Both the position numbers and the translations under genes were made by a program. Shown here one piece after another: positions 1-64,000 of a stretch of 64,000 bases of DNA; within the stretch, counting starts at the first letter, position 1, and every line of letters begins with the position of its first letter. The DNA is taken from positions 1,066,375-1,130,374 of the forward strand of contig OZ245335.1 of assembly GCA_965226235.1 (NCBI GenBank), written 5' to 3'. The notes below the pieces were generated by a model. The model had not been told where the DNA came from and searched no databases. It saw nothing but the letters and a program-made list of their open reading frames with translations. This DNA comes from Candidatus Oxydemutatoraceae bacterium (lineage in GTDB: Bacteria > Pseudomonadota > Gammaproteobacteria > Poriferisulfidales > Oxydemutatoraceae).

Positions 1-265
1 TGCCGCAATCAACGCACCAATGCAAGGCACCGCGGCAGACATTATGAAGCGAGCGATGGTAGCACTGCATGGCCGACTGAAACAATCCGATTGTGACGCA
101 CGGATCATCATGCAGGTCCACGACGAATTGCTGGTTGAAGTAGCGGAAAAAGATGTCCAGGAAGTAATCAGCCTCTGCGATTCCTGCATGAGTGGTGCCA
201 TGCAACTTCGGGTACCACTGGCCGTGGTCATAGGAGAAGGAAACAACTGGAGTGAAGCGCACTAG
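1..265 (+). CDS. polA: DNA polymerase I, C-terminal fragment (gene starts upstream of the window)
   Basis: C-terminal PolA-like sequence ...RIIMQVHDELLVEV...VPLAVVIGEGNNWSEAH ending in a stop at 263-265. Confidence 0.85.
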   Translation, partial: AAINAPMQGTAADIMKRAMVALHGRLKQSDCDARIIMQVHDELLVEVAEKDVQEVISLCDSCMSGAMQLRVPLAVVIGEGNNWSEAH

Positions 266-347
266 CCGCACCTGGGGTGACGGCTGAAAAGTTCTTTTGT
301 GATACTATCGCCAAGCTCGTCAGCTTCCATGGAACAACCTGCGCCAG

Positions 348-2213
348 ATGCTGAAAAAATCTATTCTACATAGACTTACACCTCCCCCCTTGGCCGAAGT
401 CATCTCCCGCGGCAGGGAGATTTACGGTGTTTTTGACCGACGCGGACAACACATGATATGGGCTCTATACGCAAACCATACCGTCTCCATGTTGTTGGGA
501 ACCCTGAAAGTTTTCGGGTTTGCTTCCTTGCTGATTATTTTGGCGAAGCCTCAAATGGTTTTGAAAAACCACTACATAGAGAAAATCCACGAGCTGTCCG
601 GCTTTAGCCAGGAGCCTTTCCTGATACTGATCAGCGGCGTTCTGGTGGTATTTATCATTGCTCAGCAAGCCATCAATCTAGCATGTCTGCTGCTTGACCT
701 GAGACTGACGCAGGGTCTGGTACGTCGCTGCAGCATTGCGATGTACAACCACTACATGAGCCAGCCCTACGAGGCCATGATCAAGTCGGGGGTAACGCTG
801 GCAATCGGCAAAAACATAAAAGTAACCGGCCAGGTGATTACAACCGAAATAACAAAAACCAAAACCCTTTTTAGCGTGCTGATCAACGGTACGCTGCTAA
901 CGATCGCCTTGCTTGTCATCGCTACTTTTGCAGCATCCGTAACACTGATATTTGTACTGCTGTTCCTAAGCTTCTTTTTCGTTCGTAATAGAAAAAAAGT
1001 GCGGCATTTAGGCGAAATGCAGCACAAAAAAAATATCCAAAACATAAAGATGCTGCGGGAAGGGGCCGCCGGTGCAACTGAACTTATGACAATGGGGAAA
1101 AAAACAGACTTTGTAAACAGGATCCAGGAGTTAATGGTCTCTCTGGTGAAGAACAAAGTGCAAATGAAGATACGCACGGAGATACCCAAGCTGTTGCTGT
1201 ACGCAACCAGCATCCTGTTGCTGTATGCGGCCGCGACAATCACAATTCTCAACGACGCCAGCCATGTTTTGCCTACGCTGGCCCTATTCGGGGCAGCAGC
1301 TTTCAGACTGCAGAATATGCTGCAGGGCTTATTCTCTGCGCTTATGACGCAAGAAGGCATCCGGTACAGTTATCAGGTCATTATCAAGGATCTGAAAGAG
1401 GCCAAAAAAATGCTGGACAAAGAAAAAGAACTGTCGGGGCAACCGTCGGCACTCATCCGGATCCGCAACGAGGTGACGTTCGAGTCGGTAAGCTATTCAT
1501 ATCCTGGCACCCAAGCCCCAGTGATCGATGAACTCAGCGTCTCGCTTCCAACAAAAAAAATCATCGTCCTGTCTGGAAAATCCGGCGCCGGGAAAACCAC
1601 GTTTGTTCGGCTTTTGAGCGGCTTGCTGATTCCACAAAAAGGAAGAATATTGATAGACGGGGAATCGCTGCACCAGGACGAAGCTTTCAAAAGAGCCTGG
1701 CAGAAGTCTTTTGGCATAACTTTCCAAAAGCCTTTTTTTATGGACTCGACGCTGGCAATGAATATCGCATTTGAAGCGGAAAAGAAAAAAATCGACTACG
1801 AACGGATACGCGAAGCCGTCAACCTGGCCCAGCTTGAAGAATTGGTCGCCGAACTTCCGAACGGGGTCGACACTGAACTGTTGGAAGATGCGGCGATTTT
1901 AAGCGGTGGCCAGCGACAGAGAGTGGCTATCGCGCGCTCCCTGTACAGAGGAGTGCCGGTTCTCGTACTCGACGAAGCGACCAATGCGATCGACCTCATG
2001 ACGGAAAGAGCGATCATATCCACTGTAAGCAAAACCAATAAAGACAAACTGGTCGTGATTATTTCTCACCGGATGGAAATCATGAAATTTGCGGATATGG
2101 TCCTGTTTATGAAAAAAGACAAATCGATCACACAAGGCAGCGTGGAGCAATTGCTTCAGCAGGACGAGGAATTCAGAAACATGATCAGTTCCACGACCGC
2201 GAAAGCGAGCTAG
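348..2213 (+). CDS. ABC transporter, fused permease/ATP-binding protein (exporter type); the true start may be an internal Met
   Basis: Hydrophobic N-terminal half, then Walker A LSGKSGAGKTT, ABC signature LSGGQRQRVAIARSL and Walker B VLVLDEAT. The gene is visibly more AT-rich than its flanks. Confidence 0.75.
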   Translation: MLKKSILHRLTPPPLAEVISRGREIYGVFDRRGQHMIWALYANHTVSMLLGTLKVFGFASLLIILAKPQMVLKNHYIEKIHELSGFSQEPFLILISGVLVVFIIAQQAINLACLLLDLRLTQGLVRRCSIAMYNHYMSQPYEAMIKSGVTLAIGKNIKVTGQVITTEITKTKTLFSVLINGTLLTIALLVIATFAASVTLIFVLLFLSFFFVRNRKKVRHLGEMQHKKNIQNIKMLREGAAGATELMTMGKKTDFVNRIQELMVSLVKNKVQMKIRTEIPKLLLYATSILLLYAAATITILNDASHVLPTLALFGAAAFRLQNMLQGLFSALMTQEGIRYSYQVIIKDLKEAKKMLDKEKELSGQPSALIRIRNEVTFESVSYSYPGTQAPVIDELSVSLPTKKIIVLSGKSGAGKTTFVRLLSGLLIPQKGRILIDGESLHQDEAFKRAWQKSFGITFQKPFFMDSTLAMNIAFEAEKKKIDYERIREAVNLAQLEELVAELPNGVDTELLEDAAILSGGQRQRVAIARSLYRGVPVLVLDEATNAIDLMTERAIISTVSKTNKDKLVVIISHRMEIMKFADMVLFMKKDKSITQGSVEQLLQQDEEFRNMISSTTAKAS

Positions 2214-2256
2214 GAGCCCAGGCATAAAACAAGCCTGACCCCAGTCATAGTGTTGT

Positions 2257-2276
2257 AGGGCGACGCATGCGTCGCC
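2257..2276. repeat. Perfect 20-bp palindrome GGGCGACGCATGCGTCGCCC (REP-like), with a second imperfect copy at 47996-48016
   Basis: Seen directly. It sits just after the ABC gene stop and has no following T-run, so it is not a classical terminator. Confidence 0.6.
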
Positions 2277-2357
2277 CTTGTACCCTCCCGGAATCAAAAG
2301 AATACATTACCGCTTTTGGCTAACACCGAGCGATCCTGATTTGATAAATCGGCGGCG

Positions 2358-3392
2358 TTGACCGATAATCCGGTTTTAATGCCAGACAGTTTTATCCCGG
2401 AAGAAAAATCCGCGCGTTGCGCCCGGCTTCAGTTCGATGAACACGGGCGCTTAAGGCACTTCCTGACCATGGAAGGCCTGTCGAAAAGCCTTGTTCTGCA
2501 ACTGCTTGACACAACAAGACTATTTGTCGCAGATAAGGGCGGGGTCAGGAAAGTCCCCTTGCTGAGGGGCAAAACCCTCGTCAGCTTTTTCTTTGAACCA
2601 AGCACCCGCACTCGATCGACGTTTGGGTTGGTCGCTCAAAAGCTGTCACTGGACATCATAGATTTTCACGTCGATACGGCAGCGACTCACAAAGGTGAAT
2701 CGCTGCTGGATACGCTGAAAACCATTCAGGCGATGGGGGCAGATATCTTCATCGTCAGGCACCCTGACAGCGGCGCGGCAGCTTTCATCGCCAGCCATGT
2801 CGCTGAAAACGTCTGCGTCATCAGCGCTGGAGACGGAAGGTATTCGCACCCGACCCAGGCACTCCTCGACATGTACACGATCCGCGAATACAAGCCGGAG
2901 TTTTCTGCTTTAAGTGTGGCAATCGTAGGCGACATCATGCACTCACGCGTTGCCCGCTCGGAGATTACCGCCTTGAAAACTCTCGGCACCAGTGACATAC
3001 GCTTGATCGCTCCTCGCACCTTGATGCCCAAAGGTATTGAACAACTCGGTGTCAGCGCGTTTCAAAAACTGGAAGAAGGCTTGGAAGGCGTCGATGTGAT
3101 CATCATCCTGCGTCTGCAGAAAGAACGCATGCGAAGCTCATTTTTGCCCGGGGGAAAAGAATACTATTTCTGCTACGGCATCACCTCGGAAAAATTGAAA
3201 TACGCGAAACCCGACGCAATCGTCATGCACCCCGGCCCCATTAACAGAGGTGTCGAAATCAGCTCCAGAGTCGCCGATGGCGATCAATCCGTCATCCTCA
3301 ACCAGGTCAGCCACGGGGTCGCCGCAAGAATGGCCGTGCTGTCGCTACTGGCCGGCAACCGCTACGTGGAAGCAACACACAAGAAGGCGTAA
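2358..3392 (+). CDS. pyrB: Aspartate carbamoyltransferase catalytic subunit
   Basis: STRTR and HPTQ(A)LLD motifs, with strong similarity along the length to Pseudomonas PyrB. Confidence 0.9.
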
Positions 3393-3402
3393 AAGGCAAC
3401 TG

Positions 3403-4674
3403 ATGGCCACTTTGATCAAGCAAGCGCGGGTCATTGACCCAGCCAACGATCTCGATGAGATCTGCGACTTGTTGATCGAGGCAGAGCAGATCAAGGAAAT
3501 CGGACGGATTCCCGGGTCGCGTGGCGACGACTCGATCGACGCCGAAGGACTGCTGGTGCTACCTGGATTGATCGACATCGGTGTGTATCTACGGGAACCG
3601 GGCTACGAATTCAAAGCGACGATCGCTTCCGAGGTCGCGGCAGCGGCAGCGGGCGGTATTACTACCCTGTGCGCCATGCCGGAGTTTCATCCTGGAGTTG
3701 CGACCTCGGCAACCGCCAACCTGGTGCGCCAGCGGGCGGAATCCGTTGGAAAGTGCGAGGTACTGGTCATCGGCGCAATAACCGTTGGTCTTGAAGGAGC
3801 CGTGCTGAGCGAAATGGCTGCATTGAAAAAAGCGGGCTGCATCGCGGTCAGCAACGCGCAACGACCCTTTTCGAACGTGAATTTCCTGCGCTGTGCCTTG
3901 CAATACGCGGCAGGCCTCGACATGTTGGTGTTCCTGGCGCCGATAGACCACGCGTTGGTGGCCAATGGCTGCGCGCACGAAGGACCGGTCGCGACCCGGT
4001 TGGGGTTGCCGGGCATCCCGGTCTCTGCCGAAACGGCAGCGCTTGCACAGTATCTGGCGCTGGCCGAAGATACCGGCGCGAGAATCCATTTTTGTCGTTT
4101 GTCCTGCGCGCGGTCGGTAGAGATGATCAAACAGGCACAGGCAAGAGACCTGAGGGTAACGGCCGATGTCTGCGCGCACCAATTGTTCCTGACCGAAAGC
4201 GACGTCGCCGGGTTCGATCCCAATTACCGACTATTGCCACCGGCGCGCGGAGCAGAAGATCGGGTAGCCTTGCGAACGGCCCTTGCCCAGGGCAACGTAG
4301 AAATCGTCTGCTCTGACCATCAACCCCATGATACGAACGCAAAACTTGCGCCATTTCCCGTCAGCGCCCCCGGCATTTCGTCTTTGGAAACCTTGCTGCC
4401 ACTGATGCTGGAGCTGGCGGATCGGCATGCGATCCCTCTGGCAACGATCATCGCATCCATGACATGCAACCCGGCACGCTTGCTGTGCATCGACCGTGGC
4501 AATCTATCCATCGGCGCAGTTGCCAATCTTTGCCTGGTCGACCCCGATCAGCAGTGGGAGTTGCAGCGAGAATCGATGCTAAGCAAAGGAAAAAACACAC
4601 CGTTCGCGGGGAAACGATTCAAAGGCAGGGTGTGCAGAACGATACAAAACGGTGTGACCGTGTACGAGGATTGA
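3403..4674 (+). CDS. pyrC': Dihydroorotase-like protein (PyrC'-type, probably non-catalytic; no HxH zinc motif seen)
   Basis: An internal Met (MATLIKQARVIDPAND...) lies 11 nt after the pyrB stop. Amidohydrolase-like sequence, in the pyrB-pyrC' arrangement known from Pseudomonas. Confidence 0.75.
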   Translation: MATLIKQARVIDPANDLDEICDLLIEAEQIKEIGRIPGSRGDDSIDAEGLLVLPGLIDIGVYLREPGYEFKATIASEVAAAAAGGITTLCAMPEFHPGVATSATANLVRQRAESVGKCEVLVIGAITVGLEGAVLSEMAALKKAGCIAVSNAQRPFSNVNFLRCALQYAAGLDMLVFLAPIDHALVANGCAHEGPVATRLGLPGIPVSAETAALAQYLALAEDTGARIHFCRLSCARSVEMIKQAQARDLRVTADVCAHQLFLTESDVAGFDPNYRLLPPARGAEDRVALRTALAQGNVEIVCSDHQPHDTNAKLAPFPVSAPGISSLETLLPLMLELADRHAIPLATIIASMTCNPARLLCIDRGNLSIGAVANLCLVDPDQQWELQRESMLSKGKNTPFAGKRFKGRVCRTIQNGVTVYED

Positions 4675-4703
4675 CAGTGGCATATCGGCAGCCCACGGTC
4701 TTC

Positions 4704-5546
4704 ATGGAGCAAGCGACGATACTGCAGCGACGTGAATACCCGCACCAGCAAAGAACGCTGCGTCTGCACGCGCCACGTTGCGCGAAAACGGCAACACCCG
4801 GGCAGTTCGTGCATTTGCAGTGTGACCCAGGCTTAAAAATGCGCAGACCGTATTCGATCATGCTTGCATCCACGTCTCGCGGGTGGATAGAAATCCTGTA
4901 CCAGGTCGTCGGCCGAGGCAGCCAGTTGCTTGATAAAAAGCAGCAAGGAGAAGAACTAAGCCTCGTAGGCCCCATCGGTCATGGGTTTACAGTGCACAGC
5001 GAATACTCAAGACCATTACTGCTCGGTGGTGGCGTCGGCATTCCACCCGTGTTTTTCCTGGCAAAATCGCTCGAGCACCACACCGATTTTTTACCCTTGG
5101 CTCTCTTCGCTTCCGAGCGGGCTTTCCCCTTCCACGTATGTGAATCACGAATGGTCGTCGATGGGCTTGACGTAAAACGCTCCCTGACCCACGCTGAACT
5201 GGAATCCGCCGGAATACCCGCGCGACTGTGTAGCAGGCAACCTCGCCCGGGCTGCTTCAGCGGCTTCGCGCATGAAATCGCAGACGCCTGGCTGTCCGGG
5301 TTGACTGCCACGGATAGATCGCGGACGGAGATCTTTGCCTGCGGCCCTCACCCCATGCTCAAGGCGGTCGCTTCCCTGGCGATGAAATACAGGCTGCCGT
5401 GCCAACTGGCGCTGGAAGAATACATGGCTTGCGGGCTTGGCGGTTGCGCGGGGTGCGCTGTCGCTACAGTCGAAGATGGCCGTGTTTCCATGAAAAGAGT
5501 GTGCGTCGATGGCCCCGTGTTTGACGCCGCATCCTTGCGACTTTGA
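4704..5546 (+). CDS. PyrK-like FAD/NAD(P)-binding oxidoreductase with a C-terminal 2Fe-2S Cys cluster (dihydroorotate dehydrogenase electron-transfer-subunit-like)
   Basis: RPYSI FAD-binding-like motif and a C-terminal CGLGGCAGC...C motif. The start was chosen at MEQATILQ (the ORF-track frame runs upstream into pyrC'). Confidence 0.55.
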   Translation: MEQATILQRREYPHQQRTLRLHAPRCAKTATPGQFVHLQCDPGLKMRRPYSIMLASTSRGWIEILYQVVGRGSQLLDKKQQGEELSLVGPIGHGFTVHSEYSRPLLLGGGVGIPPVFFLAKSLEHHTDFLPLALFASERAFPFHVCESRMVVDGLDVKRSLTHAELESAGIPARLCSRQPRPGCFSGFAHEIADAWLSGLTATDRSRTEIFACGPHPMLKAVASLAMKYRLPCQLALEEYMACGLGGCAGCAVATVEDGRVSMKRVCVDGPVFDAASLRL

Positions 5547-6262
5547 ACCCCGGCGAGCCAACCGCGGATTCGGTAGCGACCGCCCTGAAACAGGTCAGGG
5601 CAAGGATCAAGACAGCCGCGGAGGCATGCGGGCGCGATGCCGATGAGATCAGACTCCTGGCTGTCAGCAAAGCCAAGCCGATCGCGATGATCATCGAAGC
5701 GGTCGCTGCGGAACAAATGGCGTTCGGTGAAAACTACGTGCAGGAAGCGTGCCACAAACTGGAAAGCATCGACGATCCCCGGATAGAATGGCACTTTATC
5801 GGGTCAATACAAAGTAATAAAACACGCCGTATCGCTGTCTCGTTCTCCTGGGTACACAGCATCGACCGGGAATCAACCCTGCGACACCTGTCCAGGCATC
5901 GCCTGGTCGGACTTCCGCCCATCAACGTGTGCGTGCAGATCAACCTTGATAGAGAAAAGACCAAATCAGGGGTCGCGCCAGAAAGTGCAGAACAGTTGCT
6001 TGACACTGCCAGCAGGTTGCCGGGGATAACCCCCAGGGGTCTGATGGTGATTCCCGCGCTCGCCAGTAGTATGGAATGTCAACGTCGAGTCTTTGCCACG
6101 GCAAAGAGCATTTTCGACCGGTACGCCAGCGCATACAGCCTTGACACGCTCTCCATGGGGATGAGCGGAGACTTTGAAGCAGCCATCGCGGAAGGAGCGA
6201 CGCTGGTCAGGTTGGGGACCGTTATCTTTGGGCGCCGGGTCCCAAAAAACAAGCCCGGCTGA
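5543..6262 (+). CDS. yggS: YggS-family PLP homeostasis protein (alanine-racemase-fold PLP-binding protein)
   Basis: LLAVSKAKP...FGENYVQE...WHFIGSIQSNK motifs typical of YggS/PLPHP. Confidence 0.85.
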   Translation: MNPGEPTADSVATALKQVRARIKTAAEACGRDADEIRLLAVSKAKPIAMIIEAVAAEQMAFGENYVQEACHKLESIDDPRIEWHFIGSIQSNKTRRIAVSFSWVHSIDRESTLRHLSRHRLVGLPPINVCVQINLDREKTKSGVAPESAEQLLDTASRLPGITPRGLMVIPALASSMECQRRVFATAKSIFDRYASAYSLDTLSMGMSGDFEAAIAEGATLVRLGTVIFGRRVPKNKPG

Positions 6263-6300
6263 TTTCCAGTAACCATGCCATTGAACATCTCCGCACGAAA

Positions 6301-7404
6301 ATGAAGGTCTTTATTATGGACACGTGGGCCTACCCCTACCGGCTTCCTGTTTTCGAGTTGATTCACCGGAAAGTGGAAATAGAAACTTTTTTCAGCCGAC
6401 CGCAATCTTTCGATCACCTGAACGAAATCGACTTTGAAAACTACTCTTTCAAGTGCTATTCGGGCAACTGGCTGTTCGCCTTGATACCGATCCATTTGCT
6501 GTGGAAAAAATACGACGTTTATATGGTCGGCCAGATCGGGATTGAATCGGTTATCGGCGCTTTTTTCACGCTGCTGGTATCGGCGTTGCGCAACAAGCCC
6601 CTGGTATTGTGGACCGATTACATCGAGACGGACACTTACAAGCGGATAAAAAAGATAAAGCGGCTGGCCGGAGACTTCATACGAGCCAACTTCGTCAGAC
6701 ACTGCGCTGCAGTGATCGGGTTTGGCTCATACACGGAACGCTATCTGAAAAAAATAGGCCCGGACAACTTGCGTGTTTTCAACATGGTGCAGGTGGTACC
6801 GGAGGTATGCAACCGATGGCCCGGAGACGTTGAAAAACCAAAGCAATACAAGGACAAGGTCGTGCTGCTTTACATGGGGTACCTGAGAGAAAACAAAGGT
6901 GTAGATTTCCTGATAGAGGTCTTCAGACAAATGAAACGCACCGACGCAATGCTGATCATTGCCGGCAGCGGCAAGGAAGAAGCCAAATGGAAAGCACTGG
7001 CCAAGGGATGCAAGGCAATCCAATTTGTTGGACACGTGGCAGATGAAGAAAAAGCACGCTGCTATTTGCAGGCGGACATCTTTGTACTGCCCACCGAACA
7101 CGATACCTGGGGATTGGTCGTCAACGAAGCAATGTACTATGGTCTGCCGGTAGTCGTAAGCGATGCAGCCGGTGCTTCAGATCTGATAACCGATAACGGT
7201 ATCGTGTTTGAATCAGGAAACCGGAAAGCATTGCAGGAAGTGCTGACGCGCTTGATCGAGGATAACGGGTTGAGGGAAAAAATGGGAGCAAACTCAAAAA
7301 GCCACATCGCCGAATACGGCAGTGAATACGCGGCGAACCAATTCCTGAAGGTGATTACTTACGTAAGCGAAAAACCGGCGGACGCGAGACCAGCCAATCG
7401 ATGA
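6301..7404 (+). CDS. Glycosyltransferase family 4 (GT1-type fold)
   Basis: C-terminal EAMYYGLPVVVSDAAGASDLI motif (E-x7-E type). Confidence 0.8.
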   Translation: MKVFIMDTWAYPYRLPVFELIHRKVEIETFFSRPQSFDHLNEIDFENYSFKCYSGNWLFALIPIHLLWKKYDVYMVGQIGIESVIGAFFTLLVSALRNKPLVLWTDYIETDTYKRIKKIKRLAGDFIRANFVRHCAAVIGFGSYTERYLKKIGPDNLRVFNMVQVVPEVCNRWPGDVEKPKQYKDKVVLLYMGYLRENKGVDFLIEVFRQMKRTDAMLIIAGSGKEEAKWKALAKGCKAIQFVGHVADEEKARCYLQADIFVLPTEHDTWGLVVNEAMYYGLPVVVSDAAGASDLITDNGIVFESGNRKALQEVLTRLIEDNGLREKMGANSKSHIAEYGSEYAANQFLKVITYVSEKPADARPANR

Positions 7405-9119
7405 TCAGCCTGGGCATACACGACGGGCATAACGCCACTGCCTGCCTGATAAAGGACGGGAAAATACTCGCCTGCGTCCCCGAAGAGCGTCTGACCAGAC
7501 AGAAAAACTGCTGTGGGATTCCGGTCAACGCGATCCGCGAATGCCTGGATGTCAGCGGCGTCAGCCCGGAAGAAATCAACGCCGTGGGCGTCGCCGGACT
7601 GATACCACCGGTCCACACCCTGCAGGAAATCACCAGCCCGAAAGGATTCAGGGGGATCTACAGCCACCTCTCCCCATTGCTTCCAAAATCCTTTCTGCGC
7701 TCCAGCAAGTGCGTGGATCTGGCGGTATCGATTCTGTCGAGGCTACGGGACAAAGAAGAAATCATGAAGGTCGTCAGGCAGACAGGCATCCAATCCGACG
7801 TCACTTTTTATGACCACCATACGCTGCACGCTCTGAGCGCTTACGGATGCTCTCCGTATTACCAGGAAGACGAAGATGTGCTGGTGCTTTCCTGCGACGG
7901 GGCCGGCGACGCCGTGTGCGCCACTGTAAACGTCGGCAGAAAGGGCAACATGAAACGCCTGCACAAAACCAGCCACTTCAATTCCCTTGGCGAGTTATAC
8001 GCCCGAACGACACAGTATCTTGGCATGGATCCGACTTCCGACGAATACAAGGTGATGGGACTTGCGGCCTATGCCAACCCGCGATACGCCGAACCGGCCT
8101 ACGACAAGATAAAGCACTGTATCAGCGTTGAAAAGGATGGATTCGGACTGCGAAACAACACCTCCTTCACCAAGTGGCGTTACCTGAAGTTTCTCGAGAA
8201 TACCTTCAAGGGCGACCGTTTCGACTGCGTCTCCTACGCGGTACAACGACTCACCGAAACCACGCTGGCAAACTGGGTCGGGAACGCCGTGCACAGAACC
8301 GGGCTCAAAAAGGTGGTCCTGTCGGGCGGCATCTTCATGAACGTAAAGGCAAATCACATTATCCTGTCGCTGCCGGAAATCGAAGAGTTGTGGGTGCTTC
8401 CCAGTTGCTCCGACGACTCCCTGTCGATCGGCGCAGCGATGCACGCAGCAATCGACCGCGGGGCGAATCGGTTCCACCCCCTCGAAACCCTGTACCTGGG
8501 CAGAAAATACAGCGCTGACGAAATCGAATCCTCCCTGAAAGATTGCCCGATAGCCCTTCAGGTGGAAAGAACCGACGACGTGGAAGTCAGGATCGGTAAG
8601 GAGCTGGCGCAAGGCAAAATCATCGCGAACTTTTCCGGACGCATGGAATGGGGATCCAGGGCACTGGGTAACCGTTCCATTCTCGCGGACCCTCGCGACA
8701 TGCGATCCATCAGCAGAATCAACAAAGCCATCAAGAAAAGAGAATTCTGGATGCCCTACTGCCCCAGCATCCTGGAAGAACGAGCCGACGATTATTTTAC
8801 GGCAATCAAAAACTACCGGGCACACTACATGGTCATGGCGTTTCCGACTTCAAGCCGCGCGCACGACGAAATCCCCGCCTGTATGCACGTCTATGACCGC
8901 ACGATCAGACCACAGCTCGTGTCAAAAGAATGGAACCCGAGGTATCACCGCGTAATCCGCTCCTTCGAAAACGAAACCGGCGTCGGATCGGTGCTGAATA
9001 CTTCCTTCAACCTGACCGGCTACCCCATCGTGCGCTCCCCCGAAGATGCACTCAGCGTATTCGCCGTGTCAGACCTCGACGCGGTCGTCATGGAAGACTT
9101 CTACGTCACAAAAAAATAG
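7401..9119 (+). CDS. Carbamoyltransferase (NodU/CmcH family)
   Basis: N-terminal ISLGIHDGHNATACL and family-wide similarity. It overlaps the upstream GT4 gene by 4 bp, so the two are likely an operon. Confidence 0.85.
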   Translation: MISLGIHDGHNATACLIKDGKILACVPEERLTRQKNCCGIPVNAIRECLDVSGVSPEEINAVGVAGLIPPVHTLQEITSPKGFRGIYSHLSPLLPKSFLRSSKCVDLAVSILSRLRDKEEIMKVVRQTGIQSDVTFYDHHTLHALSAYGCSPYYQEDEDVLVLSCDGAGDAVCATVNVGRKGNMKRLHKTSHFNSLGELYARTTQYLGMDPTSDEYKVMGLAAYANPRYAEPAYDKIKHCISVEKDGFGLRNNTSFTKWRYLKFLENTFKGDRFDCVSYAVQRLTETTLANWVGNAVHRTGLKKVVLSGGIFMNVKANHIILSLPEIEELWVLPSCSDDSLSIGAAMHAAIDRGANRFHPLETLYLGRKYSADEIESSLKDCPIALQVERTDDVEVRIGKELAQGKIIANFSGRMEWGSRALGNRSILADPRDMRSISRINKAIKKREFWMPYCPSILEERADDYFTAIKNYRAHYMVMAFPTSSRAHDEIPACMHVYDRTIRPQLVSKEWNPRYHRVIRSFENETGVGSVLNTSFNLTGYPIVRSPEDALSVFAVSDLDAVVMEDFYVTKK

Positions 9120-9564
9120 CGCCGCTGCCGATAAGAAAACTGCAGGCAAGCCGGCGCCGACAATGAAAATGGTGTTCGGCCATGCGTCTGCCATCACGAA
9201 AGCTGTTTCCAGTCTAGAAATCATCGGCGAATCGAGCTTTGCCCAGTGCTCTGCATGCATGGTCTGAAAAGGTTTCTCGCTTACAATCAAGGTCAGGCTC
9301 ACTAACCAAAGCTTGCATCGTATGACCCTGGAAAGACTGTATTTGTTGCATCAGATACTAACCCGGAAATTTCACCGATTTGTAATTTCGGCATAGATTC
9401 CCGTTGAGCAGCACTGATTTTTTGTCCTGGTACGTTCTCCATGCATCCGATCCCGTATCGGATGACTGTTATCGCCTGTCCGAGGGTATCCGGAGGGGTT
9501 GGCGCAGGCCAGCTACCTGGCGGATCCCGTGGGTTGTAAGGGCCATAAGCCCAAGATTTCTATT

Positions 9565-9573
9565 TGCTATAAT
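9565..9573 (+). promoter_or_regulatory. Extended -10 element TGcTATAAT on the plus strand. It could be the cas9-operon promoter, placing the anti-repeat in the cas9 5' leader.
   Basis: Perfect TGnTATAAT with no good -35. Comparable motifs are expected by chance at roughly this frequency in 64 kb. Confidence 0.3.
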
Positions 9574-9601
9574 AAAAAATGATCCCCCACTGGGAGGGAT
9601 C
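9571..9601 (-). terminator. Intrinsic terminator on the minus strand: stem-loop GATCCCTCCCAGTGGGGGATC followed by ATTTTTTATT
   Basis: An 8-bp GC-rich stem (one G-U pair), a 5-nt loop and a U-run, ~110 nt downstream of the predicted minus-strand start. Confidence 0.6.
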
Positions 9602-9680
9602 TGGTCGCATTGAAAGCGGCGCCTGCGAAGCCAATGGCTTCTTGGTATGAAAAGCCTGATAGGCCTTGGTCAGTTACACT
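9571..9680. ncRNA. tracrRNA: tracrRNA locus. The anti-repeat at 9658-9680 matches 23 nt of the CRISPR repeat with 1 mismatch, but the strand is unresolved. Minus strand: ~110-nt RNA with its own promoter and terminator. Plus strand: anti-repeat with canonical Cas9 geometry, but the tail overlaps the cas9 start.
   Basis: Plus strand 9658-9680 reads GATAGGCCTTGGTCAGTTACACT, the reverse complement of the first 23 nt of the repeat AGTGTAACTGACCAAGACCTATC apart from one mismatch. Promoter and terminator signals are listed as separate features. Confidence 0.55.
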
Positions 9681-9687
9681 GGCTGAG

Positions 9688-9716
9688 AATATAGCACGGG
9701 AGCGAGAGTGAGTCAA
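9688..9716 (-). promoter_or_regulatory. Sigma70-like promoter on the minus strand. The -35 TTGACT (9711-9716) and -10 TATATT (9688-9693) are separated by 17 bp, with the predicted start at 9680, the first base of the repeat-like segment. It overlaps the cas9 start codon in antisense.
   Basis: Hexamers and spacing read directly from the sequence. Confidence 0.5.
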
Positions 9717-12700
9717 AAGATTCTGGGACTGGATTTAGGAACCAATTCGGTTGGGTGGGCTTTGCTTGAGGGCAGAGGCGGCAAGCCACGGGAAATTATC
9801 GATGTCGGGGTTCGTATATTCAATGAAGCCATTGACAGCAAAAATAAAACACCGAAGAACGCGCAAAGAAGGCAGGCGCGTTTGGCAAGAAGGGTTTTAC
9901 AAAGACGAGCGCGCCGCAAGAGAAAAATGCTGTCTCTTCTGGTCAAGCAGGGGTTTTTGCCGCACAAGGCCCTGTCTTCGACCAACCTCGAAGGTATTTT
10001 GCATGAGCTTGGCGATCCTTATGAACTCAGGGCACGGGCACTGAATGACAGATTGTCTGAACACGAGTTGGGGCGCGTATTTTTTCATCTGGTACAAAGA
10101 CGGGGCTTCCTGAGCAACAAGAAAACGTTGTTGGGCGACATGGCCGATGACCCGGATGTAAAAGAAATACTGCAACAGGACGACAAACCTGATAACCAGA
10201 GCGATTCCGATGAGGAAAAAAAGAAGAATAAGGAAGAGAGTGAGTTCAAGCGGCATATATCCGAATTGAGAAACAAGATAGAAGCATCGGGTGCCAGAAC
10301 GCTGGGTGAGTATCTTCATAAGCATCGTAAAAACAACCTTAAACGCAATCGTTCTCATGCAGGCGAGTACGAGTATCTGAGAACAGATCGTCGCATGTAT
10401 CAGGAGGAGTTCGATAAGATCGTTAAAGCACAACGAAGATTGGGTGCCTCGTTACCTCAAGAGACTGTTGAGGCTGAGTTGCACAAGATCATATTTTTCC
10501 AGAGGCCTCTGAAATTCCGTTCCGATCGGGTAGGCAAATGCACCTTGGAACTTGGGAAAAACCGCGCGCGCATGGGGAGACTGGAGGCGCAGCGGTTCCG
10601 CTATTTGCAGGACATCAATCATCTGAAATATCGAGACATTGATGATTCTGAAAGGTCTGTAGGTGACAATGACCGGACGAAGTTGAAGGAATTGTTTGAG
10701 ACCGTTGAGAAGCCTACTTTCAGCAAAATAAAAAAAGTGCTGGGATTGAGCAAGGGGGTCAAGCTGAATCTGGAAGAGTATGGAACGAAAAAGCTGAAAG
10801 GCAACACGACTGCTTGCAGAATCAGAAAGGTTTATTCCGGGTGGGATGAGTTGAGCGCCGAGCAGCAAAAAAAGCTGGTTGAAGACCTGATTACGATCAA
10901 GAAAAAAAGCGTCTTGAAGAAACGCTTGATGAACCATTGGCGGTTCAGTAAGGAATCGACTGTCAATCTTTGTCTGATAGAGCTTGAGCCGGGGCATTCC
11001 AACCATAGCTTAAAGGCGATTGACAGAATATTGCCCTTCCTGGAGAAAGGGGAAATCTATTCCGACGCTCGGGAGAGTGCCGGGTATGGCTATGAGCAGG
11101 TGCAGCAAGATAGTCGGGAAACATTGGGAGAGCCGCCTGCAATACCCAACCCCATCGTCAGCAGGGGGCTCAGCGAGTTGCGCCGTGTAGTCAACGCCAT
11201 CATTGCCGAGTATGGCAAGCCCGATATCATCCGAATAGAAATGGCGCGTGATTTGGAAATGAACACTAAAAAGTACAAGCAGTATCAGAAGCAGATAAAC
11301 GCCAACTATAAAGCGAACGAGGAAGCGGCAGAAGAGTACGGGAAAGTAGCACGAGCCAACCCGCACTTGCGACTGAGAGACGAGGCTTCACGCGATGACA
11401 AAATTCGTTACCGGTTGTGGAAAGACCAGGATTGTCGATGCGTGTACAGCGGCCGGTCAATAGGGGGGCATGAGCTTTTCAGTCCCGAAGTGGAAATCGA
11501 CCATATCGTTCCCTATAGCCAATCACTGGATGATTCGTACATGAACAAGGTTGTTTGCCTGACGAAGGAAAATCGCTTCAAGGGACAGAGAACCCCAGTC
11601 GATGCGTTTGGTGGCAATGCAGAAAAGTGGCAGCAAATACGAGGAACGATAGAGAAATGGGGGAAGCCGTTGGCATCCAAGAAGAATCGTTTCTATTTGA
11701 CTGCTGAACAGGTAGAGCAAAGGGGGTTTGCTTCAAGACAGTTGAATGATACGCGTTATATCAGCAAGGAAGCGCAGGAGTATGTGCGTCAGTTGGGCGC
11801 GGATGTAAGTGTTACCAAGGGAGCTACCGTTGCCTTGCTCAGACGTCAGTGGGGGTTGAATCGTATTTTGTCTTCCGATGGTGGAAAGAATCGGGCAGAT
11901 CATCGGCATCATGCTGTTGACGCGGTTGTCATCGCGTCGATAGATCGCGGGATCCACCAAAGGCTCGTAAAAAGCGCACAGGAAGTCGAGCGGCAAGGAA
12001 GTGAGCTTGCCACGCGCAGGCTGGTGCTGGATATGCCTTATCCCGAGTTGAGGGATGAAATCGAGGACAAGTTAAACCGAGTTATTGTGTCGCATGATCC
12101 GCAGCGTAAGGTTTCCGGGGCTCTACACAAGGGTAAGGGGCTGGGCTTCAAAAAAGGGATTGGCTTGATCACCAGAAAGCATCTTGACAGTGAAATTACG
12201 TCTAAGCAGGTAAAAAATATTGTCGATCCGGTTGTCCGGGGTCAAGTCGAGGATCATCTTATGCAATATGGCGGCTCGCCAAAGATCGCATTTGCCGAGG
12301 ATGTTATTGTGCGGCATAAGAATGGCAGGACGCCGATCAGGCGAGTACGGGTTGTTCAGTCCAAAACGACGTTCGAAAAGCTTGAGAGTGGTAAGTACAG
12401 CAAGTTTGGCGTGAAAAATAAAGATGGTGAGGTTTTTAAGTGGATGGATTATGGCAACACTCATCACGTCGAAATTCTCCAGAGCAAAAAGGATACGGGT
12501 AAAATCAAGGGCGAGTTCGTTACCACAATGGAGGCAGCGAAAAGGGCAAGAAGAAACAGAACTCGGTCATTGGTCAGAACCGATCATGGAGAAGAATGGA
12601 GGCTCTTGATGGTGTTGCACATAAACAACCTGGTGAGTGTGAAGGTGAACGATTGCAGACAGATTTACAGAGTGCAGAAGCTTAGTAAAACCAGGAACAG

Positions 12701-12842
12701 CATAACCCTGAGGCTGCATACGGCGGCGACGCTGGAAAACAAGGATGAAAAAGGGATCGAGTTGAGAATCAACCCAGAGAATTTTGAGAAACATAAGCCG
12801 AAGTTGTTGCAGGTTAACGCGATTGGAAAATTATTGTCGTGA
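9708..12842 (+). CDS. cas9: Cas9, type II-C size class (1044 aa), GTG start
   Basis: N-terminal RuvC-I ILGLDLGTNSVGWA, HNH motif EIDHIVPYSQSLDDSYMNKVVCLTKENRFKGQRTP and RuvC-III HHAVDAVVIA. A GGGAG Shine-Dalgarno lies 7 nt upstream of the GTG. It overlaps cas1 by 4 bp. Confidence 0.95.
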   Translation: MSQKILGLDLGTNSVGWALLEGRGGKPREIIDVGVRIFNEAIDSKNKTPKNAQRRQARLARRVLQRRARRKRKMLSLLVKQGFLPHKALSSTNLEGILHELGDPYELRARALNDRLSEHELGRVFFHLVQRRGFLSNKKTLLGDMADDPDVKEILQQDDKPDNQSDSDEEKKKNKEESEFKRHISELRNKIEASGARTLGEYLHKHRKNNLKRNRSHAGEYEYLRTDRRMYQEEFDKIVKAQRRLGASLPQETVEAELHKIIFFQRPLKFRSDRVGKCTLELGKNRARMGRLEAQRFRYLQDINHLKYRDIDDSERSVGDNDRTKLKELFETVEKPTFSKIKKVLGLSKGVKLNLEEYGTKKLKGNTTACRIRKVYSGWDELSAEQQKKLVEDLITIKKKSVLKKRLMNHWRFSKESTVNLCLIELEPGHSNHSLKAIDRILPFLEKGEIYSDARESAGYGYEQVQQDSRETLGEPPAIPNPIVSRGLSELRRVVNAIIAEYGKPDIIRIEMARDLEMNTKKYKQYQKQINANYKANEEAAEEYGKVARANPHLRLRDEASRDDKIRYRLWKDQDCRCVYSGRSIGGHELFSPEVEIDHIVPYSQSLDDSYMNKVVCLTKENRFKGQRTPVDAFGGNAEKWQQIRGTIEKWGKPLASKKNRFYLTAEQVEQRGFASRQLNDTRYISKEAQEYVRQLGADVSVTKGATVALLRRQWGLNRILSSDGGKNRADHRHHAVDAVVIASIDRGIHQRLVKSAQEVERQGSELATRRLVLDMPYPELRDEIEDKLNRVIVSHDPQRKVSGALHKGKGLGFKKGIGLITRKHLDSEITSKQVKNIVDPVVRGQVEDHLMQYGGSPKIAFAEDVIVRHKNGRTPIRRVRVVQSKTTFEKLESGKYSKFGVKNKDGEVFKWMDYGNTHHVEILQSKKDTGKIKGEFVTTMEAAKRARRNRTRSLVRTDHGEEWRLLMVLHINNLVSVKVNDCRQIYRVQKLSKTRNSITLRLHTAATLENKDEKGIELRINPENFEKHKPKLLQVNAIGKLLS

Positions 12843-13738
12843 TAAAACGTGTCGTCGATGTAAGCAGCGCCAGCACGTTAAGGCTGGAGAACAAACAACT
12901 GGTCATTGAACAGGGCTTTTCTCAAGCAGCGAGAGTGTCACTGGAAGATTTGGGCATCCTGATACTGCAACACCCTGCGATCACTATTACTCAACCTGTC
13001 TTGAGAGAATGCCAAAGAAATAATGCTGCTGTCGTTTTGTGCGATGAACGCCACCTGCCTACATCGGTTATTCTGCCCTTGATGACGGGGAACTCTCTGC
13101 ATAGCAAAATCATCAGGCAGCAGATGGCAGCCAGCAAATCAAGGGAAAAAAGGGTTTGGCAACAGATTATAAGACACAAGATACGTGCTCAGATCAGGCT
13201 ACTGGCAAGACAAGAGAAGCCTACGAAAGCGCTGGAGTTGCTTTTTCAGAGAGTCAGGTCAGGAGATCCGGACAACTGTGAGGCTCAGGCCGCGCAAAAA
13301 TACTGGCCCCTGTTGTTTGGTTCCGGCTTTCGCCGGAACCAAACGGCCGACGGGATGAACGCATTGTTGAACTACGGTTATGCGATTATGCGAGCGATGT
13401 TAGCCAGAGCTGTTGTGGGCGCAGGACTGCATCCCGCATTGGGTGTGCACCATAGGAACCAGTATAACGGCCTGAATTTGGCTGACGACTTGATGGAACC
13501 TCTTAGGCCTTGGGTTGACGAAGTAGTCCTGAAACTAGCTGGAGAGAACAACCTGACTGTCAATCGTGAATCCAAGAAATGTCTGTTGGCGCTACTTTTT
13601 TCCCTAGTGATATGGAAGAAGAAATCCTTGCCCTTGATGTCCTGTAGTCATAGCCTGGTGGCTGATTTCAAGAGAATGCTGGGTGGAGACCAATCCTTTT
13701 TTGATTATCCGGTGTTATCAGAGGGTTCGGTGCAATAA
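12839..13738 (+). CDS. cas1: Cas1 integrase
   Basis: NALLNYGYAIMRA...GVHHRNQYNGLNLADDLMEPLRP motifs with conserved acidic and His residues. The length (299 aa) is typical of type II Cas1. Confidence 0.93.
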   Translation: MIKRVVDVSSASTLRLENKQLVIEQGFSQAARVSLEDLGILILQHPAITITQPVLRECQRNNAAVVLCDERHLPTSVILPLMTGNSLHSKIIRQQMAASKSREKRVWQQIIRHKIRAQIRLLARQEKPTKALELLFQRVRSGDPDNCEAQAAQKYWPLLFGSGFRRNQTADGMNALLNYGYAIMRAMLARAVVGAGLHPALGVHHRNQYNGLNLADDLMEPLRPWVDEVVLKLAGENNLTVNRESKKCLLALLFSLVIWKKKSLPLMSCSHSLVADFKRMLGGDQSFFDYPVLSEGSVQ

Positions 13739-13886
13739 ATTTACCGAATAGCCAAATGGCAGATTATTAAAGAGAACGAGGAGGGCACTTCGGCAAGGCT
13801 ATTCGCCGATCGCGTACGACACGGAGCCATCCGTCGTATAACGGATTTCCTGCTTCTACAGAGCGCCGACGTTTCAAGCAGAAAAA

Positions 13887-14216
13887 ATGGCTTTTGGTGG
13901 CCTAAATACTTTGTGGCTAATCGTGCTATTTGATTTACCTACGGATACCAAGACAGCACGTAAAAGGTACGTAAATTTCCGAAAGCACTTGCTTTCGGAC
14001 GGTTTTACGATGATGCAGTATTCGGTTTACATGCGACATAGCGCCAGTGAGGAAAACGCTCAGGTGCACCGTAACCGTGTCAAACAGTTTTTACCGCCTG
14101 AGGGAGAGGTCCGGATGATCAAGATCACCGACAAGCAGTTTTCAAAAATAGAGGTTTTCTACGGCAAAAAACGTGTTCCTATTGAACCAGCCCCCAGCCA
14201 ATTGCAATTACTCTGA
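13887..14216 (+). CDS. cas2: Cas2
   Basis: LIVLFDLPTDTKTARKRYVNFRKHLLSDGFTMMQYSVY closely resembles type II Cas2 (FDMPTDT...RKFLL...QFSVY). Confidence 0.9.
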   Translation: MAFGGLNTLWLIVLFDLPTDTKTARKRYVNFRKHLLSDGFTMMQYSVYMRHSASEENAQVHRNRVKQFLPPEGEVRMIKITDKQFSKIEVFYGKKRVPIEPAPSQLQLL

Positions 14217-14264
14217 ACGAACTTCTACCAAAAGTTCTTTATTTTCAATGCGTTGTGTTGGGAA

Positions 14265-15435
14265 TAGTGTAACTGACCAAGACCTATCCGCAAATCACAA
14301 TCCCATTCAGCCGACATATAGAATACGTCCGCGAGTGTAACTGACCAAGACCTATCCGCAAATCACAATACGTATTACGGTGTAGGGTGAGTCGGATAAG
14401 AGTGTAACTGACCAAGACCTATCCGCAAATCACAATTGCCGAAGCTGCCTGTTGATAAATTCAGAGAGTGTAACTGACCAAGACCTATCCGCAAATCACA
14501 ATGCCCGTGGGGGCCGGTCCAGTCTGCTGACAAGTGTAACTGACCAAGACCTATCCGCAAATCACAATCGTTCACCCTGCGTGGCTCATCGTACCTGTAG
14601 TGTAACTGACCAAGACCTATCCGCAAATCACAATCAGTGGGTAGACTGGCATGAAAGGCAAAACTATAGTGTAACTGACCAAGACCTATCCGCAAATCAC
14701 AATCAGCGTAACCTTGAGCCCGCGTTCGCCTCCGAGTGTAACTGACCAAGACCTATCCGCAAATCACAATAGGCAAGAGATAGACCGCCTGATCGGAGAA
14801 AGTGTAACTGACCAAGACCTATCCGCAAATCACAATCCGGATTCAAGCGAGTCTCTATCGACAAACAGTGTAACTGACCAAGACCTATCCGCAAATCACA
14901 ATCCGTAGTCCCGCCAACCAATATAGACTTGCAGTGTAACTGACCAAGACCTATCCGCAAATCACAATAGTTCGGTGATTGGTGGGCTTAGGGTGAAAAG
15001 TGTAACTGACCAAGACCTATCCGCAAATCACAATTCAGATGGCAACTGCGAGATATGCGCAAAAGTGTAACTGACCAAGACCTATCCGCAAATCACAATC
15101 GGTGCTGACAACGCATGCCTGCCACACGTAGTGTAACTGACCAAGACCTATCCGCAAATCACAATCTTAATGTGGTAGCAAATCATCCCTTCCCTTAGTG
15201 TAACTGACCAAGACCTATCCGCAAATCACAATCATGGCGTGCTTTACGATCTCACGCGGATAAGTGTAACTGACCAAGACCTATCCGCAAATCACAATGA
15301 AGCTGTAACTGCTGCACTTCAGATGGCGGGATAAGTGTAACTGACCAAGACCTATCCGCAAATCACAATTCGATCTCTGTTGCCTCAACAAGCACGGTCA
15401 AGTGTAACTGACCAAGACCTATCCGCAAATCACAA
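14265..15435. CRISPR. CRISPR array of 18 identical 36-bp repeats (AGTGTAACTGACCAAGACCTATCCGCAAATCACAAT) and 17 spacers of 29-35 bp, mostly 30. Only the last base of the last repeat differs (T to C).
   Basis: Repeats counted directly, with starts at 14265, 14333, 14400, 14466 ... 15400. The transcribed strand is not determinable from sequence alone. Confidence 0.97.
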
Positions 15436-15499
15436 CCGTCTTTAGCCACGGTGTATCGACCATGAAGCCAGGCGGGACTTTATCCAAGAGTGGTTTCAA

Positions 15500-15645
15500 T
15501 CTTTGTGTTCTTTGATGGTACATAGCCATTAAACTATTATATATTCAAAATATGTTCAAAGGATTTTTTAGTTCTTGTGCATATACATGGTCTATTGCCA
15601 TTCAAATCAATGCAATTCAAAATCAGGATACGGATGATTCAATCA
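15500..15645. promoter_or_regulatory. AT-rich leader-like block abutting the cas-distal end of the array, with four TTCAAA-containing direct motifs
   Basis: A strongly AT-rich ~150 bp containing tattcaaaat, tgttcaaagg, cattcaaatc and aattcaaaat. No ORFs lie here. Confidence 0.35.
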
Positions 15646-16135
15646 CTCGAGAGCGAGCGCAATATACAAGGCAGGAGGATCGCGCGTTTGGCCCGAACGT
15701 GGCGGCTTTAACGGGCCAAGTCATCTGAGCGGCGGGCAGGCTGTCGACGACGAAGACAACATGAGCTGGTGCGGCCGACGTGGACTACCGGGTCAGGACC
15801 CGTACATCAATGCATCGATCCGGTCGGCGATCTTTTGTGCGGATTCTCGAAATTTCTCGACAGTCCAGCCGGCCACCTAGCCTTCGGTAACACCGTTAAG
15901 CCGAGCATGGTTGGCGAGGCGTTTGGTGAGCGAGGGATGCAGCATTAGTTCTTGCTCGGCGGCGGTGATAAAGCAGTTCCACAACATTCCCTGCAACTCT
16001 TTTTGCATGAGCATTTCAGTTCCATTTTGTTCCCACTCATTCTCACTTTTGCCAGTAAGGTGTGAGATCAAATCGAAAACTACTAAAGATCCGCCAATTT
16101 TCAGTAAAGGGATACAGTTCATCCAAATACCTAAC

Positions 16136-17617
16136 CTACCGCAAACCAGAAAGCACCTCGCGAAAACTGTTGAGACCAGCTTCAAGGTTCTCAATGATCT
16201 CTTCGGCAAGATCGTTAGGCTCGGGCAGGTTGTCCAGATCGGTCAGGTTCTTGTCCTTGAGCCAGAAGATGTCCAGGCTGGTCTTGCCGCGCGCGCTGAT
16301 CTCCTCGTAGCTGTAGCTGCGCCAACGGCCTTCCGGTGCGTCCTTTTCGTCATAGGTCGCCTTGCGCTGATGTCGGTTCTGCGGGTTGTAGCAGTTGATG
16401 AAGTCCGACAGATCCTCGAAGCGCATCGGCTTCTTCTTCAGCGTATGGTGAATGTTGGTGCGGTAGTCGTAGTACCAGACCTGCTTTGTCCAGGGATTCG
16501 GGTTGGCTTCGTGGTTGTCGAAGAAGATCACATTGGCCTTGACTCCTTGCGCGTAAAACACGCCGGTCGGCAAGCGTAGGATGGTGTGCAGGTCCGTGTT
16601 GTCCAGCAGCTTCTTGCGGATCGTTTCACCGGCACCGCCTTCAAACAGCACGTTGTCGGGAACGACGACGGCAGCGCGGCCAGTGGTCTTGAGCAGCGTG
16701 CGGATGTGCTGCACGAAATTTAGCTGCTTGTTCGAGGTCGTCGCCCAGAAATCCTGCCGGTTATAGGTCAGGTCGTCGGTTTCCTGCTCGCCTTCCTCGT
16801 TCGTGAAGCTCATGGAGCTTTTCTTGCCGAAGGGCGGGTTCGCCAGCACATAGTCAAAGCGCCTTCCGGCATCGGCCACGAGCGAATCGTTTGGCAATAT
16901 GGGCACGCCGCCGTCGATCTCGCCGATGTTGTGCAGGAACATGTTCATCAGACACAGACGGCGTGTATTGGCGACGATCTCGTTGCCGTGAAACGCCTTG
17001 TGCTTCAGGAACGCCTTCTGCTTCTTGTCTAGGTTGAAGTTGTCCGGGTTGGTCATGAAGTCGTAGGCGGCGAGAAAGAAACCGCCCGTACCGCAGGCCG
17101 GGTCGGCGATGAGCGTACCCGGTTCGGGCCGTACGCATTCGACCATGGCGCGGATGAGAGCGCGGGGCGTGAAATACTGGCCGGCACCTGATTTGGTGTC
17201 TTCGGCATTCCGCTCCAGCAGGCCTTCGTAGATGTCGCCCTTGATATCCGCGCCCATGGTGACCCACTCTGTGTCGTCCACCATGTCGATGAGGCGGAAC
17301 AGCTTTGCCGGGTCTTGAATCTTGTTCTGGGCCTTGGTGAAGATATGGCCCAGCATGTCCTTCTTCGTACCGAGTTCACGCAGCAGAGCGATATAGTGGT
17401 TTTCGAGCTCCGCACCCCGCCTTGCTTTCAGGGTCTGCCAGTTGAATTTGGCTGGGATACCGACATCGCGGTTGTACGGGGGGTTGGCGTACTCGCCGGC
17501 CATCTTGAGGAAGATCAGATAGGTGAGTTGCTCCAGGTAGTCGCCATAGCTCACCCCGTCATCGCGCAGGGTGGTGCAGAAGCTCCAGACTTTGGAGACG
17601 ATGGGAGCGGTGTTCAT
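16136..17617 (-). CDS. hsdM: Type I restriction-modification N6-adenine methyltransferase subunit HsdM
   Basis: HsdM N-terminal domain and the LANPPFG catalytic motif. The reading frame is intact. Confidence 0.9.
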   Translation of the reverse strand: MNTAPIVSKVWSFCTTLRDDGVSYGDYLEQLTYLIFLKMAGEYANPPYNRDVGIPAKFNWQTLKARRGAELENHYIALLRELGTKKDMLGHIFTKAQNKIQDPAKLFRLIDMVDDTEWVTMGADIKGDIYEGLLERNAEDTKSGAGQYFTPRALIRAMVECVRPEPGTLIADPACGTGGFFLAAYDFMTNPDNFNLDKKQKAFLKHKAFHGNEIVANTRRLCLMNMFLHNIGEIDGGVPILPNDSLVADAGRRFDYVLANPPFGKKSSMSFTNEEGEQETDDLTYNRQDFWATTSNKQLNFVQHIRTLLKTTGRAAVVVPDNVLFEGGAGETIRKKLLDNTDLHTILRLPTGVFYAQGVKANVIFFDNHEANPNPWTKQVWYYDYRTNIHHTLKKKPMRFEDLSDFINCYNPQNRHQRKATYDEKDAPEGRWRSYSYEEISARGKTSLDIFWLKDKNLTDLDNLPEPNDLAEEIIENLEAGLNSFREVLSGLR

Positions 17618-19233
17618 GCGGAGGTGTTCTTCCCTTTGATCTGTTCAGCGAACGCCTCGCCTTGAGCGGTTCGGCGATAGCGCTGGTTTCGGCTATGCGG
17701 CTTGTCGGGGAGAGTCATTTCAACCAGTTCGGCCACAAGGGCGGGCCGCAAATAGACCGTGGCGAAGTGGCCGCGATGTTTCAGTTGCAGTGCCATTTGC
17801 AGTTCTACCCGGCTCATCTCTCCGGTGAGCGCAACTACCAGTTGCTCGACATGTGCGGTAACTTGGTCGGTCACTGGATCGGTCATTTGTGCGGTATACC
17901 GAATATCATCCTGCTTTATCAAATACTTATCTTGTGCGGCAACTTGGTCGGTCTCATGCTCGGTCGCCACGTTGGCCGCCCGCTCGTGCACCGGCAGCCG
18001 AACCAGAAACCAGGTTCGGTCCTCGTCGCTCTCGAAGACCGGCTCCGGGGAGCCGTTCTGCTGCATGGCTCGCAGAATCTTGGGGACCCCGGTTGACCTG
18101 CCCTCGGCCAACTCGAGTTCCTTGAGAAACTCTCCAATTCGACGATTGCGGTAGCGGCGGCTGACGGCTTGCCCGTTCTTGAAATCTTCCATGCGGATCG
18201 ATCGGTCGGCGCCCGGAAAGCTCAAGACCACCAGTTCTTCAGAGGTGATGTGCACTTCGACAGGTTCACGTTCTTCATATGAGCGGTGGTAGATCGCATT
18301 CACCAGTGCCTCTTCGATGGCACCAATGGGAAAGTTCCAGAATCGCTCCGCTTCGGGCTTGTGTGGATGCTTGACGACCGTTTCCTTCAGGTGGTTCCGT
18401 CCGATGTAGCTGATCGCCTCGCTGAGGATGATCGACAGGGGGCCGCGAAACTCCTTCTCCTCGAAATGGTCTCCGCCAGGGCCATCCGGAAACCAAACAA
18501 CATCAATCTGAGTTGCCGGAAAGAAGTCGTGCGGGCGGTCGTTAAAAAACAGCAAGCCGACGTTCTTGGGGAACATCGCTTCGGGAGGACCGCCGACGAT
18601 GTTCATGCGTTGACCCAGGCTCTCAATCGGGAGATCGACCGCCTCAGAGGCGAGGTCGCTGCCGATGTCGCGCAGGAATTCCTGGATAAGCCGATGCGAA
18701 AGGTCATCAAGCGAAGCCGTCTGGCGATACCTGTCATCAAAGGGCACGGTGGCGGCCAGGCTGAGCAACTCGCGTTCATCACGGCCTCTCGCACGGACCG
18801 TGCTTGTGTGTTTGCGAACGAAGTATGCCCACTCCGAGCGCCCCTTGGTGAGATTTACTCTGGCTTTGTAAGGACGGGTTTCACCGCCAGGTGCCCAGAG
18901 CACGAGTATGGTTCTGCCATCAATATCGTAGGTCCCCGTAAGCGGGTGGTAATAGGGCTGTATGGCCGAATTGCCCAGACTCAGCAGTTCCTTCTGGATC
19001 GCATCGATGGAATCCGGAGGAATGCCCTTGGGCGGCAGTACTGGGCGGCCGTCGCGCTCCTCGACCCCCAATACGACGTAACCGCCGCCCAGATTGTGGA
19101 AGTCGTTGGCGAAGGCGCAGATGGTGTACAACACACTCTGCGGATTCCAACCAGCCTTGTACTCGATGCGCTCGCCTTCAATGGTGCGCTGGCGAAGCAG
19201 GCGGTTGATGTTGATGGGAAGTTTGCCGGTCAT
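17614..19233 (-). CDS. AlbA_2 / divergent-AAA (Schlafen-like) DNA-binding protein with a C-terminal HTH, commonly annotated as RecG-like and often embedded in type I R-M loci
   Basis: N-terminal ...YKAGWNPQSV...GGGYVVLGVEE and a C-terminal RRYRNRRIGEFLKELELAEGRSTGVPKI region. It lies between hsdS and hsdM. Confidence 0.65.
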   Translation of the reverse strand: MTGKLPININRLLRQRTIEGERIEYKAGWNPQSVLYTICAFANDFHNLGGGYVVLGVEERDGRPVLPPKGIPPDSIDAIQKELLSLGNSAIQPYYHPLTGTYDIDGRTILVLWAPGGETRPYKARVNLTKGRSEWAYFVRKHTSTVRARGRDERELLSLAATVPFDDRYRQTASLDDLSHRLIQEFLRDIGSDLASEAVDLPIESLGQRMNIVGGPPEAMFPKNVGLLFFNDRPHDFFPATQIDVVWFPDGPGGDHFEEKEFRGPLSIILSEAISYIGRNHLKETVVKHPHKPEAERFWNFPIGAIEEALVNAIYHRSYEEREPVEVHITSEELVVLSFPGADRSIRMEDFKNGQAVSRRYRNRRIGEFLKELELAEGRSTGVPKILRAMQQNGSPEPVFESDEDRTWFLVRLPVHERAANVATEHETDQVAAQDKYLIKQDDIRYTAQMTDPVTDQVTAHVEQLVVALTGEMSRVELQMALQLKHRGHFATVYLRPALVAELVEMTLPDKPHSRNQRYRRTAQGEAFAEQIKGKNTSA

Positions 19234-20343
19234 GCTGCCATCTTTTTCTTCTTTGTTTTCTTGGCGTGGTTGTTCTTCACCGCCTGCTCTCTTACGGCCC
19301 TGATTCGGTCCAGAAGAGCCGAGGCCGGTTCGTCGTGCGGGTCCTGCGCGACGAGTTGACCGGAGAAGGCTTTCTTGAGAATCGACTGGCGCAGTGTCTC
19401 CGCCTGCTTTTGGCCGAGTCTATCTCTCGCTCCTGCCACTCAATCGCAACGCGAATCGCTCCTCTAACAGGCGGACAATTTCTTGCTGTTCGGCCAGAGA
19501 GCAAAGAGGAAGCGCGATCTGGGCAAACTTGAATGCACTCAAGTGGTTGATCCCCACGCCGCCGGCAACTTGAGCAAATTTCCCGCTTACATAGAAGAAG
19601 CGATACAACCAAAGCAGATAAACCGCATAGGCACGACAATGTGGTTGATGCCTATAACGGTGTTTTGAAAGCAGCAATTCTGGATCTGATCGTTCCAAAT
19701 CGCTGGCTTTCCGACTTGCGCTGCGCTTCCAGATGCTTCGGACAGCACCAAATCACCCTTTCTCAAACGGTATGCGCTTAGTTCGTGAGGCAGGAAATCC
19801 ATGTCGAGAATGTCGTCCAAATCCAAACCTTGTTCCGTAATGTTCGCAGCTCGGATGTACTTCGTGGGGTAATCCTTCGACCTGTTCTTTGGAGAACGTT
19901 GTCGACCGAGTTGGACGATTCCTACAGACTCGGCGGTCAACCATAGCCAACCACTCGGCAGTGATTCTAGGTGGGTAATCTCCTCTTCTGCCATCGTTAA
20001 AACTGACTTGGGCATTCTTGGCCGTACCGGCTTCTTGCCTGACTTACTGCCTTCCTCCCATGCCTTGACGGCGGTCTCCCACTCTTTGAGTTGCCGATCG
20101 TAGCGCGCCGCCCGCTCCTGTTTGATGCGGGCGAGCAACTGCTCAGGCATCTCAAGCTTGTCTTTGTTCCCTTCGCGCCACTGGGCCGTGAGCTTGCCTT
20201 CGAAGGCGTGCTTGAGCACGGCTTGGCGGTAGACATTGAGCTGTCGCCCGCGCCGTCTTCAGGCTCTCGACGCCTTTGTCCAGTTCGGAAAATAATTCCT
20301 CGATCTTGGCGACGATGCGGCGTTGTTCAGGTAGCGGAGGCAC
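19230..20343 (-). pseudogene. hsdS: Type I R-M specificity subunit hsdS, disrupted by several frameshifts
   Basis: Four overlapping ORF fragments (19230-19439, 19420-19698, 19587-20219 and 20152-20343) alternate between reading frames. Together they carry HsdS hallmarks: two central conserved LPPLxEQxxIVxxIEELF-like regions, a target-recognition-domain segment and the C-terminal LRQSILKKAFSGQLV. Confidence 0.75.
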
Positions 20344-20814
20344 CGGAATTCAAAGTGGAGAGCCAGATAGGGGGTCGGGACCCGCTGACCAACCGCGCCA
20401 GTTTGATATTGTGCCCGGCGTCCCTACGAAACGACTCCGACGATGCTTCTACAAAGAAAGACGTATTGGGCGCTTATCCCTCGCAATGAGGGTCTCAACC
20501 ACGGCCAATTCATCTTGATCCGAAAGCCAACTCGTTCTTCAGAGGCGGAACGACCGCTCCCATCTTGCCGTTTTCCATGCACGGTGTGATCTTCGCAAAG
20601 AGTACATATCTCGGAAACCGTTAGCCCTTCTTCACCTCCTCAAAGCTTCGTGCTGACTTTCCTTGGACGCCTGAAGGGGAGACTCGCAAGAACGGTTGAA
20701 TGACACCATTGTTGATGGCGACTGACTCGCCCGTGGATTCACGATTCTGCGCTTCAAGTCAGGGCGAGCTCCCAGCTATTAGGAATCATGGATTCGCTTG
20801 GGGTTCGCCGGTCA

Positions 20815-23592
20815 CTATGCCGCCAATGCCTCATTCAATTCATCAATCACATCATCCATTCGATCGCCGAAAAGCTTGTACATCTGCCCCATGCCGCCTT
20901 TGCCATCGAACGGGGCCATCTCCAGATCGTCTCGCTCCAGATGAAAGGAGTCGACGATGTGGTCACGGATCATGCGCAGCCAGTCCATCTGCTCCTCGTT
21001 GAACTTCTCGCCGCTGCCGCTGTGGCGCGTCATGATCCAATTCTGAAAATTGCGGCGCACGGTTTCCGAATACGGAGACAGCGTCGCGTCGATACCGCAG
21101 ACCCGGCGAATCAACGCCACCAGCGCGGTCAGTTCACTGGCCGGTTGGCTGCCCTTGTATTCATCCAGCAAGGAGTATGCCTGCCAGACCCGCAAAGGGG
21201 CCAGTCGGGGTTGGTCGCTCTTGAGCTTGTCGAATACCTCGCGGATCATGGCGTAGGTCAGCTCACGGCGGCGGTGCGGTTGGGCGTAGAAGATGGTCAG
21301 GGCTTCGATCTTCGTCTCGATTGGCTTCCAAATACTGGCGGAAATCCTGTGCCATGGCTTCGGCATTCTCGTGTGCGTCGCCTTCCCATTCGGCGCGCAG
21401 CACCGAATCCAGGCTGTCATGGTCGATGGTCTGTTCCTTGTCGCGGCGAATCGAGTCGATCAACTCGATCAGTTCGCCGTTGAACACGCCGGCCGCATCT
21501 CGCCTAGCTGCAATTCCTGAGCCTTGTCGCTCGTGGCCGGTGACGGCTCGGCACCGTCGGGCACGGGCTCGGTATCACGCGCCTTCTCCTGAATGCGGTC
21601 AGGGTCAATGGCGGCCAGCAGATTGCCGACGATATTGGTGAGTTCGAGGCCGCCGGCTTGCTCCTTGATTCGCTCCCGCTCAGTGGAATCGAGTTGTTGA
21701 TTGAGCCGGGCAAGGCGTCCGGCGAGAGAACTCACCGTGTCTTCATCGCGCGCACCCATCATCACGCCCATGGCGAGGTCCCGGAGTGGCACGGCGGGCT
21801 TGGTGATGAGCGGTTGGCTGGCGGTCTTGAGCGATTTCGTGACACCGACGGCATCCACGATCACGTAGTGGGTCTTGCCGCTGACGGCGGAGGGCGAGAC
21901 CTTCTTGAGATCGTCGTGGTCGAGGGTGCGGGAGCCACGACCCTTCATCTGCTCGAAATAGTTGCGGCTCCTCACGTTGCGCATGAAAAGCAGGCATTCG
22001 AGCGGTCTGACGTCGGTGCCGGTGGCGATCATATCCACGGTCACAGCGATGCGCGGGTAGTAGTCGTTGCGGAACTGGGCGAGGACAGATTTCGGGTCTT
22101 CTTCGGTTTTGTAGGTGATCTTCTTGCAGAACGCGTTGCCTTCGGCGAATTCCTCGCGCACGGTCTGAATGATGTCGTCGGCGTGGCTGTCGGTCTTGGC
22201 GAAAACGAGCGTCTTCGGAACTTCGGCGCGGCCCGGAAATATCTCAGACAGTGTGTCTCGAAAGGTGCAGACGACGGTGCGGATCTGGTCGGGGTTGACG
22301 ACGGAATGGTCCAGTTCACTGGCGGTATAGACGACGTCCTCGTCCTGAATTTCCCAGCGCTTGCGGCGCGTCAGACGCTCGCGCTTCTCGACCTGCTGGT
22401 GCGCCCTGAGTTGACCGCCGCGCTGCGTCCTTACCGTGTCGATGGCGTAGATTTCGTTGCCAACGTTGACGCCGTCGGCGACGGCTTGCTCATGGTCGTA
22501 TTCGCTGACGACGTTCTTCTTGAAGAACCCATAGGTGCGGTTATCCGGCGTGGCGGTCAGGCCGATGAGATAGGCGTCGAAATATTCCAGGACTTGACGC
22601 CAGAGGTTGTAAATCGAGCGGTGACATTCGTCGATGATGATGAAATCGAAAAACTCGGGTGGAATCTTACCGTTATAGGCAACCGGCATCGGTTCTTTGG
22701 GCTTAACCATTTCCGCCGGGTTGATCTGCTCGGCGGCTTCGTCCAGCTCCTGATCCTTCAGCAGCGAGTACATCCGCTGGATGGTGCTGATGCAGACCTG
22801 ACTGTCCTTGGCGACGGAGGACGATTTGAGGCGCTGGACGTTGTACAGCTCGGTGAATTTCCGGTTGTCGTCACTGGGCACGTAGGCCATGAATTCCTGC
22901 TCGGCCTGTTCGCCCAGATTCCTGGTGTCTACGAGAAAGAGGACGCGCTTGGCGTCAACGTGCTTGAGCAACCGGTAGATCGAGGTAATAGCAGTATAGG
23001 TCTTGCCAGAGCCAGTGGCCATCTGAATGAGGGCACGCGGGCGGTCCTCTTTGAAGGATGCTTCGAGCTTCTCAATGGCGTTGACTTGGCACGCTCTCAA
23101 TCCGGTGGGGTCTAAACTCGGTAGCGCCTGGAGCCGCTCACGAAGCGAGACCGACTGGGTGAGCCAGGCCTGTATCGTCTCTGGCCGAGGGAAGTTAAAC
23201 ACCTCTCGGGAGCGGGGTTTCGGGTCGCGTCCGTCGGTGAAACGGGTGAGTGCCCCGGTGCTTTCGTAAACGAATGACAGCGGCGCGCTATTGCTCACCC
23301 ACTTGAGTTTTGCGGACGCGTAACGCCCGGACTGCTCCTCGACCGTCGTGAGCTTATGGCCCCAATGTTCCGGCTTGGCCTCGACCACGCCGACAGGCTT
23401 CTGGTCGATGAAGAGAACGTAGTCGGCAGGGCCGACATCCGTTTGATACTCACGGACGGCGATACCGCTACCTGAGGAAAAATTGATCTCCTCCCTGTCC
23501 TGAACGAACCAGTTTGCCTGCGACAGCATCTTGTCGATAATGTCGCGTGCCTTCTGTTCGGATGTCTGGTTGGCACTTGACATTCGGTTCAC
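20815..23592 (-). pseudogene. hsdR: Type I restriction endonuclease subunit hsdR, disrupted near 21320-21470. The 707-aa N-terminal ORF ends at a TGA, and the C-terminal domain continues in other ORFs.
   Basis: The N-terminal and helicase part (QMATGSGKTYTA, DECHRS) is in ORF 21469-23592. The HsdR C-terminal domain is split across ORFs 21263-21487 and 20815-21420, in different or interrupted frames. Confidence 0.75.
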
Positions 23593-24037
23593 TCGTTTTT
23601 ACTTTTGGCCCATAGTTTGCGAAAGAGCTCCCCACAGCAACACCTTACACTGGCCCATATGGGGGGGAGGCGCACATGAATTCACGAAGGACCTGGACCG
23701 CAGGCCTGTTCTGCGCTTGGTAGACGTGTTGAAGGCGATTGCAGAGATCGTACTGCACTTTAATGCATAAATTGGTGTTTTTTTCATTTCGGCGAGTATA
23801 GCCAATGGCTGGATGTTTGTGGAGTGAATAATGTAGACGGCACCTCCTTCGGGCTTCCATGACGCAGTGGATGTGACGTTGCCATACCATAACAAGGCAA
23901 AGCAGAGAACCGGTTACAGCTACGCCAACATTTCGTTGTGAATTTCAAGGATTCGTTCTGCTCTTTCACTGATACGGCCTGAGTATACCCGACACTTTTC
24001 ATGGTAGATAATGTAACGTAACTATGAGAGGTAAACG

Positions 24038-24334
24038 ATGGGCAAAGGCATTCGATACACGGATGAATTTAAGCAGGAAGCGGTTAATCAGGTAGTGGTT
24101 TATGGCTATCGCGTTCTTGATGTTTGTGAGCGATTGGGCATATCCAATAAAAGTCTTTACGACTGGATCAAGAAGTTCAGTAAACCACCTCAACAATGTC
24201 AGGCCGAAGCCGACCTCCGCGCTGAGAATGCGCGCCTCAAACGCGAGCTAAAGCGCGCTCACCAAGAGAGGGACATATTAAAGGAGGCCGCAGTGTTCTT
24301 TGCCGGCGAGTCAAAGAACGCTACCCGTTCATAA
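24038..24334 (+). CDS. IS3-family transposase OrfA (HTH)
   Basis: MGKGIRYTDEFKQEAVNQVV...LKRELKRAHQERDILKEAAVFFA, a typical IS3/IS150 OrfA. Confidence 0.85.
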   Translation: MGKGIRYTDEFKQEAVNQVVVYGYRVLDVCERLGISNKSLYDWIKKFSKPPQQCQAEADLRAENARLKRELKRAHQERDILKEAAVFFAGESKNATRS

Positions 24335-24363
24335 AAGCTCGCAGTACCGATCATTCGGTCAGA

Positions 24364-25192
24364 ATGCTTTGTCGGGCAGTTGATGTTCATCCGAGCGGCT
24401 ATTACGAATGGCTCGTTACCCCATTGAATGCTCGTGCAATACAGGATCAGCAGTTCACCGCGAAGATCAGGCAGTACTGGCTCGAGAGCGGTGGACACTC
24501 TGGTTATCGCAATATTCACGAAGATATCCTTGAGGCAAAAATGAGTTGCGGTCGTGACCGGGTGCTACGGTTGATGCGCGCTGCTGGTCTGCGTGCACAA
24601 CGCGGCTACAAGAACGCCCAGAGGCTATGACAGCGGTAAAACGCATCCTGCTATGCCGAACCTGTTGGATCGACAGTTTGAGGTATCTGCGCCAAATCAG
24701 TGGTGGGTTAGTGATATCACTTACATTCACACACAGGAAGGCTTTTTGTTCCTGGCCGTGGTAATGGATTTATTTGCTCGTAACATTGTGGGCTGGGCTA
24801 TGGTGCCAAGAATCACCGATAACCTGGTACTCGATGCGGTAACGATGGCGTACTGGCGGCGCAAGCCTATCAACAAAGTCATGCTTCATTCAGATCAAGG
24901 TTCACAATATACAAGCGGTCGGTGTAAGAAGTTACTCAAGGCGCTGAATATACAAGCCAGTATGAGTCGTCGTGCCAACTGTCATGACAATGCAGTGGCA
25001 GAGAGCTTCTTTGCCAACCTGAAGAAAGAGAAGATCAGAAGAATAAAGTACAAAAGCCGTGCAGGCGCACGGCAATCTATGTTTAACTATATCGAGATGT
25101 TCTACAATCCGAAGCGCCGACATACGCATAATGATCGCGTTGCACCAACGGTCTATGAACAACGATATTTAATGAATCAGGAAAGTGTCTAA
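24364..25192 (+). pseudogene. IS3-family transposase OrfB (DDE integrase core), split into two frames (24364-24630 and 24593-25192) by an extra frameshift near a short tandem near-duplication (cgcggctacaag / agaggctatgac)
   Basis: HSDQGSQYTS and a C-terminal YNPKRRH..L motif are present. OrfB needs both a -1 shift from OrfA and an additional +1 shift, so the element is probably defective unless this is a sequencing error. Confidence 0.7.
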
Positions 25193-25667
25193 CAAACTCA
25201 GGCCGTATCACACAAGGGAAAGCGCACCAGGTATTACCCTTACCGCCTCCTGATGACTCCCTATGACCGACTTCGATCGCTCCCGGATGCGCCGCAGTAT
25301 CTCAAGCCCGGTGTCACCTTTGAACAACTGGATGACATCGTGATGCAACACAGTGATAATGAAGCTGCCCTGATGCTCAACGAGGCCCGGGATAAACTGT
25401 TTCAGTGCTTTAACAAAACCCGAAACCACGCCGCCTGAGTGCAAACCGAGACGTAAAGAAAACTGCTCTCTTCAGGCTCATTTCCAGATTGGAAAACACT
25501 TGTATCGCGGTTGTCGGTTGAACAAAGGCTCAACCTGCTTATCCCTGAAAGTCATTCGACACCTTCAGCCAGCACAACACTTCCCGAGCCTTACGGCAAC
25601 AATTTTCCATTTGGGGCGTTTTGCGTCAAAAGGTTCTGTCCAAACCGACCGGCCCTAGTGCCACTGA

Positions 25668-26804
25668 TTAGTCGATAATCAGGTCGTGCGTTGGCAACAG
25701 ATCGCGGATTACGTAGGTACGATGCAACGCTGAAGCTTGATAAAAATGCCAAATAGGCGTTTCCATTGCAGTGTGGTAATCTTCTTGGCCATCAAGATTC
25801 TCCCACTGCCCGTTCCAGTTTTCGCCTTCATAGATGGGAATCTGCTCGCCGGGTTCACCAAATATTGCCCCTTCTTTCGCTGCGGCTTGCCAAGCGTCAA
25901 TACGCTCTTGCTTGGGTCCTTGTGTCAGCAGAACTCTCATTACCCTTTCAGAAATGTCACTAAACGCCCTGCCATCGCCGGAAGAATATTTTTCAGGCTG
26001 TAAATTCAAAAAATGTGTGAACATGTTGTAGAGAGCATGGCAACCTTCATGAAATGTTACCGAATTATTCCTTATAGATGTTATTCCATTGGCCACATAA
26101 TCATCCCGTTCATAGTCAAAGCTCCAGACGAGATACGGCCTATCTGGATAGGTGACGACAGAACCGTGTCCTAGCGCGCCTGATGCCGTTTCCGCAAGCC
26201 ATGAAACAAAATTCCTTAATAAACCGCCGTGGTAGTCATTCGATTTTGCGATGAACTTTGATGCCTTATCGGTAATATATTCGCGCATATCAGGGCTGAG
26301 ATTTGCGATCGTCACATCAAGGCCTTTCACCTCTTCGTGGAACCGGAAGCTGTTATTGACGACCTTGTTCCCTCGAGAACTCACGCCAGAAAATCCGTAA
26401 TGGGAAAATGTGTCAGCATATACATGAGCAGCGATCCCCATGAGGGCTGGTGCGAAAGCTCTGTCTGCGAGGCCCAGATGATGATCCCGCATCTCCTGCA
26501 CAACTTCACTGTCCTTGCGGCATTTCAAGCGTTCAGTATAGCCCTTACCTTGATTGCCCGGAAGGAAGTGAAATGGTACCCACACGCGACGTTGATCGCC
26601 GTCCTTGATATTGGCTATATCGCTCGTATGGTGTGCGGTCGCTTCCGCGTCGATTCTCGAACCGTCACGGAAGGCCACGTGAGATTTTGCAGTGTTGTCA
26701 TCAACGAATTGGGCACACGTGGCGATGATCTGAGCGGTATACGGATTGATTCCGGCAGCCCGTGCCATTGAATAGGTGCCATAATAATGCATATCTAGTT
26801 GCAT
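25668..26804 (-). CDS. Hypothetical protein (378 aa), His/Asp-rich; possibly a zinc-dependent phospholipase C / P1-nuclease-like hydrolase fold
   Basis: The N-terminal MHYYGTY is reminiscent of the MHYFGD zinc-ligand region of PLC-type enzymes. This is weak, unverified similarity, and there is no signal peptide. Confidence 0.35.
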   Translation of the reverse strand: MQLDMHYYGTYSMARAAGINPYTAQIIATCAQFVDDNTAKSHVAFRDGSRIDAEATAHHTSDIANIKDGDQRRVWVPFHFLPGNQGKGYTERLKCRKDSEVVQEMRDHHLGLADRAFAPALMGIAAHVYADTFSHYGFSGVSSRGNKVVNNSFRFHEEVKGLDVTIANLSPDMREYITDKASKFIAKSNDYHGGLLRNFVSWLAETASGALGHGSVVTYPDRPYLVWSFDYERDDYVANGITSIRNNSVTFHEGCHALYNMFTHFLNLQPEKYSSGDGRAFSDISERVMRVLLTQGPKQERIDAWQAAAKEGAIFGEPGEQIPIYEGENWNGQWENLDGQEDYHTAMETPIWHFYQASALHRTYVIRDLLPTHDLIID

Positions 26805-27024
26805 GGTAGTTTTCCTGTGTGTCGTATCATAAACTCTTCGATTCTAGGGACGACGAACTGCAAAGGCAAGGAGAAAAACGCGGGCCGCCTTTAGCAGTTT
26901 ATCGATTTCATTCCCACGTGGAGCGTGCAACGTTATCGGTCTATGGAATCGCTTGTACCGAGAGTATACCGCATGACACGGCACGGGGATTGGGAACAGG
27001 GGATAGCTATCTTGTTGATATGAT

Positions 27025-27101
27025 TGGTGGGCCTGGCAGGATTCGAACCTGCGACCAAAGGATTATGAGTCCCCTGCTCTGACCGGCTGAGCTACAGGCC
27101 C
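27025..27101 (-). tRNA. ileX: tRNA with CAT anticodon, most similar to tRNA-Ile2 (lysidine, ileX-like); CCA is encoded
   Basis: Cloverleaf GGGCCUG...CAGGCCC-A-CCA with anticodon loop CUCAUAA. It is highly similar to E. coli ileX, including the UGGUC variable loop, and sits immediately downstream of rpoD as ileX does in E. coli. Confidence 0.85.
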
Positions 27102-27122
27102 GCACATTTCGCGTGTTTGGAC

Positions 27123-28922
27123 TCAGTTTTCGCTGAGGAAGCTTTTGAGTTTTTCAGCGCGTTGAGGATTGCGTAGCTTGCGTAATGCTTTGGCTTCGAT
27201 CTGGCGGATTCTCTCGCGTGTCACATTAAACTGCTTGCCGACTTCCTCAAGCGTATGGTCGGTATTCATACCGATGCCAAACCGCATGCACAGCACCTTC
27301 GCTTCGCGCGGGGTCAACGATTCGAGCAGTTCATGCGTGGTGTCTTTCAGGCTCTCGGTAATGGCTGATTCGTCGGGCAAGGAGGTCGTTTCGTCTTCTA
27401 TGAAGTCGCCAAAGTGGGAATCCTTATCCTCTCCTATAGGAGACTCCATTGAAATGGGTTCTTTAGCCACCCGCATGACTTTTCTGACCTTCTCTTCGGG
27501 TATTTCCATGCGTGTTGCCAAGTCCTCTGGTGTAGGTTCGCAACCCATTTCCTGCAAGAGTTGTCCGGAAACCCGATTTAGCTTATGAATCGTTTCAATC
27601 ATATGGACCGGTATGCGAATAGTACGTGCCTGATCAGATATTGAGCGAGTAATTGCCTGACGTATCCACCAGGTTGCATAAGTCGAGAACTTATAGCCTC
27701 TTCGGTATTCAAATTTGTCGACTGCCTTCATCAAGCCAATGTTTCCTTCCTGAATCAGGTCCAGAAACTGCAACCCCCGATTGGTGTATTTTTTGGCGAT
27801 GGAGATAACCAGTCTCAAGTTGGCTTCCACCATTTCCTTCTTCGCCTGAGCTGCCTGGGCCTTGCCTGTATGCACCTTCCGTATCAGTTCCCTGATCTGA
27901 CTCATTGGCAATCCGGCTTCTTCTTCTATCCTCTTGAGTTCCTTCCAGGAAAGCATGAATTTTTCCTTGTTCGCTTTTAACTTCTTGGCATATTTCGCAC
28001 GTGGCGCAGTATGTTTTTCCCACCACAACGGGTCGGTTCCGTATTCCTTGAAAGTCGTGATGAAGTGTTTGCGCGGCATACCACACTTCTTGACGCAGAT
28101 ATTAAGCAAAACACCATCATGGGCGCGTATTTCATCGTTGGTTCCATTGAGCTTCTCCAGTAGACGACCAAGCATCTGCGGGGGTATCTTCGCTTCGACA
28201 AATGCGTCAGACACTTTGTCCACTGCGCGATTGAGGCTTGCCTCGCTTTTCTGCGCCAGTTTGCCCTTGCACCTGTTGTAGAGCTTTGTCAATCCAGCAA
28301 AGTATTCCTCGACTTTTTCCTTGTCGATACCTCTGGGCAATACATCATCGTCATCCTTTTTGGGTTGTGGCTTGGGAATAGTGAACTCTTCTTCTGGGTC
28401 AAACTTCTCCGGCCCGGCGAAGCCGATAATGACCTCGGTCAGTTTCGTCTCTTGCTGCTTGCACGTTTCATAGGCATCGATAAAGCTCTTGATCGTGGGC
28501 AGATAATGTCCCAGGGCAAGCATCGCCTGGTACAACCCGGACTCGATACGCCTGGCGATGCGTATCTCGCCTTCCCTGTTAAGCAAATTTACCAAGCCCA
28601 TTTCCCGCATATACATTCTCACCGGGTCAGTCGTGCGGCCTGTGTCGCTGCCGGCGCTCGCAAGCACCGCGGCTACTTCTTCAGCGTCTTCCTCATTGGT
28701 GACGCCATTCTTGTCAAGCGACAGATCGCCATCGCCCGGGGGAACCTCACAAACGCGGATCCCCATTTCATTCAGCATTGCGACAATGTCTTCCAGTTGA
28801 TCGGAATCAACGAGTCCCTGTGGCAGGTGATCGTTGATCTCGGCGTATGAGAGATACCCCTGCTCATGACCTTTGGAGATCAGTTTTTTTATTTCCAGAG
28901 TTTGATTCTTATCCGACGGCAT
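27123..28922 (-). CDS. rpoD: RNA polymerase sigma factor RpoD (sigma70)
   Basis: Region 2-4 motifs ([41 protein letters not shown]). The start was chosen at [15 protein letters not shown] by homology. Confidence 0.95.
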
Positions 28923-29220
28923 TTTTGCCTCTTGATGGTTCCAAATCAGCCCAATGGCGGTAGCTGTACCGGTAGACCAGCAAAGGCCTGCCTTCACCAA
29001 AGGAGACTTAACTTCTTATGCTAGCACATATCAGATGAGGAAGAAGCGAAGGGAAAATTGAGTGGGGAGCCTGACTTATGGGCTCAAGCAGAGGACAAGC
29101 CTGGCCACGGAGAATCCTCTCCTTTTGCAAATGAGTCGAGCACCCGCCAGGTAATCCGGCTTCAACCTGAAAATATCTCCGGCCTGGCCTGGCCATGGTT
29201 CCGGGCCATGGTTCCTGGCC

Positions 29221-30954
29221 TTACTTCTGCCTGTCAATGTAGGTTTGCAACAGACCCTGTTCCGTTTCATCCAGTTCACCGGATTCCATCTTTTTGATCA
29301 ATTCGTCAAAGCGCTGCGTTTCCAGGTACCGGGTTAACCGGGCTGTGCTTTGTCTGAATTCTTCTTCCTTGTTCCCTGACAGCGGCATTTTCGACAATTG
29401 TATGAACAGTTGCTCATAATCGCCGCCGCGGTATCTTTCAAACAGCACCGGCATGGTTGCTCCGGGAACTTGCCGACAATATTCGATCAAGTCAGCCAAA
29501 AACCCTGCCTCAGGCAAGTCAATGGCGCGGATTTCATCGCACGGTAAATCGACTAATTCTGCAAATGAAGGAGTCGATAACAACAGCGCAGCCGCTACCC
29601 GAGCCATGGAATATTGTCGCTCCCGGTAATTCCCGCGCCCTGTCGGCAATGATTGTTGCCTGAATGGACGCTGCTTTTTCGTACTGACGGCCTGCAGATG
29701 CGAAATGGCCATGCCGGCTTTTTGCGCGAGTTGTTCCGTGAGTAGCTCCCGCATGGTTCCCTGCGGCAAACTGCCCAGCATCGGGCGTGCGCGTGTGGCG
29801 AACTTTGCGCGCACCTCCGGAATCGACAGGTCAAGCCCGGCGCGCAGATGATCGAACATGAAAAGAGACAGGGGGGTGGCCTGGGCAATGGCTTTTTCAA
29901 ATTCTCGTCGCCCATGCTTTTGAACGAAACTGTCCGGATCTTCCTGTTCCGGCAGGAACATGAATTCGACGGTTTTCCCTTCGTGAAAAGCAGGCAGCAC
30001 CTGTTCCAGCGCCGAAACAGCCGCTTTTTGACCCGCAAGGTCTCCGTCGAAGCAAAAAACGAGTTTGTCGCACAATTGAAAAAGCTGATGAACATGCTCT
30101 TTTGTAAAGGCCGTCCCAAGCGTCGCGACCACATTCTCAATCCCGTGATTGAACAAGGAAACAACGTCCATATACCCTTCGACAACGAGAACGCTGTCGA
30201 GCTTTCGGCACTTCCTGATTTCATATGCGCCATAAATGGTGCGGCTTTTTTTGAACAGCGCGGTCTCGGGAGAGTTTAGGTACTTGGGTTGCCCCTCCGC
30301 CTGCAACACCCGCCCGCCAAAAGCGATGGTGCGCCCTTGCCGGTCACGTATCGGAAACATCAAGCGTTGGCGAAACCGGTCGTAGGCTGGTTTGTCGTCT
30401 TTCTTTGCGACCAGGCCGGCTTTGAGCAGCAAGCGCTCGTTGTACTCCCTGCCAAAAAAACGTTTCAGGTTGTCAAATCCGTCAGGGGCGTAACCGATAC
30501 CAAAAACTTCCGCGGTGTTTTCCTCGATGCCGCGGCGCGCAAGATAATCGACGGCGTGCTTCGCGCGGCCCAGGCTCTTGCGATAAAGTCCGGCAGCTTT
30601 GGAAAGCACGTCAAACAAGGATTTGTATTCCTCATCGGCAGCCGGATCTCCGCCTTCCCGAGGCACGTCCACGTTTGCAATTTTGGCCAGCGTTTCGATC
30701 GCATCGACAAATCCAATGTTCGAGTATTCCATCAGAAACTTGGTGACGTTGCCGCCGACATTGCAGCCGAAACAATAATACAGTTGCTTCTGCGGGCTGA
30801 CGGAAAAAGACGGAGTTTTTTCCTCGTGGAAAGGGCAGCAGGCCATGTATTCCTGCCCTTTTTTCTGCAATGGAACGAACTGCGAAATAACCTCGACAAT
30901 GTCGACACCCGTCAACAGGTTGTCTATGAAGGCCGAAGGAATCCTGCCGGCCAT
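29221..30954 (-). CDS. dnaG: DNA primase
   Basis: Zinc-ribbon CCPFHEEKTPSFSV...YYCFGC and a TOPRIM domain. Confidence 0.93.
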   Translation of the reverse strand: MAGRIPSAFIDNLLTGVDIVEVISQFVPLQKKGQEYMACCPFHEEKTPSFSVSPQKQLYYCFGCNVGGNVTKFLMEYSNIGFVDAIETLAKIANVDVPREGGDPAADEEYKSLFDVLSKAAGLYRKSLGRAKHAVDYLARRGIEENTAEVFGIGYAPDGFDNLKRFFGREYNERLLLKAGLVAKKDDKPAYDRFRQRLMFPIRDRQGRTIAFGGRVLQAEGQPKYLNSPETALFKKSRTIYGAYEIRKCRKLDSVLVVEGYMDVVSLFNHGIENVVATLGTAFTKEHVHQLFQLCDKLVFCFDGDLAGQKAAVSALEQVLPAFHEGKTVEFMFLPEQEDPDSFVQKHGRREFEKAIAQATPLSLFMFDHLRAGLDLSIPEVRAKFATRARPMLGSLPQGTMRELLTEQLAQKAGMAISHLQAVSTKKQRPFRQQSLPTGRGNYRERQYSMARVAAALLLSTPSFAELVDLPCDEIRAIDLPEAGFLADLIEYCRQVPGATMPVLFERYRGGDYEQLFIQLSKMPLSGNKEEEFRQSTARLTRYLETQRFDELIKKMESGELDETEQGLLQTYIDRQK

Positions 30955-30963
30955 CGCAGGGAC

Positions 30964-33900
30964 TTATACGGCTTTGTGCATGGTGTTGGTCAAAACGCTC
31001 AACTCCACATCATGCGGCTTGACCAGGTAAAACGACGGCAGACATTCGGCAAATCGGGCGACTATTCTTCTGCCTCGCGGGCTTTTGGTCTTGCTGACGT
31101 ATTCGGTGAGCAACGCCAGCAGGTAGTCCTGCTGCCGCTGCAGGTGCGAACCGTCCATGCGCTGTATCTCCACCAGGTCATCGTTATAACAGTCATGGAA
31201 ACGATGGTGTTCATCGAAAATCAGTGCGAGACCACCGCTCATGCCCGCGCCGAAATTGATCCCGGTGTCACCCAGTACGACCACCGTACCACCGGTCATG
31301 TACTCGCACCCGTGATCGCCTACGCCTTCAATGACGGCGACGGTGCCGGAATTCCTGACGGCAAAGCGTTCCCCGGCGAGACCCGCAGCAAAAAACTTTC
31401 CGCCGGTCGCGCCATACAGGCAGGTGTTGCCAACGATCGGCGTCCGATGACCGACGGTGGTTGCGGACTCCGGCGGGCGCAGAGCAATTTCTCCTGCGGC
31501 CATGCCTTTACCGACGTAATCGTTGGCGTCACCTTCAAGGTGTAATCTGAGCCCGCCAGCGTTCCAGGCCCCCAGGCTTTGTCCAGCGGTGCCGGTAAGC
31601 TGAATCGTTATCGGTGCGTCTTCCATGCCATAGTTGCCGTGCACCCGGGCAATTTCCCCAGACAGCAGAGCCCCGATCGATCGGTGAGTATTGTTGATGG
31701 AATAAGCAAAAGTTCCGCCGCTTTTGTTTTCGATGGCCTGGCGCACATCGGCAAGCATTTTCGTGGCCAACTCCGCTTTGTCGAAAGGCGCGTTCCTGTC
31801 GTGAACACAAAACCTGTGCGGGTGCGTGGCGTCGGTGAGACACGAAAGGATCGGGGTCAGGTCCACGCTTTTTCGTGCGCTTGAACTTTCTTCAGGGATT
31901 TCCAGAAACGATGCACAGCCGATGAGTTCATTGATCTTCCTGACGCCAAGCTTCGCCATCCACCCCCGGGTTTCGGTAGCGACAAACCTGAAGTAGTTCA
32001 TCACCATCTGTTTCTCCCCGATAAAGTGCTGTAGCCTGAGAACCTGATTCTGTGTCGCTACGCCGGTCGCGCAGTTGTTCAGATGGCAGATTCGCAGATA
32101 CTTGCAACCCATCGCGATCATCGGCGCGGTGCCAAATCCAAAGCTTTCAGCCCCCAGGATGGCCGCCTTCACAACGTCCAGACCGGTTTTCAACCCACCG
32201 TCGGTTTGCAACCGCACTTTGCCGCGCAAGCCATTTTCGCGCAGCACCAGATTGGCTTCGCTGAGACCGAGTTCCCAGGGTGTGCCCGCATACTTGATGC
32301 TGGTCAGGGGGCTCGCGCCGGTGCCCCCGTCGTAACCTGAAATGGTGATCAGGTCAGCGTATGCTTTTGCTACGCCCGCGGCGATCGTACCGACACCCGC
32401 TTCGGAGACCAGCTTTACCGATACCAGGGCGTCTGGATTGACTTGCTTGAGATCAAAAATCAGTTGTGCCAGATCCTCGATCGAATAAATGTCGTGATGT
32501 GGCGGAGGCGATATCAGCGTCGTGCCTTCATTGCAATAACGCAATCCTGCAATCATCGCGTTGACCTTGTTGCCAGGCAGTTGTCCGCCTTCGCCTGGTT
32601 TTGCACCCTGGGCTATCTTGATCTGCAAAACTTCGGCATTGACCAGGTAATGGGGGGTGACGCCGAAGCGCCCCGAGGCAACCTGTTTGATCTTCGAGGA
32701 TTTATCCGTGCCGTAGCGCCTGGGGTCTTCCCCCCCCTCGCCTGAGTTGGAACGCGCCCCCAGACAATTCATCGCCTGCGCCAGCGTTTCGTGCGCGTCA
32801 GGCGACAACGCCCCCAGCGACATGCCGGCCGAATTGAAGCGTGGCAGAATGTCTTCCAGCGGCTCGACTTCCTCGATCGCCACAGGTGTCGGCGCGAACT
32901 TCAATCTGAACTTGTCACGCAACACGATCGGCTGACGCTGATTGATGTGATCCGAGAACAGCTTATAGTCGGCATAACTCCCGCTGCGCACCGCCCGGTG
33001 CAACAGCTCGACCACATCCGGGTTATAGGCGTGATACTCCTCGCCGTGAACATACTTCAGCAGCCCCCCCTGCTCCAGTGCCTTAGCCGGTTGCCACGCC
33101 AGCCAGGCCAAACGCAGTTGCTCTTCGTGCAACTGCGCGAAACGGATGCCTTGTATGCGGCTGACGGTATTTGCAAAACACAGATCGACTATCTCTTCGT
33201 GCAAGCCGACGATTTCAAACAACTGTGCTCCACGATAGCTCGCTACCGTCGATATGCCCATCTTCGACATGATCTTGTACAGCCCCTTGTTGATCCCATT
33301 GCGATAATTCAGGCTCAGCACCGAAGGGGTAACTTTTTCGCCGACTTCGCCGGCCCCGTGCAGACCGGCCAGCATGCAGTAGGAGAGATAAGGGAAAACC
33401 GCGGTCGCGCCATACCCGATCAGCGTTGCGTGTTGGTGCGGATCGCGGGCAAACCCGGTCTCGACGATGATGTTGGCATCGCAGCGTAAATGCTCGTTCA
33501 CGAGACGGTGATGTACGGCGCCGCAGGCAAGCAGCGCATGTATCGGAATTTTGTCTCGCGCGATATTCCTGTCGGAGAGCACGACGAAGCAGACGGATTC
33601 TTCTTTTACCGCTTTGACGACTTCGTCGCAGAGGTTGTTTATCCCGCTTTGCAGATCCAGGTCGGCAGCAATGTTGAGGTCGAAAATCTTGTGACGATAG
33701 CCCTGTCCAGCCATTTCCAGAAGGCCGTAAAACGTGCGTTCAGACAACATCGGCGATTCGATGACAACACGCCTGGCGTTCTCCGGCTTTTCTTCAAACG
33801 GGCTACATTCCGGTCCGAGACAGGTCTCCAGGGACATCACGACGGATTCGCGCAAGGAATCTATCGGCGGGTTGGTTACCTGGGCGAACTGTTGGCGAAA

Positions 33901-35421
33901 GGTGTCTGTGAGCAACCGGGGGCGCAGGGACATGACCGGCAACGGCGTGTCATCTCCCATCGAGCCGACGGCTTCCTGGGCGCTTTCCGCAAGCACACGT
34001 ATCACCTGGTCCTTCTCTTCAAAGGTGATGCCGAACATTTTTTCATACACGGCGAGCTTCTCTTTGGACAGGATCGGCGACGCTGCCGAACCGGACGTCG
34101 GTAGCTTGCAGGTTCCAGTTGTCAGCCATCGGCGATACGGGTGGCGACGCTTGAGACCGCCGTCTATCGCTCCCGACGACAACAATTCACCGGTCTCGGT
34201 GTCGACCGCGAGCATCTCCCCCGGCTTCAGCCTGCCTTTTTCCTCGACTTCCTCCGGAGCGTAGTCATAGACGCCGATTTCAGACGCAAGCGTCATATGC
34301 CGGTCCTTGGTAATCACGTACCGGGCCGGACGCAAACCATTGCGATCGAGTATGCAGGCAGCATATCGCCCGTCGGTGAGAACGATACCGGCCGGGCCGT
34401 CCCATGGCTCCATCGACATGGAGTGATAACTGTAAAATGCACGCAGATCCGGATCTGGATTTTTGGCTTTCTGCCAGGCCGGAGGAATGAGCAGGCGCAT
34501 CGCCTGAAAGATATCCATGCCGCCAGCGAGCAACACCTCGAGCATATTGTCCAGGCTGCATGAGTCCGACCCATCCATCGACACCAGCGGCAACAGCTCA
34601 GCCAGATCCGGCAACGCCGGCGTCTTGAACTGGTGCGTGCGTGCGTTGGCCCAGCTACGGTTGCCCTGGATGGTATTGATCTCGCCGTTGTGGGCAAGAA
34701 ACCTGAAAGGCTGAGCGAGCCACCATTGCGGCAAAGTATTTGTCGAGAACCTTTGGTGAAAAACACAGATGGAGGACTCCAGTTTCGCGTCCCCGAGATC
34801 TTCATAAAAGCGTGGCAGGTTCTTGGGCATCACCAAGCCTTTGTAGATCACGGTTCGCGACGACAAACCGGTTATATACAGCTTTATTTTCTCTTTTTCT
34901 GCTTCTATCTCCGCGCGCCTTCTTGCGATGAACAGGGCGCGTTCGAAATCTTCGGTGGAACCGGATGCATTGACGAAAACCTGCTCGATGCGTGGCAGGG
35001 TTTCCAGAGCTTTCCTGCCACAGGGATCGCGGTTGATCGGAACTTCCCGCCATCCTGCCAAAACGGTGTCTTGCGCCGCCAAGGCAGATTGCAGCAAGGA
35101 TTTGGCCTGCCCGGCCTCGCGTGAATCCTGACTCAGAAACACTGTGCCGACCGCAAATATCCGGCCAACGTCGATCTTTGCTTCTTCGGCCTTTTCCCGC
35201 ATAAAGGAAACCGGCATTTTCAGCAACAGACCGCAACCATCCCCCGTCTTGCCATCCGCGGCAACGGCTCCGCGATGAGTCAATCGGCCAAGCGAATGAA
35301 CGGCAGTGGATATAAGCCAGTGGCTGGCCTGCCCATCCATGTTGGCAATCAAGCCAAAGCCGCAACTGTCCTTCTCGAAAGCAGGATGGTAAAGGCCTTT
35401 TTTTACAGGTTTTTCCATCAA
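30964..35421 (-). CDS. gltB: Glutamate synthase large subunit
   Basis: N-terminal amidotransferase CGFGLIA and full-length similarity (1485 aa). Confidence 0.95.
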   Translation of the reverse strand: MMEKPVKKGLYHPAFEKDSCGFGLIANMDGQASHWLISTAVHSLGRLTHRGAVAADGKTGDGCGLLLKMPVSFMREKAEEAKIDVGRIFAVGTVFLSQDSREAGQAKSLLQSALAAQDTVLAGWREVPINRDPCGRKALETLPRIEQVFVNASGSTEDFERALFIARRRAEIEAEKEKIKLYITGLSSRTVIYKGLVMPKNLPRFYEDLGDAKLESSICVFHQRFSTNTLPQWWLAQPFRFLAHNGEINTIQGNRSWANARTHQFKTPALPDLAELLPLVSMDGSDSCSLDNMLEVLLAGGMDIFQAMRLLIPPAWQKAKNPDPDLRAFYSYHSMSMEPWDGPAGIVLTDGRYAACILDRNGLRPARYVITKDRHMTLASEIGVYDYAPEEVEEKGRLKPGEMLAVDTETGELLSSGAIDGGLKRRHPYRRWLTTGTCKLPTSGSAASPILSKEKLAVYEKMFGITFEEKDQVIRVLAESAQEAVGSMGDDTPLPVMSLRPRLLTDTFRQQFAQVTNPPIDSLRESVVMSLETCLGPECSPFEEKPENARRVVIESPMLSERTFYGLLEMAGQGYRHKIFDLNIAADLDLQSGINNLCDEVVKAVKEESVCFVVLSDRNIARDKIPIHALLACGAVHHRLVNEHLRCDANIIVETGFARDPHQHATLIGYGATAVFPYLSYCMLAGLHGAGEVGEKVTPSVLSLNYRNGINKGLYKIMSKMGISTVASYRGAQLFEIVGLHEEIVDLCFANTVSRIQGIRFAQLHEEQLRLAWLAWQPAKALEQGGLLKYVHGEEYHAYNPDVVELLHRAVRSGSYADYKLFSDHINQRQPIVLRDKFRLKFAPTPVAIEEVEPLEDILPRFNSAGMSLGALSPDAHETLAQAMNCLGARSNSGEGGEDPRRYGTDKSSKIKQVASGRFGVTPHYLVNAEVLQIKIAQGAKPGEGGQLPGNKVNAMIAGLRYCNEGTTLISPPPHHDIYSIEDLAQLIFDLKQVNPDALVSVKLVSEAGVGTIAAGVAKAYADLITISGYDGGTGASPLTSIKYAGTPWELGLSEANLVLRENGLRGKVRLQTDGGLKTGLDVVKAAILGAESFGFGTAPMIAMGCKYLRICHLNNCATGVATQNQVLRLQHFIGEKQMVMNYFRFVATETRGWMAKLGVRKINELIGCASFLEIPEESSSARKSVDLTPILSCLTDATHPHRFCVHDRNAPFDKAELATKMLADVRQAIENKSGGTFAYSINNTHRSIGALLSGEIARVHGNYGMEDAPITIQLTGTAGQSLGAWNAGGLRLHLEGDANDYVGKGMAAGEIALRPPESATTVGHRTPIVGNTCLYGATGGKFFAAGLAGERFAVRNSGTVAVIEGVGDHGCEYMTGGTVVVLGDTGINFGAGMSGGLALIFDEHHRFHDCYNDDLVEIQRMDGSHLQRQQDYLLALLTEYVSKTKSPRGRRIVARFAECLPSFYLVKPHDVELSVLTNTMHKAV

Positions 35422-35520
35422 TTACGCTCGCGGATTCCCGTCACCCAGGCAAATAACACATCGTTCCCCGATTATAGCAACCCCCGGTGGATACCGGGAC
35501 GGCCTGGTACATGGGTCAAA

Positions 35521-36651
35521 TCAAGCCTGAGACCGTTGAGCCATGAGAAAGTCCGCGATACCCGACTCGGTAACGCTGTCGTCGATGAATGCTTTGCCGA
35601 TCTTCTCCAGCAAAACCAGGCGGTACTTCCCTTGCGTGTGCTTTTTGTCACGCGCCATGCCCGCAAGCAGACCATCGACACGAGCGTCTGCGGGAAGCTT
35701 GCGCGGCAGGCGCGCTCGATCAAGCAAGGTAGCGACCCGCGACACGTCCCCGTCGTCAAGGTGCCCACGCGCACGCGACAGGGTGGCGGCAAGCAGCAAC
35801 CCACAGGCAACCGCTTCTCCATGCAGCCACTCCCCATACCCCATCACCGACTCGATTGCATGGCCAAAAGTATGCCCAAGATTCAAAAGCATCCTGTAGC
35901 CGGTGCTTTCACGTTCATCCCGGGCAACGACCTGCGCCTTGATCTGGCATGATCGGAATATCGCGTGCGTCAAGGCATCGACATCGCGCGCCATCAGCCG
36001 ATCTACATTCGCTTCCAGCCAACCGAAGAAATCAGCGTCGAGAATCATGCCGTACTTGATGATCTCCGCCAGGCCTGCCGAAAAATGCCTCGGTGGCAAC
36101 GTGGAAAGCGTGCCAAGATCAATCACGACGGCGCGTGGTTGGTAAAACGCGCCGATCATGTTCTTCCCCAGTGCGTGGTTCACGCCGGTCTTGCCACCCA
36201 CGGACGAATCTACCTGTGCAAGCAATGTCGTGGGCACCTGTATGAAATCCACACCGCGTTGATAGCAGGCTGCGACAAAGCCGGTGATGTCACCGATCAC
36301 GCCACCGCCGAGCGCCACCAGTGTGGTGTCCCTGCCAACCCCGGCCTGTAACAGCCGCGAACAAACATCCTCGAAGGTGGCCAGCGTCTTGTGCCTCTCG
36401 CCCGCGGGCAGTACGATCCGAACCGGATCCTTCTGGCCCAAAGTGTCACACACCCGTTCGAGGTATAGGGGCGCGACCATCTCGTCAGTGACAACACAAA
36501 CGCGATGATCGCCGACGCAATCGCGTAAAACATCGACCCGGGTGAGCAATTCCTTGCCGATATGGACCGGGTAGGTACGAACCCCTAAATCGATGCTCAG
36601 AGTGTTAATGACGCGGTTGACCCCTGTTTTCGAGTAATAGGATAATTTCAT
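35521..36651 (-). CDS. aroB: 3-dehydroquinate synthase
   Basis: Close colinear match to E. coli AroB (GRDTTLVALGGGV(V/I)GD.TGFAAA.YQRGV.FIQVPTTLL.QVDSSVGGKT.VNH.LGKNMIGAFYQP). The start was chosen at MKLSYY and may be slightly later. Confidence 0.88.
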   Translation of the reverse strand: MKLSYYSKTGVNRVINTLSIDLGVRTYPVHIGKELLTRVDVLRDCVGDHRVCVVTDEMVAPLYLERVCDTLGQKDPVRIVLPAGERHKTLATFEDVCSRLLQAGVGRDTTLVALGGGVIGDITGFVAACYQRGVDFIQVPTTLLAQVDSSVGGKTGVNHALGKNMIGAFYQPRAVVIDLGTLSTLPPRHFSAGLAEIIKYGMILDADFFGWLEANVDRLMARDVDALTHAIFRSCQIKAQVVARDERESTGYRMLLNLGHTFGHAIESVMGYGEWLHGEAVACGLLLAATLSRARGHLDDGDVSRVATLLDRARLPRKLPADARVDGLLAGMARDKKHTQGKYRLVLLEKIGKAFIDDSVTESGIADFLMAQRSQA

Positions 36652-37141
36652 CCACGGTGTCGTCGATTCCCTTGGCACCACCGACATCCACGAAAAAATC
36701 CGCGATCTGCTCGTAGAGTCCGTAGCGTTGCCGATTGACACTCTCCAGCCTGGTGCGTGGGTCATGCTGGCCCAGCAATGGCCTGGTCGCCGGATCGTCG
36801 ATCCTTTCCAGTTGAGAATCAATATCGATGTGCATCCAAACGACCGTCCCCCGCTCATGCAGATGACGGCGATTGGCCACTGAAAGAACTGCCCCACCAC
36901 CGGTAGCCAGAACGATATTGGGATTTTGGGTCAACTCTGCTATCACTCGTTCTTCGTATTCTCTGAATACTTTCTCCCCCTGCCGTCCAAAAATATCGGC
37001 AATTGATAGCCCGGCACGCTTTTCCACGACGGCATCGCTGTCAAAAAACGGGCGATCAAGCCGCCCGGCAAGGCACTTGCCTGCAGTAGTTTTGCCACAT
37101 GCCATGGGGCCGATCAGAAAAATGCCGCGCGAAGCTACCAT
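36605..37141 (-). CDS. aroK: Shikimate kinase
   Basis: P-loop GPMACGKTT and full-length similarity to AroK. Confidence 0.88.
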   Translation of the reverse strand: MVASRGIFLIGPMACGKTTAGKCLAGRLDRPFFDSDAVVEKRAGLSIADIFGRQGEKVFREYEERVIAELTQNPNIVLATGGGAVLSVANRRHLHERGTVVWMHIDIDSQLERIDDPATRPLLGQHDPRTRLESVNRQRYGLYEQIADFFVDVGGAKGIDDTVDEIILLLENRGQPRH

Positions 37142-37381
37142 GTAACCAACAACTACCCGCCGAAGCGTCTGCACGAATCAAGCGACGAACCAGGCCACGG
37201 ATTAAAGTGCCTGCCATTTCGCGAACAACTGCCAGATCGGGAATCTGCTCCCGAGGGTGCACAGAGTGTTTCAAGCACAAAAGTATACACGAGCCCCTGA
37301 CAGATTATTGGCTATAATCTATCAGGCAATCCGATCGCTATCTTTACAGTGCTTGAGGCTGCCGCTTAGGAATGGTCGTAC

Positions 37382-39793
37382 GTGGTCGCAGGCGTTTTTA
37401 AAAAAATCATTGGCACGGCATTCAGCCTGTTTCTGGCTGCAACGGTTCTGCTGACAGGAGCCTACTTTTATGTCGCACCGGAAATGCCTTCGGTTACCGA
37501 TCTCAAAAACATTCGCCTGCAAACCCCGCTTCGGATTTACGCTCGCGATGGGCAACTGCTCGGTGAGTTCGGCGAGCAACGCCGCATCCCGGTCGCGATG
37601 AGTGAGGTTCCGTCGCTGATGATCAATGCGTTCCTCGCTGCCGAAGATGATCGTTTTTTCGAGCACCCCGGGGTAGATTACGCGGGGCTGTTGCGAGCAA
37701 CCATGAAACTGATCGAGACCGGGGAGAAAAAGCAAGGCGGCAGCACGATTACCATGCAACTCGCCAGGAACTATTTCCTGACCAGTGAGAGAACCTACAA
37801 ACGCAAGATCAAGGAAATCTTTCTGGCCTTGCTGATAGAAAAAAATTTCAGCAAAAACGAAATACTCGAGCTATATCTGAACAAGATATTTCTTGGTCAA
37901 CGCGCCTATGGCGTAGGTGCCGCAGCCGATGTGTATTACGGGGTAGCGGTGCAGGATCTCAATCTGGCGCAGATAGCGATGATCGCCGGTCTGCCCAAGG
38001 CTCCATCTGTATACAACCCGCTAAGAGACCCCCCCCTCTCGCTCAAGCGCCGCAATTACGTGCTGAACCGTATGCTGGAGTTGAAAATGATCGAGGCGAC
38101 AACCCACACGGCAGCAACAATGGCACCGGTCACGGCGAAGTGGCATGATGCGATCATCGCAGTCGACGCGCCGTATGTCGCTGAAATGGCCCGACTCGAA
38201 GCGATAGAACGATTTGGCTACAACGCTTATACCGATGGCTACGAAATTCATACAACTGTCGAAAGTGATTTGCAGGCGCAGGCAAACAAATCCATACGGA
38301 AAGCGCTGGGCGAATATGACACGCGACACGGTTATCGGGGTGCTGAAAAACATTTTGGTGCCGATGTCCTGACCGACAGCGAACTGCTTGAAACAACACT
38401 TGATCAAATCAAGGAAGCAGGCGGGCTGATGCCGGCCATAGTGACCGAAGTTCATGACAAAACTTTCGAGGTGCTGATCAAGGGTGCTGGAAAAGCGACG
38501 ATCGAGTTGGCTGGCTACAGTTGGGCGCACCGCTACATAGACCAGGACAAATATGGAACTGCGCCGCAGAGTGCCGATGAGGTGGTCTCGGTCGGGGATC
38601 TGGTGCGCGTTGAGAAACAAGACGCCGGATGGCAGCTCGGACAACTACCGAAGGTCAACGGCGCGATTGTCGCACTGGCTGCCGATAGCGGCGCGATTGT
38701 CGCGCTGAGCGGCGGCCTGGATTTTTCCTTGAGCAACTTCAACCGGGCAATCCAGGCGAAGCGACAACCTGGCTCCGCGTTCAAGCCGTTTATTTATTCG
38801 GCTGCCCTGGCGCACGGTTACACCCCGGCATCGATCGTCAATGACGCCCCCGTTGTTTTTACCGACTTTCGCACCCGTCTCGATTGGCGTCCGGTAAATT
38901 ACAGCGGTAAATTTTTCGGCCCCACGCGCTTGCGCGAAGCTTTGAAGCATTCGCGCAACCTGGTCTCGATCAGGCTGGTCGACAGCTTGAGCGTGAGAAA
39001 CACATTGGATTACATCATGCGGTTTGGGTTTGACCGTAGCGATCAACCATACAACCTGACGCTTGCGCTTGGCTCCGGGGCGGTCACGCCGCTCGGTCTG
39101 GCGAGCGGCTTCACCACATTTGCCAATGGTGGCGTGCGAGTCGAGCCGTACCTGGTCGACACAATCCGCCAGGCAGAAAAAACAATCTACGCAGCACAAA
39201 CACCGAGGATTTGTGCCGAGGGTTGCGATCAGAAAATCAGCGATGCCCTGGACGCCGCCGTACGACTGGAAGCCACAGCGGCTTCGACTGCGACGACCTC
39301 CGGTTACGCTCGGCGGACCATTCCGTCGGGGGTCGCATACCAGATCAGCAGTATGCTGCAGGATGCCATCCGTGGCGGAACGGGACAACGCGCACTGGCG
39401 CTGAAACGCTCCGACCTGGCCGGAAAAACCGGAACGACGAACGATCAACACGACGCATGGTTCGTCGGGTTCAATCGCGATATTGTGACCGTAAGCTGGG
39501 TCGGGTTTGACGACCATCAACCGCTGGGGCGCTATGAAACCGGCAGCCGGGCCGCATTGCCGATGTGGATCGAATTCATGAAGGCTGCGCTCGACAACAA
39601 GGAAGAACGCTCCTACTTCAAGCCACCCAACATCGTCACCGCCAGGATCGATCCGGAAACCGGGATGCTGGCGCACCCCATGGATGAAGATTCGGTAATT
39701 GAAAGCTTTCGTGACGAATACCTGCCAAAAGATATCTCCAGTGGCGCTTCTGACAACAAGCAGCAAGAACAGCAGCCGGAAAAACTGTTTTGA
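37382..39793 (+). CDS. mrcA: Penicillin-binding protein 1A (bifunctional transglycosylase/transpeptidase)
   Basis: N-terminal TM segment, a transglycosylase motif (EDDRFFEHPGVD) and a C-terminal transpeptidase domain. It is divergent from aroK, as ponA is in Pseudomonas. Confidence 0.9.
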   Translation: MVAGVFKKIIGTAFSLFLAATVLLTGAYFYVAPEMPSVTDLKNIRLQTPLRIYARDGQLLGEFGEQRRIPVAMSEVPSLMINAFLAAEDDRFFEHPGVDYAGLLRATMKLIETGEKKQGGSTITMQLARNYFLTSERTYKRKIKEIFLALLIEKNFSKNEILELYLNKIFLGQRAYGVGAAADVYYGVAVQDLNLAQIAMIAGLPKAPSVYNPLRDPPLSLKRRNYVLNRMLELKMIEATTHTAATMAPVTAKWHDAIIAVDAPYVAEMARLEAIERFGYNAYTDGYEIHTTVESDLQAQANKSIRKALGEYDTRHGYRGAEKHFGADVLTDSELLETTLDQIKEAGGLMPAIVTEVHDKTFEVLIKGAGKATIELAGYSWAHRYIDQDKYGTAPQSADEVVSVGDLVRVEKQDAGWQLGQLPKVNGAIVALAADSGAIVALSGGLDFSLSNFNRAIQAKRQPGSAFKPFIYSAALAHGYTPASIVNDAPVVFTDFRTRLDWRPVNYSGKFFGPTRLREALKHSRNLVSIRLVDSLSVRNTLDYIMRFGFDRSDQPYNLTLALGSGAVTPLGLASGFTTFANGGVRVEPYLVDTIRQAEKTIYAAQTPRICAEGCDQKISDALDAAVRLEATAASTATTSGYARRTIPSGVAYQISSMLQDAIRGGTGQRALALKRSDLAGKTGTTNDQHDAWFVGFNRDIVTVSWVGFDDHQPLGRYETGSRAALPMWIEFMKAALDNKEERSYFKPPNIVTARIDPETGMLAHPMDEDSVIESFRDEYLPKDISSGASDNKQQEQQPEKLF

Positions 39794-39805
39794 CCTGAAA
39801 GCACC

Positions 39806-42343
39806 ATGGACGGTAGAAGCATTCCTCACATCCTCCACCAGACGTGGAAAAGTAAAAAACTTCCACGAAGCCTCGCCCGGTTTCGGCAATCCTGGTTGAA
39901 CACGCATCCCGGGTGGGAACACCGCTTGTGGACCGACGAAGACAACCGCGCGTTCCTGCAAAAATACTATGCCTGGTTTCTGCCCGTCTACGACGGCTAT
40001 GACAAGACAATCATGCGGGTGGACGCGATCAGGTACTTTTTTCTGTACCATTTTGGTGGCGTATACGCCGATCTGGATCTTGAGTGTTTACGCCCGATCG
40101 AACCTCTGCTTGAAAACAAACAGGTGGTTATCGGCTGCGAACCACCCGAACACCTGACCGACTATGAAGGTGTCGGAGGAAATAGTAGAATACTGTGCAA
40201 CGCTTTCATGGCCTCGGTTCCGAAGCACGGCTTCTGGGAATATGTCATCCATGCGTTGCCGTCCTGTTGCGACGTGAGCGACCCGCTGTCAGCCACCGGG
40301 CCTTTTTTTCTCACCAAGGTGGGTGAAGCTTACGAGGACAAACAACTCCTCTCCATTGAGTCCCATGAAACTCTGTATCCGCTCGATAAAAATAAAACCG
40401 GTGGTCGTCGACGCGTCCAGCCGGCACTTGACCATGCGTACACAATCCATCACTGGAGGGGCTCGTGGTGGACGCCCGCCGGTTCCCCGACGGCCATTGC
40501 GAACAACGCCATGAAAAGAGCAACAGAACTTTCTGCGCGGCTGCTCACAGAAATCAAACCCTGGCTCAGACGCGCCTACTTGCTGATTCATCCGGACAGG
40601 GCGTTTCGCTACCTCTTGCACCTGACAGTGAGCGCGTCTTCACGCTTGACGTTCGTAAATGACGATATCCCCTCCGGGCAGATAGGAGTTGCAAAAGTAT
40701 CTGGAGGGGTCTGCATCGCGCGCGTCTCGGTCGACAAGCTGGCGGCGCAGGCTGCGCTTGAAAAATCAGGTTGTCCGCTGGTGTCTTGCCTGATGGTGAC
40801 CCGTGAGCGACTTGCCCTCGCTCAGAGAGCAATTCAATGCTTCCGCAGACAGACTTATCCGAACCGGGAACTGGTCGTTATCGACGACGACCCGAGCGAT
40901 GAACTGAAGCACTGGATCGACGCCTTGCAGGATCCGCAGATTCGACACGTAAAGCTCTCAGGGAACAAGACTTTGGGCGAGTTGCGACAAATCTCAATGA
41001 GAGAAGCGCGCGGAGAATACGTGGCAGTATGGGACGATGATGACATCTATCACCCCGAACGGCTGCAGATGCAGATGCTGTCGATCTCAACGTTAAGCGT
41101 CGACGCCTGTTTTCTTCACAGGCACTTGTTATGGTCTCCCGAAAGAAGATACCTGTGTATCTCTGCGTACCGATTGTGCGAAGGCACAATGGTCGCGAAA
41201 AAAGAAAAACTGAGTGCCTACCAGGCTCTGGACAAGGGCGAAGATACGCTCTTATGCCATGAGCTGATCAAAAAATCGGATATTGCACTGTGCGATGGGC
41301 CAGGCCTGTACATCTATGTATTCCACGGCAGGAACACCTGGGGTACAACCCACTTCAAGAAAATATTTCACCATGCGTCACGGGAGTATACCGGTAGCGA
41401 GTACGACCGTGCGTTGATCGATCTGCAAAAAAAATTCGGCTGCACGCTCGATCAGCACGCGCCGGCATTTGCTGATGTCGCGCAGCAGATCAAAAACTCA
41501 TCCGGGGAAAGCTCATCCGGGAACAAGGTGCCAACATCCACGTCGTCCGGCCCCGCTTCGTCCGGAAATGGCACCGATCGCACGCCGCATATCCTGGTAT
41601 TGACACCAGTGAAAAACGCCACGCCGCATCTACAGCGGTTCGTCGAAAATCTGAATGCTTCCACGTACCTTAAAAATAAAATGTCCCTGGCGTTTCTCGA
41701 GAGCGACAGTGATGACGGTACTTACGAGGAGTTGGAAAAAGTGCTGCCACTATTGCGCGAGCGCTACGTGCGCGCCGAACTGTTCAAGCGCGATTTTGGA
41801 TATCGTCCCTCGCGCCCCCGATGGGACATCAGCGAGCAGTTTACCCGTCGTTCGATTCTCGCCAGAAGCCGCAATTTGTTGATGAACCTCGCGCTACGCG
41901 ATGAAGACTGGGTGCTCTGGATGGACGTAGACCTGCTAAGGTGGCCTGCCGATGCCATCGAGAGATTGCTGTCCCCGGGCGAAGATATCATCGTGCCGCA
42001 TTGCGTCAAACCCGACGGCGACACGTTTGACCTCAACACCTTTGTTCTTGACGAAAACGCCGATCAACTGAACTGGGAGAGATACGTTTGCGATGGCATT
42101 TTGCAACCCCCGATAGGCTTCGGGCGCCGCTACCTGGGAGAATTTACCGGGCACGAGCGCGTAGAAGTCGACGGTGTCGGCGGCACGATGCTGCTGGTGC
42201 GCGCCGATATTCACAGGCAGGGTCTGGTATACCCCGCGTGTGCCTTCGACTTTTACATTGAAACCGAAGGGTTGGCAAGAATGGCAAAGGGGATGGGATA
42301 CAGTCCCTGCGGTCTACCTGACCTGACCATTGTGCACAGTTAA
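39806..42343 (+). CDS. Large multidomain glycosyltransferase (845 aa). It has an N-terminal DXD sugar-binding GT domain (OCH1/TcdA-like), a central GT2-like domain and a C-terminal domain of unclear family.
   Basis: N-terminal HQTWKSKKLP...YADLDLE motif, central CLMVTRERLA...ELVVIDDD and a further DVDLL-containing C-terminal region. Confidence 0.65.
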   Translation: MDGRSIPHILHQTWKSKKLPRSLARFRQSWLNTHPGWEHRLWTDEDNRAFLQKYYAWFLPVYDGYDKTIMRVDAIRYFFLYHFGGVYADLDLECLRPIEPLLENKQVVIGCEPPEHLTDYEGVGGNSRILCNAFMASVPKHGFWEYVIHALPSCCDVSDPLSATGPFFLTKVGEAYEDKQLLSIESHETLYPLDKNKTGGRRRVQPALDHAYTIHHWRGSWWTPAGSPTAIANNAMKRATELSARLLTEIKPWLRRAYLLIHPDRAFRYLLHLTVSASSRLTFVNDDIPSGQIGVAKVSGGVCIARVSVDKLAAQAALEKSGCPLVSCLMVTRERLALAQRAIQCFRRQTYPNRELVVIDDDPSDELKHWIDALQDPQIRHVKLSGNKTLGELRQISMREARGEYVAVWDDDDIYHPERLQMQMLSISTLSVDACFLHRHLLWSPERRYLCISAYRLCEGTMVAKKEKLSAYQALDKGEDTLLCHELIKKSDIALCDGPGLYIYVFHGRNTWGTTHFKKIFHHASREYTGSEYDRALIDLQKKFGCTLDQHAPAFADVAQQIKNSSGESSSGNKVPTSTSSGPASSGNGTDRTPHILVLTPVKNATPHLQRFVENLNASTYLKNKMSLAFLESDSDDGTYEELEKVLPLLRERYVRAELFKRDFGYRPSRPRWDISEQFTRRSILARSRNLLMNLALRDEDWVLWMDVDLLRWPADAIERLLSPGEDIIVPHCVKPDGDTFDLNTFVLDENADQLNWERYVCDGILQPPIGFGRRYLGEFTGHERVEVDGVGGTMLLVRADIHRQGLVYPACAFDFYIETEGLARMAKGMGYSPCGLPDLTIVHS

Positions 42344-43419
42344 ACAGGGGCAGGTCCGATCGAGTCCGGACCACCAAACCGATGAACGGCTTCAATCAGA
42401 GCCATGACGTTTTCAACCGGCACGTCAGGCGTGATCCCGTGCCCTAAATTAAATACATGCCCTGGCCCGGGGCCAAAATCGTGGATGATCCTGCGCGCCT
42501 CCTCACGAATACGCTGCGGCGATTCGCACAGAACGGCCGGATCCAGGTTTCCCTGCAAAGCGACTTTATCGCCTACCCGTCTGCGTGCTTCCCCGATATT
42601 CGATTCTTGATCTATACCCAATGCGTCACAGCCGCTATCCGCCATCTCCTCAAACCAGCGACCCTTGCTTCTGGTAAACAGAACGCGCGGGATTATTTTA
42701 TTCTCATGCGTGCGATACAGCCTTTCGATCGCGCGTTTGGTCGGCTCCAGCGAAAATGCAGGATATTTACTATCGGATAAAACGCCTCCCCAGGTATCGA
42801 AGATCATGACGCATTGGGCGCCGGCTTCAATCTGCGCGTTCAAATGCGCGGCAACCGCAGCGCTTAGCTTTTCCAGCAACGACCCGAGCAAGCGTGGCCG
42901 CTCACGCATCATCTTCAGGATCTGGCTGAAATCACTGCCGCTTGCACCCTCGATCATATAGACCGCCAACGTCCAGGGACTGCCGACAAAGCCAATGAGC
43001 GGCACTTTGCCGTCCAACTCGCTCCTGACCAGACGAATCGCATCGAGCACGTAGCCGAGGTCTTCCTCGGGGACTGGCTGGCGCAGTGCCGTGAGTGCTT
43101 TTTCATCGCGTATCGGATTCCGGAACCTGGGTCCCTGCCCCTCGATGAATTCCAGTTCAAGCCCCATCGCTTCAGGAATCACCAGGATATCGGAAAAAAT
43201 GATCGCGGCGTCGAAATCGAAACGCTCAAGCGGCTGTAGCGTAACCTCACAAACGAGTTCCGGTGTTTTGCAAAGTGTCAGAAAGTCTCGCGCCTGCTCG
43301 CGCACCCTCCGATACTCTGGAAGATAACGCCCGGCCTGGCGCATAATCCAGATCGGTGTCCTGTCAACGGGTTGCTTCAGTAGCGCGTTGATCAAGCGAT
43401 GGTTGCCTGATTCACCCAT
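42340..43419 (-). CDS. hemE: Uroporphyrinogen decarboxylase
   Basis: RTPIWIMRQAGRYLPEY motif. The start was chosen at MGESGNHRLINALL by homology. Confidence 0.9.
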   Translation of the reverse strand: MGESGNHRLINALLKQPVDRTPIWIMRQAGRYLPEYRRVREQARDFLTLCKTPELVCEVTLQPLERFDFDAAIIFSDILVIPEAMGLELEFIEGQGPRFRNPIRDEKALTALRQPVPEEDLGYVLDAIRLVRSELDGKVPLIGFVGSPWTLAVYMIEGASGSDFSQILKMMRERPRLLGSLLEKLSAAVAAHLNAQIEAGAQCVMIFDTWGGVLSDSKYPAFSLEPTKRAIERLYRTHENKIIPRVLFTRSKGRWFEEMADSGCDALGIDQESNIGEARRRVGDKVALQGNLDPAVLCESPQRIREEARRIIHDFGPGPGHVFNLGHGITPDVPVENVMALIEAVHRFGGPDSIGPAPV

Positions 43420-43423
43420 ACGA

Positions 43424-44845
<1,422 letters not shown>

Positions 44846-44998
44846 TCAACCAGTACCCGCTATCATACAGACAGATACTCATGTTTTGCACTTTGCAGCG
44901 CGCCCCACCAAGTGTCAAGCCGCCCGGGCGCGTGTACAGGCACTGCAAACACTAGTGGAGATGCCCGGAGCCCGCTGTCGACGGCCCCGAGAGGAAGA

Positions 44999-45220
44999 TC
45001 AACGATGGTACCTGTTGCTCCGGTGTGGCATGGCGCTGTTGGTGCGACGTCTTTCCCGCTTCACAGCGGCGTCGGCCTTGCGCTTGCGCACGGTGGTGGG
45101 CTTTTCGTGGAACTCGCGCTTTCTGACCTCGGTCAACACCCCGGCTTTCTCGCACGACCTGCGGAAACGCCTGAGCGCGACGTCAAAAGGCTCGCTTTCC
45201 TTTACTTTTATTCCGGGCAC
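44999..45220 (-). CDS. rpsU: 30S ribosomal protein S21
   Basis: [42 protein letters not shown] matches RpsU. Confidence 0.85.
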
Positions 45221-45345
45221 TCTTTCCTACCATGATGATTCTTGATCGACGGTGGATTATACAGCCCCAGACAAGGTATGCAAAACACCCGTCGTATAAT
45301 CGGGCAACCTTCACCGTACCAGGAACAATGACACTGGAATAAAGG

Positions 45346-46497
45346 ATGCCGGACACCATACCACCAGACTCCGTCGGGCTGGTCAAACCCCGCCAGATCA
45401 ATATACGACGTGAGCTACCACTCGACTGCGGAAGCAGGTTGCCGGAATTTTCCCTTTCCTACGAGACTTATGGGCAACTGAACCCGGCAAAAAGCAACGC
45501 GATCCTGGTTTGCCACGCGCTGTCCAGCGACCAGCACGCGGCGGGATACCACTCGATGGACGATAAGAAGCCCGGGTGGTGGGACGTCTGTATAGGCCCG
45601 GGCAAGCCGCTGGATACCAACAAGTTCTACGTGGTGGCACCAAACAATATCGGCGGCTGCAAAGGAAGCACCGGGCCAAACACGGCCAATCCGGCCGGCG
45701 GCGGATTATACGCCGCGAGCTTTCCCATCGTCACCGTTGCCGACTGGGTGAAAAGCCAGAGCTACCTTGCGGACGCGCTGGGCATCAAGTGCTGGGCCGC
45801 CGTGGTCGGAGGCAGCCTCGGCGGCATGCAAGCGATGCAGTGGGCAATAGATTATCCCGACCGCTTGCGCTATGCGGTAATCATCGCTGCCGCGGCAAAG
45901 CTGTCGGCACAGAACATCGCGTTCAACGAAGTGGCAAGGCAGGCCATCATTTCCGACCCAGCCTTCAAGGGTGGAAATTATTACGCGCACGGACAACCAC
46001 GGAAAGGGCTGATGCTGGCACGGATGCTGGGTCATATCACCTATCTTTCAGAAGACGCGATGCGCAGGAAGTTTGGCCGCGAGCAGCGCGAAAACAAGCT
46101 TGGCTTTGGTTTCGACGTCGATTTCCAGGTCGAGAGCTATCTTCGCCATCAAGGAGAGTCTTTCGTCGACCGCTTCGACGCGAATACCTATCTGCTAATG
46201 ACCAAAGTGCTGGATTATTTTGATCCGGCTTCCGACTACGATAACGATTTATCGAAAGCCTTCATGAAAACCAGCGCAAAATTCCTGGTGCTGTCTTTCA
46301 CAACCGACTGGCGCTTTGCACCAGAGCGTTCGCGCGAAATCGTCAGGGCCCTGCTGGCGGCAGGCAAGCCGGTCAGCTATGCCGAGGTTGAAACGCCCGA
46401 TGGGCACGACGCGTTTCTGAAGCCAATACCGGATTACCTGGCAATCTTCGGCGCCTATATGGAAAACGTCAGTTCGGAGATAAGCAGTGCGGGTTGA
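45346..46497 (+). CDS. metX: Homoserine O-acetyltransferase
   Basis: Alpha/beta-hydrolase fold with the GGSLGGMQA nucleophile elbow and MetX-wide similarity. Confidence 0.9.
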
Positions 46498-47083
46498 TCT
46501 GGAAATTATTCACGATTGGATCCAGCCGGGATCAAGTGTGCTTGACCTTGGCTGCGGAGACGGCAGCTTGCTGGACAATCTTGCCAGGGTGCGTGGTATA
46601 GAAGGGGTTGGACTGGAGATAGACATTGGCAACATCGCTCGGTGCATCAAACGAGGCGTTAACGTGATTCAAGCAGATCTGGACAAGGGTTTATCCGACT
46701 ATTTCCAACGCCGGCGTTTCGATTACGTGGTAATGACGCAAACGCTGCAGGCGATCCACCGTCCGGCAAAACTGCTCAACGAAATGCTCGGCATTGGCAG
46801 GGAGGGCATCGTCACGTTTCCCAACATGGGGTATTGGGAAAGTCGCTCCCAGTTGTTTTTCAAGGGAACGATGCCGATGACCAAGGCCTTGCCCGCAAAC
46901 TGGTTTGACACTGAAAATATTCACCTGTGCACCATCAAGGATTTCGAAAACCTCTGCCGGGACAGTAGCATCCGCATCCTCGAGCGCATCGCGGTGGACC
47001 ATGCCCACAGGGGCGGCTTCGGCACTCGCCTGATACCCAATCTGGTTGGAGAAATCGCCGTATATCGAATCACCCGCTATTGA
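46487..47083 (+). CDS. metW: Methionine biosynthesis protein MetW
   Basis: MetW-like SAM-methyltransferase fold ([12 protein letters not shown]), overlapping the metX stop. Confidence 0.88.
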
Positions 47084-47120
47084 CCGGCGACCACCCGAGG
47101 GAAAGCAACCGGCGCCACGA

Positions 47121-47570
47121 TCACCCCTTGCTTGCCCGATAACGCCCCCGAACAAAATGCACGTGCGTTACATGCAATAAATCGGCTATTTTTCTGATCC
47201 GGTGTTCTTCGTGCGGATCCAGACTGCCGTCCGCATAAGCGATGGACCACAAGTCTTCGACCAACTGAACCTTGCCTCCGGGGGACATGTGTTCGTTGAC
47301 AATAGTCAGGTATTCATGCATCGACACGCTTTGCCGCTGCTCAGCAACGGCGCTACCCAGCAGTGCCTCAGCCTCGGCGGCACTCAGGCCGTAGCGCTGC
47401 GCCAGCCGCGCAGAAGCCGCTTTCAGCTCCCTTTGGTCGATCTCAAAATCAGCGTGGCTGACCTCGACCAGCAATACCGCGTTGGCCAACTGAAGCGCAC
47501 GCTGCTCATTGTCTTCCTGCGATTGCCTCGGGCGCTGCAACGCTCCCTTGAGTTTTTCAATCAATGACAT
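47121..47570 (-). CDS. TerB-family (tellurite-resistance-like) protein
   Basis: TerB-like helical repeats (ADGSLDPHEEHRIRKIADLLHV). Confidence 0.55.
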   Translation of the reverse strand: MSLIEKLKGALQRPRQSQEDNEQRALQLANAVLLVEVSHADFEIDQRELKAASARLAQRYGLSAAEAEALLGSAVAEQRQSVSMHEYLTIVNEHMSPGGKVQLVEDLWSIAYADGSLDPHEEHRIRKIADLLHVTHVHFVRGRYRASKG

Positions 47571-47978
47571 ACCAGTTCAACAAATCGACAGGCCGGATTC
47601 CAGTAATGTTTCGATCCTGCTGTCTCCAGGTCCACCTGAACCTCGCAGCCAGTATCGCGGCAAGCAACACCGCCCGACTCACGCACCCGGCCAAGGTAAC
47701 ATAAGCCGGAAAACCACCCAGGCGTTTATTTGGTGACAGCCTGACGGTCGCCCACGCAGGTTGGTTATATACCATGAAGCCGATTTTAAGCCAGGCAACT
47801 GCCTTGAGACAATCGATCGGATGGAGGACCGGCAAGCCAGCCTGCTATTTGCCCTGAGGTGACCTGCCTGACTTGGCGCAGATCGCTATGAGACTGCGTC
47901 CCGCGATGATCTTTCCCCCGTAATCCGGTCCATGCGAAGTGAGGATTTTTCCATTCTTCTGACGCGAAAGGCACTCGG

Positions 47979-48200
47979 ATGGTTATGGCATTCGTAGGGG
48001 CGACGCATGCCTCGCCCAACAACACGTCGGTACAAATTCACCCGCAGAGGGCGACACAACCCGGTACAACATGGCCTGCCGGGCACCACCAGCGACGGGG
48101 GTGCCGGCTGTTACAATGGCGCGGTCACTACAATCGGCAACGACCGCATAGCTCACTGGGCTACACGACCTCAGCCGAGTACGCAACACGAGCAGCCTGA
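47979..48200 (+). pseudogene. Remnant of an IS3/rve-family transposase C-terminus
   Basis: Only the final ~25 aa (YNRQRPHSSLGYTTSAEY) resemble the conserved integrase C-terminus (YN..R.HS.LGY..P.E). The region also contains the second REP-like palindrome. Confidence 0.4.
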
Positions 48201-48373
48201 TAAGATGTTTTTTCCTCAGTTCAAGTGGACCTATTATCAGGGGGAAGATCAAATGTATTATCAAAACCCCGAGTCATCGCAAGCCGCATGACTCACATAA
48301 AACTGTCTCCGATGAGTCCGGGGCGAACCAATCTGCATTTGATAACGGAGTTGAAGAAAATAAGTCACCTCAA

Positions 48374-49966
48374 ATGAGTTCAGACCATAGCCAACCCGAG
48401 CCGACCCCAAACCTGGTACCCCTGCGTGGGTGCGCGATGAGTGGCTACGGCATGGGATCCTGGACGAAAGTCACCGCATCGCCCATCTCGGAGTTTTTCG
48501 GGCAACTCCAGGCACAGGGAACATTGAACGTTGCGCTGGACAAACCGATGCGGTTTAACCTGGATAAGGCCGTGTTTACTAACAACGAGCGCTATTATTG
48601 GGCCGCAGAAATCAATGGGAGTCGTTGCCTGATTAAAAGAGAGAAAAAAGACCCCTTACATCTCGTTGAAATTCTATCTCCCCATATACTCAGGAAAAAA
48701 TTTCATTTGAAAGACGGTAGCAGCGTAGAAATAAAGGTCCCCTCCGATTCCATCCAGAAACTATCCTGGGAGACCAAAGTAATCTGGAGCATTTTCTGGC
48801 AAGGAAGAAGCACCTGGCATTACCGCAGAACCTATCGAGTGCTGATAGGGCCATTCTGGCTACTTCGCAGGCGGGCGTGTCAATCAGTCGATTACCGACC
48901 CAGGCTATGGAGTTCAAAAAAGCTTCGGGCCGATACTTCAATCTGCCACATCAATCTGGCGCGCAACCGGAATTTGCGCGGAGGTGAACGGCAGACAGAA
49001 CTCCTGGTCAAGGCACTTGCCACCGAGGGAATCCCGAGGCAAGGCATCATCGTACTGCAACATGGTCCTTTGGCAAACCGACTTCAAAACAGTGCAAATC
49101 TGGAAGTTTGTCGAGTACGTAACCGGTTGTCAGCACTATTCGCGTGTCGGGGTGCGTCCCTGCTACACGCGCATGAAGCGCATGCAGCTCAGGTGGCATA
49201 CGCTGCCGCCAGACTGTTTGGCGCACGGTACCTGATTACGCGTCGGCTGACGAAACCTGTTCGCTCCAATCCATACAGCACTGCCGTATACCGGAACGCG
49301 CAGACTGTAGTTGCCTTGACAGAAGCGAGCGAGGAAAGCCTTCGGGGACATTTCCCGATCACCCGCATTCCAGATGCGTGGAATCCGGAACCTGCCGATC
49401 CTGATGCCATACGTGAAATCAAGGAAAAATTTGCGGGCAAATTTCTCATCGGATATGTCGCCGCGATGGACGGCCCGGAAAAAGGGCATGCCGTCCTGCT
49501 CGAAGCAGCGAGAATTCTGCAACAGGATTCGCCCGGCATCCAGTTTCTTTTGCTTGGGAGCGGCAGCCTGGAAGAAAAACTCCAGCGTCAGGCCAGGGAT
49601 GTAAGCAATGTGTATTTCGCCGGCTGGGTCGACAATCCTGTAACGTGGATTCGCGCTTTTGATCTCTTCGCCTTTCCTTCGTTGGTTGAGGCACTGGGGT
49701 CCAACCTGCTGGATGCGTTGCACGCAGGTGTACCTGTCGTAGCAAGCCGCGTGGATGGGATTCCGGAAATTGTCACTGATCGTTGCGGGGTATTGGTTCC
49801 CCCTGGAGATGCGAAAGCACTGGCAAAACAGTTGGGGCAGTTGTATCGATCACGGGAGTTGAGACAGAGCTTATCCGAGAAGGGAATGGAAAGAGCGAAA
49901 CAATACAGCCCTGAACTGATGGCGAGAAAGTATATGGAAATCTACCGGGACCTTGGATTGACCTGA
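48374..49966 (+). CDS. Glycosyltransferase family 4 with an unusual ~170-aa N-terminal extension of unknown function (alternatively a GT starting near a GTG at ~48839)
   Basis: The C-terminal 330 aa carry GT4 motifs (HINLARNRNLRGGE..., EALGSNLLDALHAGVPVVAS). The N-terminal region has no recognisable family. Confidence 0.65.
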   Translation: MSSDHSQPEPTPNLVPLRGCAMSGYGMGSWTKVTASPISEFFGQLQAQGTLNVALDKPMRFNLDKAVFTNNERYYWAAEINGSRCLIKREKKDPLHLVEILSPHILRKKFHLKDGSSVEIKVPSDSIQKLSWETKVIWSIFWQGRSTWHYRRTYRVLIGPFWLLRRRACQSVDYRPRLWSSKKLRADTSICHINLARNRNLRGGERQTELLVKALATEGIPRQGIIVLQHGPLANRLQNSANLEVCRVRNRLSALFACRGASLLHAHEAHAAQVAYAAARLFGARYLITRRLTKPVRSNPYSTAVYRNAQTVVALTEASEESLRGHFPITRIPDAWNPEPADPDAIREIKEKFAGKFLIGYVAAMDGPEKGHAVLLEAARILQQDSPGIQFLLLGSGSLEEKLQRQARDVSNVYFAGWVDNPVTWIRAFDLFAFPSLVEALGSNLLDALHAGVPVVASRVDGIPEIVTDRCGVLVPPGDAKALAKQLGQLYRSRELRQSLSEKGMERAKQYSPELMARKYMEIYRDLGLT

Positions 49967-50281
49967 AACCAGGACAGGCACGCCTCGTTGCGCTGAAAAT
50001 GCCTGCCTTCTATCCCGAAGGGGCCGACGTCCCGTCCTGCAAAAACGTGAAAGGCATGAACCCGATCGTCACGGGTCATGCGTCTGTCAGTTCCTCAGCC
50101 GTCACCGCCATGAGTTTGAAATAACGTGTCGAGTCTGAAAGGGGTTATCGTCACGACAGCCTGCTCATGCGAATTTTCAGCCGCCAGCCGAACTGCTGGA
50201 CTCTGCTCAGGCAACGGGGTAAGTCATAGCGTGGGGGGTGAATCAAGCGAGTGTGACCTCATCCCCATGTAATATAATACG

Positions 50282-50716
50282 GTGCCAATGGAATGCTCCA
50301 ACGCCCATCTCGGAAACATACCCGTACGCGTCGAAGCAGGCGTCAAGCTGACAGCGGAAAACAAATGCGGTTTCTGCACCAACAGCAAATGTTGCCTGTA
50401 TATAACCCAGGCGATCGACACGCCGAGAAGCAAGCAGGACTTCGAACATCTGCTGTGGCAAGTCTCTCACGGCAACGTAAGAGTGTACAAGGACGAGGAC
50501 GGTTGGTACCTGCTGTTTGAAACGCGTTGCACCCATTTGCGCCCGGGCGGTCTGTGCGGCATATATGAGCAGCGCCCTCAAGTCTGCCGCGATTACAACA
50601 ACGATCATTGTGAATTCGATGAGCCTGCCGAAAACGGATTCATCCTGCATTTCACCGACTACGAGTCGCTGTTGATTTACTGCAAGAAGCGCTTCAAGCG
50701 GTGGGCACGCGGTTGA
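50282..50716 (+). CDS. YkgJ-family zinc/iron-chelating (CxxCxxCC) protein
   Basis: Cys pattern GFCTNSKCCLY...C...GLCGIYEQRPQVCRDY, with a TATAAT -10 ~15 bp upstream. Confidence 0.6.
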   Translation: MPMECSNAHLGNIPVRVEAGVKLTAENKCGFCTNSKCCLYITQAIDTPRSKQDFEHLLWQVSHGNVRVYKDEDGWYLLFETRCTHLRPGGLCGIYEQRPQVCRDYNNDHCEFDEPAENGFILHFTDYESLLIYCKKRFKRWARG

Positions 50717-51561
50717 TGCCGATCCCTCTGCCGCCTTCACTGGATCTCGAAACGCTGCTGGGGCATGTGGTGGCGATCGCAGAAAAAGCCGCCGTCGGCG
50801 TATGCCGGATCTATCGACGTAACTTTACGGTGGATTACAAGGACGACAAATCGCCCCTGACCGAGGCCGATCTGTTCGCGCACGAGATGATCCAGGAAAG
50901 ACTGACGCAAATCACCCCGCAACTGCCGATACTTTCCGAAGAAAGCGGAGACATCTCCTTTGAGGAGCGCGCGGCCTGGGAAACCTATTGGTTGGTTGAT
51001 CCGCTCGACGGTACCCGCGAGTTCATCAACAAACGCGATGATTTCACGGTCAACATTGCCTTGATTCACCGCCACCGCTCAGTGTTGGGGGTCGTTTACG
51101 TGCCGGTGATGCAGACCTGCTACATGGCGACGTTCGGGAAGGGGGCCCGCAAGCGTACTGCCGAGGGGGAAGAGCATACGATACGGGCGCGTGATAGCGC
51201 ACGGGATGATGGGCCGGTCATCGCCGTCAGCATTTCGCACACCGGCGCCACGACCGAAAAGTTCCTGGCCGAGATAGGCAGACACAGCCTGGTGCGCCGT
51301 GGAAGTCTGCTCAAATGCTGCCTGATCGCCGAAGGAAATGCCGATTTTTATCCTCGGTTCGGCAAAACCGGCGAATGGGATACCGCCGCCGGACAGTGCA
51401 TACTCGAAGAATCCGGCGGTGCACTGACCGATTTTTCAGGCGCTCCGCTTCGGTATAACACGCGGCAGTCATTGATCAATCCTCCTTTTGTCGCCTGTGG
51501 GCCCGCGGCGCCCGACTGGCAGGAGGCGATGCAACGCATCGATGGGATCAAGCGCGACTGA
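50701..51561 (+). CDS. cysQ: 3'(2'),5'-bisphosphate nucleotidase
   Basis: Inositol-monophosphatase-family motifs WLVDPLDGTREF and WDTAAG. Confidence 0.85.
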   Translation: MGTRLMPIPLPPSLDLETLLGHVVAIAEKAAVGVCRIYRRNFTVDYKDDKSPLTEADLFAHEMIQERLTQITPQLPILSEESGDISFEERAAWETYWLVDPLDGTREFINKRDDFTVNIALIHRHRSVLGVVYVPVMQTCYMATFGKGARKRTAEGEEHTIRARDSARDDGPVIAVSISHTGATTEKFLAEIGRHSLVRRGSLLKCCLIAEGNADFYPRFGKTGEWDTAAGQCILEESGGALTDFSGAPLRYNTRQSLINPPFVACGPAAPDWQEAMQRIDGIKRD

Positions 51562-51719
51562 CTCACCTGGCGCCTCCCAACCGCACCTTCTCTTCCAGGG
51601 AAAAGCCACGCAACCAGACCCGAAGACCGGAGCAGCCTGAAATTCTCAGGCAAATATCGCTTTACGGCAACAGAAACCGGTAGAGTTCGGCGCTGGGCGA
51701 TCTTGCCACACATAGGGTG

Positions 51720-51792
51720 TGGCCAGAGGCGGAATCGAACCACCGACACGAGGATTTTCAGTCCCCTGCTCTACCGACTGAGCTATCTGGCC
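51720..51792 (-). tRNA. tRNA-Phe (GAA); CCA is not encoded
   Basis: A 73-nt cloverleaf GGCCAGAUAGCUCAGUCGGUAGAGCAGGGGACUGAAAAUCCUC...UCUGGCCA, very similar to E. coli tRNA-Phe. Confidence 0.9.
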
Positions 51793-51815
51793 ACGTGACG
51801 TGATCGGACCCGTTG

Positions 51816-52088
51816 TTATTCTTCCGGCGGGACGAATTCCTGGGGCTTCTCGGAACCTTCACCGAATAGAAACTTCTCCATTTCTTTTTCGAGGAATTTG
51901 CGCGCTTTAGGATCGACCGGGTTCAAGCGGTATTCGTTGATCAGCATGGTTTGATGATTGAGCCACGCCTGCCAGGCTTCCTGGCTGATGTGATCGTATA
52001 GGCGCTGCCCGAGATCGCCTGGATAAGGCGCATATTCAAGACCGGGTGCTTCCTTGTTCAGTTTGCGGCATTTGACGCTACGTACCAT
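51816..52088 (-). CDS. yggX: Fe(II)-trafficking / oxidative-damage-protection protein
   Basis: [36 protein letters not shown] matches YggX. It overlaps the mutY stop by 11 nt, the classic mutY-yggX pair. Confidence 0.85.
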
Positions 52089-53151
52089 TACATTCCTCCG
52101 AAGTTGCTGGCAAAGCAAGTTTTGCCAGCAGTTTTCCAACTGGAGCAGGAACGCCCGCGTGGCTGGCATCGCATATTTTATACCAAATGAAATCGTTGCC
52201 GTTCCCAGTGGGGTTTCGTGGCCGCTCTCGTAACCGAATGCCCACGGGATAAATATCGAGACCGAAGTGCGTAAACTCGTGGTGGAGCCTGCTCCAGCGA
52301 TACACTTCAGCACCGACACCAACCTGCCGCCGACACCAGTTGAGCGCGTCATCGCTCCGACCGATTTCCGGCAAACACAACAGCCCACCCCAGATACCGG
52401 TTGCCGGTCGGCGTTGCAGCAACACTTCGTTGTCATAGGTGATCATCAACATGGCGACAGAACGCACCGGCCGGCGGCGTCTGGGGGCCGGCGTCGGGCG
52501 ATCGGCAACACGGCCCTCAATCCTTGCCCTGCAATCCGACGACACCGGGCAATCACCACAGCGTGGTTGCGCGGGGGTGCATAACATCGCCCCCAGATCC
52601 ATGATGGCCTGGGTGTAATCTGCCATACGCTTCCGAGGCAACAGCTCTGCCGACAATGCCCACAAACGCTTCGCTGCCTCAGCCTTCCCGGGCCAACCCT
52701 CGATGTCCCTGTGGCGCGCCAGGATCCGCTTGACGTTGCCGTCAAGGATCGGAAAAGTCTGATCGAAGCAAAGCGCGAGAATCGCCCCCGCGGTCGAGCG
52801 ACCAATGCCCGGCAATTGCCTGAGAAGCTCATACCGGGAGGGTAGCTCACCATTGAACTGCTCGCATAATTGCCTTGCGGCAAGGTGCAGATTCCGACCT
52901 CTGGCATAGTACCCCAGACCAGCCCAGAGCCTCAGAACCTCGTTGGGTGAAGCAGCGGCAAGCACCCTCACCGTCGGGAAACTTGCGATAAAGCGCTCGA
53001 AATAGGGAACGACGGTACGCGCTCGAGTCTGCTGCAACATGATTTCCGACACCCACACCCGGTAGGGGGTCCGATCAAGTTGCCATGGCAGGTCCCTGCG
53101 ACCTTCTCGGTCATACCAGGCAAGCAACCGGTCACTGAAGCTGGCAGACAT
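52078..53151 (-). CDS. mutY: A/G-specific adenine DNA glycosylase
   Basis: HhH-GPD motif ([14 protein letters not shown]), a 4Fe-4S Cys cluster (C.{6}C..C.{5}C) and a NUDIX-like C-terminal domain. Confidence 0.9.
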
Positions 53152-53276
53152 GCTGGTGCGTGTATCCGCGGATGTACAAATTATTGCCGCTCGGCCGATA
53201 CCCCCGGCGGATAACCTCGAACTACTGTCGGGCCCGCAGCAGCAAGGCCAGCGGGGTGCTGCAACCAGCCGTTATC

Positions 53277-55331
53277 TCAGAAGGGGAGTTTTTTGCCTCC
53301 AAAAATCGAACCAATGCCCTCCTTGATGCGATCCTTGACCGTATCGACAACACGGTCTTTGTCTTGCAGAAGTTCCTCTGTGTTTTCCCCCAGTACCCTC
53401 TGGACTCCCTCCTCAATCAACTCTTTGGCCGCCTTGCGCACTACGCCCAAATCCAGTGAGTAGTCGATATCATCAAACGGCCCGCTGATCCTGATCGCAA
53501 GGGGAAGATTTGGCTGCGCCCGACCCGATTTACATGTTGCGGAACACAAGCCCGTCTGTATCCTGTAATCGACTCGCGCGGAGACGAGGTCAATATCACC
53601 TGCTCCCTGCGCGCGCAGAAAGGGCATGTCGATCTGCAAATCGTCGTTTTTAGCGACGCCCTGCTTCAGGTCGAAACTTGCATTGATGCGATCCAGCACT
53701 ACCTCGTCACCGGAATTTTTGCGCGGTCTCTTTTCCAGAAAAGCGATCGCGCGCTCGAGATTCGCCGCAAGCTTCGGCTCTTTCAACCCGCCTTCCACGA
53801 TAGACAGCTCGACCTGTCCATCGAGCGATTTCGTCAGGGCTTGCGCGTCGTCACCACTGGCTCGCAGTTGCCAGGACAGGCCTCCGGTACCTCTTACCGC
53901 CCACGTATCCTCCGGCGCAAACGCCGTAATGACCCGTGCGAGATCAACGCCGTCCGCTCTGCCCTGGGCAGACCACCGCGTCGCCCCTCCCTCGCGCCCC
54001 GCTTGAATCGATGCATTGCCGTCGACCTTCCCGCCAAAAACCATCGCTACCAATCTGGAGACATCGATCCTGCCACCGTGGGAAGCAACTTCGGTATGCA
54101 GATCATCTATGGGAAGCTCGAGGGGCATGGCGGAAGCCTCGACCTCGTCCGGTGGCGGCAAGTACTTTGCCACATCGATGGAATCCACATCAGCGGCAAG
54201 TTTCATCTGCAGCATCGGTGCCCAGGCGACCTCACCCTGCACCTGCAAGCGGCTGTCGTCGAGCGTCATCGCCAACTGACGGATCGTAGCAGTGACCTGC
54301 TCTCCATCCAGGACTGCAGCAAGGTCTCCTGAAGCGGAAAATTGCTGGAACGCCTGCCTGCTACGGGTCTGTGGCAATTCGACCTGCAGGATCCGTGTCA
54401 AATCACGAAGATTGAAAGTGTTGCTGTTGACCTTCAGATCCATGGTACGTCGCGAGGAGAGCAGCCCGGCGATCGAGCCGTCCATGTCAATGTGCGCTTC
54501 ACCGAGGTCTACGCCAGCCTGTTCGAGCAGCAACCGGTCCTGCGCCAGGTCAAAAACGGCGCTGGCTACAAGCCTGGCATCCACAGCAGGGTCGTCGCCA
54601 CGCTGAAAGCTTCCCCTGGCATCCAGGTTTTCCATGTTGATCCGTTCAAGGGAAGGATCGATCATGATCGAACCGGCCAGATCCATGCTGACAGAGAACC
54701 CGCGGGAATGGTCAAGCATCGAGCCATGCAAACGAACCGCAGTTGGGTTGCCCGGTGCGATCGCTCCGACTTCCAGGTTCAGTTGGTCCACCTGAACATG
54801 CTCCTGAGTGCGCTCGTCACGCCACACCACACCGGCACCGGTAACCGAGATCCCGACAAGGCTCAAGCCGGGAAGGATGGACATCAAGTCGAAGGATGCG
54901 TCTTCTGGCGCAGCAGAATCCGCAGACGATTCTCCCTCCCAGTTATTCCGTCCATCAGAGGCAACAAGCAGCGAGACCTGTGGTTCGGACAAAGTGATCT
55001 TTCCAATTTCCAGCCGTCTCTGCAACAGCGGCCAAAGCTTGAGTTGAGCCGACGCACGCTGGATAAAAACAAGCTCCTCCTCGAACGGTGCCGGACTATC
55101 GATTGATATCCGCGCAACATCCAGACTGATAACAGGAAACAAATCCAGCTTGATTTCACCTCCGATGTCGATCGTATACCCTGTTGCCTGCTCCGCTACA
55201 GTCGCTATCTGCTGTTTGTACTGATTTGGATCTATGCTGATTGCTACCAGCAACAAGGCGACGACAAGCACCACGGCAATGGCGCCGAAACCAATGAGCA
55301 GACGTATGATAATTTTGGGGCCTTTGGACAT
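53277..55331 (-). CDS. asmA: AsmA-family outer-membrane assembly protein
   Basis: N-terminal TM anchor followed by AsmA-like repeats. The start was chosen at MSKGPKII. Confidence 0.8.
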   Translation of the reverse strand: MSKGPKIIIRLLIGFGAIAVVLVVALLLVAISIDPNQYKQQIATVAEQATGYTIDIGGEIKLDLFPVISLDVARISIDSPAPFEEELVFIQRASAQLKLWPLLQRRLEIGKITLSEPQVSLLVASDGRNNWEGESSADSAAPEDASFDLMSILPGLSLVGISVTGAGVVWRDERTQEHVQVDQLNLEVGAIAPGNPTAVRLHGSMLDHSRGFSVSMDLAGSIMIDPSLERINMENLDARGSFQRGDDPAVDARLVASAVFDLAQDRLLLEQAGVDLGEAHIDMDGSIAGLLSSRRTMDLKVNSNTFNLRDLTRILQVELPQTRSRQAFQQFSASGDLAAVLDGEQVTATIRQLAMTLDDSRLQVQGEVAWAPMLQMKLAADVDSIDVAKYLPPPDEVEASAMPLELPIDDLHTEVASHGGRIDVSRLVAMVFGGKVDGNASIQAGREGGATRWSAQGRADGVDLARVITAFAPEDTWAVRGTGGLSWQLRASGDDAQALTKSLDGQVELSIVEGGLKEPKLAANLERAIAFLEKRPRKNSGDEVVLDRINASFDLKQGVAKNDDLQIDMPFLRAQGAGDIDLVSARVDYRIQTGLCSATCKSGRAQPNLPLAIRISGPFDDIDYSLDLGVVRKAAKELIEEGVQRVLGENTEELLQDKDRVVDTVKDRIKEGIGSIFGGKKLPF

Positions 55332-55342
55332 TGTGTTCAGAC

Positions 55343-55846
55343 TCACCCCCGATGAACGAGGGGCTTTCTGTCCGGGTTTTCCCAGTCGCCAGACTTGCCG
55401 CCCGATTTTTTCAACAGACAGACATCGGTAATCGTCATGCCGCGATCTGCTGATTTGCACATATCATAAACGGTTAACAGCGCGGTTTGCACGGCGAACA
55501 ACGCCTCCATCTCGACCCCCGTGCGGGCGTGTGTCCGAACCTCTGCCTCGCACACGACGCACGCAGGATCGTCACGAGTCTTGAACTCGACGGCAACCGA
55601 CGACAGCGGTAACGGGTGACACAGCGGTACAAGATCGGCCGTCCTTTTGCATGCCATAATCCCCGCGATCCTGGCCACCGCCAGCACGTCACCTTTCTTG
55701 CCTCCCCCCGATTGAATCAACCCCAGTGTTTCAGGCAACATCAGAATGATCCCCGACGCCACCGCTATCCGATGCGTTACCAGCTTCGACCCAACATCAA
55801 CCATGTGCGCTTCTCCGTGCTGGCTCAAATGCGTTAGCTTGCTCAT
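55343..55846 (-). CDS. moaC: Cyclic pyranopterin monophosphate synthase accessory protein
   Basis: [151 protein letters not shown] is E. coli MoaC, and the ORF matches it colinearly. Confidence 0.9.
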
Positions 55847-55924
55847 TGATTTACTGTGCTACAGTCGGGTGGGTTGGAAGTGTAACACTTGGGAGGAAGT
55901 CCATTCGGGCCACGGACCACGAGA

Positions 55925-56152
55925 ATGATCACTGTCAAGTATTTTGCAAGCCTGAAAGAGCGGCTCGGCAAACCCGAGGATCATTTCGACGCGACAACGT
56001 TACGCACTGTGGAAGATGTGTGGAAAAAAGCCACGGGAAATATTCCCTTGGAAAATGTCCTGTGCGCGGTTAACCAGGAATACGCACCAATCAGCGCGAG
56101 CGTGCGGGACGGAGATGAAATTGCATTTTTCCCGCCTGTCACCGGTGGGTGA
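55925..56152 (+). CDS. moaD: Molybdopterin synthase sulfur-carrier subunit
   Basis: MITVKYFASLKERLG ... C-terminal GG. It is divergent from moaC. Confidence 0.75.
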   Translation: MITVKYFASLKERLGKPEDHFDATTLRTVEDVWKKATGNIPLENVLCAVNQEYAPISASVRDGDEIAFFPPVTGG

Positions 56153-56155
56153 TGG

Positions 56156-57520
56156 TCAGCGCAATGCGAGAAACAGATTGCGCCCACCACGGTGAAGTTG
56201 CAGCAAAATCGGTTGGGTAGGTGAAATTGCGCGGCGAAAATCGTCAAAATCATCTATGTGCACACGGGCTACCGTGAGGATCAGGTCTCCCTGGCGCAGG
56301 CCTTGCTGGAAAACTTCGCTGTTGGGGTCGATACCTTTTACCAGCACCACGTGCTCGACATCGAGATCAGCAGCAGCTTTCGTGAGTTGCAACACCGCCC
56401 CACCAAGACGCTGATCCAGTTTTTCGCCTTCGATCGTTTCTTCCTTTAATGCTTCGATCATGGCGGTAATCTCCAGGATGCGATCACCGCGCAACACTTC
56501 GATCGAAATTTTCGAACCGGTCCTGAGCAAGCCGATATAATTGCGCATATCAGCGACATTCCTGGTTGGCTTGCCATTGATCGACAGGACAATGTCTCCA
56601 ACTTCGAGGTCGGCTTTTTCCGCTGCCGAGCCCGGATAGACCATCGCAATCACAACCCCGTAATCACGCTCGGTGCCAAAAGCTTTGGCCAGATCAGGGG
56701 TCAGCGACTGTACCGCAACACCCAGCAAGCCACGCCTGACTTCACCGAATTCAAGCAACTGTCCGGCAACATCCATCGCCATGTTGATCGGTATGGCGAA
56801 CCCGATACCGATGTTGCCACCGTTGGGGCCCAGGATCGCGGTATTGATGCCGACCAACTCGCCGGCAAGGTTTACCAACGCGCCACCGGAATTGCCTCGG
56901 TTGATCGACGCGTCGGTTTGAATGAAATCTTCATAGGACTCGATCCCCAGACCGCTTCTCCCAAGCGCGCTGACAATGCCCGACGTAACGCTTTGCGTCA
57001 AACCAAAAGGGTTGCCTATGGCAACCACAAAATCGCCGACACGCAGTCGTTCAGAGTCGCCGATGAGAATTTCTGCCAGATCTTCCGCGTCTATTTTCAA
57101 AATGGCTATGTCGGTACCAGGATCCGAGCCGATCACCTCGGCATCAAAGCGTCTGCCGTCCGACAAAGCCACGACAATATTTTGTGCGCCCCGGATGACA
57201 TGGTGGTTGGTAATGACATGCCCTTGTTCGGCGTCGATGATGACGCCCGACCCCGAGCCGCCACGCTTTCTTTCCTGTGGTGGCAACGATTCGCCAAAAA
57301 ACCTGCGAAAGAACGGATCCTGGAAGGGTAATCGCTGCGGCACCAGGATGGTCGATTCGGTCTCAATGTGCACCCCCGACGGCAGCACCGACTCGAGCAT
57401 TGGCGCAAGCGTCGGTAATTGCGCGTTGCCTGGGTTGCTGGCAGCGGTGCCTGGAACCAACAGCACGGCGCACACGGCCAACGCGCCGACCTGCGGGTAT
57501 CCGGATGGTATCAAACCCAT
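56156..57520 (-). CDS. degQ: Periplasmic serine endoprotease DegQ/DegP (HtrA family)
   Basis: Signal peptide, trypsin-like catalytic motifs (GNSGGAL) and two PDZ-like regions. Confidence 0.88.
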   Translation of the reverse strand: MGLIPSGYPQVGALAVCAVLLVPGTAASNPGNAQLPTLAPMLESVLPSGVHIETESTILVPQRLPFQDPFFRRFFGESLPPQERKRGGSGSGVIIDAEQGHVITNHHVIRGAQNIVVALSDGRRFDAEVIGSDPGTDIAILKIDAEDLAEILIGDSERLRVGDFVVAIGNPFGLTQSVTSGIVSALGRSGLGIESYEDFIQTDASINRGNSGGALVNLAGELVGINTAILGPNGGNIGIGFAIPINMAMDVAGQLLEFGEVRRGLLGVAVQSLTPDLAKAFGTERDYGVVIAMVYPGSAAEKADLEVGDIVLSINGKPTRNVADMRNYIGLLRTGSKISIEVLRGDRILEITAMIEALKEETIEGEKLDQRLGGAVLQLTKAAADLDVEHVVLVKGIDPNSEVFQQGLRQGDLILTVARVHIDDFDDFRRAISPTQPILLQLHRGGRNLFLALR

Positions 57521-57643
57521 GACCGAAGACGAAACGTATTACACCGACCCATGAAAGTAAGGGGTCAATAAAGAGTAATGCGATTATAAAGTTTACACAC
57601 GGGATTTAATCCTGTAAGATACCTCTAACATTAGGAGGTATTT

Positions 57644-58501
57644 ATGAAATCCGTCACAGTTCAACAGTTCTTTAAACAGTTTCCCGATGACAATGCCTGT
57701 CTTGGATTCCTTATGCGCAAGCATTACGGGGAAGAGCTGGACTGTCCGCATTGCGGCGAACATCACAAGTTTTACCGCATCAAGCGTCACCCTGCCTATA
57801 AGTGTGGAGGCTGTGGGTATGAAATCTATCCAATGAAAAACACTATCTTTGCAGGCTCCCACACACCCTTGCAAAAGTGGTTTTATGCCATCTACCTCTT
57901 TACTACCACAAGACACGGAGTGCCCGCCTTGGAACTTCACAGGCAGCTTGGGGTAGCATATCCAACTGCTTTGAGAATGGCTCATAAGATACGTGAGCAC
58001 ATGGCCGACACAGACGGAGACAACCCTCTTGATGGCGATGTAGAAATTGATGAGACGTATATCGGTGGTAAGGTCTCTGGTGGTAAGCGTGGGCGTGGTG
58101 CTCCTAACAAGACGATTGCATTTGGCATGCTGGGCAGGGATGGTGATGTAATGACCAAGGTAGTCCCGAACGTCAAAAAACATACCTTGCAGCCAATTAT
58201 CAAGGAAAATGTCAAGCAAGGCAGCACAGTCCATACCGATGAGCTTCGTTCTTATTCTGGCCTTCACAAGGAAGGGTTTGAGCATAAGAAGGTGAATCAT
58301 GGTGCTGGTAAATGGGTAAGCGGTGGAAGTCATGTCAACCGTATTGAAGGCTTTTGGGCGCGCCTCAAGTTGAGTAGTCGAGGCACACATATTCATGTCT
58401 CTAGGCGTCATCTTCGGAAGTATCTGAAAGAGTTTGAGTTTCGCTACAACTATCGGGACAAACCCGAGCAGATGTTCCATGCTTTGTTGAAGACCCTGTA
58501 G
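57644..58501 (+). mobile_element. IS1595-family transposase gene (ISXO2-like DDE domain with an N-terminal zinc ribbon). The element boundaries are not resolved.
   Basis: CPHCGEHHKFYRIK...CGGCGYE zinc ribbon and ...VEIDETYIGGK...; a perfect AGGAGG RBS lies upstream of the ATG. Confidence 0.8.
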
Positions 58502-58622
58502 CAATTGCATTCAGTATTTGCCAGAAACGCCCGTCCGCTACGGATGGGTGTTCCTTAGAAAAGCGATCCAGCTTGCCTTTCTTACGTGCCTCTTCGAGGC
58601 TTAGATACTTGCCTATAGCCAT

Positions 58623-59165
58623 CTACCCGTCACCGTTATCGCCCGTCGAAGCATATATTGCCAACACGTATTCAATAATTTCCTTACTGTATTTGTTAGT
58701 CCTTTTAACTGGAAGATCACCTGCTTCTATTCTATAAAGGAATCCTTTGGCTGCATCCCTTTCATACGTATTTTGATATATCTCTTCTCCGCTAGGAGAA
58801 ACCTTGATGTTTGGGAAATTATTTTCACTTATAGCATCAAACACAGTTTTAGCTTTTTTCTTTCTTCGGGGACTGTTTTTCATTACAACAGCTGAGTTTC
58901 TTATGATATTCAACGCTTCTCGTTTGCTAATCCAAGTTTTTGTAACGGGAATTTTTACAAATTGTTTGGCCCCCTCTTTGAAAGAAATTCTGCCTGAAGC
59001 CCATGCTTTAATTTCAGGAAAAGCAAAAATCACCAGAAGCGATGCTGCAATACAAAAACTAGCTATATTAATTACCAGACTATAATTTAGAAAAATTTCA
59101 CTCAAGATTTGTGCTCCAAAATAATCCATGAGCCAAAACCAAAACAGAATAGTGTGTCTTCGCAT
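58623..59165 (-). CDS. Hypothetical membrane protein (two predicted TM helices plus a Lys-rich soluble domain), encoded in very AT-rich DNA next to the IS1595 copy
   Basis: ORF with hydrophobic segments (ILFWFWLMDYFGAQI, IASFCIAASLLVIFAF). GC content is far below the surroundings. Confidence 0.45.
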   Translation of the reverse strand: MRRHTILFWFWLMDYFGAQILSEIFLNYSLVINIASFCIAASLLVIFAFPEIKAWASGRISFKEGAKQFVKIPVTKTWISKREALNIIRNSAVVMKNSPRRKKKAKTVFDAISENNFPNIKVSPSGEEIYQNTYERDAAKGFLYRIEAGDLPVKRTNKYSKEIIEYVLAIYASTGDNGDG

Positions 59166-59315
59166 ACACGCATACTAGCCACCCACGTTCCGTGTGTCAA
59201 CTTTATAATCGCGAAGAGTAATGAAAAAAACTGCCCGGATGCATCCTTGCCGACAGGCAACGCATGGAAGCGCCACGTATTCGCGAGACGCTTCCATGGT
59301 GCATTGTGACCAACC

Positions 59316-59738
59316 TCACTGCTGCTCTTCGATGAGAATTTTCCGGGACTGCACCTCCGGGACCTTTTCTACATGGACTTCGACCACTCCATTTTTGATC
59401 CTGGCGCTGATGCTGTCCCTGTTGGCCGACTCCGGTAAGGTAAAGGACCGTCTGAACAGACCGTCGACCCTTTCGATATAGGTGTACCCCTCGTGCTTTT
59501 CCTCGCCGTGCTCGTGCCGTTGCCCGGATACCACCAATTGATCGCCGTTGACTTCAATGTCGATATCTTCTTTTCCGACACCGGGCAAATCCATACGGAA
59601 CAGCCAGGCGTTTTCTTTCTCGACAATGTCTGCGGCCGGGGTCATGTAGCACCGTTCATGATCCTGTGGCGCGACCGCGAACAACGGCTCCCACAATGGG
59701 CTGGCCAGACTGAAAAAAGAATTTTGCTTCATCTCCAT
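59316..59738 (-). CDS. Hsp20-family small heat-shock protein
   Basis: Alpha-crystallin domain (PAADIVEKENAWLFRMDLPGVGKEDIDIEV...GVVEVHVEK). The start was chosen at MEMKQNSFF. Confidence 0.85.
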   Translation of the reverse strand: MEMKQNSFFSLASPLWEPLFAVAPQDHERCYMTPAADIVEKENAWLFRMDLPGVGKEDIDIEVNGDQLVVSGQRHEHGEEKHEGYTYIERVDGLFRRSFTLPESANRDSISARIKNGVVEVHVEKVPEVQSRKILIEEQQ

Positions 59739-59834
59739 TTTTCCCTCCTTGATATGCAAGTGATTGCTTATCCGTTTTATGAGGGCTATCACAAAAAAAT
59801 CAATACGTCCCGCGGCAACCGACCCGCTCCGGCT

Positions 59835-60347
59835 TCATCGGGCCTTCGATTCAAAACGACCCGCAGCACGGTTTTTCAATACCTGGTCCGGCTCAAAAAT
59901 CTCTCCGTTCATCGCGATATAAACGCCGGGGGGTAACAACCGAACGGCACCGACGGCAAAGCCGAGGTTGAAATCAGCATCGGTGTCCTTGAACCTGGCG
60001 GGCAACATCGCACCAGTGAGAAGGATGGTTTTTTCCGTCTGCGCTCCAAGCGCCGTGGCGGTATCCACCATGGTGTCGGTGCCGTGCGTAATCACAAAAT
60101 ACCTGCCATCGCTGGCTTCGACTGTCTCCTTTATCTGACGCCTGTCGGCATCGTCCATGTCCAGGCTGTCTTTTCGTATCAGCGTTTTGATACGGTACTC
60201 GAATCCGACACCCGCTCGTTGAAGAATTCCTGCGGCTTGTGGTTCCCCGATCCGGTAATCGCTCAGCGCATCGTGGTACACCTTGTCAAAAGTGCCGCCC
60301 GTCGCAAGAATGATGATCTTCCCTGCTCTCACCCTGCACACCTCCAT
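59835..60347 (-). CDS. Asparaginase-domain protein (short type I L-asparaginase-like)
   Basis: KIIILATGGTF...ITHGTDTM motifs. The start was chosen at MEVCRVRAGKIIIL. Confidence 0.7.
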   Translation of the reverse strand: MEVCRVRAGKIIILATGGTFDKVYHDALSDYRIGEPQAAGILQRAGVGFEYRIKTLIRKDSLDMDDADRRQIKETVEASDGRYFVITHGTDTMVDTATALGAQTEKTILLTGAMLPARFKDTDADFNLGFAVGAVRLLPPGVYIAMNGEIFEPDQVLKNRAAGRFESKAR

Positions 60348-60718
60348 GCTTCGCTGCTGCCCCTGCCAGACCGCATTGTAACGCCAGCGACATGCAGCGG
60401 ATGGCGCGGCAAAGACAACAACCTCTCGCTGCCGCAAGGATCGGGATATGCCGGTCTTCGATAAAGATATGCCATCATTTCATAACTGCCGAGTGTGGCA
60501 GACGCGTGCCGCACACACTTATATTAGCTCTACACATAGCTTTCGCCACCGCGAGAAATCATTCCGCCACCGCTTCGGGCAGTTTTTGGCCAGGCGCTGA
60601 AGCGGGCACGGGTGATATATCATCCATCGTAATTTCTTTCAGAGGAAAAGGCCATGAAAACTACTAAAGAAAACCAATTCGACTTCGTTGAGAAACGGTT
60701 TTTTCATTTGGAGGATGC

Positions 60719-61057
60719 ATGAAGCTCGTAACTGCAATAATCAAACCCGGCAAACTCAATGACGTGCGTGATGCGCTGACAGGTATCGGCGTTCAGGGCA
60801 TCACCACCAGCGGGGTAAAAGGCTTCGGGCGCCAGAAAGGCCACACGGAGTTGTACCGGGGGGCGGAATATAAAATCGACTTTCTGAACAAAGTCAAAAT
60901 TGATGTCGCCATACCGGACACTTTGTTGGATAAAACAATCGAAGCGATCTCCCAGACCGCCCGTAGCGGTGAAATCGGAGATGGAAAAATCTTTGTCGCC
61001 AACCTGCAGCAGGTCGTACGAATTCGTACCGGTGAGACCGGCGAAGAAGCCATATAA
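60719..61057 (+). CDS. glnK: Nitrogen regulatory protein P-II
   Basis: MKLVTAIIKPGKLNDVRDAL...RGAEY (T-loop) and the B-loop GDGKIFV. Confidence 0.93.
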   Translation: MKLVTAIIKPGKLNDVRDALTGIGVQGITTSGVKGFGRQKGHTELYRGAEYKIDFLNKVKIDVAIPDTLLDKTIEAISQTARSGEIGDGKIFVANLQQVVRIRTGETGEEAI

Positions 61058-61080
61058 CAGGTAATCCAGGAGAAAAACCA

Positions 61081-62325
61081 ATGGAAATGCAAATTTTTGA
61101 ACTGCAGTATGCGCTGAACACATTTTATTTTTTGGTGTGCGGCGCGCTCGTGATGTGGATGGCCGCCGGCTTTGCCATGCTCGAGGCTGGCTTGGTTCGA
61201 GCCAAGAACACCACTGAAATCCTGACCAAGAACATCAGCCTGTTCGCGGTAGCCTGCACCATGTACATGGTTTGCGGCTACGCGATCATGTATCCGGAAT
61301 CGGGAACGCTCTTTCTGAGCGGCATCGGCGCGGACGGCGTCGAGGGCGGAAGCACTTACGCGCCTTCCGCAGATTTCTTTTTCCAGGTAGTCTTTGTCGC
61401 CACGGCAATGTCAATTGTTTCGGGTGCTGTAGCCGAACGGATGAAGCTTTGGGCATTTCTTCTGTTTGCCGTAGTCATGACGGGATTTATCTACCCCGTA
61501 GAGGGCAACTGGACCTGGGGCGGAGAAGCCGTGTTCGGGCTGTACACCCTGGGAGACCTCGGGTTCTCTGACTTCGCCGGCTCCGGTATCGTGCACATGG
61601 CAGGAGCCTCTGCCGCCCTGGCCGGCGTCATGCTGCTGGGCGCCCGGGCAGGGAAATACGGAAACGACGGCAAACCCCGCGCCATTCCGGGTGCCAACAT
61701 GCCGCTGGCGACCCTGGGTACGTTCATTCTTTGGTTGGGCTGGTTCGGCTTCAATGGTGGTTCGGTGCTGGCAACTGCCTCGACGGAATCGGCAAACAGC
61801 GTCGCGATTGTGTTTCTGAATACCAACGCCGCCGCGGGAGGGGGGCTGATCGCGGCACTGATTACCGCCCGCCTGCTGTTTGGCAAAGCCGACCTGACCA
61901 TGGCATTGAATGGCACGCTGGCTGGGTTGGTGGCAATTACTGCCGAGCCTTCGACACCAACCGCGCTGCAGGCTGTACTGTTCGGTGGCCTGGGCGGCCT
62001 GCTGGTGGTTTTTTCCATCCTGTTCCTGGAAAAGATGAAAATCGACGATCCGGTCGGCGCAATCTCGGTACACGGTACCGTCGGACTACTCGGGTTGCTG
62101 TTGGTGCCCATCACCAACGAGGGCTCAAGTTTCAGTGGTCAGATAATCGGCGCGGCAACGATTTTCGTGTGGGTCTTCGTTGTGAGCCTGATCACCTGGT
62201 TCATCATCAAGAGCATCATCGGGCTACGCGTTTCCGAGCAGGAAGAACTGGACGGAGTCGACCAGGTGGAGTGCGGCATACAAGCCTATCCGGAATTCAC
62301 CGCAAGTGGCGGTAGCGCATCGTAA
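61081..62325 (+). CDS. amtB: Ammonium transporter
   Basis: Amt/MEP family with ~11 TM helices, paired with glnK. Confidence 0.93.
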   Translation: MEMQIFELQYALNTFYFLVCGALVMWMAAGFAMLEAGLVRAKNTTEILTKNISLFAVACTMYMVCGYAIMYPESGTLFLSGIGADGVEGGSTYAPSADFFFQVVFVATAMSIVSGAVAERMKLWAFLLFAVVMTGFIYPVEGNWTWGGEAVFGLYTLGDLGFSDFAGSGIVHMAGASAALAGVMLLGARAGKYGNDGKPRAIPGANMPLATLGTFILWLGWFGFNGGSVLATASTESANSVAIVFLNTNAAAGGGLIAALITARLLFGKADLTMALNGTLAGLVAITAEPSTPTALQAVLFGGLGGLLVVFSILFLEKMKIDDPVGAISVHGTVGLLGLLLVPITNEGSSFSGQIIGAATIFVWVFVVSLITWFIIKSIIGLRVSEQEELDGVDQVECGIQAYPEFTASGGSAS

Positions 62326-62551
62326 CCGCACGGATCTCATGGCAAGGCCCTATTGACTCGACGCGTTCAACAGGGCTTTGACCTTGCCGGATGTCCGGCA
62401 GCAGAAAAAGCAGTGGCAAGGGGCTGCGGAACCGGCCTCGGCAACTCGTCCAGACAGTCTCCAGGCAGGTCTGGGCGCAGGACTTTGGCGGCGAACCGAG
62501 GTCTACGGTAACAGCGTCAAGCAAGGGTGGCTTCGGTCGAATCCACCGATT

Positions 62552-63442
62552 TCACTCGATGTTCTGAATCTGCTCTCGCATCTGCTCGACCAGCGTCTTC
62601 GCATCGATGGCGATGTGCGCCGTTTCCGTGTCGGCAGATTTCGAGGAGATGGTGTTGATCTCGCGATGCATCTCCTGCATCAGGAAATCCAGACGTCTGC
62701 CGATCGGTTCCGAGCGCTTGAAGATGGCATTCAGTTCCTGTACGTGGCTGTCGCAGCGGTCGAGTTCTTCTTCTATGTCGGCGCCGATACAGAACTTTTG
62801 CGCGAGCAGCGTTGCCTCCTGTGCCATGCGTTGCGGATCGAGTCCGGTATCCACGCCGGCAAGTTTTTGGGAGAACCTTTCCCGTGCCGCCGCCAACACC
62901 GCTGGATAGCGGTGACGCAGCCTCGCGACAACCTCGGCAAGTTCATCGCAACGCGCCAGGATAAATTTTTCCAGTCTCGCCCCCTCCGCCTGCCGCGATC
63001 CGACCAGATCATCCAGCACCTGATCGAGCAACTCCAGCGCGTGCCCGCTTATCCGTAGCGGGTCGACCGACTCGACCATGCCGACAACACCACACCTCTT
63101 CACAACGTCAAGCAGCGAAGGCGGCGCCCATTGGAACCCTGCTTCGCGCAATAGCTCTGCGGCCCTGCCCATCTCCCGCGCGAGCGCGACCAGTGCTTCG
63201 TGATCGAACTTCGGAAACGCGGCCGCATTTTGTGGTTTCAAGTCAATCGTGCATTCGACTCGTCCACGAGCAAGTTTTGCGTGTATTTTCTTGTTGATAT
63301 CCGCATCGAGCGGTCGAAGAACCCCTGCCGTACGTAACGCCAGATCGAAGTAGCGATGGTTGAGCGTTTTGATTTCACAACCAAGAACGTTATCCTGCAC
63401 TATACGCTCACCGTGTGCATAGGCTGTCATGCTGCACGTCAT
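62552..63442 (-). CDS. yicC: YicC-family stress-induced protein
   Basis: N-terminal MTAYAHGE (compare E. coli MIRSMTAYARRE) and YicC-wide similarity. The start was chosen at MTCSMTAYAH. Confidence 0.8.
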   Translation of the reverse strand: MTCSMTAYAHGERIVQDNVLGCEIKTLNHRYFDLALRTAGVLRPLDADINKKIHAKLARGRVECTIDLKPQNAAAFPKFDHEALVALAREMGRAAELLREAGFQWAPPSLLDVVKRCGVVGMVESVDPLRISGHALELLDQVLDDLVGSRQAEGARLEKFILARCDELAEVVARLRHRYPAVLAAARERFSQKLAGVDTGLDPQRMAQEATLLAQKFCIGADIEEELDRCDSHVQELNAIFKRSEPIGRRLDFLMQEMHREINTISSKSADTETAHIAIDAKTLVEQMREQIQNIE

Positions 63443-63506
63443 ACCATTGCTCCAACTACAAACTTCACGCGCAGGGACTATACAGTAGAATGCCAGCATT
63501 GTTCTG

Positions 63507-64000
63507 ACGATCGTCGATGAGAAAAAACAAGCGAGCACCCGACGAGTTGCGGGAAATCAAGTTTACCCGTGCCTACACTCGATACGCTGAAGGTTCGGTG
63601 TTGGCCGAATGCGGCTGCACCCACGTGCTGTGCAACGCCAGCGTTGAAGACCGTGTGCCGGCATTCCTGAAAAACAGCGGTCGAGGGTGGATTACCGCCG
63701 AATACAGTCTGCTGCCGCGCTCGACGCATACACGGGTGCAGCGCGAAGCCGTCAGAGGTCGTCAACAAGGCCGGGTAATGGAAATCCAGCGTTTAATCGG
63801 GCGGGCGTTACGCTCGGTCGTGGATCTGGAAGCCTTGGGCGAGCGCTCGATCGTGCTTGACTGTGACGTGCTGCAAGCCGACGGCGGCACTCGCGTCGCC
63901 GCGATCAACGGGGCATTTATCGCGTTGCGGGATGCCGTAGATCACCTGCTGAACAGCAACAAATTAAAGCAAAACCCGCTTCACGGCATGGTGGCCGCCA
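63507..64000 (+). CDS. rph: Ribonuclease PH (5' part; the gene runs past the window end)
   Basis: [29 protein letters not shown]...[14 protein letters not shown] is highly similar to E. coli Rph. Confidence 0.85.

Follow-up and report, generated by a model that had tools for sequence, protein, structure and literature searches.

Organization of the CRISPR-Cas9 locus

The window (the whole stretch of 64 kb analyzed here) harbors a CRISPR-Cas9 locus with the gene order cas9-cas1-cas2-array, located downstream of a carbamoyltransferase gene. The locus belongs to type II-C, as its operon is the minimal cas9-cas1-cas2 set without csn2 or cas4. The array lies only 49 nt from cas2. The main features are as follows.

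9708-12842, plus strand: cas9, 1044 aa, GTG start, N-terminus VSQKILGLDLGTNSVGW; NCBIfam TIGR01865, 665 bits
12839-13738, plus strand: cas1; NCBIfam cas1_NMENI (type II), 275 bits
13887-14216, plus strand: cas2; NCBIfam TIGR01573
14266-15436, minus strand as the inferred crRNA sense: CRISPR array of 18 repeats of 36 nt and 17 spacers of 29-35 nt

The best PDB sequence matches of the Cas9 were 9ar4, 8jtj, 8uza/8uzb and 6jdq (E = 4e-83 to 6e-68), which we take to be GeoCas9 or NmeCas9 (the PDB table gives no organisms). These solved compact Cas9s belong to the same family, TIGR01865, but match the window Cas9 only distantly in sequence and are slightly longer (1082-1095 aa, i.e., about 1080-1095, versus 1044 aa).

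A predicted minus-strand RNA upstream of cas9 carries the only anti-repeat

Immediately upstream of cas9, plus-strand positions 9658-9680 match the reverse complement of the repeat, bases 1-23 in the cas9-strand reading, with 1 mismatch. As the original prediction had stated, this match is unique: outside the 18 array repeats it is the only one in the window, where chance would give 0. For the other half of the repeat, no second match stands out in the window. The anti-repeat is part of a predicted transcription unit on the minus strand, with the following elements.

9571-9680, minus strand: putative tracrRNA gene, ~110 nt, supported by promoter and terminator scan, cofolding with the repeat and homologues in 41 related loci
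9688-9716, minus strand: predicted tracrRNA promoter, TTGACT-17-TATATT
9658-9680, minus strand: anti-repeat, upper stem; tracrRNA nt 1-23, pairing with nt 14-36 of the minus-sense repeat
9644-9657, minus strand: anti-repeat, lower part; tracrRNA nt 24-37, from cofolding with the repeat
9627-9643, minus strand: AA junction (9643-9642) and nexus GAAGCC-AUU-GGCUUC (9641-9627)
9603-9626, minus strand: second hairpin, G58,G59 with C77,C78 enclosing CGC/GCG, loop UUUCAAU (consensus structure)
9571-9601, minus strand: intrinsic terminator, 8-bp stem GAUCCCUC/GGGGGAUC (9601 to 9581), then AUUUUUUAUU
9565-9573, plus strand: extended -10 TGCTATAAT, candidate cas9 promoter

Scanning recovered both signals that had been proposed for a minus-strand RNA: the promoter, which matches the consensus at 10/12 positions and has a TG before its -10, and the terminator, an 8-bp stem (9601 to 9581) followed by ATTTTTTATT. 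A promoter and terminator flanking the anti-repeat in this way were found on the minus strand only. Shuffled sequences, suggested earlier as a control that might weaken these signals, scored lower, with 0.8 promoter-like sites against 2 in the region and 0.9 terminator-like sites against 3. The 5' end of the RNA is predicted near 9680 and its 3' end within the U-run at 9580-9571. The -35 TTGACT (9716-9711) overlaps cas9 codons 2-3, the extended -10 reads TGcTATATT (9696-9688), and the cas9 Shine-Dalgarno sequence GGGAG (9698-9702) sits between the two hexamers. From the anti-repeat to the cas9 GTG there are 27 nt, Shine-Dalgarno sequence included.

No Rfam covariance model matched at 9000-16200 even at E <= 10 (one chance match fell elsewhere), and this absence from Rfam has no bearing on tracrRNA function. 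When the literature was searched for the sequence of repeat or tracrRNA, a single sponge-symbiont paper came up, which lists a similar repeat, unanalysed.

The repeat:anti-repeat duplex extends to the spacer-proximal end

The original prediction had confined pairing of a minus-strand RNA to the spacer-distal 23 nt of the repeat. Cofolding revealed that pairing instead reaches the spacer-proximal end, albeit imperfectly: in the minus sense the repeat reads AUUGUGAUUUGCGG...UUACACU, and the ~110-nt minus-strand RNA pairs along it. The lone "mismatch" of the upper stem is a wobble, G17.U20. Below it, an AG bulge is followed by GC paired with repeat G11 and C12 and by a UUU/UUU internal loop, after which UCAUA pairs with repeat U3-A7 in a lower stem of 5 bp, one of them G.U, that adjoins the spacer. 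Repeat nt 3-7 thus pair with tracrRNA nt 31-35, which is the canonical polarity. The tracrRNA CC faces repeat A1 and U2, and these two nucleotides are unpaired in the window; a G1-C pair is present in 30 of 31 aligned sequences. The anti-repeat combines a 23-nt match unique in the window with a duplex over the full 36 nt, as expected of a tracrRNA.

A perfect-match search finds the upper stem only, and therefore created a false register problem. The proposal that array and tracrRNA might both be read on the minus strand held for the strands but not for the "non-canonical duplex register" attached to it, as the lower stem adjoins the guide and is followed by the AA junction and nexus. Cofolding in both orientations, one of the checks proposed at the outset, favored the minus sense, with a duplex dG of -47.7 kcal/mol versus -39.0 kcal/mol for the plus-sense mirror in slightly different windows; a matched 52-nt plus-sense mirror gave -38.3 kcal/mol. 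On the plus strand, two wobbles (the lone "mismatch" and one lower-stem pair) turn from G.U into A.C.

A tracrRNA-like scaffold follows the anti-repeat

In type II systems an A or AA junction precedes the nexus, a stem-loop that lies 1-3 nt past the hybrid and whose stem starts with G (PMC6546382), and the predicted nexus here fits the published II-C rules (PMC6546382). Among 19 distinct hairpins of the family, the junction is AA or AAU and the stem base G-C, with compensatory variants from A-U to G-C and from C-G to U-A. One of the hairpins listed earlier, GAAGCC-AUU-GGCUUC, stands as the nexus, while "AGGCUU...AAGCC" turned out to be the lower-stem part of the anti-repeat. A third, "CGCA...UGCG", gave way to the family consensus for the second hairpin, GG/CC plus CGC/GCG. 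The stem of this hairpin differs yet still pairs in loci L004 (AACC/GGUU) and L064 (CCCC/GGGG). In the Rho-independent terminator at the 3' end, compensatory changes were found at 4/7 aligned pairs. Folding z scores over 9571-9643 were -2.2 for the minus and -2.9 for the plus strand; since the hairpins are symmetric, folding of the single sequence is uninformative on strand.

Repeat and minus-strand RNA co-vary in related loci

Of the related loci, 41 offer both an array and the upstream region, and every one of these has an anti-repeat just upstream of cas9 and on the opposite strand, although their Cas9s are only 32-56% identical to that of the window. These loci include 35 distinct tracrRNAs; duplex strength was compared over 36 distinct loci, and covariation was analyzed on 31 distinct repeat-tracrRNA fusions. 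The block GCUUUUCAUACC-AA(U)-nexus-hairpin-terminator is common to the window and 29/35 distinct tracrRNAs, with a variant of this block in L004 and L064; four outgroups (L005, L007, L009 and L074) share the architecture with a different sequence. The -10 boxes occupy the same offset, and the spacing between tracrRNA and cas9 start is 25-33 nt in 32/35 loci.

In the 31 distinct fusions, 97.4% of cells pair, versus 34-42% with slid partners, and both-sided changes occurred at 22 pairs, versus 3-7 when slid; none of 500 shuffles reached the observed values. Compensatory changes affect 16 of the 23 upper-stem pairs, i.e., the anti-repeat co-evolves with its cognate repeat. The original prediction had proposed to ask which strand's structure is conserved by compensatory changes; it is that of the minus-strand RNA. 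The lower stem is invariant within this 31-sequence subfamily, so that its covariation rests on more distant loci, where stems differ but remain complementary (L004/L064, L005 and L007/L009). Sequence changed and complementarity was kept in L004 (GUUGUGAAUAG/CUAUUCAUAAC), L005 (GCUAUGUU/AACAUAGU) and L007 (GUUGCGG/CCGUUAAC). Pairing starts from repeat nt 1, next to the spacer, in 35/35 distinct related loci, L074 and L077 included, and in 34 of 36 distinct loci stability favors the minus-sense duplex. The near-identical strain L084 shows 2 differences in 631 aligned bases; as both lie outside the tracrRNA gene, this comparison was uninformative.

The array is probably read opposite to cas9

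From the strand of the tracrRNA, the asymmetry of the wobbles and the family pattern GUUG...TAnAnT, we infer that the functional (crRNA) sense of the array is the minus strand, reading AUUGUGAUUUGCGGAUAGGUCUUGGUCAGUUACACU. In this sense, family repeats run from GUUG to 3' ends such as TACACT, TAGACT, TATACT, TACAAT and TATAAT, which resemble the promoters carried within the repeats of Neisseria-type II-C arrays (PMC12080349). The -10-like TACACT that ends the window repeat is weak and lacks a TG, and a consensus promoter scan over the array found nothing above shuffles on either strand. The sole deviant repeat (15401-15436) differs at its outermost base and would be transcribed first in the minus sense. 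This agrees with the rule for II-C arrays by which the repeat in first position, the oldest or "extra" one, tends to be mutated (PMC12080349). In a PAM-side test of array orientation, none of the 17 window spacers matched 50,697 phage records, nor did two spacers, searched as exact 26-mers, match IMG/VR.

The strand conflict seen in the original prediction arose because the array was assumed to be read on the cas9 strand, an assumption known to fail for type II-C (PMC3737331): in N. meningitidis and C. jejuni, it is experimentally established that arrays are read opposite to the cas operon (PMC3737331). Given the imperfect spacer-proximal pairing in the minus sense, the conflict disappears.

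Alternative explanations

The minus-strand RNA might be a repeat-mimicking regulator (scaRNA-like or cr-like), the true tracrRNA being located elsewhere or missing. In type II-C, 76% of loci contain standalone repeat-like units (PMC10120712), and relative to a plus-sense array the RNA would have the sense of the repeat. However, it carries a full-length anti-repeat followed by a complete tracrRNA scaffold (AA junction, nexus and terminator), there is no room for a guide between its predicted 5' end and the repeat-like part, and it co-varies with the repeat across the 31 distinct loci. Moreover, Cas9 needs a tracrRNA, and the 64 kb contain no other anti-repeat or repeat-like sequence. We consider a regulator of this kind very improbable; scaRNA-like and tracr-L-like readings were rejected for want of a guide segment and of a second anti-repeat.

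Scarcely credible, in our judgment, is a plus-strand tracrRNA that would start near TGcTATAAT (9565-9573) and run into the cas9 leader, with the array read in the plus sense (guide-AGUGUAACUGACC...). The original prediction had offered it together with a repeat-mimicking antisense RNA on the other strand. All conserved structure (nexus, second hairpin and U-tract terminator) lies on the 3' side of the minus-strand RNA, whereas the plus-strand RNA would have no terminator, nexus or hairpins 3' of the anti-repeat, with just 27 nt, including the Shine-Dalgarno sequence, left before the GTG. Folding of this plus-strand RNA over 9658-9770 is at the level of shuffles (z = 0.04). It is true that the 23-nt match, in perfect register, would then adjoin the guide, but the plus-sense duplex is the weaker one in 34/36 loci, its wobbles becoming A.C mismatches. 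Likewise, the extended -10 is real and rare, but it is not conserved in relatives.

Just as implausible is a decayed remnant, e.g., the degenerate end repeat of an array since lost, with promoter and terminator by chance: the promoter and terminator scans are consensus matches only and degenerate repeats are the presumed origin of tracrRNAs (PMC3737331), but 41 loci with Cas9s 32-56% identical keep the same RNA in the same position, and because compensatory changes track each locus's own repeat, they point to purifying selection on pairing rather than decay.

Transcription of cas9 and a possible antisense leader

The plus-strand extended -10 noted originally at 9565-9573 is one of 2 TGNTATAAT sites in 64 kb, where 0.59 are expected. 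It may be a candidate promoter of cas9 rather than of a tracrRNA. As the tracrRNA promoter coincides in part with both the ribosome-binding site and the start codon of cas9, the cas9 mRNA would have to start further upstream and be antisense to the tracrRNA gene over its full length, its likely start in the window being this extended -10. Alternatively, cas9 might be transcribed from a symmetric bidirectional promoter, with a start near 9699, or by read-through from the carbamoyltransferase gene. No conserved plus-strand promoter was evident beyond the tracrRNA terminator in relatives (mean score 4.85 versus 4.65 on the opposite strand, 10 loci versus 8). That the cas9 mRNA is antisense to the tracrRNA, with levels coupled by transcriptional interference or by RNase III cleavage of the duplex, is a speculative idea that we regard as rather unlikely. 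If true, the cas9 5' UTR would be perfectly complementary to the tracrRNA over ~125 nt, and 18 nt ahead of the Shine-Dalgarno sequence it would contain a segment resembling the repeat. We know of no cis-antisense autoregulatory circuit of this kind described for type II-C.

Discussion

Very probably, 9571-9680 on the minus strand is the tracrRNA gene of this type II-C locus, an ordinary one with canonical guide geometry. The tracrRNA would be transcribed divergently from cas9, from the extended -10 promoter to the intrinsic terminator, and the array would be used in the minus sense too, presumably from -10-like boxes at repeat ends as in Neisseria and Campylobacter, giving crRNAs of the form 5'-guide-AUUGUGAUUUGCGG...-3'. 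The 5' 37 nt of the tracrRNA would pair with the entire repeat, forming, in order from the guide, the 5-bp lower stem, the UUU/UUU loop, two G-C pairs, a small bulge and the 23-bp upper stem. AA junction, nexus, second hairpin and terminator hairpin would serve as the scaffold for Cas9 binding, with loading and processing presumably following.

Type II-C loci of Neisseria meningitidis and Campylobacter jejuni have the same minimal set of cas9, cas1 and cas2 in an operon, and likewise an array of 36-nt repeats after it. Their tracrRNA genes lie downstream of cas9, whereas the gene described here is located immediately upstream, with its promoter over the ribosome-binding site and start codon. 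They also share the repeat start (G/A)UUGU and the -10-like TAnAnT end; in contrast, the putative repeat-borne promoter here has no TG extension at its -10. Further similarities are the common sense of tracrRNA and, here probably, array opposite to cas9 (PMC3737331), mutation of the oldest, "extra" repeat, with which transcription of the array would start (PMC12080349), and a full-length anti-repeat with intrinsic terminator, AA junction and G-based nexus (PMC6546382). In sequence, the RNAs are unrelated.

In S. pyogenes (type II-A), the tracrRNA gene is likewise upstream of cas9 on the opposite strand, but much farther from it than the 27 nt found here. II-A arrays are read on the cas9 strand, and a long-form tracrRNA (tracr-L) with a built-in guide against the cas9 promoter mediates autoregulation in S. 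pyogenes; no such long form is evident here.

Canonical type II guide RNAs consist of lower stem, bulge, upper stem, nexus and terminator (Faure et al. 2018, PMC6546382). All of these modules are predicted here in canonical order and polarity, and the duplex dG of -47.7 kcal/mol is inside the reported II-C/II-A range (PMC6546382). Differences are that the stem is interrupted by a symmetric UUU/UUU loop plus a second small bulge, and that the first two repeat nucleotides are unpaired in the window, whereas the first is paired in 96% of published dual guides (PMC6546382).

With this assignment, the guide RNA of the 1044-aa Cas9 can be written, as a crRNA guide followed by AUUGUGAUUUGCGG... and the tracrRNA 9680-9571 (minus), or in fused sgRNA form as guide-AUUGUGAUUUGCGGAUAGG-GAAA-CCUAUCAGGCUUUUCAUACCAAGAAGCC...UUUU. 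Guide RNAs can be written likewise for about 40 marine and sediment relatives, which would be useful for testing compact Cas9s. For scans of other genomes, the locus is a caution that type II-C arrays usually run opposite to cas9 and that the anti-repeat is imperfect near the spacer. Arrays and tracrRNAs read against the direction of cas9 have documented precedents within type II-C, in Neisseria and Campylobacter, and the general understanding of Cas9 systems is unchanged.

Minus-strand tracrRNA signals upstream of cas9

In the window, cas9 is followed by cas1, cas2 and a CRISPR array and preceded by a predicted tracrRNA gene on the opposite strand.

Features of the CRISPR-Cas locus
9571-9680, minus strand: tracrRNA gene, ~110 nt, ends predicted
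9708-12842, plus strand: cas9, GTG start, 1044 aa, N-terminus VSQKILGLDLGTNSVGW; NCBIfam TIGR01865, 665 bits
12839-13738, plus strand: cas1 (cas1_NMENI)
13887-14216, plus strand: cas2
14266-15436: CRISPR array, 18 repeats of 36 nt, downstream of the cas genes

Since csn2 and cas4 were absent from the locus, its layout is that of type II-C. The gene upstream of cas9 encodes an unrelated carbamoyltransferase. The 450-nt gap between this gene and the tracrRNA terminator (9120-9570) had no convincing open reading frame and no Rfam match; it contained an 8-bp hairpin (CATCCGAT-CCCGT-ATCGGATG, about 9445-9465) and a minus-strand terminator-like site (9307..9291).

Apart from one mismatch, plus-strand positions 9658-9680 are the reverse complement of bases 1 to 23 of the repeat (read on the cas9 strand). 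This was the sole anti-repeat match outside the array, with none expected by chance, and no second copy of the other repeat half was convincing. Scans of the minus strand recovered a promoter with a TG extension (TTGACT-17-TATATT, 10/12, 9716..9688) and a terminator with an 8-bp stem (9601..9581) followed by ATTTTTTATT. A second minus-strand promoter-like site lies within cas9 at 9795-9823 (TTGAAT-17-GATAAT, 9/12). An RNA started there would be a long form of the tracrRNA, lying antisense to the beginning of cas9, but the site may be a chance occurrence (2 sites in the region versus 0.8 expected).

The original prediction had read these signals, together with a plus-strand extended −10, as a strand conflict, on the grounds that pairing of the minus-strand RNA could extend over no more than the 23 spacer-distal nt of the repeat. 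All of the signals were present as described, but the conflict dissolves, because cofolding showed that the minus-sense RNA pairs along the entire repeat. We conclude that 9571-9680 is very probably an ordinary type II-C tracrRNA gene.

Repeat:tracrRNA pairing

When the minus-sense repeat AUUGUGAUUUGCGGAUAGGUCUUGGUCAGUUACACU was cofolded with the minus-strand RNA, tracrRNA nt 1-23 paired with repeat nt 14-36 in the upper (spacer-distal) stem, the "mismatch" being a G.U wobble. An AG bulge lies opposite repeat G13, C27/G26 of the tracrRNA pair with repeat G11/C12, and U28-U30 face repeat U8-U10 in an internal loop, followed by a lower (spacer-proximal) stem of U31-A35 with repeat U3-A7, including one G.U. 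This duplex reached −47.7 kcal/mol versus −39.0 for the plus-sense mirror, in windows of differing length; a matched 52-nt mirror duplex gave −38.3 kcal/mol. In the mirror, the minus-sense wobbles become A.C mismatches. The anti-repeat is followed 3′ by an AA junction, a nexus-type hairpin (GAAGCC-AUU-GGCUUC), a second hairpin and the terminator. Type II guide RNAs are ordered as lower stem, bulge, upper stem, nexus and terminator, and in type II-C the junction is A or AA and the nexus stem begins with G (PMC6546382); the window RNA has the identical module order and follows both II-C rules.

Window repeats begin with A in the crRNA sense (e.g., 14301 and 14369), whereas 30/31 aligned family sequences have a G, which pairs with tracrRNA C37. 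Because A1 replaces this G1, repeat nt 1 and 2 are unpaired and the window's lower stem is only 5 bp.

Covariation in related loci

Cas9 relatives (32 to 56% identity to the window's Cas9) comprised 9 loci from one-genome-per-species contigs and 74 from metagenomes. An anti-repeat immediately 5′ of cas9, on the strand opposite to it, was present in all 41 loci having both an array and upstream sequence. Of the 35 distinct related tracrRNAs, 29 continue from the anti-repeat into a conserved block, GCUUUUCAUACC-AA(U)-hairpin-CG(U/C)AGG...terminator, and the window RNA clearly belongs with them. Loci L004 and L064 had a variant of the block; L005, L007, L009 and L074 kept the architecture with a different sequence.

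We aligned 31 distinct pairs, each a minus-sense repeat joined to its own-locus tracrRNA by a GAAA linker. RNAalifold recovered the duplex of repeat and anti-repeat over its full length, as well as hairpin 2 and the terminator. Paired cells amounted to 97.4%, versus 34 to 42% when partners were slid by 1 to 3 columns, and 22 base pairs had changed on both sides, versus 3 to 7 when slid; none of 500 shuffles reached the observed values. The lower stem was invariant within these 31 pairs; in more distant loci its sequence was altered with complementarity kept (GUUGUGAAUAG/CUAUUCAUAAC in L004, GCUAUGUU/AACAUAGU in L005, GUUGCGG/CCGUUAAC in L007 and L009). The minus-sense duplex was the more stable in 34 of 36 distinct loci, and the spacer-adjacent repeat nucleotide was paired in 35/35 relatives. 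The nexus hairpin was conserved in position and in its G-C base, with A-U replaced by G-C and C-G by U-A within the family; the window's is the longest and most G+C rich.

Three loci (L019, L039 and L063) carry a ~12-nt insertion lengthening the terminator hairpin (e.g., AGUUAAGACUUAAG), so this module tolerates insertions. In L006, whose contig had no detectable array, a 38-nt sequence (TGGGAGGCGCTTCGCTTGACCTCATCGGCTACACGCAC, 9709-9746) is present in two copies immediately 5′ of cas9, which may reflect duplication of part of a tracrRNA.

Array orientation

In the minus sense, family repeats read GUUG...TAnAnT (3′ ends TACACT, TAGACT, TATACT, TACAAT and TATAAT). They thus resemble classical II-C repeats, and their 3′ ends recall the −10 boxes that Neisseria and Campylobacter repeats carry. 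Array transcription opposite to the cas operon has been demonstrated experimentally in N. meningitidis and C. jejuni (PMC3737331). In type II-C, new spacers are inserted at the repeat transcribed last; the one transcribed first is the oldest, an "extra" and frequently mutated repeat (PMC12080349). The sole deviant window repeat is 15401-15436, which differs at a single position, its outermost base. This is a plus-strand C and hence G1 in the crRNA sense, the family consensus, and the remaining 17 repeats have A1. The window fits the II-C pattern, with the first repeat oldest and new spacers at the cas2-proximal end. We infer minus-strand transcription of the array. A consensus scan found no array promoter on either strand, and a PAM-side orientation test found no protospacers for the window spacers.

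On metagenome contig L068, a 28-repeat array of the family (295-330 onward) lies upstream of cas9 and reads GTTGTGATTTGCAG... on the cas9 strand, so that both its position and its direction are the reverse of those in every other locus.

Plus-strand alternative and candidate cas9 promoters

A plus-strand tracrRNA continuing into cas9 would leave only 27 nt, containing the Shine-Dalgarno sequence (SD), before the cas9 GTG and would lack a terminator, and the plus-strand RNA at 9658-9770 was no more stably folded than shuffled sequences (z = 0.04). Over the hairpin region, the strands were not separated by single-sequence z-scores, an expected outcome when stems are symmetric. The signals that do depend on strand, namely the U-tract, promoter, wobble pairs and module order, all favor the minus strand.

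The minus-strand tracrRNA promoter (9681-9716) overlaps the cas9 translation start. Its −35 hexamer coincides with cas9 codons 2 and 3 (TTGACT is AGT CAA reverse-complemented; most relatives have TTGCTC, from AGC AA), and the cas9 SD lies between the −35 and −10. The two genes therefore have no space between them for a cas9 promoter of conventional type. In 32/35 loci, 25 to 33 nt separated the tracrRNA 5′ end from the start codon of cas9. A plausible cas9 promoter is the perfect extended −10 TGCTATAAT (plus strand, 9565-9573) just outside the tracrRNA terminator; the 64 kb contain two TGNTATAAT sites, of which this is one. Plus-strand −10 elements were not enriched at the equivalent place in relatives, and a near-identical strain was uninformative on this question. 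Alternatively, cas9 could be transcribed from a symmetric bidirectional −10 (plus-strand TGaGAATAT, 9684-9692; leader of about 9 nt) or by read-through from upstream. Transcription from 9565-9573 would give cas9 a leader antisense to the whole tracrRNA. The placement of the cas9 promoter is a regulatory question, not an anomaly of guide geometry. The window tracrRNA, which had no Rfam match, belongs to an uncurated family found widely across marine and sediment metagenomes.

Follow-up and report, generated by a model that had tools for sequence, protein, structure and literature searches.

A type II-C CRISPR-Cas9 locus with a predicted tracrRNA gene in an uncultured gammaproteobacterium

A CRISPR-Cas9 locus in the genome of an uncultured gammaproteobacterium was initially annotated as encoding a small Cas9 with an unusual tracrRNA situation, which could make it a useful or unusual effector. 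This raises the questions of whether the locus is an intact immune system, how its guide RNAs are made and whether it is unusual at all. It was analyzed within a window of 64,000 nucleotides (the whole stretch of DNA considered here). The best explanation of the locus as a whole, to which we assign a probability of about 0.9, is an intact and apparently working type II-C adaptive immune system.

Gene content and subtype of the locus

The type II-C locus is complete, with a tracrRNA gene, cas9, cas1, cas2 and 17 spacers (Table 1), the last number bearing out the count in the initial annotation. The ORF map and profile searches also agree with that annotation in finding cas9, cas1 and cas2 intact and neither csn2 nor cas4 at the locus, where the tracrRNA gene, the three cas genes and the array leave no room for them. 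The boundaries first given (9708-15435) were one base short at the array end (15436) and otherwise correct, and omitted the tracrRNA gene at 9574-9680.

Table 1. Features of the CRISPR-Cas9 locus, with positions in the window
Feature	Position	Strand	Remarks
tracrRNA	9574-9680	-	~107 nt; predicted ends
Terminator stem	9601-9581	-	Followed by U6 at 9579-9574; called by terminator scan
Small hairpin	9618-9606	-	Part of tracrRNA
Nexus hairpin	9641-9627	-	Part of tracrRNA
Core anti-repeat	9680-9658, extended to 9644	-	Part of tracrRNA
tracrRNA promoter (predicted)	9688-9716	-	-35 TTGACT (9716-9711), 17-nt spacer, extended -10 TGcTATATT (hexamer 9693-9688)
cas9	9708-12842	+	GTG start, 1044 aa; from ORF listing, profile and structure searches
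cas1	12839-13738	+	299 aa, type II (NMENI) subtype; 4 nt overlap with cas9 stop
cas1-cas2 non-coding gap	13739-13886		148 nt, specific to sub-clade
cas2	13887-14216	+	109 aa; TIGR01573 and PF09827
Leader, acquisition end	14217-14265		Junction ...TTTTCAATGCGTTGTGTTGGGAAT/repeat
CRISPR array	14266-15436	- (crRNA strand)	18 repeats of 36 nt, 17 spacers; strand from tracrRNA complementarity
Terminal (oldest) repeat	15401-15436	-	Retains ancestral ...CACAAC; other 17 repeats derived ...CACAAT

In profile searches, the Cas9 protein scored 665 bits against TIGR01865 (cut-off 100) and matched the Pfam families HNH_4 (PF13395), RuvC_III (PF18541) and Cas9_a (PF18470), while Cas1 scored 274.7 bits against TIGR03639 cas1_NMENI (cut-off 120). 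Membership of Cas9d (NF049971) was rejected, the score of 181 bits lying below the curated cut-off of 375. With cas1 and cas2 as the only adaptation genes, with Cas1 matching the NMENI profile and with the top PDB matches of Cas9 all of type II-C, the locus is assigned to this subtype on its gene content. The gene order cas9-cas1-cas2, the lack of csn2 and cas4 and the NMENI-subtype Cas1 are shared with the type II-C system of Neisseria meningitidis.

Three related loci recur in the comparisons below: L001, from a conspecific strain (Cas9 99% identical, same flanking genes), L002 and L003 (Cas9 76% and 62% identical, respectively). Their Cas1 proteins are 99.7%, 84% and 74% identical to the one in the window, in the same order. 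A sub-clade formed by the window, L001 and L002 differs from the wider clade in a gap of ~150 nt between cas1 and cas2, which is absent in L003 and, judged by spacing, in most of the family. The gap sequence is not conserved among the three loci, and in the window its fold was not better than that of shuffled sequence (z = -0.63). The array begins only 49 nt after cas2, and three small ORFs within 700 nt past its far end had no Pfam match. Neighbouring genes encode a carbamoyltransferase and a type I restriction-modification system.

The Cas9 protein and its clade

The catalytic motifs of Cas9 had been described as intact, with the proviso that careful alignment might reveal substituted residues. 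No such substitutions were found: the RuvC residues D9 (in LDLG), E511, H735 and D738 (in HHAVDA) and the HNH residues H599 and N622 (DH...N) are each either invariant or conserved to at least 90% when 14 or 66 relatives are aligned, and a residue-by-residue correspondence with ThermoCas9 holds for the RuvC-I, RuvC-II, HNH and RuvC-III motifs. By analogy with characterized relatives, Cas9 loaded with crRNA:tracrRNA would use these RuvC and HNH sites to cut guide-matching DNA beside a PAM.

The top PDB matches, in sequence and in fold alike, are all type II-C proteins (Nme1, Thermo, Geo and Hpa). The AF2 model of the protein (pLDDT 77.7) was closest in structure to Nme1Cas9 (PDB 6jdv, 6kc8; Foldseek E 5e-45 for 6jdv), followed by ThermoCas9 (9ar4), HpaCas9 and GeoCas9. 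Identity to Nme1Cas9 is ~24% over the structural alignment (phmmer E 6e-68); its PAM-interacting domain cannot be aligned by sequence with that of the protein studied here, so the N4GATT PAM is not transferable. Among solved structures, the best sequence matches were ThermoCas9 and GeoCas9 of Geobacillus (PDB 9ar4, 8jtj, 8uza; phmmer E 4e-83 to 1e-80), although the match is split into separate blocks, the PAM-interacting domain aligns weakly, and their host is a thermophilic Firmicute whereas ours is a Gram-negative environmental bacterium. These solved relatives are of similar size (1082-1095 aa), and 1044 aa is a usual length for type II-C, at odds with the description of the protein as small. 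The long low-complexity insertion proposed for the REC region (~140-215) proved to be a real acidic segment, but a shorter one: ~30 residues (141-170) have no counterpart in ThermoCas9, rather than ~75. This acidic linker of the REC lobe (residues ~133-171, ~30-35 residues) is predicted to be disordered and is additional to Nme1Cas9, and its DDPDV core is invariant across the whole clade in the alignments of 14 and 66 relatives.

The suggestion of an unusual effector did not hold either, as more than 2,300 homologues were detectable, many of them already annotated as Cas9 by NCBI or JGI. The protein belongs to an environmental clade of ~1030-1045 aa that includes Methylococcales, Thiotrichales, SUP05 and sponge-symbiont gammaproteobacteria, Binatia and others, for example Methylovulum miyakonense HT12, Candidatus Methylobacter favarea and the sponge symbiont Gsub. 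Clade members share the locus order and are 49-57% identical to our Cas9 over the full length (hundreds at ~54%); among GTDB species representatives, none exceeded 57%. The literature searched mentions the clade solely through annotated arrays (PMC5361782). The locus is thus an ordinary addition to a large, annotated but biochemically unstudied Cas9 clade. Its practical value is modest: it adds a type II-C Cas9 whose guide scaffold is fully specified and which, after measurement of its PAM, could be put to trial as an editor, and the comparative work provides a tracrRNA/sgRNA blueprint for the whole unstudied clade of methanotrophs, sulfur oxidisers and sponge symbionts.

The tracrRNA gene and the crRNA strand

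The tracrRNA situation had been considered unusual and the guide architecture not inferable. Instead, sequence and comparison show a canonical tracrRNA gene, with predicted promoter, anti-repeat, nexus, hairpins and terminator, on the strand opposite to cas9 and ~30 nt upstream of it; the strand of the crRNAs can be derived from it, as can the repeat:anti-repeat duplex. Beyond the array, nothing in the 64 kb matches the repeat strongly apart from the anti-repeat, whose core is identical to the repeat at 22 of 23 positions, the remaining one forming a G:U pair. From its own extended -10 promoter, the tracrRNA would be transcribed divergently from cas9. This promoter was the top promoter-like site in a 7-kb scan (10 of 12 positions, with TG ahead of the -10), and its -35 overlaps cas9 codons 2-3 on the opposite strand; the TTGAC and TGnTAnnnT elements are retained in L002 and L003.

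Across L001-L003, the tracrRNA region is more conserved than its flanks. No Rfam family matched the tracrRNA, and its identification rests on our own covariance model (R1), which found one match per locus in 77 of 79 related loci, always on the minus strand and ~30 nt upstream of cas9. Position and fold are identical in kind throughout the environmental clade. Compensatory changes were seen in 11 of 16 stem pairs, with 93.8% of cells paired, in an alignment that was fitted to the covariance model, so that the count leans towards the model. None of 500 shuffles reached the observed covariation values, and slid controls were far lower. The tracrRNA tail also holds a GGCAACGCU segment, which we take to be similar to one in the N. 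meningitidis tracrRNA.

The repeat (AGTGTAACTGACCAAGACCTATCCGCAAATCACAAT) occurs in 18 copies, which are identical except that the last ends in C, not T, and the regularity of the array is far above chance. It belongs to the family AGTGTAACyrACyAAGGyCTAyCyGCAAATCACAAC found throughout the environmental clade. Because the tracrRNA lies on the minus strand (9680 to 9574), the crRNAs must be read from the minus strand; by this complementarity, they are antisense to the cas operon. The functional crRNA, as a minus-strand transcript, consists of the guide followed by 5'-AUUGUGAUUUGCGGAUAGGUCUUGGUCAGUUACACU-3', and its 36-nt repeat starts with GUUGU.. in the crRNA sense, as in N. meningitidis. Cofolding of the minus-strand repeat with the tracrRNA gave -47.7 kcal/mol. 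In the predicted duplex, the 5' 23 nt of the tracrRNA would cover the 3' two-thirds of every repeat in its minus-strand sense, and the 5' end of the repeat, next to the spacer, would form an imperfect helix with the conserved GCUUUUCAUACC segment of the tracrRNA (2 bp, then a 3x3 U loop and 5 bp). The conserved 3x3 U loop is a difference from N. meningitidis. The nexus, small and terminator hairpins would form the handle bound by Cas9.

It is conceivable that guide RNAs are instead read from the plus strand, starting from the leader on the cas2 side, with the anti-repeat (9658-9680) carried in a plus-strand RNA such as the cas9 5' UTR; this would be the unusual tracrRNA situation suspected at first. 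In most CRISPR types, the promoter is placed in the leader. Transcription from a plus-strand TGcTATAAT (9565-9573) could pass the anti-repeat and continue into cas9, and the plus-strand duplex is stable too (-41.3 kcal/mol), as any complementary pair must be. However, such a transcript meets only the cas9 start codon, 28 nt after the anti-repeat, with no nexus, hairpins or terminator, all of which are present, conserved and covarying on the minus strand. Repeat and anti-repeat sequences co-vary block by block among related loci, and most of their differences give G:U pairs if the minus strand is read but A:C mismatches if the plus strand is: 20 G:U wobbles were counted under the minus-strand model versus 10 under the plus-strand model, or 18 versus 4 when one hotspot position was left out. 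Characterized type II-C arrays, moreover, rely on promoters within the repeats and not on a leader promoter. We consider plus-strand guides highly improbable.

Given minus-strand crRNAs, the question is where their transcription starts. Repeat-embedded crRNA promoters are known from Neisseria (PMC12477760, PMC5965381); with Campylobacter, they are documented in both type II-C systems studied, in which the leader promoter is not used. By analogy with Neisseria, promoters within the repeats are most likely here as well: each repeat ends in a -10-like TACACT, and the crRNAs would most likely start from this box, a few nt into the next spacer, as in N. meningitidis. RNase III may then trim the crRNA:tracrRNA duplex, again by analogy. 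The TAnAnT at the repeat 3' end, also found in N. meningitidis, is kept in every family variant (TACACT, TATACT or TACAAT), and some members have the complete Neisseria-type TGnTACAAT. Since pairing with the tracrRNA places a constraint on these bases as well, conservation of the box is no proof of promoter function.

A less likely but credible course is that the repeats are promoterless and a single long minus-strand precursor, transcribed from beyond the cas-distal end, is processed by tracrRNA and RNase III as in type II-A. Compared with the Neisseria TGnTACAAT, the box in our repeats (aGtTACACT) is weaker, lacking the T of TGn and matching TATAAT at only four of six positions, and an AT-rich stretch at 15520-15560, ~100 nt outside the last repeat, holds a perfect minus-strand TATAAT. 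Yet this distal flank is not conserved in relatives and in L002 a gene abuts the array end, whereas the TAnAnT box is present family-wide. Transcription from within the repeats remains our preferred reading.

Spacer acquisition and spacer content

Comparison of related arrays indicates that the array grows from its cas2-proximal side, where Cas1-Cas2 would add spacers at the leader; Neisseria type II-C has the same polarity. In ~50 related loci, the leader junction carries the same bases (TCAA near -22, TT near -12 and G..T from -4 to -1), and the junction is of the same kind in the environmental clade, whereas the cas-distal flank is unrelated between loci and L003, L015 and L024 have degenerate repeats at that end. 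The CACAAC ending of the terminal repeat is found in all repeats of L001, L002 and L003 and in ~50 family arrays, so the final C>T change in the other repeats is private to the window, and the ancestral form of the cas-distal repeat likewise places acquisition on the cas2 side. A leader for acquisition that is separate from crRNA transcription is also known from Neisseria (PMC12477760).

Searches with the spacers returned no match in the phages, plasmids, viral contigs and metagenome contigs covered or in the window itself, and the PAM is not derivable here, as the initial annotation had anticipated.

The unmatched spacers could mean that the locus looks intact but no longer serves immunity, having recently been silenced or repurposed; Cas9 might then serve in regulation, for instance, or in adaptation alone. 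The apparently small host genome (2.1 Mb contig) and the abnormally scattered spacer lengths, which could reflect sloppy or aberrant integration, would fit this idea. Nevertheless, unmatched spacers are expected where a lineage is uncultured and its RpoD shows no more than 68% identity to any other. All genes are full length with catalytic residues intact, the tracrRNA promoter and terminator are intact, and the 18 repeats are identical bar one base. The L001 array shares none of its 27 visible spacers with that of the window, although L001 ends inside the array and older spacers may be shared. This differing content, together with a new repeat variant spread through 17 units, points to recent and repeated acquisition. 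Loss of immune function is therefore improbable, and an apparently active immune system is the better account.

The scattered spacer length is the only real oddity left at the locus, which on its sequence features otherwise behaves as a textbook type II-C system. Spacers measure 29-35 nt in the window and 26-39 nt in the conspecific L001, in contrast to related arrays, in which 682 of 685 spacers (99.6%) are 29-31 nt; 30 nt is the family norm, as in N. meningitidis. Tentatively, the strict 30-bp ruler of type II systems may have been lost from the adaptation machinery in this species. The sole basic-science interest of the locus lies in this scatter, which is relevant to the way spacers are sized during type II-C adaptation. 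If the loss lies in the Cas1-Cas2(-Cas9) complex or in a missing host trimming nuclease, the species would be a natural variant for the study of type II-C prespacer measuring; it would also show that crRNAs driven by repeat promoters tolerate 5' length variation. Cas1 and Cas2 are nearly unchanged at family-conserved positions, the single such change in the cas2 product being I77M.

Gene content and Cas9

The locus is a real, complete type II-C CRISPR-Cas9 system with a canonical tracrRNA and, judged from its sequence, is probably active. The ORF map, the curated models and a repeat search showed that the initial annotation had described it accurately almost to the base. Cas9 scored 665 bits against TIGR01865 (cut-off 100) and also matched the Pfam models HNH_4, RuvC_III and Cas9_a. 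Cas1 was assigned to type II by TIGR03639 cas1_NMENI (274.7 bits; cut-off 120), and the third ORF was identified as Cas2 by curated models. Neither csn2 nor cas4 was found, the ORF map leaving no space for either, and the small ORFs past the array were without a Pfam match.

Features of the CRISPR-Cas9 locus and the adjoining type I restriction-modification (R-M) region, in window coordinates
Feature	Position	Strand	Details
Predicted intrinsic terminator	stem 9601-9581	-	stem followed by T6
tracrRNA hairpins		-	three, downstream of anti-repeat
Anti-repeat	9680-9658	-	begins near predicted transcription start
tracrRNA promoter	9716-9688	-	TTGACT-17 nt-TGcTATATT; best sigma-70-like site in 7-kb region
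cas9	9708-12842	+	GTG start, 1044 aa; ORF map
cas1	12839-13738	+	299 aa; 4-nt overlap with cas9; ORF map
cas2	13887-14216	+	109 aa; 148 nt beyond cas1; ORF map
CRISPR array	14266-15436		18 x 36-nt repeat AGTGTAACTGACCAAGACCTATCCGCAAATCACAAT; 17 unique spacers, 29-35 nt; begins 49 nt past cas2
hsdM	16136-17617	-	type I R-M
AlbA_2/HATPase_c_4/Fic-like_C protein	17614-19233	-	type I R-M region
210-aa ORF	19587-20219		no Pfam match
EcoEI_R_C fragment	20815-21420	-	type I R-M
HsdR-like helicase	21469-23592	-	type I R-M

The three closest related loci, L001 (from a conspecific strain), L002 and L003, encode Cas9 proteins 99%, 76% and 62% identical to that of the window, respectively. A truncation of cas2 in L001 (68 aa according to the gene caller) was ruled out, as its DNA hardly differs from the full-length cas2 of the window. 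The 148-nt gap between cas1 and cas2 (13739-13886) is non-coding and contains inverted repeats. L002 has a gap of ~160 nt and of unrelated sequence at the equivalent position, while L003 and most relatives are without one. A second tracrRNA or another structured RNA in this gap was ruled out (fold z = -0.63; sequence not kept in L002).

Cas9 was aligned first with 13 and then with 65 relatives. In both alignments, the RuvC residues E511, H735 and D738 and the HNH residues H599 and N622 were invariant, and D9 of RuvC was at least 90% conserved. The catalytic residues fall on the ThermoCas9 motifs IGLDIG, IHIELAREL, EVDHVIPYS...NKV...ENR and HHAVDA (phmmer). The motifs previously noted as intact thus carry no substitution on careful alignment. 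A low-complexity insertion noted in the REC region is indeed present, but it comprises ~30-35 rather than ~75 residues and occurs clade-wide, so it is not private to this Cas9. Residues 141-170 have no ThermoCas9 counterpart in the phmmer alignment, and the segment starts with LLGDMxDDPDV, invariant clade-wide, followed by a variable acidic linker. In an AlphaFold2 model (pLDDT 77.7, pTM 0.53), residues 133-171 had a pLDDT below 50; as modelled, the segment is disordered, a type of linker usual in this clade.

The closest solved structures were all of type II-C, both by sequence (ThermoCas9, E 4e-83; GeoCas9; Nme1/Nme2Cas9) and by fold (Nme1Cas9 6jdv, E 5e-45; ThermoCas9; HpaCas9; GeoCas9). 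More than 2,300 Cas9 homologues were present in the protein database, hundreds of them ~54% identical and several already named Cas9 by NCBI or JGI; no GTDB representative had a close Cas9. The window locus belongs to a large clade that is annotated but uncharacterised.

tracrRNA and guide architecture

Outside the array, the 64-kb window contains a single repeat-like sequence (9658-9680), which lies 28 nt ahead of cas9. What had been taken for an unusual tracrRNA situation is a canonical tracrRNA upstream of cas9 on the minus strand, the normal arrangement for the clade; it is predicted to span ~107 nt, from ~9680 to ~9574. Conservation of the tracrRNA segment was far above that of its flanks in L001-L003. 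The family was further represented by 80 loci from GTDB genomes (Cas9 48-58% identical), in which a simple anti-repeat search revealed an equivalent element at the same position in 44 loci with arrays. A covariance model built on 36 of these tracrRNA sequences gave exactly one match per locus in 77 of 79 loci, all on the strand opposite cas9 and, with few exceptions, ~30 nt upstream of its start.

In the covariance alignment, which was fitted to the model and is thereby biased toward the structure, 93.8% of cells were paired and compensatory changes occurred at 11 of 16 pairs; none of 500 shuffles reached the observed values, and slid controls were only 42-61% paired. Hairpin variants are also visible in the raw sequences (e.g. 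GAAGCC/GGCUUC, GAAAU/AUUUC, GGAA/UUCC). RNAalifold applied to the raw MAFFT alignment lost the nexus hairpin through a one-column shift, and realignment with the covariance model recovered it. No Rfam family matched the tracrRNA or any part of the locus at E <= 1, the whole window yielding only two tRNAs.

Within the region 9565-9716, the -35 element of the tracrRNA promoter falls on codons 2-3 of cas9, and a plus-strand extended -10 (TGcTATAAT, 9565-9573) lies just past the tracrRNA terminator. Transcription of cas9 from the latter site would produce an mRNA with a 5' UTR antisense to the tracrRNA throughout, possibly allowing antisense regulation. No convincing ORF lies in the ~450 nt (9120-9573) that separate the tracrRNA terminator from the carbamoyltransferase gene; a 69-aa ORF at 9404-9613 was without a Pfam match.

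The guide architecture had been considered not inferable, but it follows from tracrRNA complementarity, a G:U test and cofolding. The tracrRNA, itself on the minus strand, is almost identical in sequence to the plus-strand repeat; its pairing partner, the crRNA, must therefore be read from the minus strand of the array (5'-AUUGUGAUUUGCGGAUAGGUCUUGGUCAGUUACACU-3'). Differences between repeat and anti-repeat across the family included 20 G:U wobbles under the minus-strand model versus 10 under the plus-strand model, or 18 versus 4 with one recurrent hotspot excluded. Cofolding of repeat and anti-repeat gave a 23-bp duplex followed by 2 bp, a 3x3 U-U loop and 5 bp beside the guide (-47.7 kcal/mol). 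The segment GCUUUUCAUACC forms the guide-proximal part of the duplex and is kept in nearly the whole family. The predicted sgRNA would consist of a 22-24-nt guide, AUUGUGAUUUGCGGAUAGGUC, a GAAA loop and GGCCUAUCAGGCUUUUCAUACCAAGAAGCCAUUGGCUUCGCAGGCGCCGCUUUCAAUGCGACCAGAUCCCUCCCAGUGGGGGAUCAUUUUUU, in this order.

Acquisition, crRNA transcription and spacers

All repeats of L001, L002, L003 and ~50 related arrays end in ...CACAAC. In the window, 17 of 18 repeats end in ...CACAAT, the C being retained only in the cas-distal repeat (last base of 14266-15436). In crRNA sense this is a G>A change at the first repeat base, with loss of a predicted G:C pair with tracrRNA C37 by the guide. On the simplest reading of this variant, the acquisition end adjoins cas2: the C>T would have arisen in the repeat copied at each integration and been inherited by all later units. 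Consistent with this polarity, a pattern at the cas2-proximal junction recurs in the family, while the far flanks of different loci show no relationship, and several relatives have degenerate repeats at the distal end.

The crRNAs are transcribed toward this leader end, so a leader promoter cannot produce them. In type II-C systems of Neisseria, each repeat carries a promoter from which transcription starts at spacer nt 6 (PMC12477760; PMC5965381). The window repeats end in TACACT (crRNA sense) and those of relatives in TATACT or TACAAT, some with a full TGnTACAAT. By analogy with Neisseria, and given this repeat-end box, we consider it fairly probable that the crRNA promoters are embedded in the repeats, the alternative being a promoter outside the array, in the AT-rich stretch past 15436.

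Spacer length was found to vary. The norm in ~50 related arrays is 29-31 nt, a range that includes 682 of 685 spacers. Those of the window (14302-15400) span 29-35 nt, including lengths of 32, 33 and 35 nt, and those of L001 (14592-16440) span 26-39 nt, with 18 of 27 being at least 32 nt; in L002 the scatter is limited to ~11 leader-proximal spacers. Since the repeats are exact, this is not assembly noise. Mutation of Cas1 or Cas2 was unconvincing as the cause, only Cas2 I77M departing from family-conserved residues. The added length would lie at the guide 5' end, which is shortened anyway in repeat-promoter-driven crRNAs, and should be tolerated. The scatter is an odd feature of the locus and a small upside to an otherwise ordinary system.

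The initial annotation had regarded the PAM as not inferable and gave no spacer targets; the searches changed neither. No protospacer was found in INPHARED phages or PLSDB plasmids when the window, L001 and L002 arrays were queried in full (word size 11, E up to 10; window-array matches by chance only, E >= 1), nor did a comparison of all spacers with the masked window and the 83 retrieved loci yield one (best window-spacer match 13 nt). Eight scans of IMG/VR using degenerate patterns for two spacers at a time (9 window and 7 L001 spacers) were likewise negative, as were two scans of JGI metagenomes (2 window and 2 L001 spacers). With no search returning protospacers, the PAM could not be derived. 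Their absence is no argument against function, the lineage being so isolated: the host is an uncultured gammaproteobacterium whose RpoD reaches no more than 68% identity with any other sequence and ~56% with named ones. None of the 27 visible L001 spacers is shared with the window, which points to ongoing acquisition, although L001 ends inside its array and older spacers may be shared.

Spacer 18 of L002 matches 19 nt exactly in L013 (403-421), a related locus of Methylovulum miyakonense HT12, ~3.6 kb upstream of cas9; this may be chance. Of the 44 window and L001 spacers, 9 contain the 5-mer CGGAT, on the plus strand only and at varying positions; shuffling predicted 1.2, 9 was also the maximum of any 5-mer in 300 shuffles, and the excess is marginal. 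A similarly marginal bias was seen at the first plus-strand spacer base, C or T in 37 of these 44 versus 58% in the family.

Genomic context

The cas-array segment (10001-16000) has a G+C content of 0.475-0.489 versus 0.53-0.56 in its flanks, and GC skew over cas9 and cas1 is strongly positive (0.15-0.19). This composition suggests horizontal acquisition. In L002, the locus occupies a different genomic context. The low G+C, the type I R-M neighbour and the differing L002 context are consistent with a mobile defence island. The type I R-M system lies directly beyond the array on the minus strand (16136-23592), and its hsdR may be split.

Follow-up and report, generated by a model that had tools for sequence, protein, structure and literature searches.

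The 64,000-nt stretch of DNA analysed here, referred to as the window, contains a CRISPR-Cas locus whose cas operon consists of cas9, cas1 and cas2 alone (Table 1). Neither csn2 nor cas4 is present and, by gene content, the locus is therefore of type II-C. The cas9 product matches the TIGR01865 model and carries an N-terminal RuvC-I motif, and the Pfam domains HNH_4 (PF13395) and RuvC_III (PF18541) are present in its relatives, so that both the RuvC and the HNH nuclease of a Cas9 are accounted for. When compared with solved type II-C Cas9 structures the protein was found to be distant, with no chain aligning over more than about 750 of the 1044 residues and best scores of 283-233 bits. We take the 6jdq group of Cas9 chains, which are labelled only 'Cas9', to be NmeCas9. 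Exact look-ups of the window Cas2, in two start variants, and of HsdM returned no match. Upstream of cas9 lie a tracrRNA and a carbamoyltransferase gene, while the array is located downstream of cas2 and is followed by about 700 nt of non-coding DNA and then by hsdM. No recognisable gene was found between 15650 and 16135, a region with about 60% G+C over 15650-15874. Together, the CRISPR locus, hsdM and the adjoining Fic/AlbA_2 gene make up a defence island. Elsewhere in the window, tRNA genes at 27028-27101 and 51720-51792, both on the minus strand, are the sole matches to Rfam at gathering score.

Table 1. Features of the type II-C locus and its surroundings, in window coordinates
Feature	Position	Strand	Basis or remark
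Terminator of tracrRNA	G+C-rich hairpin 9581-9601, T run 9574-9579	-	
tracrRNA, about 107 nt, predicted ends	9574-9680	-	promoter, anti-repeat, hairpins, terminator
Small hairpin of tracrRNA	about 9606-9618	-	
Nexus-like hairpin	9627-9641	-	
tracrRNA segment GCUUUUCAUAC	9645-9655	-	faces the repeat 5' end
tracrRNA upper-stem anti-repeat	9658-9680	-	
tracrRNA promoter, TTGACT-17 nt-TG-TATATT	9688-9716	-	10/12 matches, with TG
cas9	9708-12842	+	1044 aa, GTG start, RuvC-I motif at residues 6-18; TIGR01865, 665 bits
cas1, type II (NMENI) subtype	12839-13738	+	PF01867; TIGR03639, 275 bits
cas2	13887-14216	+	PF09827; TIGR01573
Putative adaptation leader, cas2 stop to repeat 1, 49 nt	14217-14265	.	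fixed length and conserved register
CRISPR array, 18 direct repeats of 36 nt and 17 spacers	14266-15436	- (crRNA sense)	crRNA-sense repeat ATTGTGATTTGCGGATAGGTCTTGGTCAGTTACACT
Repeat 1, putative newest repeat and insertion site	14266-14301	-	polarity of repeat decay in the family
Repeat 18, putative oldest and first transcribed ('extra') repeat	15401-15436	-	ancestral first base kept (G in crRNA sense, C at 15436)
AT-rich block with four TTCAAA	15500-15645	.	lineage-specific, probably outside the CRISPR system
hsdM, type I restriction-modification methylase	16136-17617	-	
Fic/AlbA_2/HATPase_c_4 gene	17614-19233	-	

The array had been described before, by a reading of the sequence without comparison to relatives (hereafter the sequence-only reading), as 18 repeats of 36 nt. 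This count is confirmed, repeats 1-17 being identical and repeat 18 differing from them only in its final base (plus sense), which is C instead of T. The variant base, placed by that reading at 15435, is in fact at 15436, and the spacing between cas2 and repeat 1, given as 48 bp, amounts to 49 nt when counted from the cas2 stop at 14216.

Relatives of the locus were collected in two ways. A search with Cas9 provided three loci at 99%, 76% and 62% identity, the first of which is designated L001, and a scan of species-representative genomes provided a further 80 at 41-58% identity. Their hosts are mostly Methylococcales, Binatia, sponge symbionts and other environmental bacteria. The repeat pattern was not found in JGI metagenome contigs. 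Two Logan contigs (L085:1-2352 and L086:1-2348), with 99.8% identity to the window, run from cas1 and cas2 through the leader and a lone repeat, which ends in C, into the far flank of the window array, and their Cas2 variant is that of L001. A single-repeat ancestor and a deletion allele were considered for them; the single repeat most likely reflects the collapse of an array by the assembler as opposed to a real single-repeat allele, and the two contigs were not used as evidence.

The results from an energy scan of the whole 64-kb window for partners of the repeat indicate that a single site outside the array, 9658-9680, located 28 nt upstream of cas9, can pair with it. On the minus strand this anti-repeat reads AGTGTAACTGACCAAGGCCTATC, i.e., it has the same sense as the plus-strand repeat, and therefore it pairs only with a minus-strand transcript of the array. 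Three hairpins, a nexus-like one, a small one and that of the terminator, form in the RNA between the anti-repeat and the predicted 3' end, and this succession of anti-repeat, hairpins and terminator is that of a type II-C tracrRNA. No Rfam family matched it. The same element occurs at the same place and on the same strand in 42 related loci, in which the -35 hexamer, a TGnTATAAT box, the anti-repeat, an invariant GCTTTTCATACC, the nexus hairpin and the terminator with its T run are all kept. The stem of the nexus hairpin varies by compensation among the relatives, and compensatory changes were found in 8 of the 16 predicted tracrRNA pairs. In the window as well as in the 42 loci the -35 hexamer runs across the start codon of cas9, read in reverse complement, so that cas9 and the divergent tracrRNA have overlapping control sequences. 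A tracrRNA read from the plus strand into the 5' region of cas9 was rejected, since cas9 (start at 9708, followed by RuvC-I) begins 28 nt past the anti-repeat and leaves no room for a tail.

The 23-bp helix was compared among 39 distinct repeat/anti-repeat combinations; 98% of its positions pair, and 13 of the 23 pairs show compensatory changes. None of 500 shuffles performed as well, and sliding the partner by 1-3 columns reduced the pairing to 27-40.5%. G-U cells number 57 against 7 A-C cells, an excess expected if the minus-strand RNAs, rather than their complements, are the real molecules. Further along, immediately before the nexus hairpin, UCAUAC of the tracrRNA lies opposite the (G/A)UUGUGA with which the crRNA-sense repeat begins, which is the canonical geometry; the lower stem, UGUGA:UCAUA, is invariant and hence without covariation support. 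Judging from these sequences, the crRNAs are almost certainly minus-sense, transcription of the array running from 15436 in the direction of cas2. Given the pairing with a minus-strand tracrRNA, each crRNA would consist of a spacer followed by ATTGTGATTTGCGG..., and the proposed tracrRNA of about 107 nt would be transcribed on the minus strand, in divergence from cas9, with the anti-repeat at its 5' end pairing with the array transcript. Both the strand of the tracrRNA and the balance of G-U and A-C cells thus point to the inverted polarity of the Neisseria and Campylobacter systems, the arrays of which are transcribed opposite to the cas operon (PMC3737331).

The end at which spacers are inserted was approached through the decay of terminal repeats, counted in 37 complete related arrays of at least 4 repeats each. 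Variant repeats are found at the far end in 15 of the 37 arrays and on the cas2 side in one, compared with 14 of 670 internal repeats, and in one related array the variants form a gradient that rises towards the far end. This decay strips the outer 12 nt or so of the terminal repeat. The sole array of the family with a variant cas-side repeat (L019:13129-13750) is located 178 nt past cas9 at a locus devoid of cas1 and cas2. The DNA between cas2 and repeat 1 is also distinctive. Measured from the cas2 stop, it extends over 47-51 nt in 49 of 53 loci, and it is conserved in a fixed register, ..TCA(-20..-18)..TT(-13,-12)..GG.T(-4..-1), with 7 columns of at least 1 bit and a mean of 0.50 bit per column in the 30 nt next to the repeat. 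In the 37 arrays the far flank reaches 0.07 bit per column with no conserved column; its G+C content in the relatives equals that of the surrounding locus, the window being an outlier. A weak hairpin with a T run is present in the leader (14220-14246), and folding of the leader and of the DNA upstream of repeat 18 gave no structure exceeding shuffled controls. The role in integration that we propose for this leader is borrowed from experiments on type II-C in other systems (PMC6008519, PMC12477760).

A further indication comes from the one base by which repeat 18 differs. It had been argued that the terminal repeat gives no orientation, which proves mistaken. In all of the approximately 50 related arrays, L001 included, the plus-sense repeat ends in CACAAC; judged by this comparison, C at 15436 is the ancestral base of the family, and T in repeats 1-17 is derived and confined to the window, so that repeat 18 is the informative, ancestral copy. 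If the copied repeat is the one at the cas2 end, a single change in it explains C in repeat 18 and T in the other 17; insertion at the far end would require a change and its reversal at one site. In crRNA sense, a G-to-A change at the first base of the repeat would have arisen on the leader side and been copied into 17 later repeats, leaving repeat 18 as it was. The derived A (window 14266-15400) loses the G-C pair that would close the lower stem beside the guide, and the tracrRNA has no change that compensates for it.

Repeat decay, a conserved leader of 47-51 nt and the ancestral base of repeat 18 all place the oldest repeat at the far end, and on these comparisons new spacers are very probably inserted on the cas2 side. 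In the proposed mechanism Cas1-Cas2 would insert them at repeat 1, beside the compact 49-nt leader, which is the downstream end of the transcription unit. It has been reported that in type II-C new spacers are added between cas2 and the array, at the repeat that is transcribed last (PMC12080349, PMC6008519), and that the first and oldest repeat is mutated in about 60% of type II-C arrays, mostly within its first 15 nt (PMC12080349). For Neisseria and Campylobacter, Chylinski et al. noted that the mutated terminal repeat predicts an orientation contrary to that in which the arrays were measured to be transcribed (PMC3737331).

The sequence-only reading had offered two accounts of the array, each of which is half wrong because each equates the end where transcription starts with the end where spacers are inserted. 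According to one of them, the AT-rich block at 15500-15645 is a leader from which the array is transcribed in the direction of cas2, repeat 18 being the site where new spacers are taken up. The direction of transcription is correct here, in agreement with the strand, promoter and terminator of the tracrRNA and with the G-U pattern, and the block does contain four TTCAAA motifs, no stretch of the window being richer in A+T. Between it and repeat 18, however, lie 63 nt of ordinary composition, and a leader at this end is contradicted by the absence of any conservation in the far flank of the 37 related arrays, by the decayed repeats found there in 15 of them, by the two mutations at one site that copying of repeat 18 would need, and by published type II-C insertions, which occur on the cas2 side (PMC6008519). 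Taken as a whole this account is very improbable. The other account placed a plus-strand promoter in each repeat (TGACCA ... CACAAT), with plus-sense crRNAs and new spacers at the cas2 end. Its insertion end is probably right, and a plus-sense promoter-like motif does exist, CTGACC-17-CACAAT with 8 of 12 matches in the window, although TGACCA itself stands at a spacing of 16 nt and not 17. The final T of the motif, however, is the base found only in the window; the approximately 50 related arrays have CACAAC and so lack the essential last T of a -10 hexamer. The likeness to the Neisseria promoter box also fails, since the motif has no TG extension and shows no TGnTAnnnT. Furthermore, plus-sense transcripts have the sense of the anti-repeat and could not pair with the conserved minus-strand tracrRNA, and a plus-strand tracrRNA would run into the cas9 coding sequence. 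In full, plus-strand transcription from the repeats is hardly credible.

With the minus strand accepted as the crRNA strand, the remaining question is where transcription starts. We lean towards repeat-embedded promoters on the crRNA strand (...GTTACACT), an assignment that follows from motif comparison. Each repeat would then carry at its 3' end a weak promoter, TTGCGG-16-TACACT, from which the following crRNA starts some 6-8 nt inside the spacer, and with such promoters, as in Neisseria and Campylobacter, no upstream leader promoter would be needed. Among the 39 distinct repeats the crRNA-sense end TACACT has T, A, A and T invariant at positions 31, 32, 34 and 36, and positions 33 and 35 vary solely towards TATAAT (TATACT or TACAAT). 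The decayed terminal repeats retain the TACACT end. The same conservation could equally come from pairing with the tracrRNA or from recognition by the integrase. Since the upstream flank is not conserved, the family has no conserved place for an external promoter, which also counts in favour of promoters within the repeats. The motif itself matches the consensus at 7 of 12 positions, below the 8 of 12 of the plus-sense motif in the window, and the bases preceding TACACT are AGT in the window and GGT in the family, so that the G of a TG extension is present and the T absent. The Neisseria box has the full TG extension (TGCTACAAT), unlike that of the window (AGTTACACT). Repeat-embedded promoters have been documented in type II-C, and in Neisseria transcription starts at the sixth base of the spacer (PMC12477760, PMC5965381).

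It is also conceivable, if rather unlikely, that the strand and the insertion end are those proposed above while the pre-crRNA has its start outside the array and is subsequently processed by RNase III, the repeats not being promoters. Its start would be found in the AT-rich block, where a perfect -10 hexamer, TATAAT on the minus strand from 15541 to 15536, is directed into the array, or would be provided by read-through from hsdM, which lies upstream on the same strand with neither a terminator nor a significant structure found between it and the array. The weakness of the repeat motif, with its incomplete TG extension, is consistent with such an origin. The TATAAT hexamer, however, has no -35 (1 of 6 matches) and no TG, and DNA of 29% G+C easily yields hexamers of this kind; a promoter scan of 15437-15700 detected no minus-strand site reaching 9 of 12. 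Moreover, the far flank is unrelated and of ordinary G+C content in every relative, so that the family as a whole cannot rely on an external promoter. Promoters within the repeats are for these reasons the start sites that we favour.

The AT-rich block beyond the array is real. Its G+C content is 29%, compared with 54% for the window, and of all 146-nt stretches in the 64 kb it is the richest in A+T, with 0.03% of such stretches as low. The four TTCAAA that had been pointed out are present at 15544, 15555, 15601 and 15616; at least one 6-mer reached four copies in 25 of 2000 dinucleotide shuffles. It had been said to abut repeat 18, from which it is separated by the 63 nt mentioned above, of 51% G+C. 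A classical leader abuts the first repeat and is conserved among relatives; this block does neither, and it was found only in the window and in the two short contigs of the same population. No significant fold and no terminator were detected in it, and it contains two promoter-like sites directed away from the array. Two 11-mers, TGCCATTCAAA and TGCAATTCAAA, stand 15 nt apart at 15596-15621 within the block, and this pair could, by its sequence, be a candidate protein-binding site. The block is regarded as junction or intergenic DNA of the defence island, between the array and the restriction-modification gene, rather than as a CRISPR leader. Alternatively, the block with its TTCAAA and TGC(C/A)ATTCAAA direct repeats would be a lineage-specific control region that feeds or gates transcription into the old end of the array, an idea that we consider improbable; such a region might act as a promoter or as a platform for a nucleoid or regulatory protein. 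If true, the array would have two leaders at opposite ends, a 'transcription leader' and, apart from it, an 'adaptation leader'.

The 17 spacers of the window are 29-35 nt long, with 82% at 29-31 nt. The length is looser in L001 (26-39 nt, just 29% at 29-31 nt; array L001:14556-16493), and a range of 23-42 nt was found in L047 (array L047:14392-17026); in the remaining family 96% of 774 spacers measure 29-31 nt. A relaxed integrase ruler or the trimming of prespacers may be responsible for loose lengths, and the ruler may have loosened in the lineage of the window. Block duplications of spacers are present in the arrays of L075, L036, L082 and L037; thus spacers 3-7 of L075 recur as 8-12, and spacers 4-6 of L082 recur as 19, 21 and 22. 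No spacer is common to any two of the approximately 50 related arrays. Protospacers were found neither for the 44 spacers of the window and L001 in a phage collection nor for the 819 spacers of the family in the fetched loci.

Among characterized systems, the closest parallels are found in type II-C. The locus of Neisseria meningitidis (Zhang et al. 2013; PMC12477760; PMC3737331) likewise has cas9, cas1 and cas2 only, a 36-nt repeat that starts with (G/A)TTGT and ends in a TAnnnT box, a spacer norm of 30 nt, and an array downstream of cas2 that is transcribed towards cas2. In contrast to N. meningitidis, the tracrRNA of the window is located upstream of cas9 and divergent from it, with the -35 over the cas9 start codon, the match between repeat and anti-repeat is strong over 23 nt and not over the full 36, and the Cas9 is distant from the solved type II-C structures. 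In Campylobacter jejuni and Riemerella anatipestifer (Dugar 2013; Hooton & Connerton 2015; He 2018, PMC6008519) the old repeat is also at the far end, and R. anatipestifer likewise has its tracrRNA upstream of cas9; these species have other repeat families (47 nt in Riemerella). The 'extra repeat' of type II-C described by Feussner et al. (2025, PMC12080349) is, as proposed here for repeat 18, both the first transcribed and the oldest, and its counterpart is seen in the 15 of 37 related arrays with decay within the outer 12 nt or so; the single difference in the window, at base 1, is in keeping with this. The window departs from that description in that the change is carried by 17 repeats while the one that stands apart is ancestral and unmutated, and in that neither a terminator nor a guide-sequestering hairpin was found upstream. 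Type II-A systems (Streptococcus pyogenes, S. thermophilus) share a tracrRNA-dependent Cas9 and a short leader beside the first repeat that directs integration. In type II-A, however, the promoter is in the leader and transcription starts at the insertion end; in the window the two are at opposite ends, and csn2 is absent.

In toto, we consider it likely that the locus is a canonical type II-C CRISPR-Cas9 system with the inverted polarity known for the subtype; it is an uncharacterised member of an already known type of system. The dilemma in which the sequence-only reading ended is resolved by a known property of type II-C, namely that transcription start and spacer insertion are at opposite ends of the array. 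The conflict between the old end and the start of transcription was noticed for Neisseria and Campylobacter in 2013 and is now textbook knowledge for type II-C, so the result has little significance beyond correct annotation. It does illustrate how comparison with relatives can polarise a terminal repeat that differs by one base. At the same time, the guide orientation, the tracrRNA and a probable leader are defined for an uncharacterised clade of Cas9 proteins of about 1040 aa, which is common among environmental bacteria, methanotrophs and sponge symbionts included.

What the first reader, a model, noticed from the sequence alone, without database searches (positions are those of the whole stretch)
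15436..27101. tRNA(CAU)-adjacent defence island: CRISPR-Cas next to a decaying type I R-M system with an orphan hsdM and an AlbA_2 gene
Immediately 3' of the ileX-like tRNA lie a 378-aa unknown protein, an IS3 element, and a type I R-M locus transcribed on the minus strand in the order hsdR-hsdS-AlbA_2-hsdM. hsdR has two frame disruptions near 21320-21470. hsdS is broken into four frame-alternating pieces, although both conserved central motifs are still recognisable. hsdM and the AlbA_2 / divergent-AAA gene remain intact. The CRISPR-Cas locus follows.

The pattern suggests an integrated island whose restriction function has been lost while a methyltransferase, possibly now an orphan or epigenetic one, persists. 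The intact AlbA_2/Schlafen-like ATPase between hsdS and hsdM is a recurrent but poorly understood R-M passenger.
Basis: partly seen in the sequence, partly recalled or inferred. Interest (0 to 1): 0.55.

Follow-up and report, generated by a model that had tools for sequence, protein, structure and literature searches.

The report
tRNA-anchored defence island, doubtful R-M decay
Next to a tRNA-Ile(CAU) gene lies an ordinary variable defence island (CRISPR-Cas9, plus a type I restriction-modification operon carrying a Schlafen-type gene); its "decay" is private to this one record and is at least as likely an assembly artefact as real gene loss.

Summary
On the minus strand the order is tRNA(CAU), DUF6765 gene, defective IS3, then hsdR-hsdS-AlbA_2-hsdM. 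A complete type II-C CRISPR-Cas follows.

hsdR has two private single-frame disruptions (21499, 21313). hsdS is worse than described, with 13 frame changes and one in-frame stop against an intact allele.

The island reading is supported and widened. A relative with 81-85% DNA identity has only 5.1 kb between the carbamoyltransferase gene and the tRNA. It carries two 40-45-nt direct repeats of the tRNA 3' part. The variable segment here is 9168-27024. The window has no att repeat and no tyrosine integrase.

The decay reading is weak. A conspecific contig carries the same four-gene operon fully intact. The window's breaks are indel-dominated, confined to strain-variable segments, and flanked by 3.1 kb of intact genes. 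I favour a consensus artefact or a very recent private inactivation over long decay.

An orphan or epigenetic HsdM is unsupported, because HsdM needs HsdS.

The AlbA_2 gene belongs to the Schlafen-GHKL-HTH class described in 2026. Its Ex4ExK motif is intact.

The parts
9168..27024 (.). Whole variable (island) segment between core genes
   Evidence: Homology to relative L086 ends at 9167, 48 nt after the carbamoyltransferase gene. It resumes exactly at the tRNA 3' end, 27025. L086 has 5.1 kb of other cargo here.
27025..27101 (-). tRNA-Ile2-like tRNA(CAU), the island anchor, downstream of rpoD
   Evidence: ARAGORN and Rfam. Best E. coli match is annotated tRNA-Ile. Its 3' 40-45 nt recur as direct repeats in L086 and L084.
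25668..26804 (-). DUF6765 gene (378 aa) inside a portable 1.45-kb module (25501-26954)
   Evidence: Pfam E=6e-89. The module is 94-95% identical in L083 and L084, in other defence contexts.
25211..25438 (+). C-terminal relic of a DDE (rve) transposase, split by the IS3 insertion (the rest of the relic lies just left of 23969)
   Evidence: The joined frame reads through the IS3 site. It is 40% identical to the C-terminus of a 432-aa rve 'integrase'.
23970..25210 (+). IS3-family element, 1241 bp, with a broken transposase
   Evidence: Inverted repeats and CAC duplication. NCBIfam transpos_IS3. The orfB frame break is shared by L081, L085 and L087.
20815..23583 (-). hsdR, 921 aa in relatives; here broken at 21499 and 21313
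   Evidence: ResIII, HSDR_N and EcoEI_R_C domains. Both indels are private to the window. A divergent patch lies at 21686-21490.
19230..20815 (-). hsdS with 13 frame changes and 1 in-frame stop
   Evidence: An intact allele of the same TRD types is P0178/L089.
17614..19233 (-). Schlafen(AlbA_2)-GHKL ATPase-wHTH gene (539 aa), intact
   Evidence: Pfam. EGERIEYK at residues 19-26 and the N-box EALVNAIYH at 308. More than 4454 homologues.
16136..17617 (-). hsdM (493 aa), intact
   Evidence: N6_Mtase and HsdM_N. PADLOC MTase_I, E=1e-194, full length.
15877..16122 (-). Conserved 81-aa ORF downstream of hsdM, function unknown
   Evidence: Called in L087 and L088. No family match.
14266..15436 (.). 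CRISPR array: 18 repeats of 36 nt, 17 spacers
9708..14216 (+). cas9 (1044 aa), cas1, cas2 (type II-C layout)
9555..9680 (-). Candidate tracrRNA: anti-repeat 9658-9680, then hairpins and a T-run
   Evidence: 22 of 23 nt match the repeat, in inverted orientation.

Best explanation
**What the locus is.** Coordinates 9168-27024 are a strain-variable defence locus anchored at the 3' end of a tRNA-Ile2(CAU) gene downstream of rpoD. In this lineage that tRNA is a recurrent integration site.

**Cargo.**
- A complete type II-C CRISPR-Cas: tracrRNA, cas9, cas1, cas2 and 18 repeats.
- A four-gene type I R-M operon, hsdR-hsdS-slfn-hsdM, translationally coupled by ATGA overlaps.
- A dead IS3 sitting inside the relic of a DDE transposase.
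- A portable DUF6765 module.

**How it should work (inferred).**
- In its intact form, as seen in a conspecific, HsdM2-HsdS methylates a bipartite site and HsdR restricts unmodified DNA.
- The embedded Schlafen-GHKL-HTH protein is most likely an ATP-switched tRNase effector acting as a second line of defence. By analogy with PrrC in EcoprrI, it could fire when the R-M complex is inhibited or when DNA is being cleaved.

**State in this record.** hsdS has 13 frameshifts and a stop, and hsdR has 2 frameshifts. As written, there is neither restriction nor HsdM-dependent methylation.

**Verdict on the breakage.** It is not long-term decay. About 55-60% likely it is a consensus artefact at a multi-allelic locus of a metagenome-derived assembly. 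Otherwise it is a very recent, strain-private inactivation. HsdM is not an orphan epigenetic methylase.
For: **Hotspot (shown).**
- Synteny with L086 breaks at 9167 and 27025.
- L086 has two direct repeats of the tRNA 3' part, and L084 has one, all ending at the anticodon loop.
- The DUF6765 module occurs in other contexts.

**Intact operon (shown).**
- L087 carries hsdR 921 aa, hsdS 509 aa, slfn 539 aa and hsdM 493 aa.
- The five closest short-read metagenome loci are all intact.

**Private breaks (shown).**
- The hsdR indels are absent from L081, L085 and L087.
- The truncated products exist only in the source contig.

**Atypical for natural decay.**
- The TRD1 C-part has 19 gap events against 27 mismatches. 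CR1, TRD2 and CR2 together have 4 against 82.
- dN/dS is about 0.24 in the original frame.
- There are no disruptions in the adjacent 3.1 kb of slfn and hsdM. There are no coding indels against L085 across about 13 kb of core sequence.
- The first hsdR shift lies at the edge of a 200-bp mosaic patch and reads as an out-of-register join of two alleles.
- At least three hsdS alleles share identical borders, and a related contig ends inside hsdR.

**Schlafen gene.**
- The Ex4ExK motif is present in 113 of 120 and 80 of 80 homologues.
- Among downstream neighbours, 15 of 57 are type I HsdR and 3 of 57 are HsdM.
- Literature: PMC13056530, PMC13462974, bioRxiv 10.64898/2026.05.29.728809. PrrC is covered in PMC12707154.
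Against: - No reads could be inspected, so the artefact is inferred and not shown.
- Contigs at only 3-4x coverage from the related sample have clean ORFs. This suggests accurate reads and makes random noise unlikely.
- A conspecific contig, L081, also has a multiply broken hsdS. Natural damage does occur in this operon family, for example a roughly 290-nt deletion in L089 slfn.
- TRD2-CR2 shows a natural-looking ratio of substitutions to indels.
- The window has no att repeat or integrase, so how the cargo arrived is unknown.
- The Schlafen guardian role is untested. The HisKinase-type pSlfns that were tested gave no protection in E. coli (PMC13056530).
Confidence: 0.6

Rival explanations
1. 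Genuine pseudogenisation. In this strain the R-M system has really been inactivated by many mutations in hsdS and two in hsdR. slfn and hsdM persist because they are still selected or have not yet been hit.
For: - The sequence as deposited shows the breaks.
- One in-frame stop arises inside the coding frame.
- L081 hsdS is also broken.
- L089 slfn has a real internal deletion, and L082 hsdM has a +1 shift.
- The base-level quality of the window is otherwise high.
Against: - Fifteen indels with few accompanying substitutions contradict the usual ratio of about one indel to ten substitutions (general knowledge).
- The first 1.9 kb of hsdR are 100% identical to L081, so the lineage is very young.
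- 3.1 kb of partner genes are untouched.
- HsdM is useless without HsdS, so its intactness is unexplained unless the event is very recent.
- The truncated products have no independent confirmation.
Confidence: 0.35
2. Programmed or phase-variable switching of hsdS, by repeat slippage or by recombination with silent hsdS copies, with the frame changes as its footprint.
For: Type I hsdS phase variation is known in other bacteria (PMC7383803, PMC7557576). Several hsdS alleles share the same borders here.
Against: - No simple-sequence repeat lies in hsdS.
- The window has no second hsdS copy and no recombinase.
- The indels are not in homopolymers.
- Thirteen scattered shifts cannot be reversed by one switch.
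Confidence: 0.02
3. Not an island: the whole arrangement is ancestral core genome, and the tRNA adjacency is a coincidence.
For: - The window has no att repeat and no integrase.
- The R-M block has genome-like G+C, 0.54-0.61.
- Four conspecific contigs share the layout.
Against: - L086 lacks all of the cargo and has tRNA-derived direct repeats.
- The DUF6765 module and the R-M operon occur in unrelated contexts.
- CRISPR-Cas and the tRNA-proximal part have lower G+C, 0.47-0.51.
Confidence: 0.04

Closest known systems
Prokaryotic Schlafen proteins of the HisKinase(GHKL)-HTH class, also called the 'Schlatpase' supradomain (PMC13056530; bioRxiv 10.64898/2026.05.29.728809; PMC13462974)
   Same: - The architecture is SLFN_AlbA_2 + PF13749 GHKL ATPase + C-terminal wHTH.
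- The Ex4ExK motif is present.
- The gene sits in a defence island and inside an R-M operon. All three papers report that association.
   Different: - No member embedded in an R-M operon has been tested.
- The trigger and any partnership with HsdM or HsdS are unknown.
- This subfamily is unusually conserved: the top 120 homologues are 68-99% identical.
- It has a fixed position between hsdS and hsdM.
PrrC anticodon nuclease embedded in the type IC EcoprrI locus (PMC12707154)
   Same: - A gene for a predicted ATP-dependent tRNase lies inside a type I R-M operon.
- This suggests a guardian that triggers abortive infection when restriction is blocked.
   Different: - The fold is unrelated: Schlafen plus GHKL here, ABC-type ATPase plus the PrrC nuclease domain there.
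- The position differs: between hsdS and hsdM here, between hsdS and hsdR there.
- Activation by R-M inhibition is pure inference here.
Type I R-M systems with EcoAI/EcoEI-like HsdR (type IB-like)
   Same: - HsdM has HsdM_N and N6_Mtase.
- HsdS has two TRDs and two conserved regions.
- HsdR has HSDR_N, ResIII and EcoEI_R_C.
   Different: - It scores below the curated equivalog cut-offs: EcoAI 205 bits against 550, PRK11448 382 against 729.
- It has a fourth gene.
- In this record hsdS and hsdR are frame-broken.
tRNA-anchored genomic islands or defence hotspots (for example at ileX/ileY-type tRNA genes)
   Same: - The variable cargo starts exactly at the tRNA 3' end.
- Relatives carry direct repeats of the tRNA 3' part that end at the anticodon loop.
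   Different: - The window has no integrase and no distal att.
- The cargo is a mosaic of separately mobile modules and not one element.

Membership tests
Type I restriction-modification system | HsdM methyltransferase with HsdM_N and N6_Mtase domains and the NPPF motif | tested here: met
   Full length, 493 aa, the same as in relatives.
Type I restriction-modification system | One open hsdS encoding two TRDs and two conserved regions | tested here: not met
   The parts are recognisable, but there are 13 frame changes and 1 stop. The gene is intact in L087 and L089.
Type I restriction-modification system | One open hsdR with nuclease, SF2 motor and C-terminal assembly domain | tested here: not met
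   The domains are present, but the frame is broken at 21499 and 21313.
Type IB (EcoAI/EcoEI) family | HsdR reaches the NCBIfam EcoAI equivalog cut-off | tested here: not met
   205.5 bits against a cut-off of 550. The Pfam EcoEI_R_C domain is present.
Prokaryotic Schlafen (pSlfn), GHKL-HTH class | SLFN_AlbA_2 domain with the catalytic Ex4(E/D)xK motif | tested here: met
   PF04326, E=9e-10. EGERIEYK at residues 19-26. Conserved in 113 of 120 and 80 of 80 homologues.
Prokaryotic Schlafen (pSlfn), GHKL-HTH class | Fused GHKL ATPase (PF13749) and C-terminal HTH | tested here: met
   HATPase_c_4 and Fic-like_C. N-box at residue 308. PDB relatives 2kyy, 3lmm and 4rgl.
Prokaryotic Schlafen (pSlfn), GHKL-HTH class | tRNA cleavage and phage protection | not testable with these tools
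   Needs experiments.
PrrC-type R-M guardian | Gene embedded in a type I R-M operon | tested here: met
   ATGA overlaps with hsdS and hsdM. The same order is seen in L081, L082, L087, L091 and L093.
PrrC-type R-M guardian | Homology to PrrC (ABC-type ATPase plus anticodon-nuclease domain) | tested here: not met
   No such domain was found in Pfam, NCBIfam or PADLOC.
PrrC-type R-M guardian | Activation when the R-M enzyme is inhibited | not testable with these tools
   Inference only.
tRNA-anchored genomic island | Cargo absent from a related genome, with the break at the tRNA 3' end | tested here: met
   L086.
tRNA-anchored genomic island | Direct repeat of the tRNA 3' end at the far border | tested here: not met
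   None in the window at up to 3-4 mismatches. Such repeats are present in L086 (two) and L084 (one).
tRNA-anchored genomic island | Site-specific (tyrosine or serine) integrase | tested here: not met
   Only IS3 and the relic of a DDE transposase are present.
IS3 family | TG...CA inverted repeats, 3-bp duplication, and orfA/orfB in a -1 relation | tested here: met
IS3 family | Continuous orfB (DDE domain) | tested here: not met
   An extra frame break at about 24610, shared by three relatives.
Type II-C CRISPR-Cas | Only cas9-cas1-cas2, 36-nt repeats, and a tracrRNA anti-repeat | tested here: met
tRNA-Ile2 (ileX/ileY type) | CAU anticodon and closest similarity to annotated tRNA-Ile rather than tRNA-Met | tested here: met
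   Lysidine modification itself cannot be tested.

The most novel reading that the evidence does not exclude
The 15 indels are real, and slfn and hsdM stay under selection without HsdS and HsdR. That would mean the R-M-embedded Schlafen-GHKL-HTH protein has a restriction-independent role, alone or with HsdM, as an abortive-infection tRNase. It would also mean this population repeatedly switches restriction off while keeping that module.
Probability: 0.1. Interest if true: 0.6.

Novelty: new member of a known kind. Interest (0 to 1): 0.3.

Why it matters
The practical value is as a caution. A frame-riddled specificity gene at a multi-allelic locus of a metagenome-derived genome should not be read as evolutionary decay, or as evidence for an orphan methylase, without read support.

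The biological interest lies in the four-gene operon. A very conserved, catalytically intact Schlafen-GHKL-HTH gene is translationally coupled between hsdS and hsdM. The intact conspecific copy (L087) is a ready construct for testing whether R-M-embedded Schlafens guard restriction, as PrrC does. The 2026 Schlafen papers leave that question open.

Tried and rejected
- **att search.** The tRNA 3' 16-, 20- and 25-mers with up to 4 mismatches found nothing. A 12-mer match at 14976 is at chance level.
- **Genome scan with RpoD.** It was useless for the island test.
- **First exact look-ups.** These failed because of start-codon choice or a withheld source. Cluster look-ups then gave relatives.
- **Short-read (Logan) contig of a related strain.** It ends just after dnaG and does not reach the R-M genes.
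- **DDE relic.** It is not the ISNCY transposase seen in L088, and no family model matches it.
- **Window TRD1 as a mix of alleles.** I considered a column-wise mix of the L081 and L089 alleles. It carries indels found in neither, so this simple form is rejected.
- **CRISPR spacer lengths as a noise indicator.** The window has 8 of 17 spacers that are not 30 nt, against 12 of 95 in relatives (p=0.002). L087 also varies (7 of 26), and all repeats are perfect. This is inconclusive.
- **Internal promoter for slfn-hsdM.** No consensus site lies on the minus strand between 20900 and 19200.
- **Structure prediction and the large profile search.** I did not run them, because the domain assignment was already clear.


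Full report
**Anatomy**

The neighbourhood reads as follows on the minus strand.
- dnaG and rpoD (28922-27123).
- A tRNA with anticodon CAU (27101-27025).
- A 378-aa DUF6765 protein (26804-25668).
- An IS3 element.
- hsdR (23583-20815), hsdS (20815-19230), a 539-aa SLFN_AlbA_2 + HATPase_c_4 + Fic-like_C protein (19233-17614), and hsdM (17617-16136).
- The last three junctions are ATGA overlaps, which indicates translational coupling.
- An 81-aa conserved ORF.
- A CRISPR array of 18 perfect 36-nt repeats (14266-15436).
- On the plus strand, cas9 (1044 aa), cas1 and cas2.

A 23-nt anti-repeat lies at 9658-9680 on the minus strand, followed by hairpins and a T-run. It marks a tracrRNA just upstream of cas9. 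The system is therefore a complete type II-C CRISPR-Cas.

The tRNA's best E. coli match over its full length is annotated tRNA-Ile.

**The IS3**

- It spans 23970-25210, with 29-nt TG...CA inverted repeats and a CAC target duplication.
- orfA is intact. orfB carries an extra frame break near 24610.
- Three conspecific contigs share that break, so this is an old, dead copy.
- It inserted into the last roughly 75 codons of a DDE (rve) transposase gene, of which only this relic remains.
- There is no tyrosine integrase in the region.

**The breaks**

*hsdR.* I compared the window with three contigs of the same species: L081, L085 and L087, which are 98-99% identical in the flanks.
- The window has an effective -1 at 21499 and an extra G at 21313.
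- All three relatives are open there, and two of them give a 921-aa HsdR.
- The first shift sits at the 3' edge of a 200-bp patch (21686-21490) that is only about 85% identical to the conspecifics.
- At that point the sequence reads like an out-of-register join of two allele types.

*hsdS.*
- A frameshift-aware alignment to an intact allele with the same TRD types (P0178, locus L089) needs 13 frame changes and one in-frame stop. 414 of 529 residues are identical.
- Nine of the shifts lie in the roughly 500 nt of TRD1.

**Is it an island?**

Yes, as a hotspot.
- A relative with 81-85% DNA identity (L086, a 2.43-Mb contig) is collinear up to window 9167, and again from 27025, which is exactly the tRNA 3' end.
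- Between those points L086 has 5.1 kb with different genes.
- L086 also has two direct repeats of the tRNA's 3' 40-45 nt. Both end at the anticodon loop and have similar island-side flanks. That is the footprint of tandem integrations.
- A third such fragment lies near a DUF6765 module in L084.
- The 1.45-kb DUF6765 module is 94-95% identical in two other genomes. There it sits next to a KAP NTPase gene and next to a QatABCD system.
- The R-M operon occurs elsewhere in unrelated surroundings.

The variable segment is therefore 9168-27024 and includes CRISPR-Cas. The window has no second copy of the tRNA end and no integrase, so the route of arrival is not shown.

**Is it decay?**

The same locus in conspecific contig L087 has all four genes open: 921, 509, 539 and 493 aa. 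L087 and L081 carry hsdS alleles with other TRDs between identical borders at 20817 and 19394. The locus is therefore multi-allelic in the population.

Arguments against long decay:
- Indel excess. In the TRD1 C-part the window differs from the intact allele by 27 mismatches and 19 gap events. In CR1, TRD2 and CR2 the figures are 82 and 4. Established mutation spectra give roughly one indel per ten substitutions, so TRD1 has a several-fold excess of indels.
- Selection. The original frame still shows purifying selection, with crude dN/dS of 0.24 over CR1-TRD2-CR2, including stretches now out of frame.
- Identity. The first 1.9 kb of hsdR are 100% identical to L081.
- Clean flanks. The adjacent 3.1 kb of slfn and hsdM have no disruption. 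About 13 kb of core sequence shows no coding indel against L085.
- No independent support. The truncated products exist nowhere else in the protein collection.
- Short-read loci. The five closest loci from short-read metagenomes are intact.
- Contig break. A related contig ends inside hsdR, as expected where an assembly graph branches.

Arguments for real damage:
- Conspecific contigs at only 3-4x coverage are clean, so the reads seem accurate.
- L081 hsdS is also multiply broken.
- Natural lesions do occur in this operon family.

I estimate a local consensus artefact at 55-60% and a very recent private inactivation at about 35%. Either way, a long-decaying system with a surviving orphan methylase is not the best reading. 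HsdM depends on HsdS for target recognition (PMC2878639), and no other hsdS is in the window.

**The fourth gene**

- More than 4454 homologues were found. The top 120 are 68-99% identical and share the same three domains.
- The protein keeps the Schlafen catalytic motif Ex4ExK (EGERIEYK, residues 19-26) and a GHKL N-box.
- Its closest relatives have the same hsdR-hsdS-slfn-hsdM order.
- Among 80 more distant metagenome loci, the gene just downstream is a type I HsdR in 15 of 57 cases and an HsdM in 3 of 57. The gene just upstream is an HsdS in 9 of 65 and McrBC in 9 of 65.

Three 2026 papers describe this class.
- pSlfn 'HisKinase-HTH' proteins make up 19% of prokaryotic Schlafens (PMC13056530).
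- The 'Schlatpase' supradomain is found as a stand-alone gene or fused to HsdS in R-M operons. ATP-driven tetramerisation switches on tRNA cleavage in a Schlafen-Argonaute fusion (bioRxiv 10.64898/2026.05.29.728809).
- ATPase-containing Schlafens are described as tightly associated with R-M systems, with their activation still unknown (PMC13462974).

The closest functional analogy is PrrC, a tRNase gene embedded in the EcoprrI type I locus that fires when restriction is inhibited (PMC12707154). That role for this gene is inference only.

**Verdict**

- The island interpretation is supported and extended.
- The decay and orphan-methylase interpretation is doubtful.
- This is a new member of known kinds of system, of modest interest.

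Noticed in passing
window 9555-9680 (-): Candidate tracrRNA. A 23-nt anti-repeat (22 of 23 matching) lies 28 nt upstream of cas9 on the opposite strand, followed by hairpins and a GATCCCTCCCAGTGGGGGATC + T-run terminator. This implies that crRNAs are read from the minus strand.
   Followed up: partly
window 25501-26954; L083 and L084 9851-11306: The DUF6765 gene travels as a discrete 1.45-kb module, 94-95% identical at the DNA level. In other genomes it lies beside a 1066-aa KAP NTPase and an HNH gene (L083), and directly after QatABCD (L084). It may be an unrecognised defence-associated gene.
   Followed up: partly
L082 7075-8412: In another organism's copy of the operon, a 445-aa protein with no Pfam, NCBIfam or PADLOC match sits between hsdR and hsdS.
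   Followed up: partly
window 14266-15436 compared with L081, L087 and L088: Conspecific strains share no spacers with the window. Their repeats end in C where the window's end in T. Spacer lengths are irregular in the window (8 of 17 are not 30 nt), against 3 of 33 and 2 of 36 in L081 and L088.
   Followed up: partly
L088 4866-6182: A 438-aa ISNCY-family transposase is inserted inside the CRISPR array of a conspecific strain. It shows up as a 1471-nt 'spacer'.
   Followed up: no
L086 14026-14070 and 14972-15011: Two tRNA-derived att copies bound tiny islets. One holds only a DUF7669/NucS_C protein and the other a Sel1-repeat protein. Neither has an integrase.
   Followed up: partly
window 29191-29220: A 13-nt tandem repeat (GGCCATGGTTCCG) between dnaG and rpoD varies in length among strains: L085 lacks 11 nt. 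A short-read contig ends at about this point.
   Followed up: no
L089 11587-12896; L082 around 12090: Other copies of the operon carry their own lesions. L089 slfn has an internal deletion of about 290 nt, and L082 hsdM has a +1 shift in a G-run.
   Followed up: partly
window 20815-21420 (the product cluster): Eight other contigs encode stand-alone 135-313-aa EcoEI_R_C fragments that are at least 90% identical to the window's hsdR C-terminal ORF. Splitting of this hsdR tail is therefore recurrent in assemblies, whether real or technical.
   Followed up: no
window 24038-24334: The source genome holds at least one more IS3 orfA variant on the same 2.1-Mb contig. The IS is therefore multi-copy there.
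   Followed up: no
window 15877-16122 (-): An 81-aa ORF just downstream of hsdM is conserved in L087 and L088. It has no family match.
   Followed up: no
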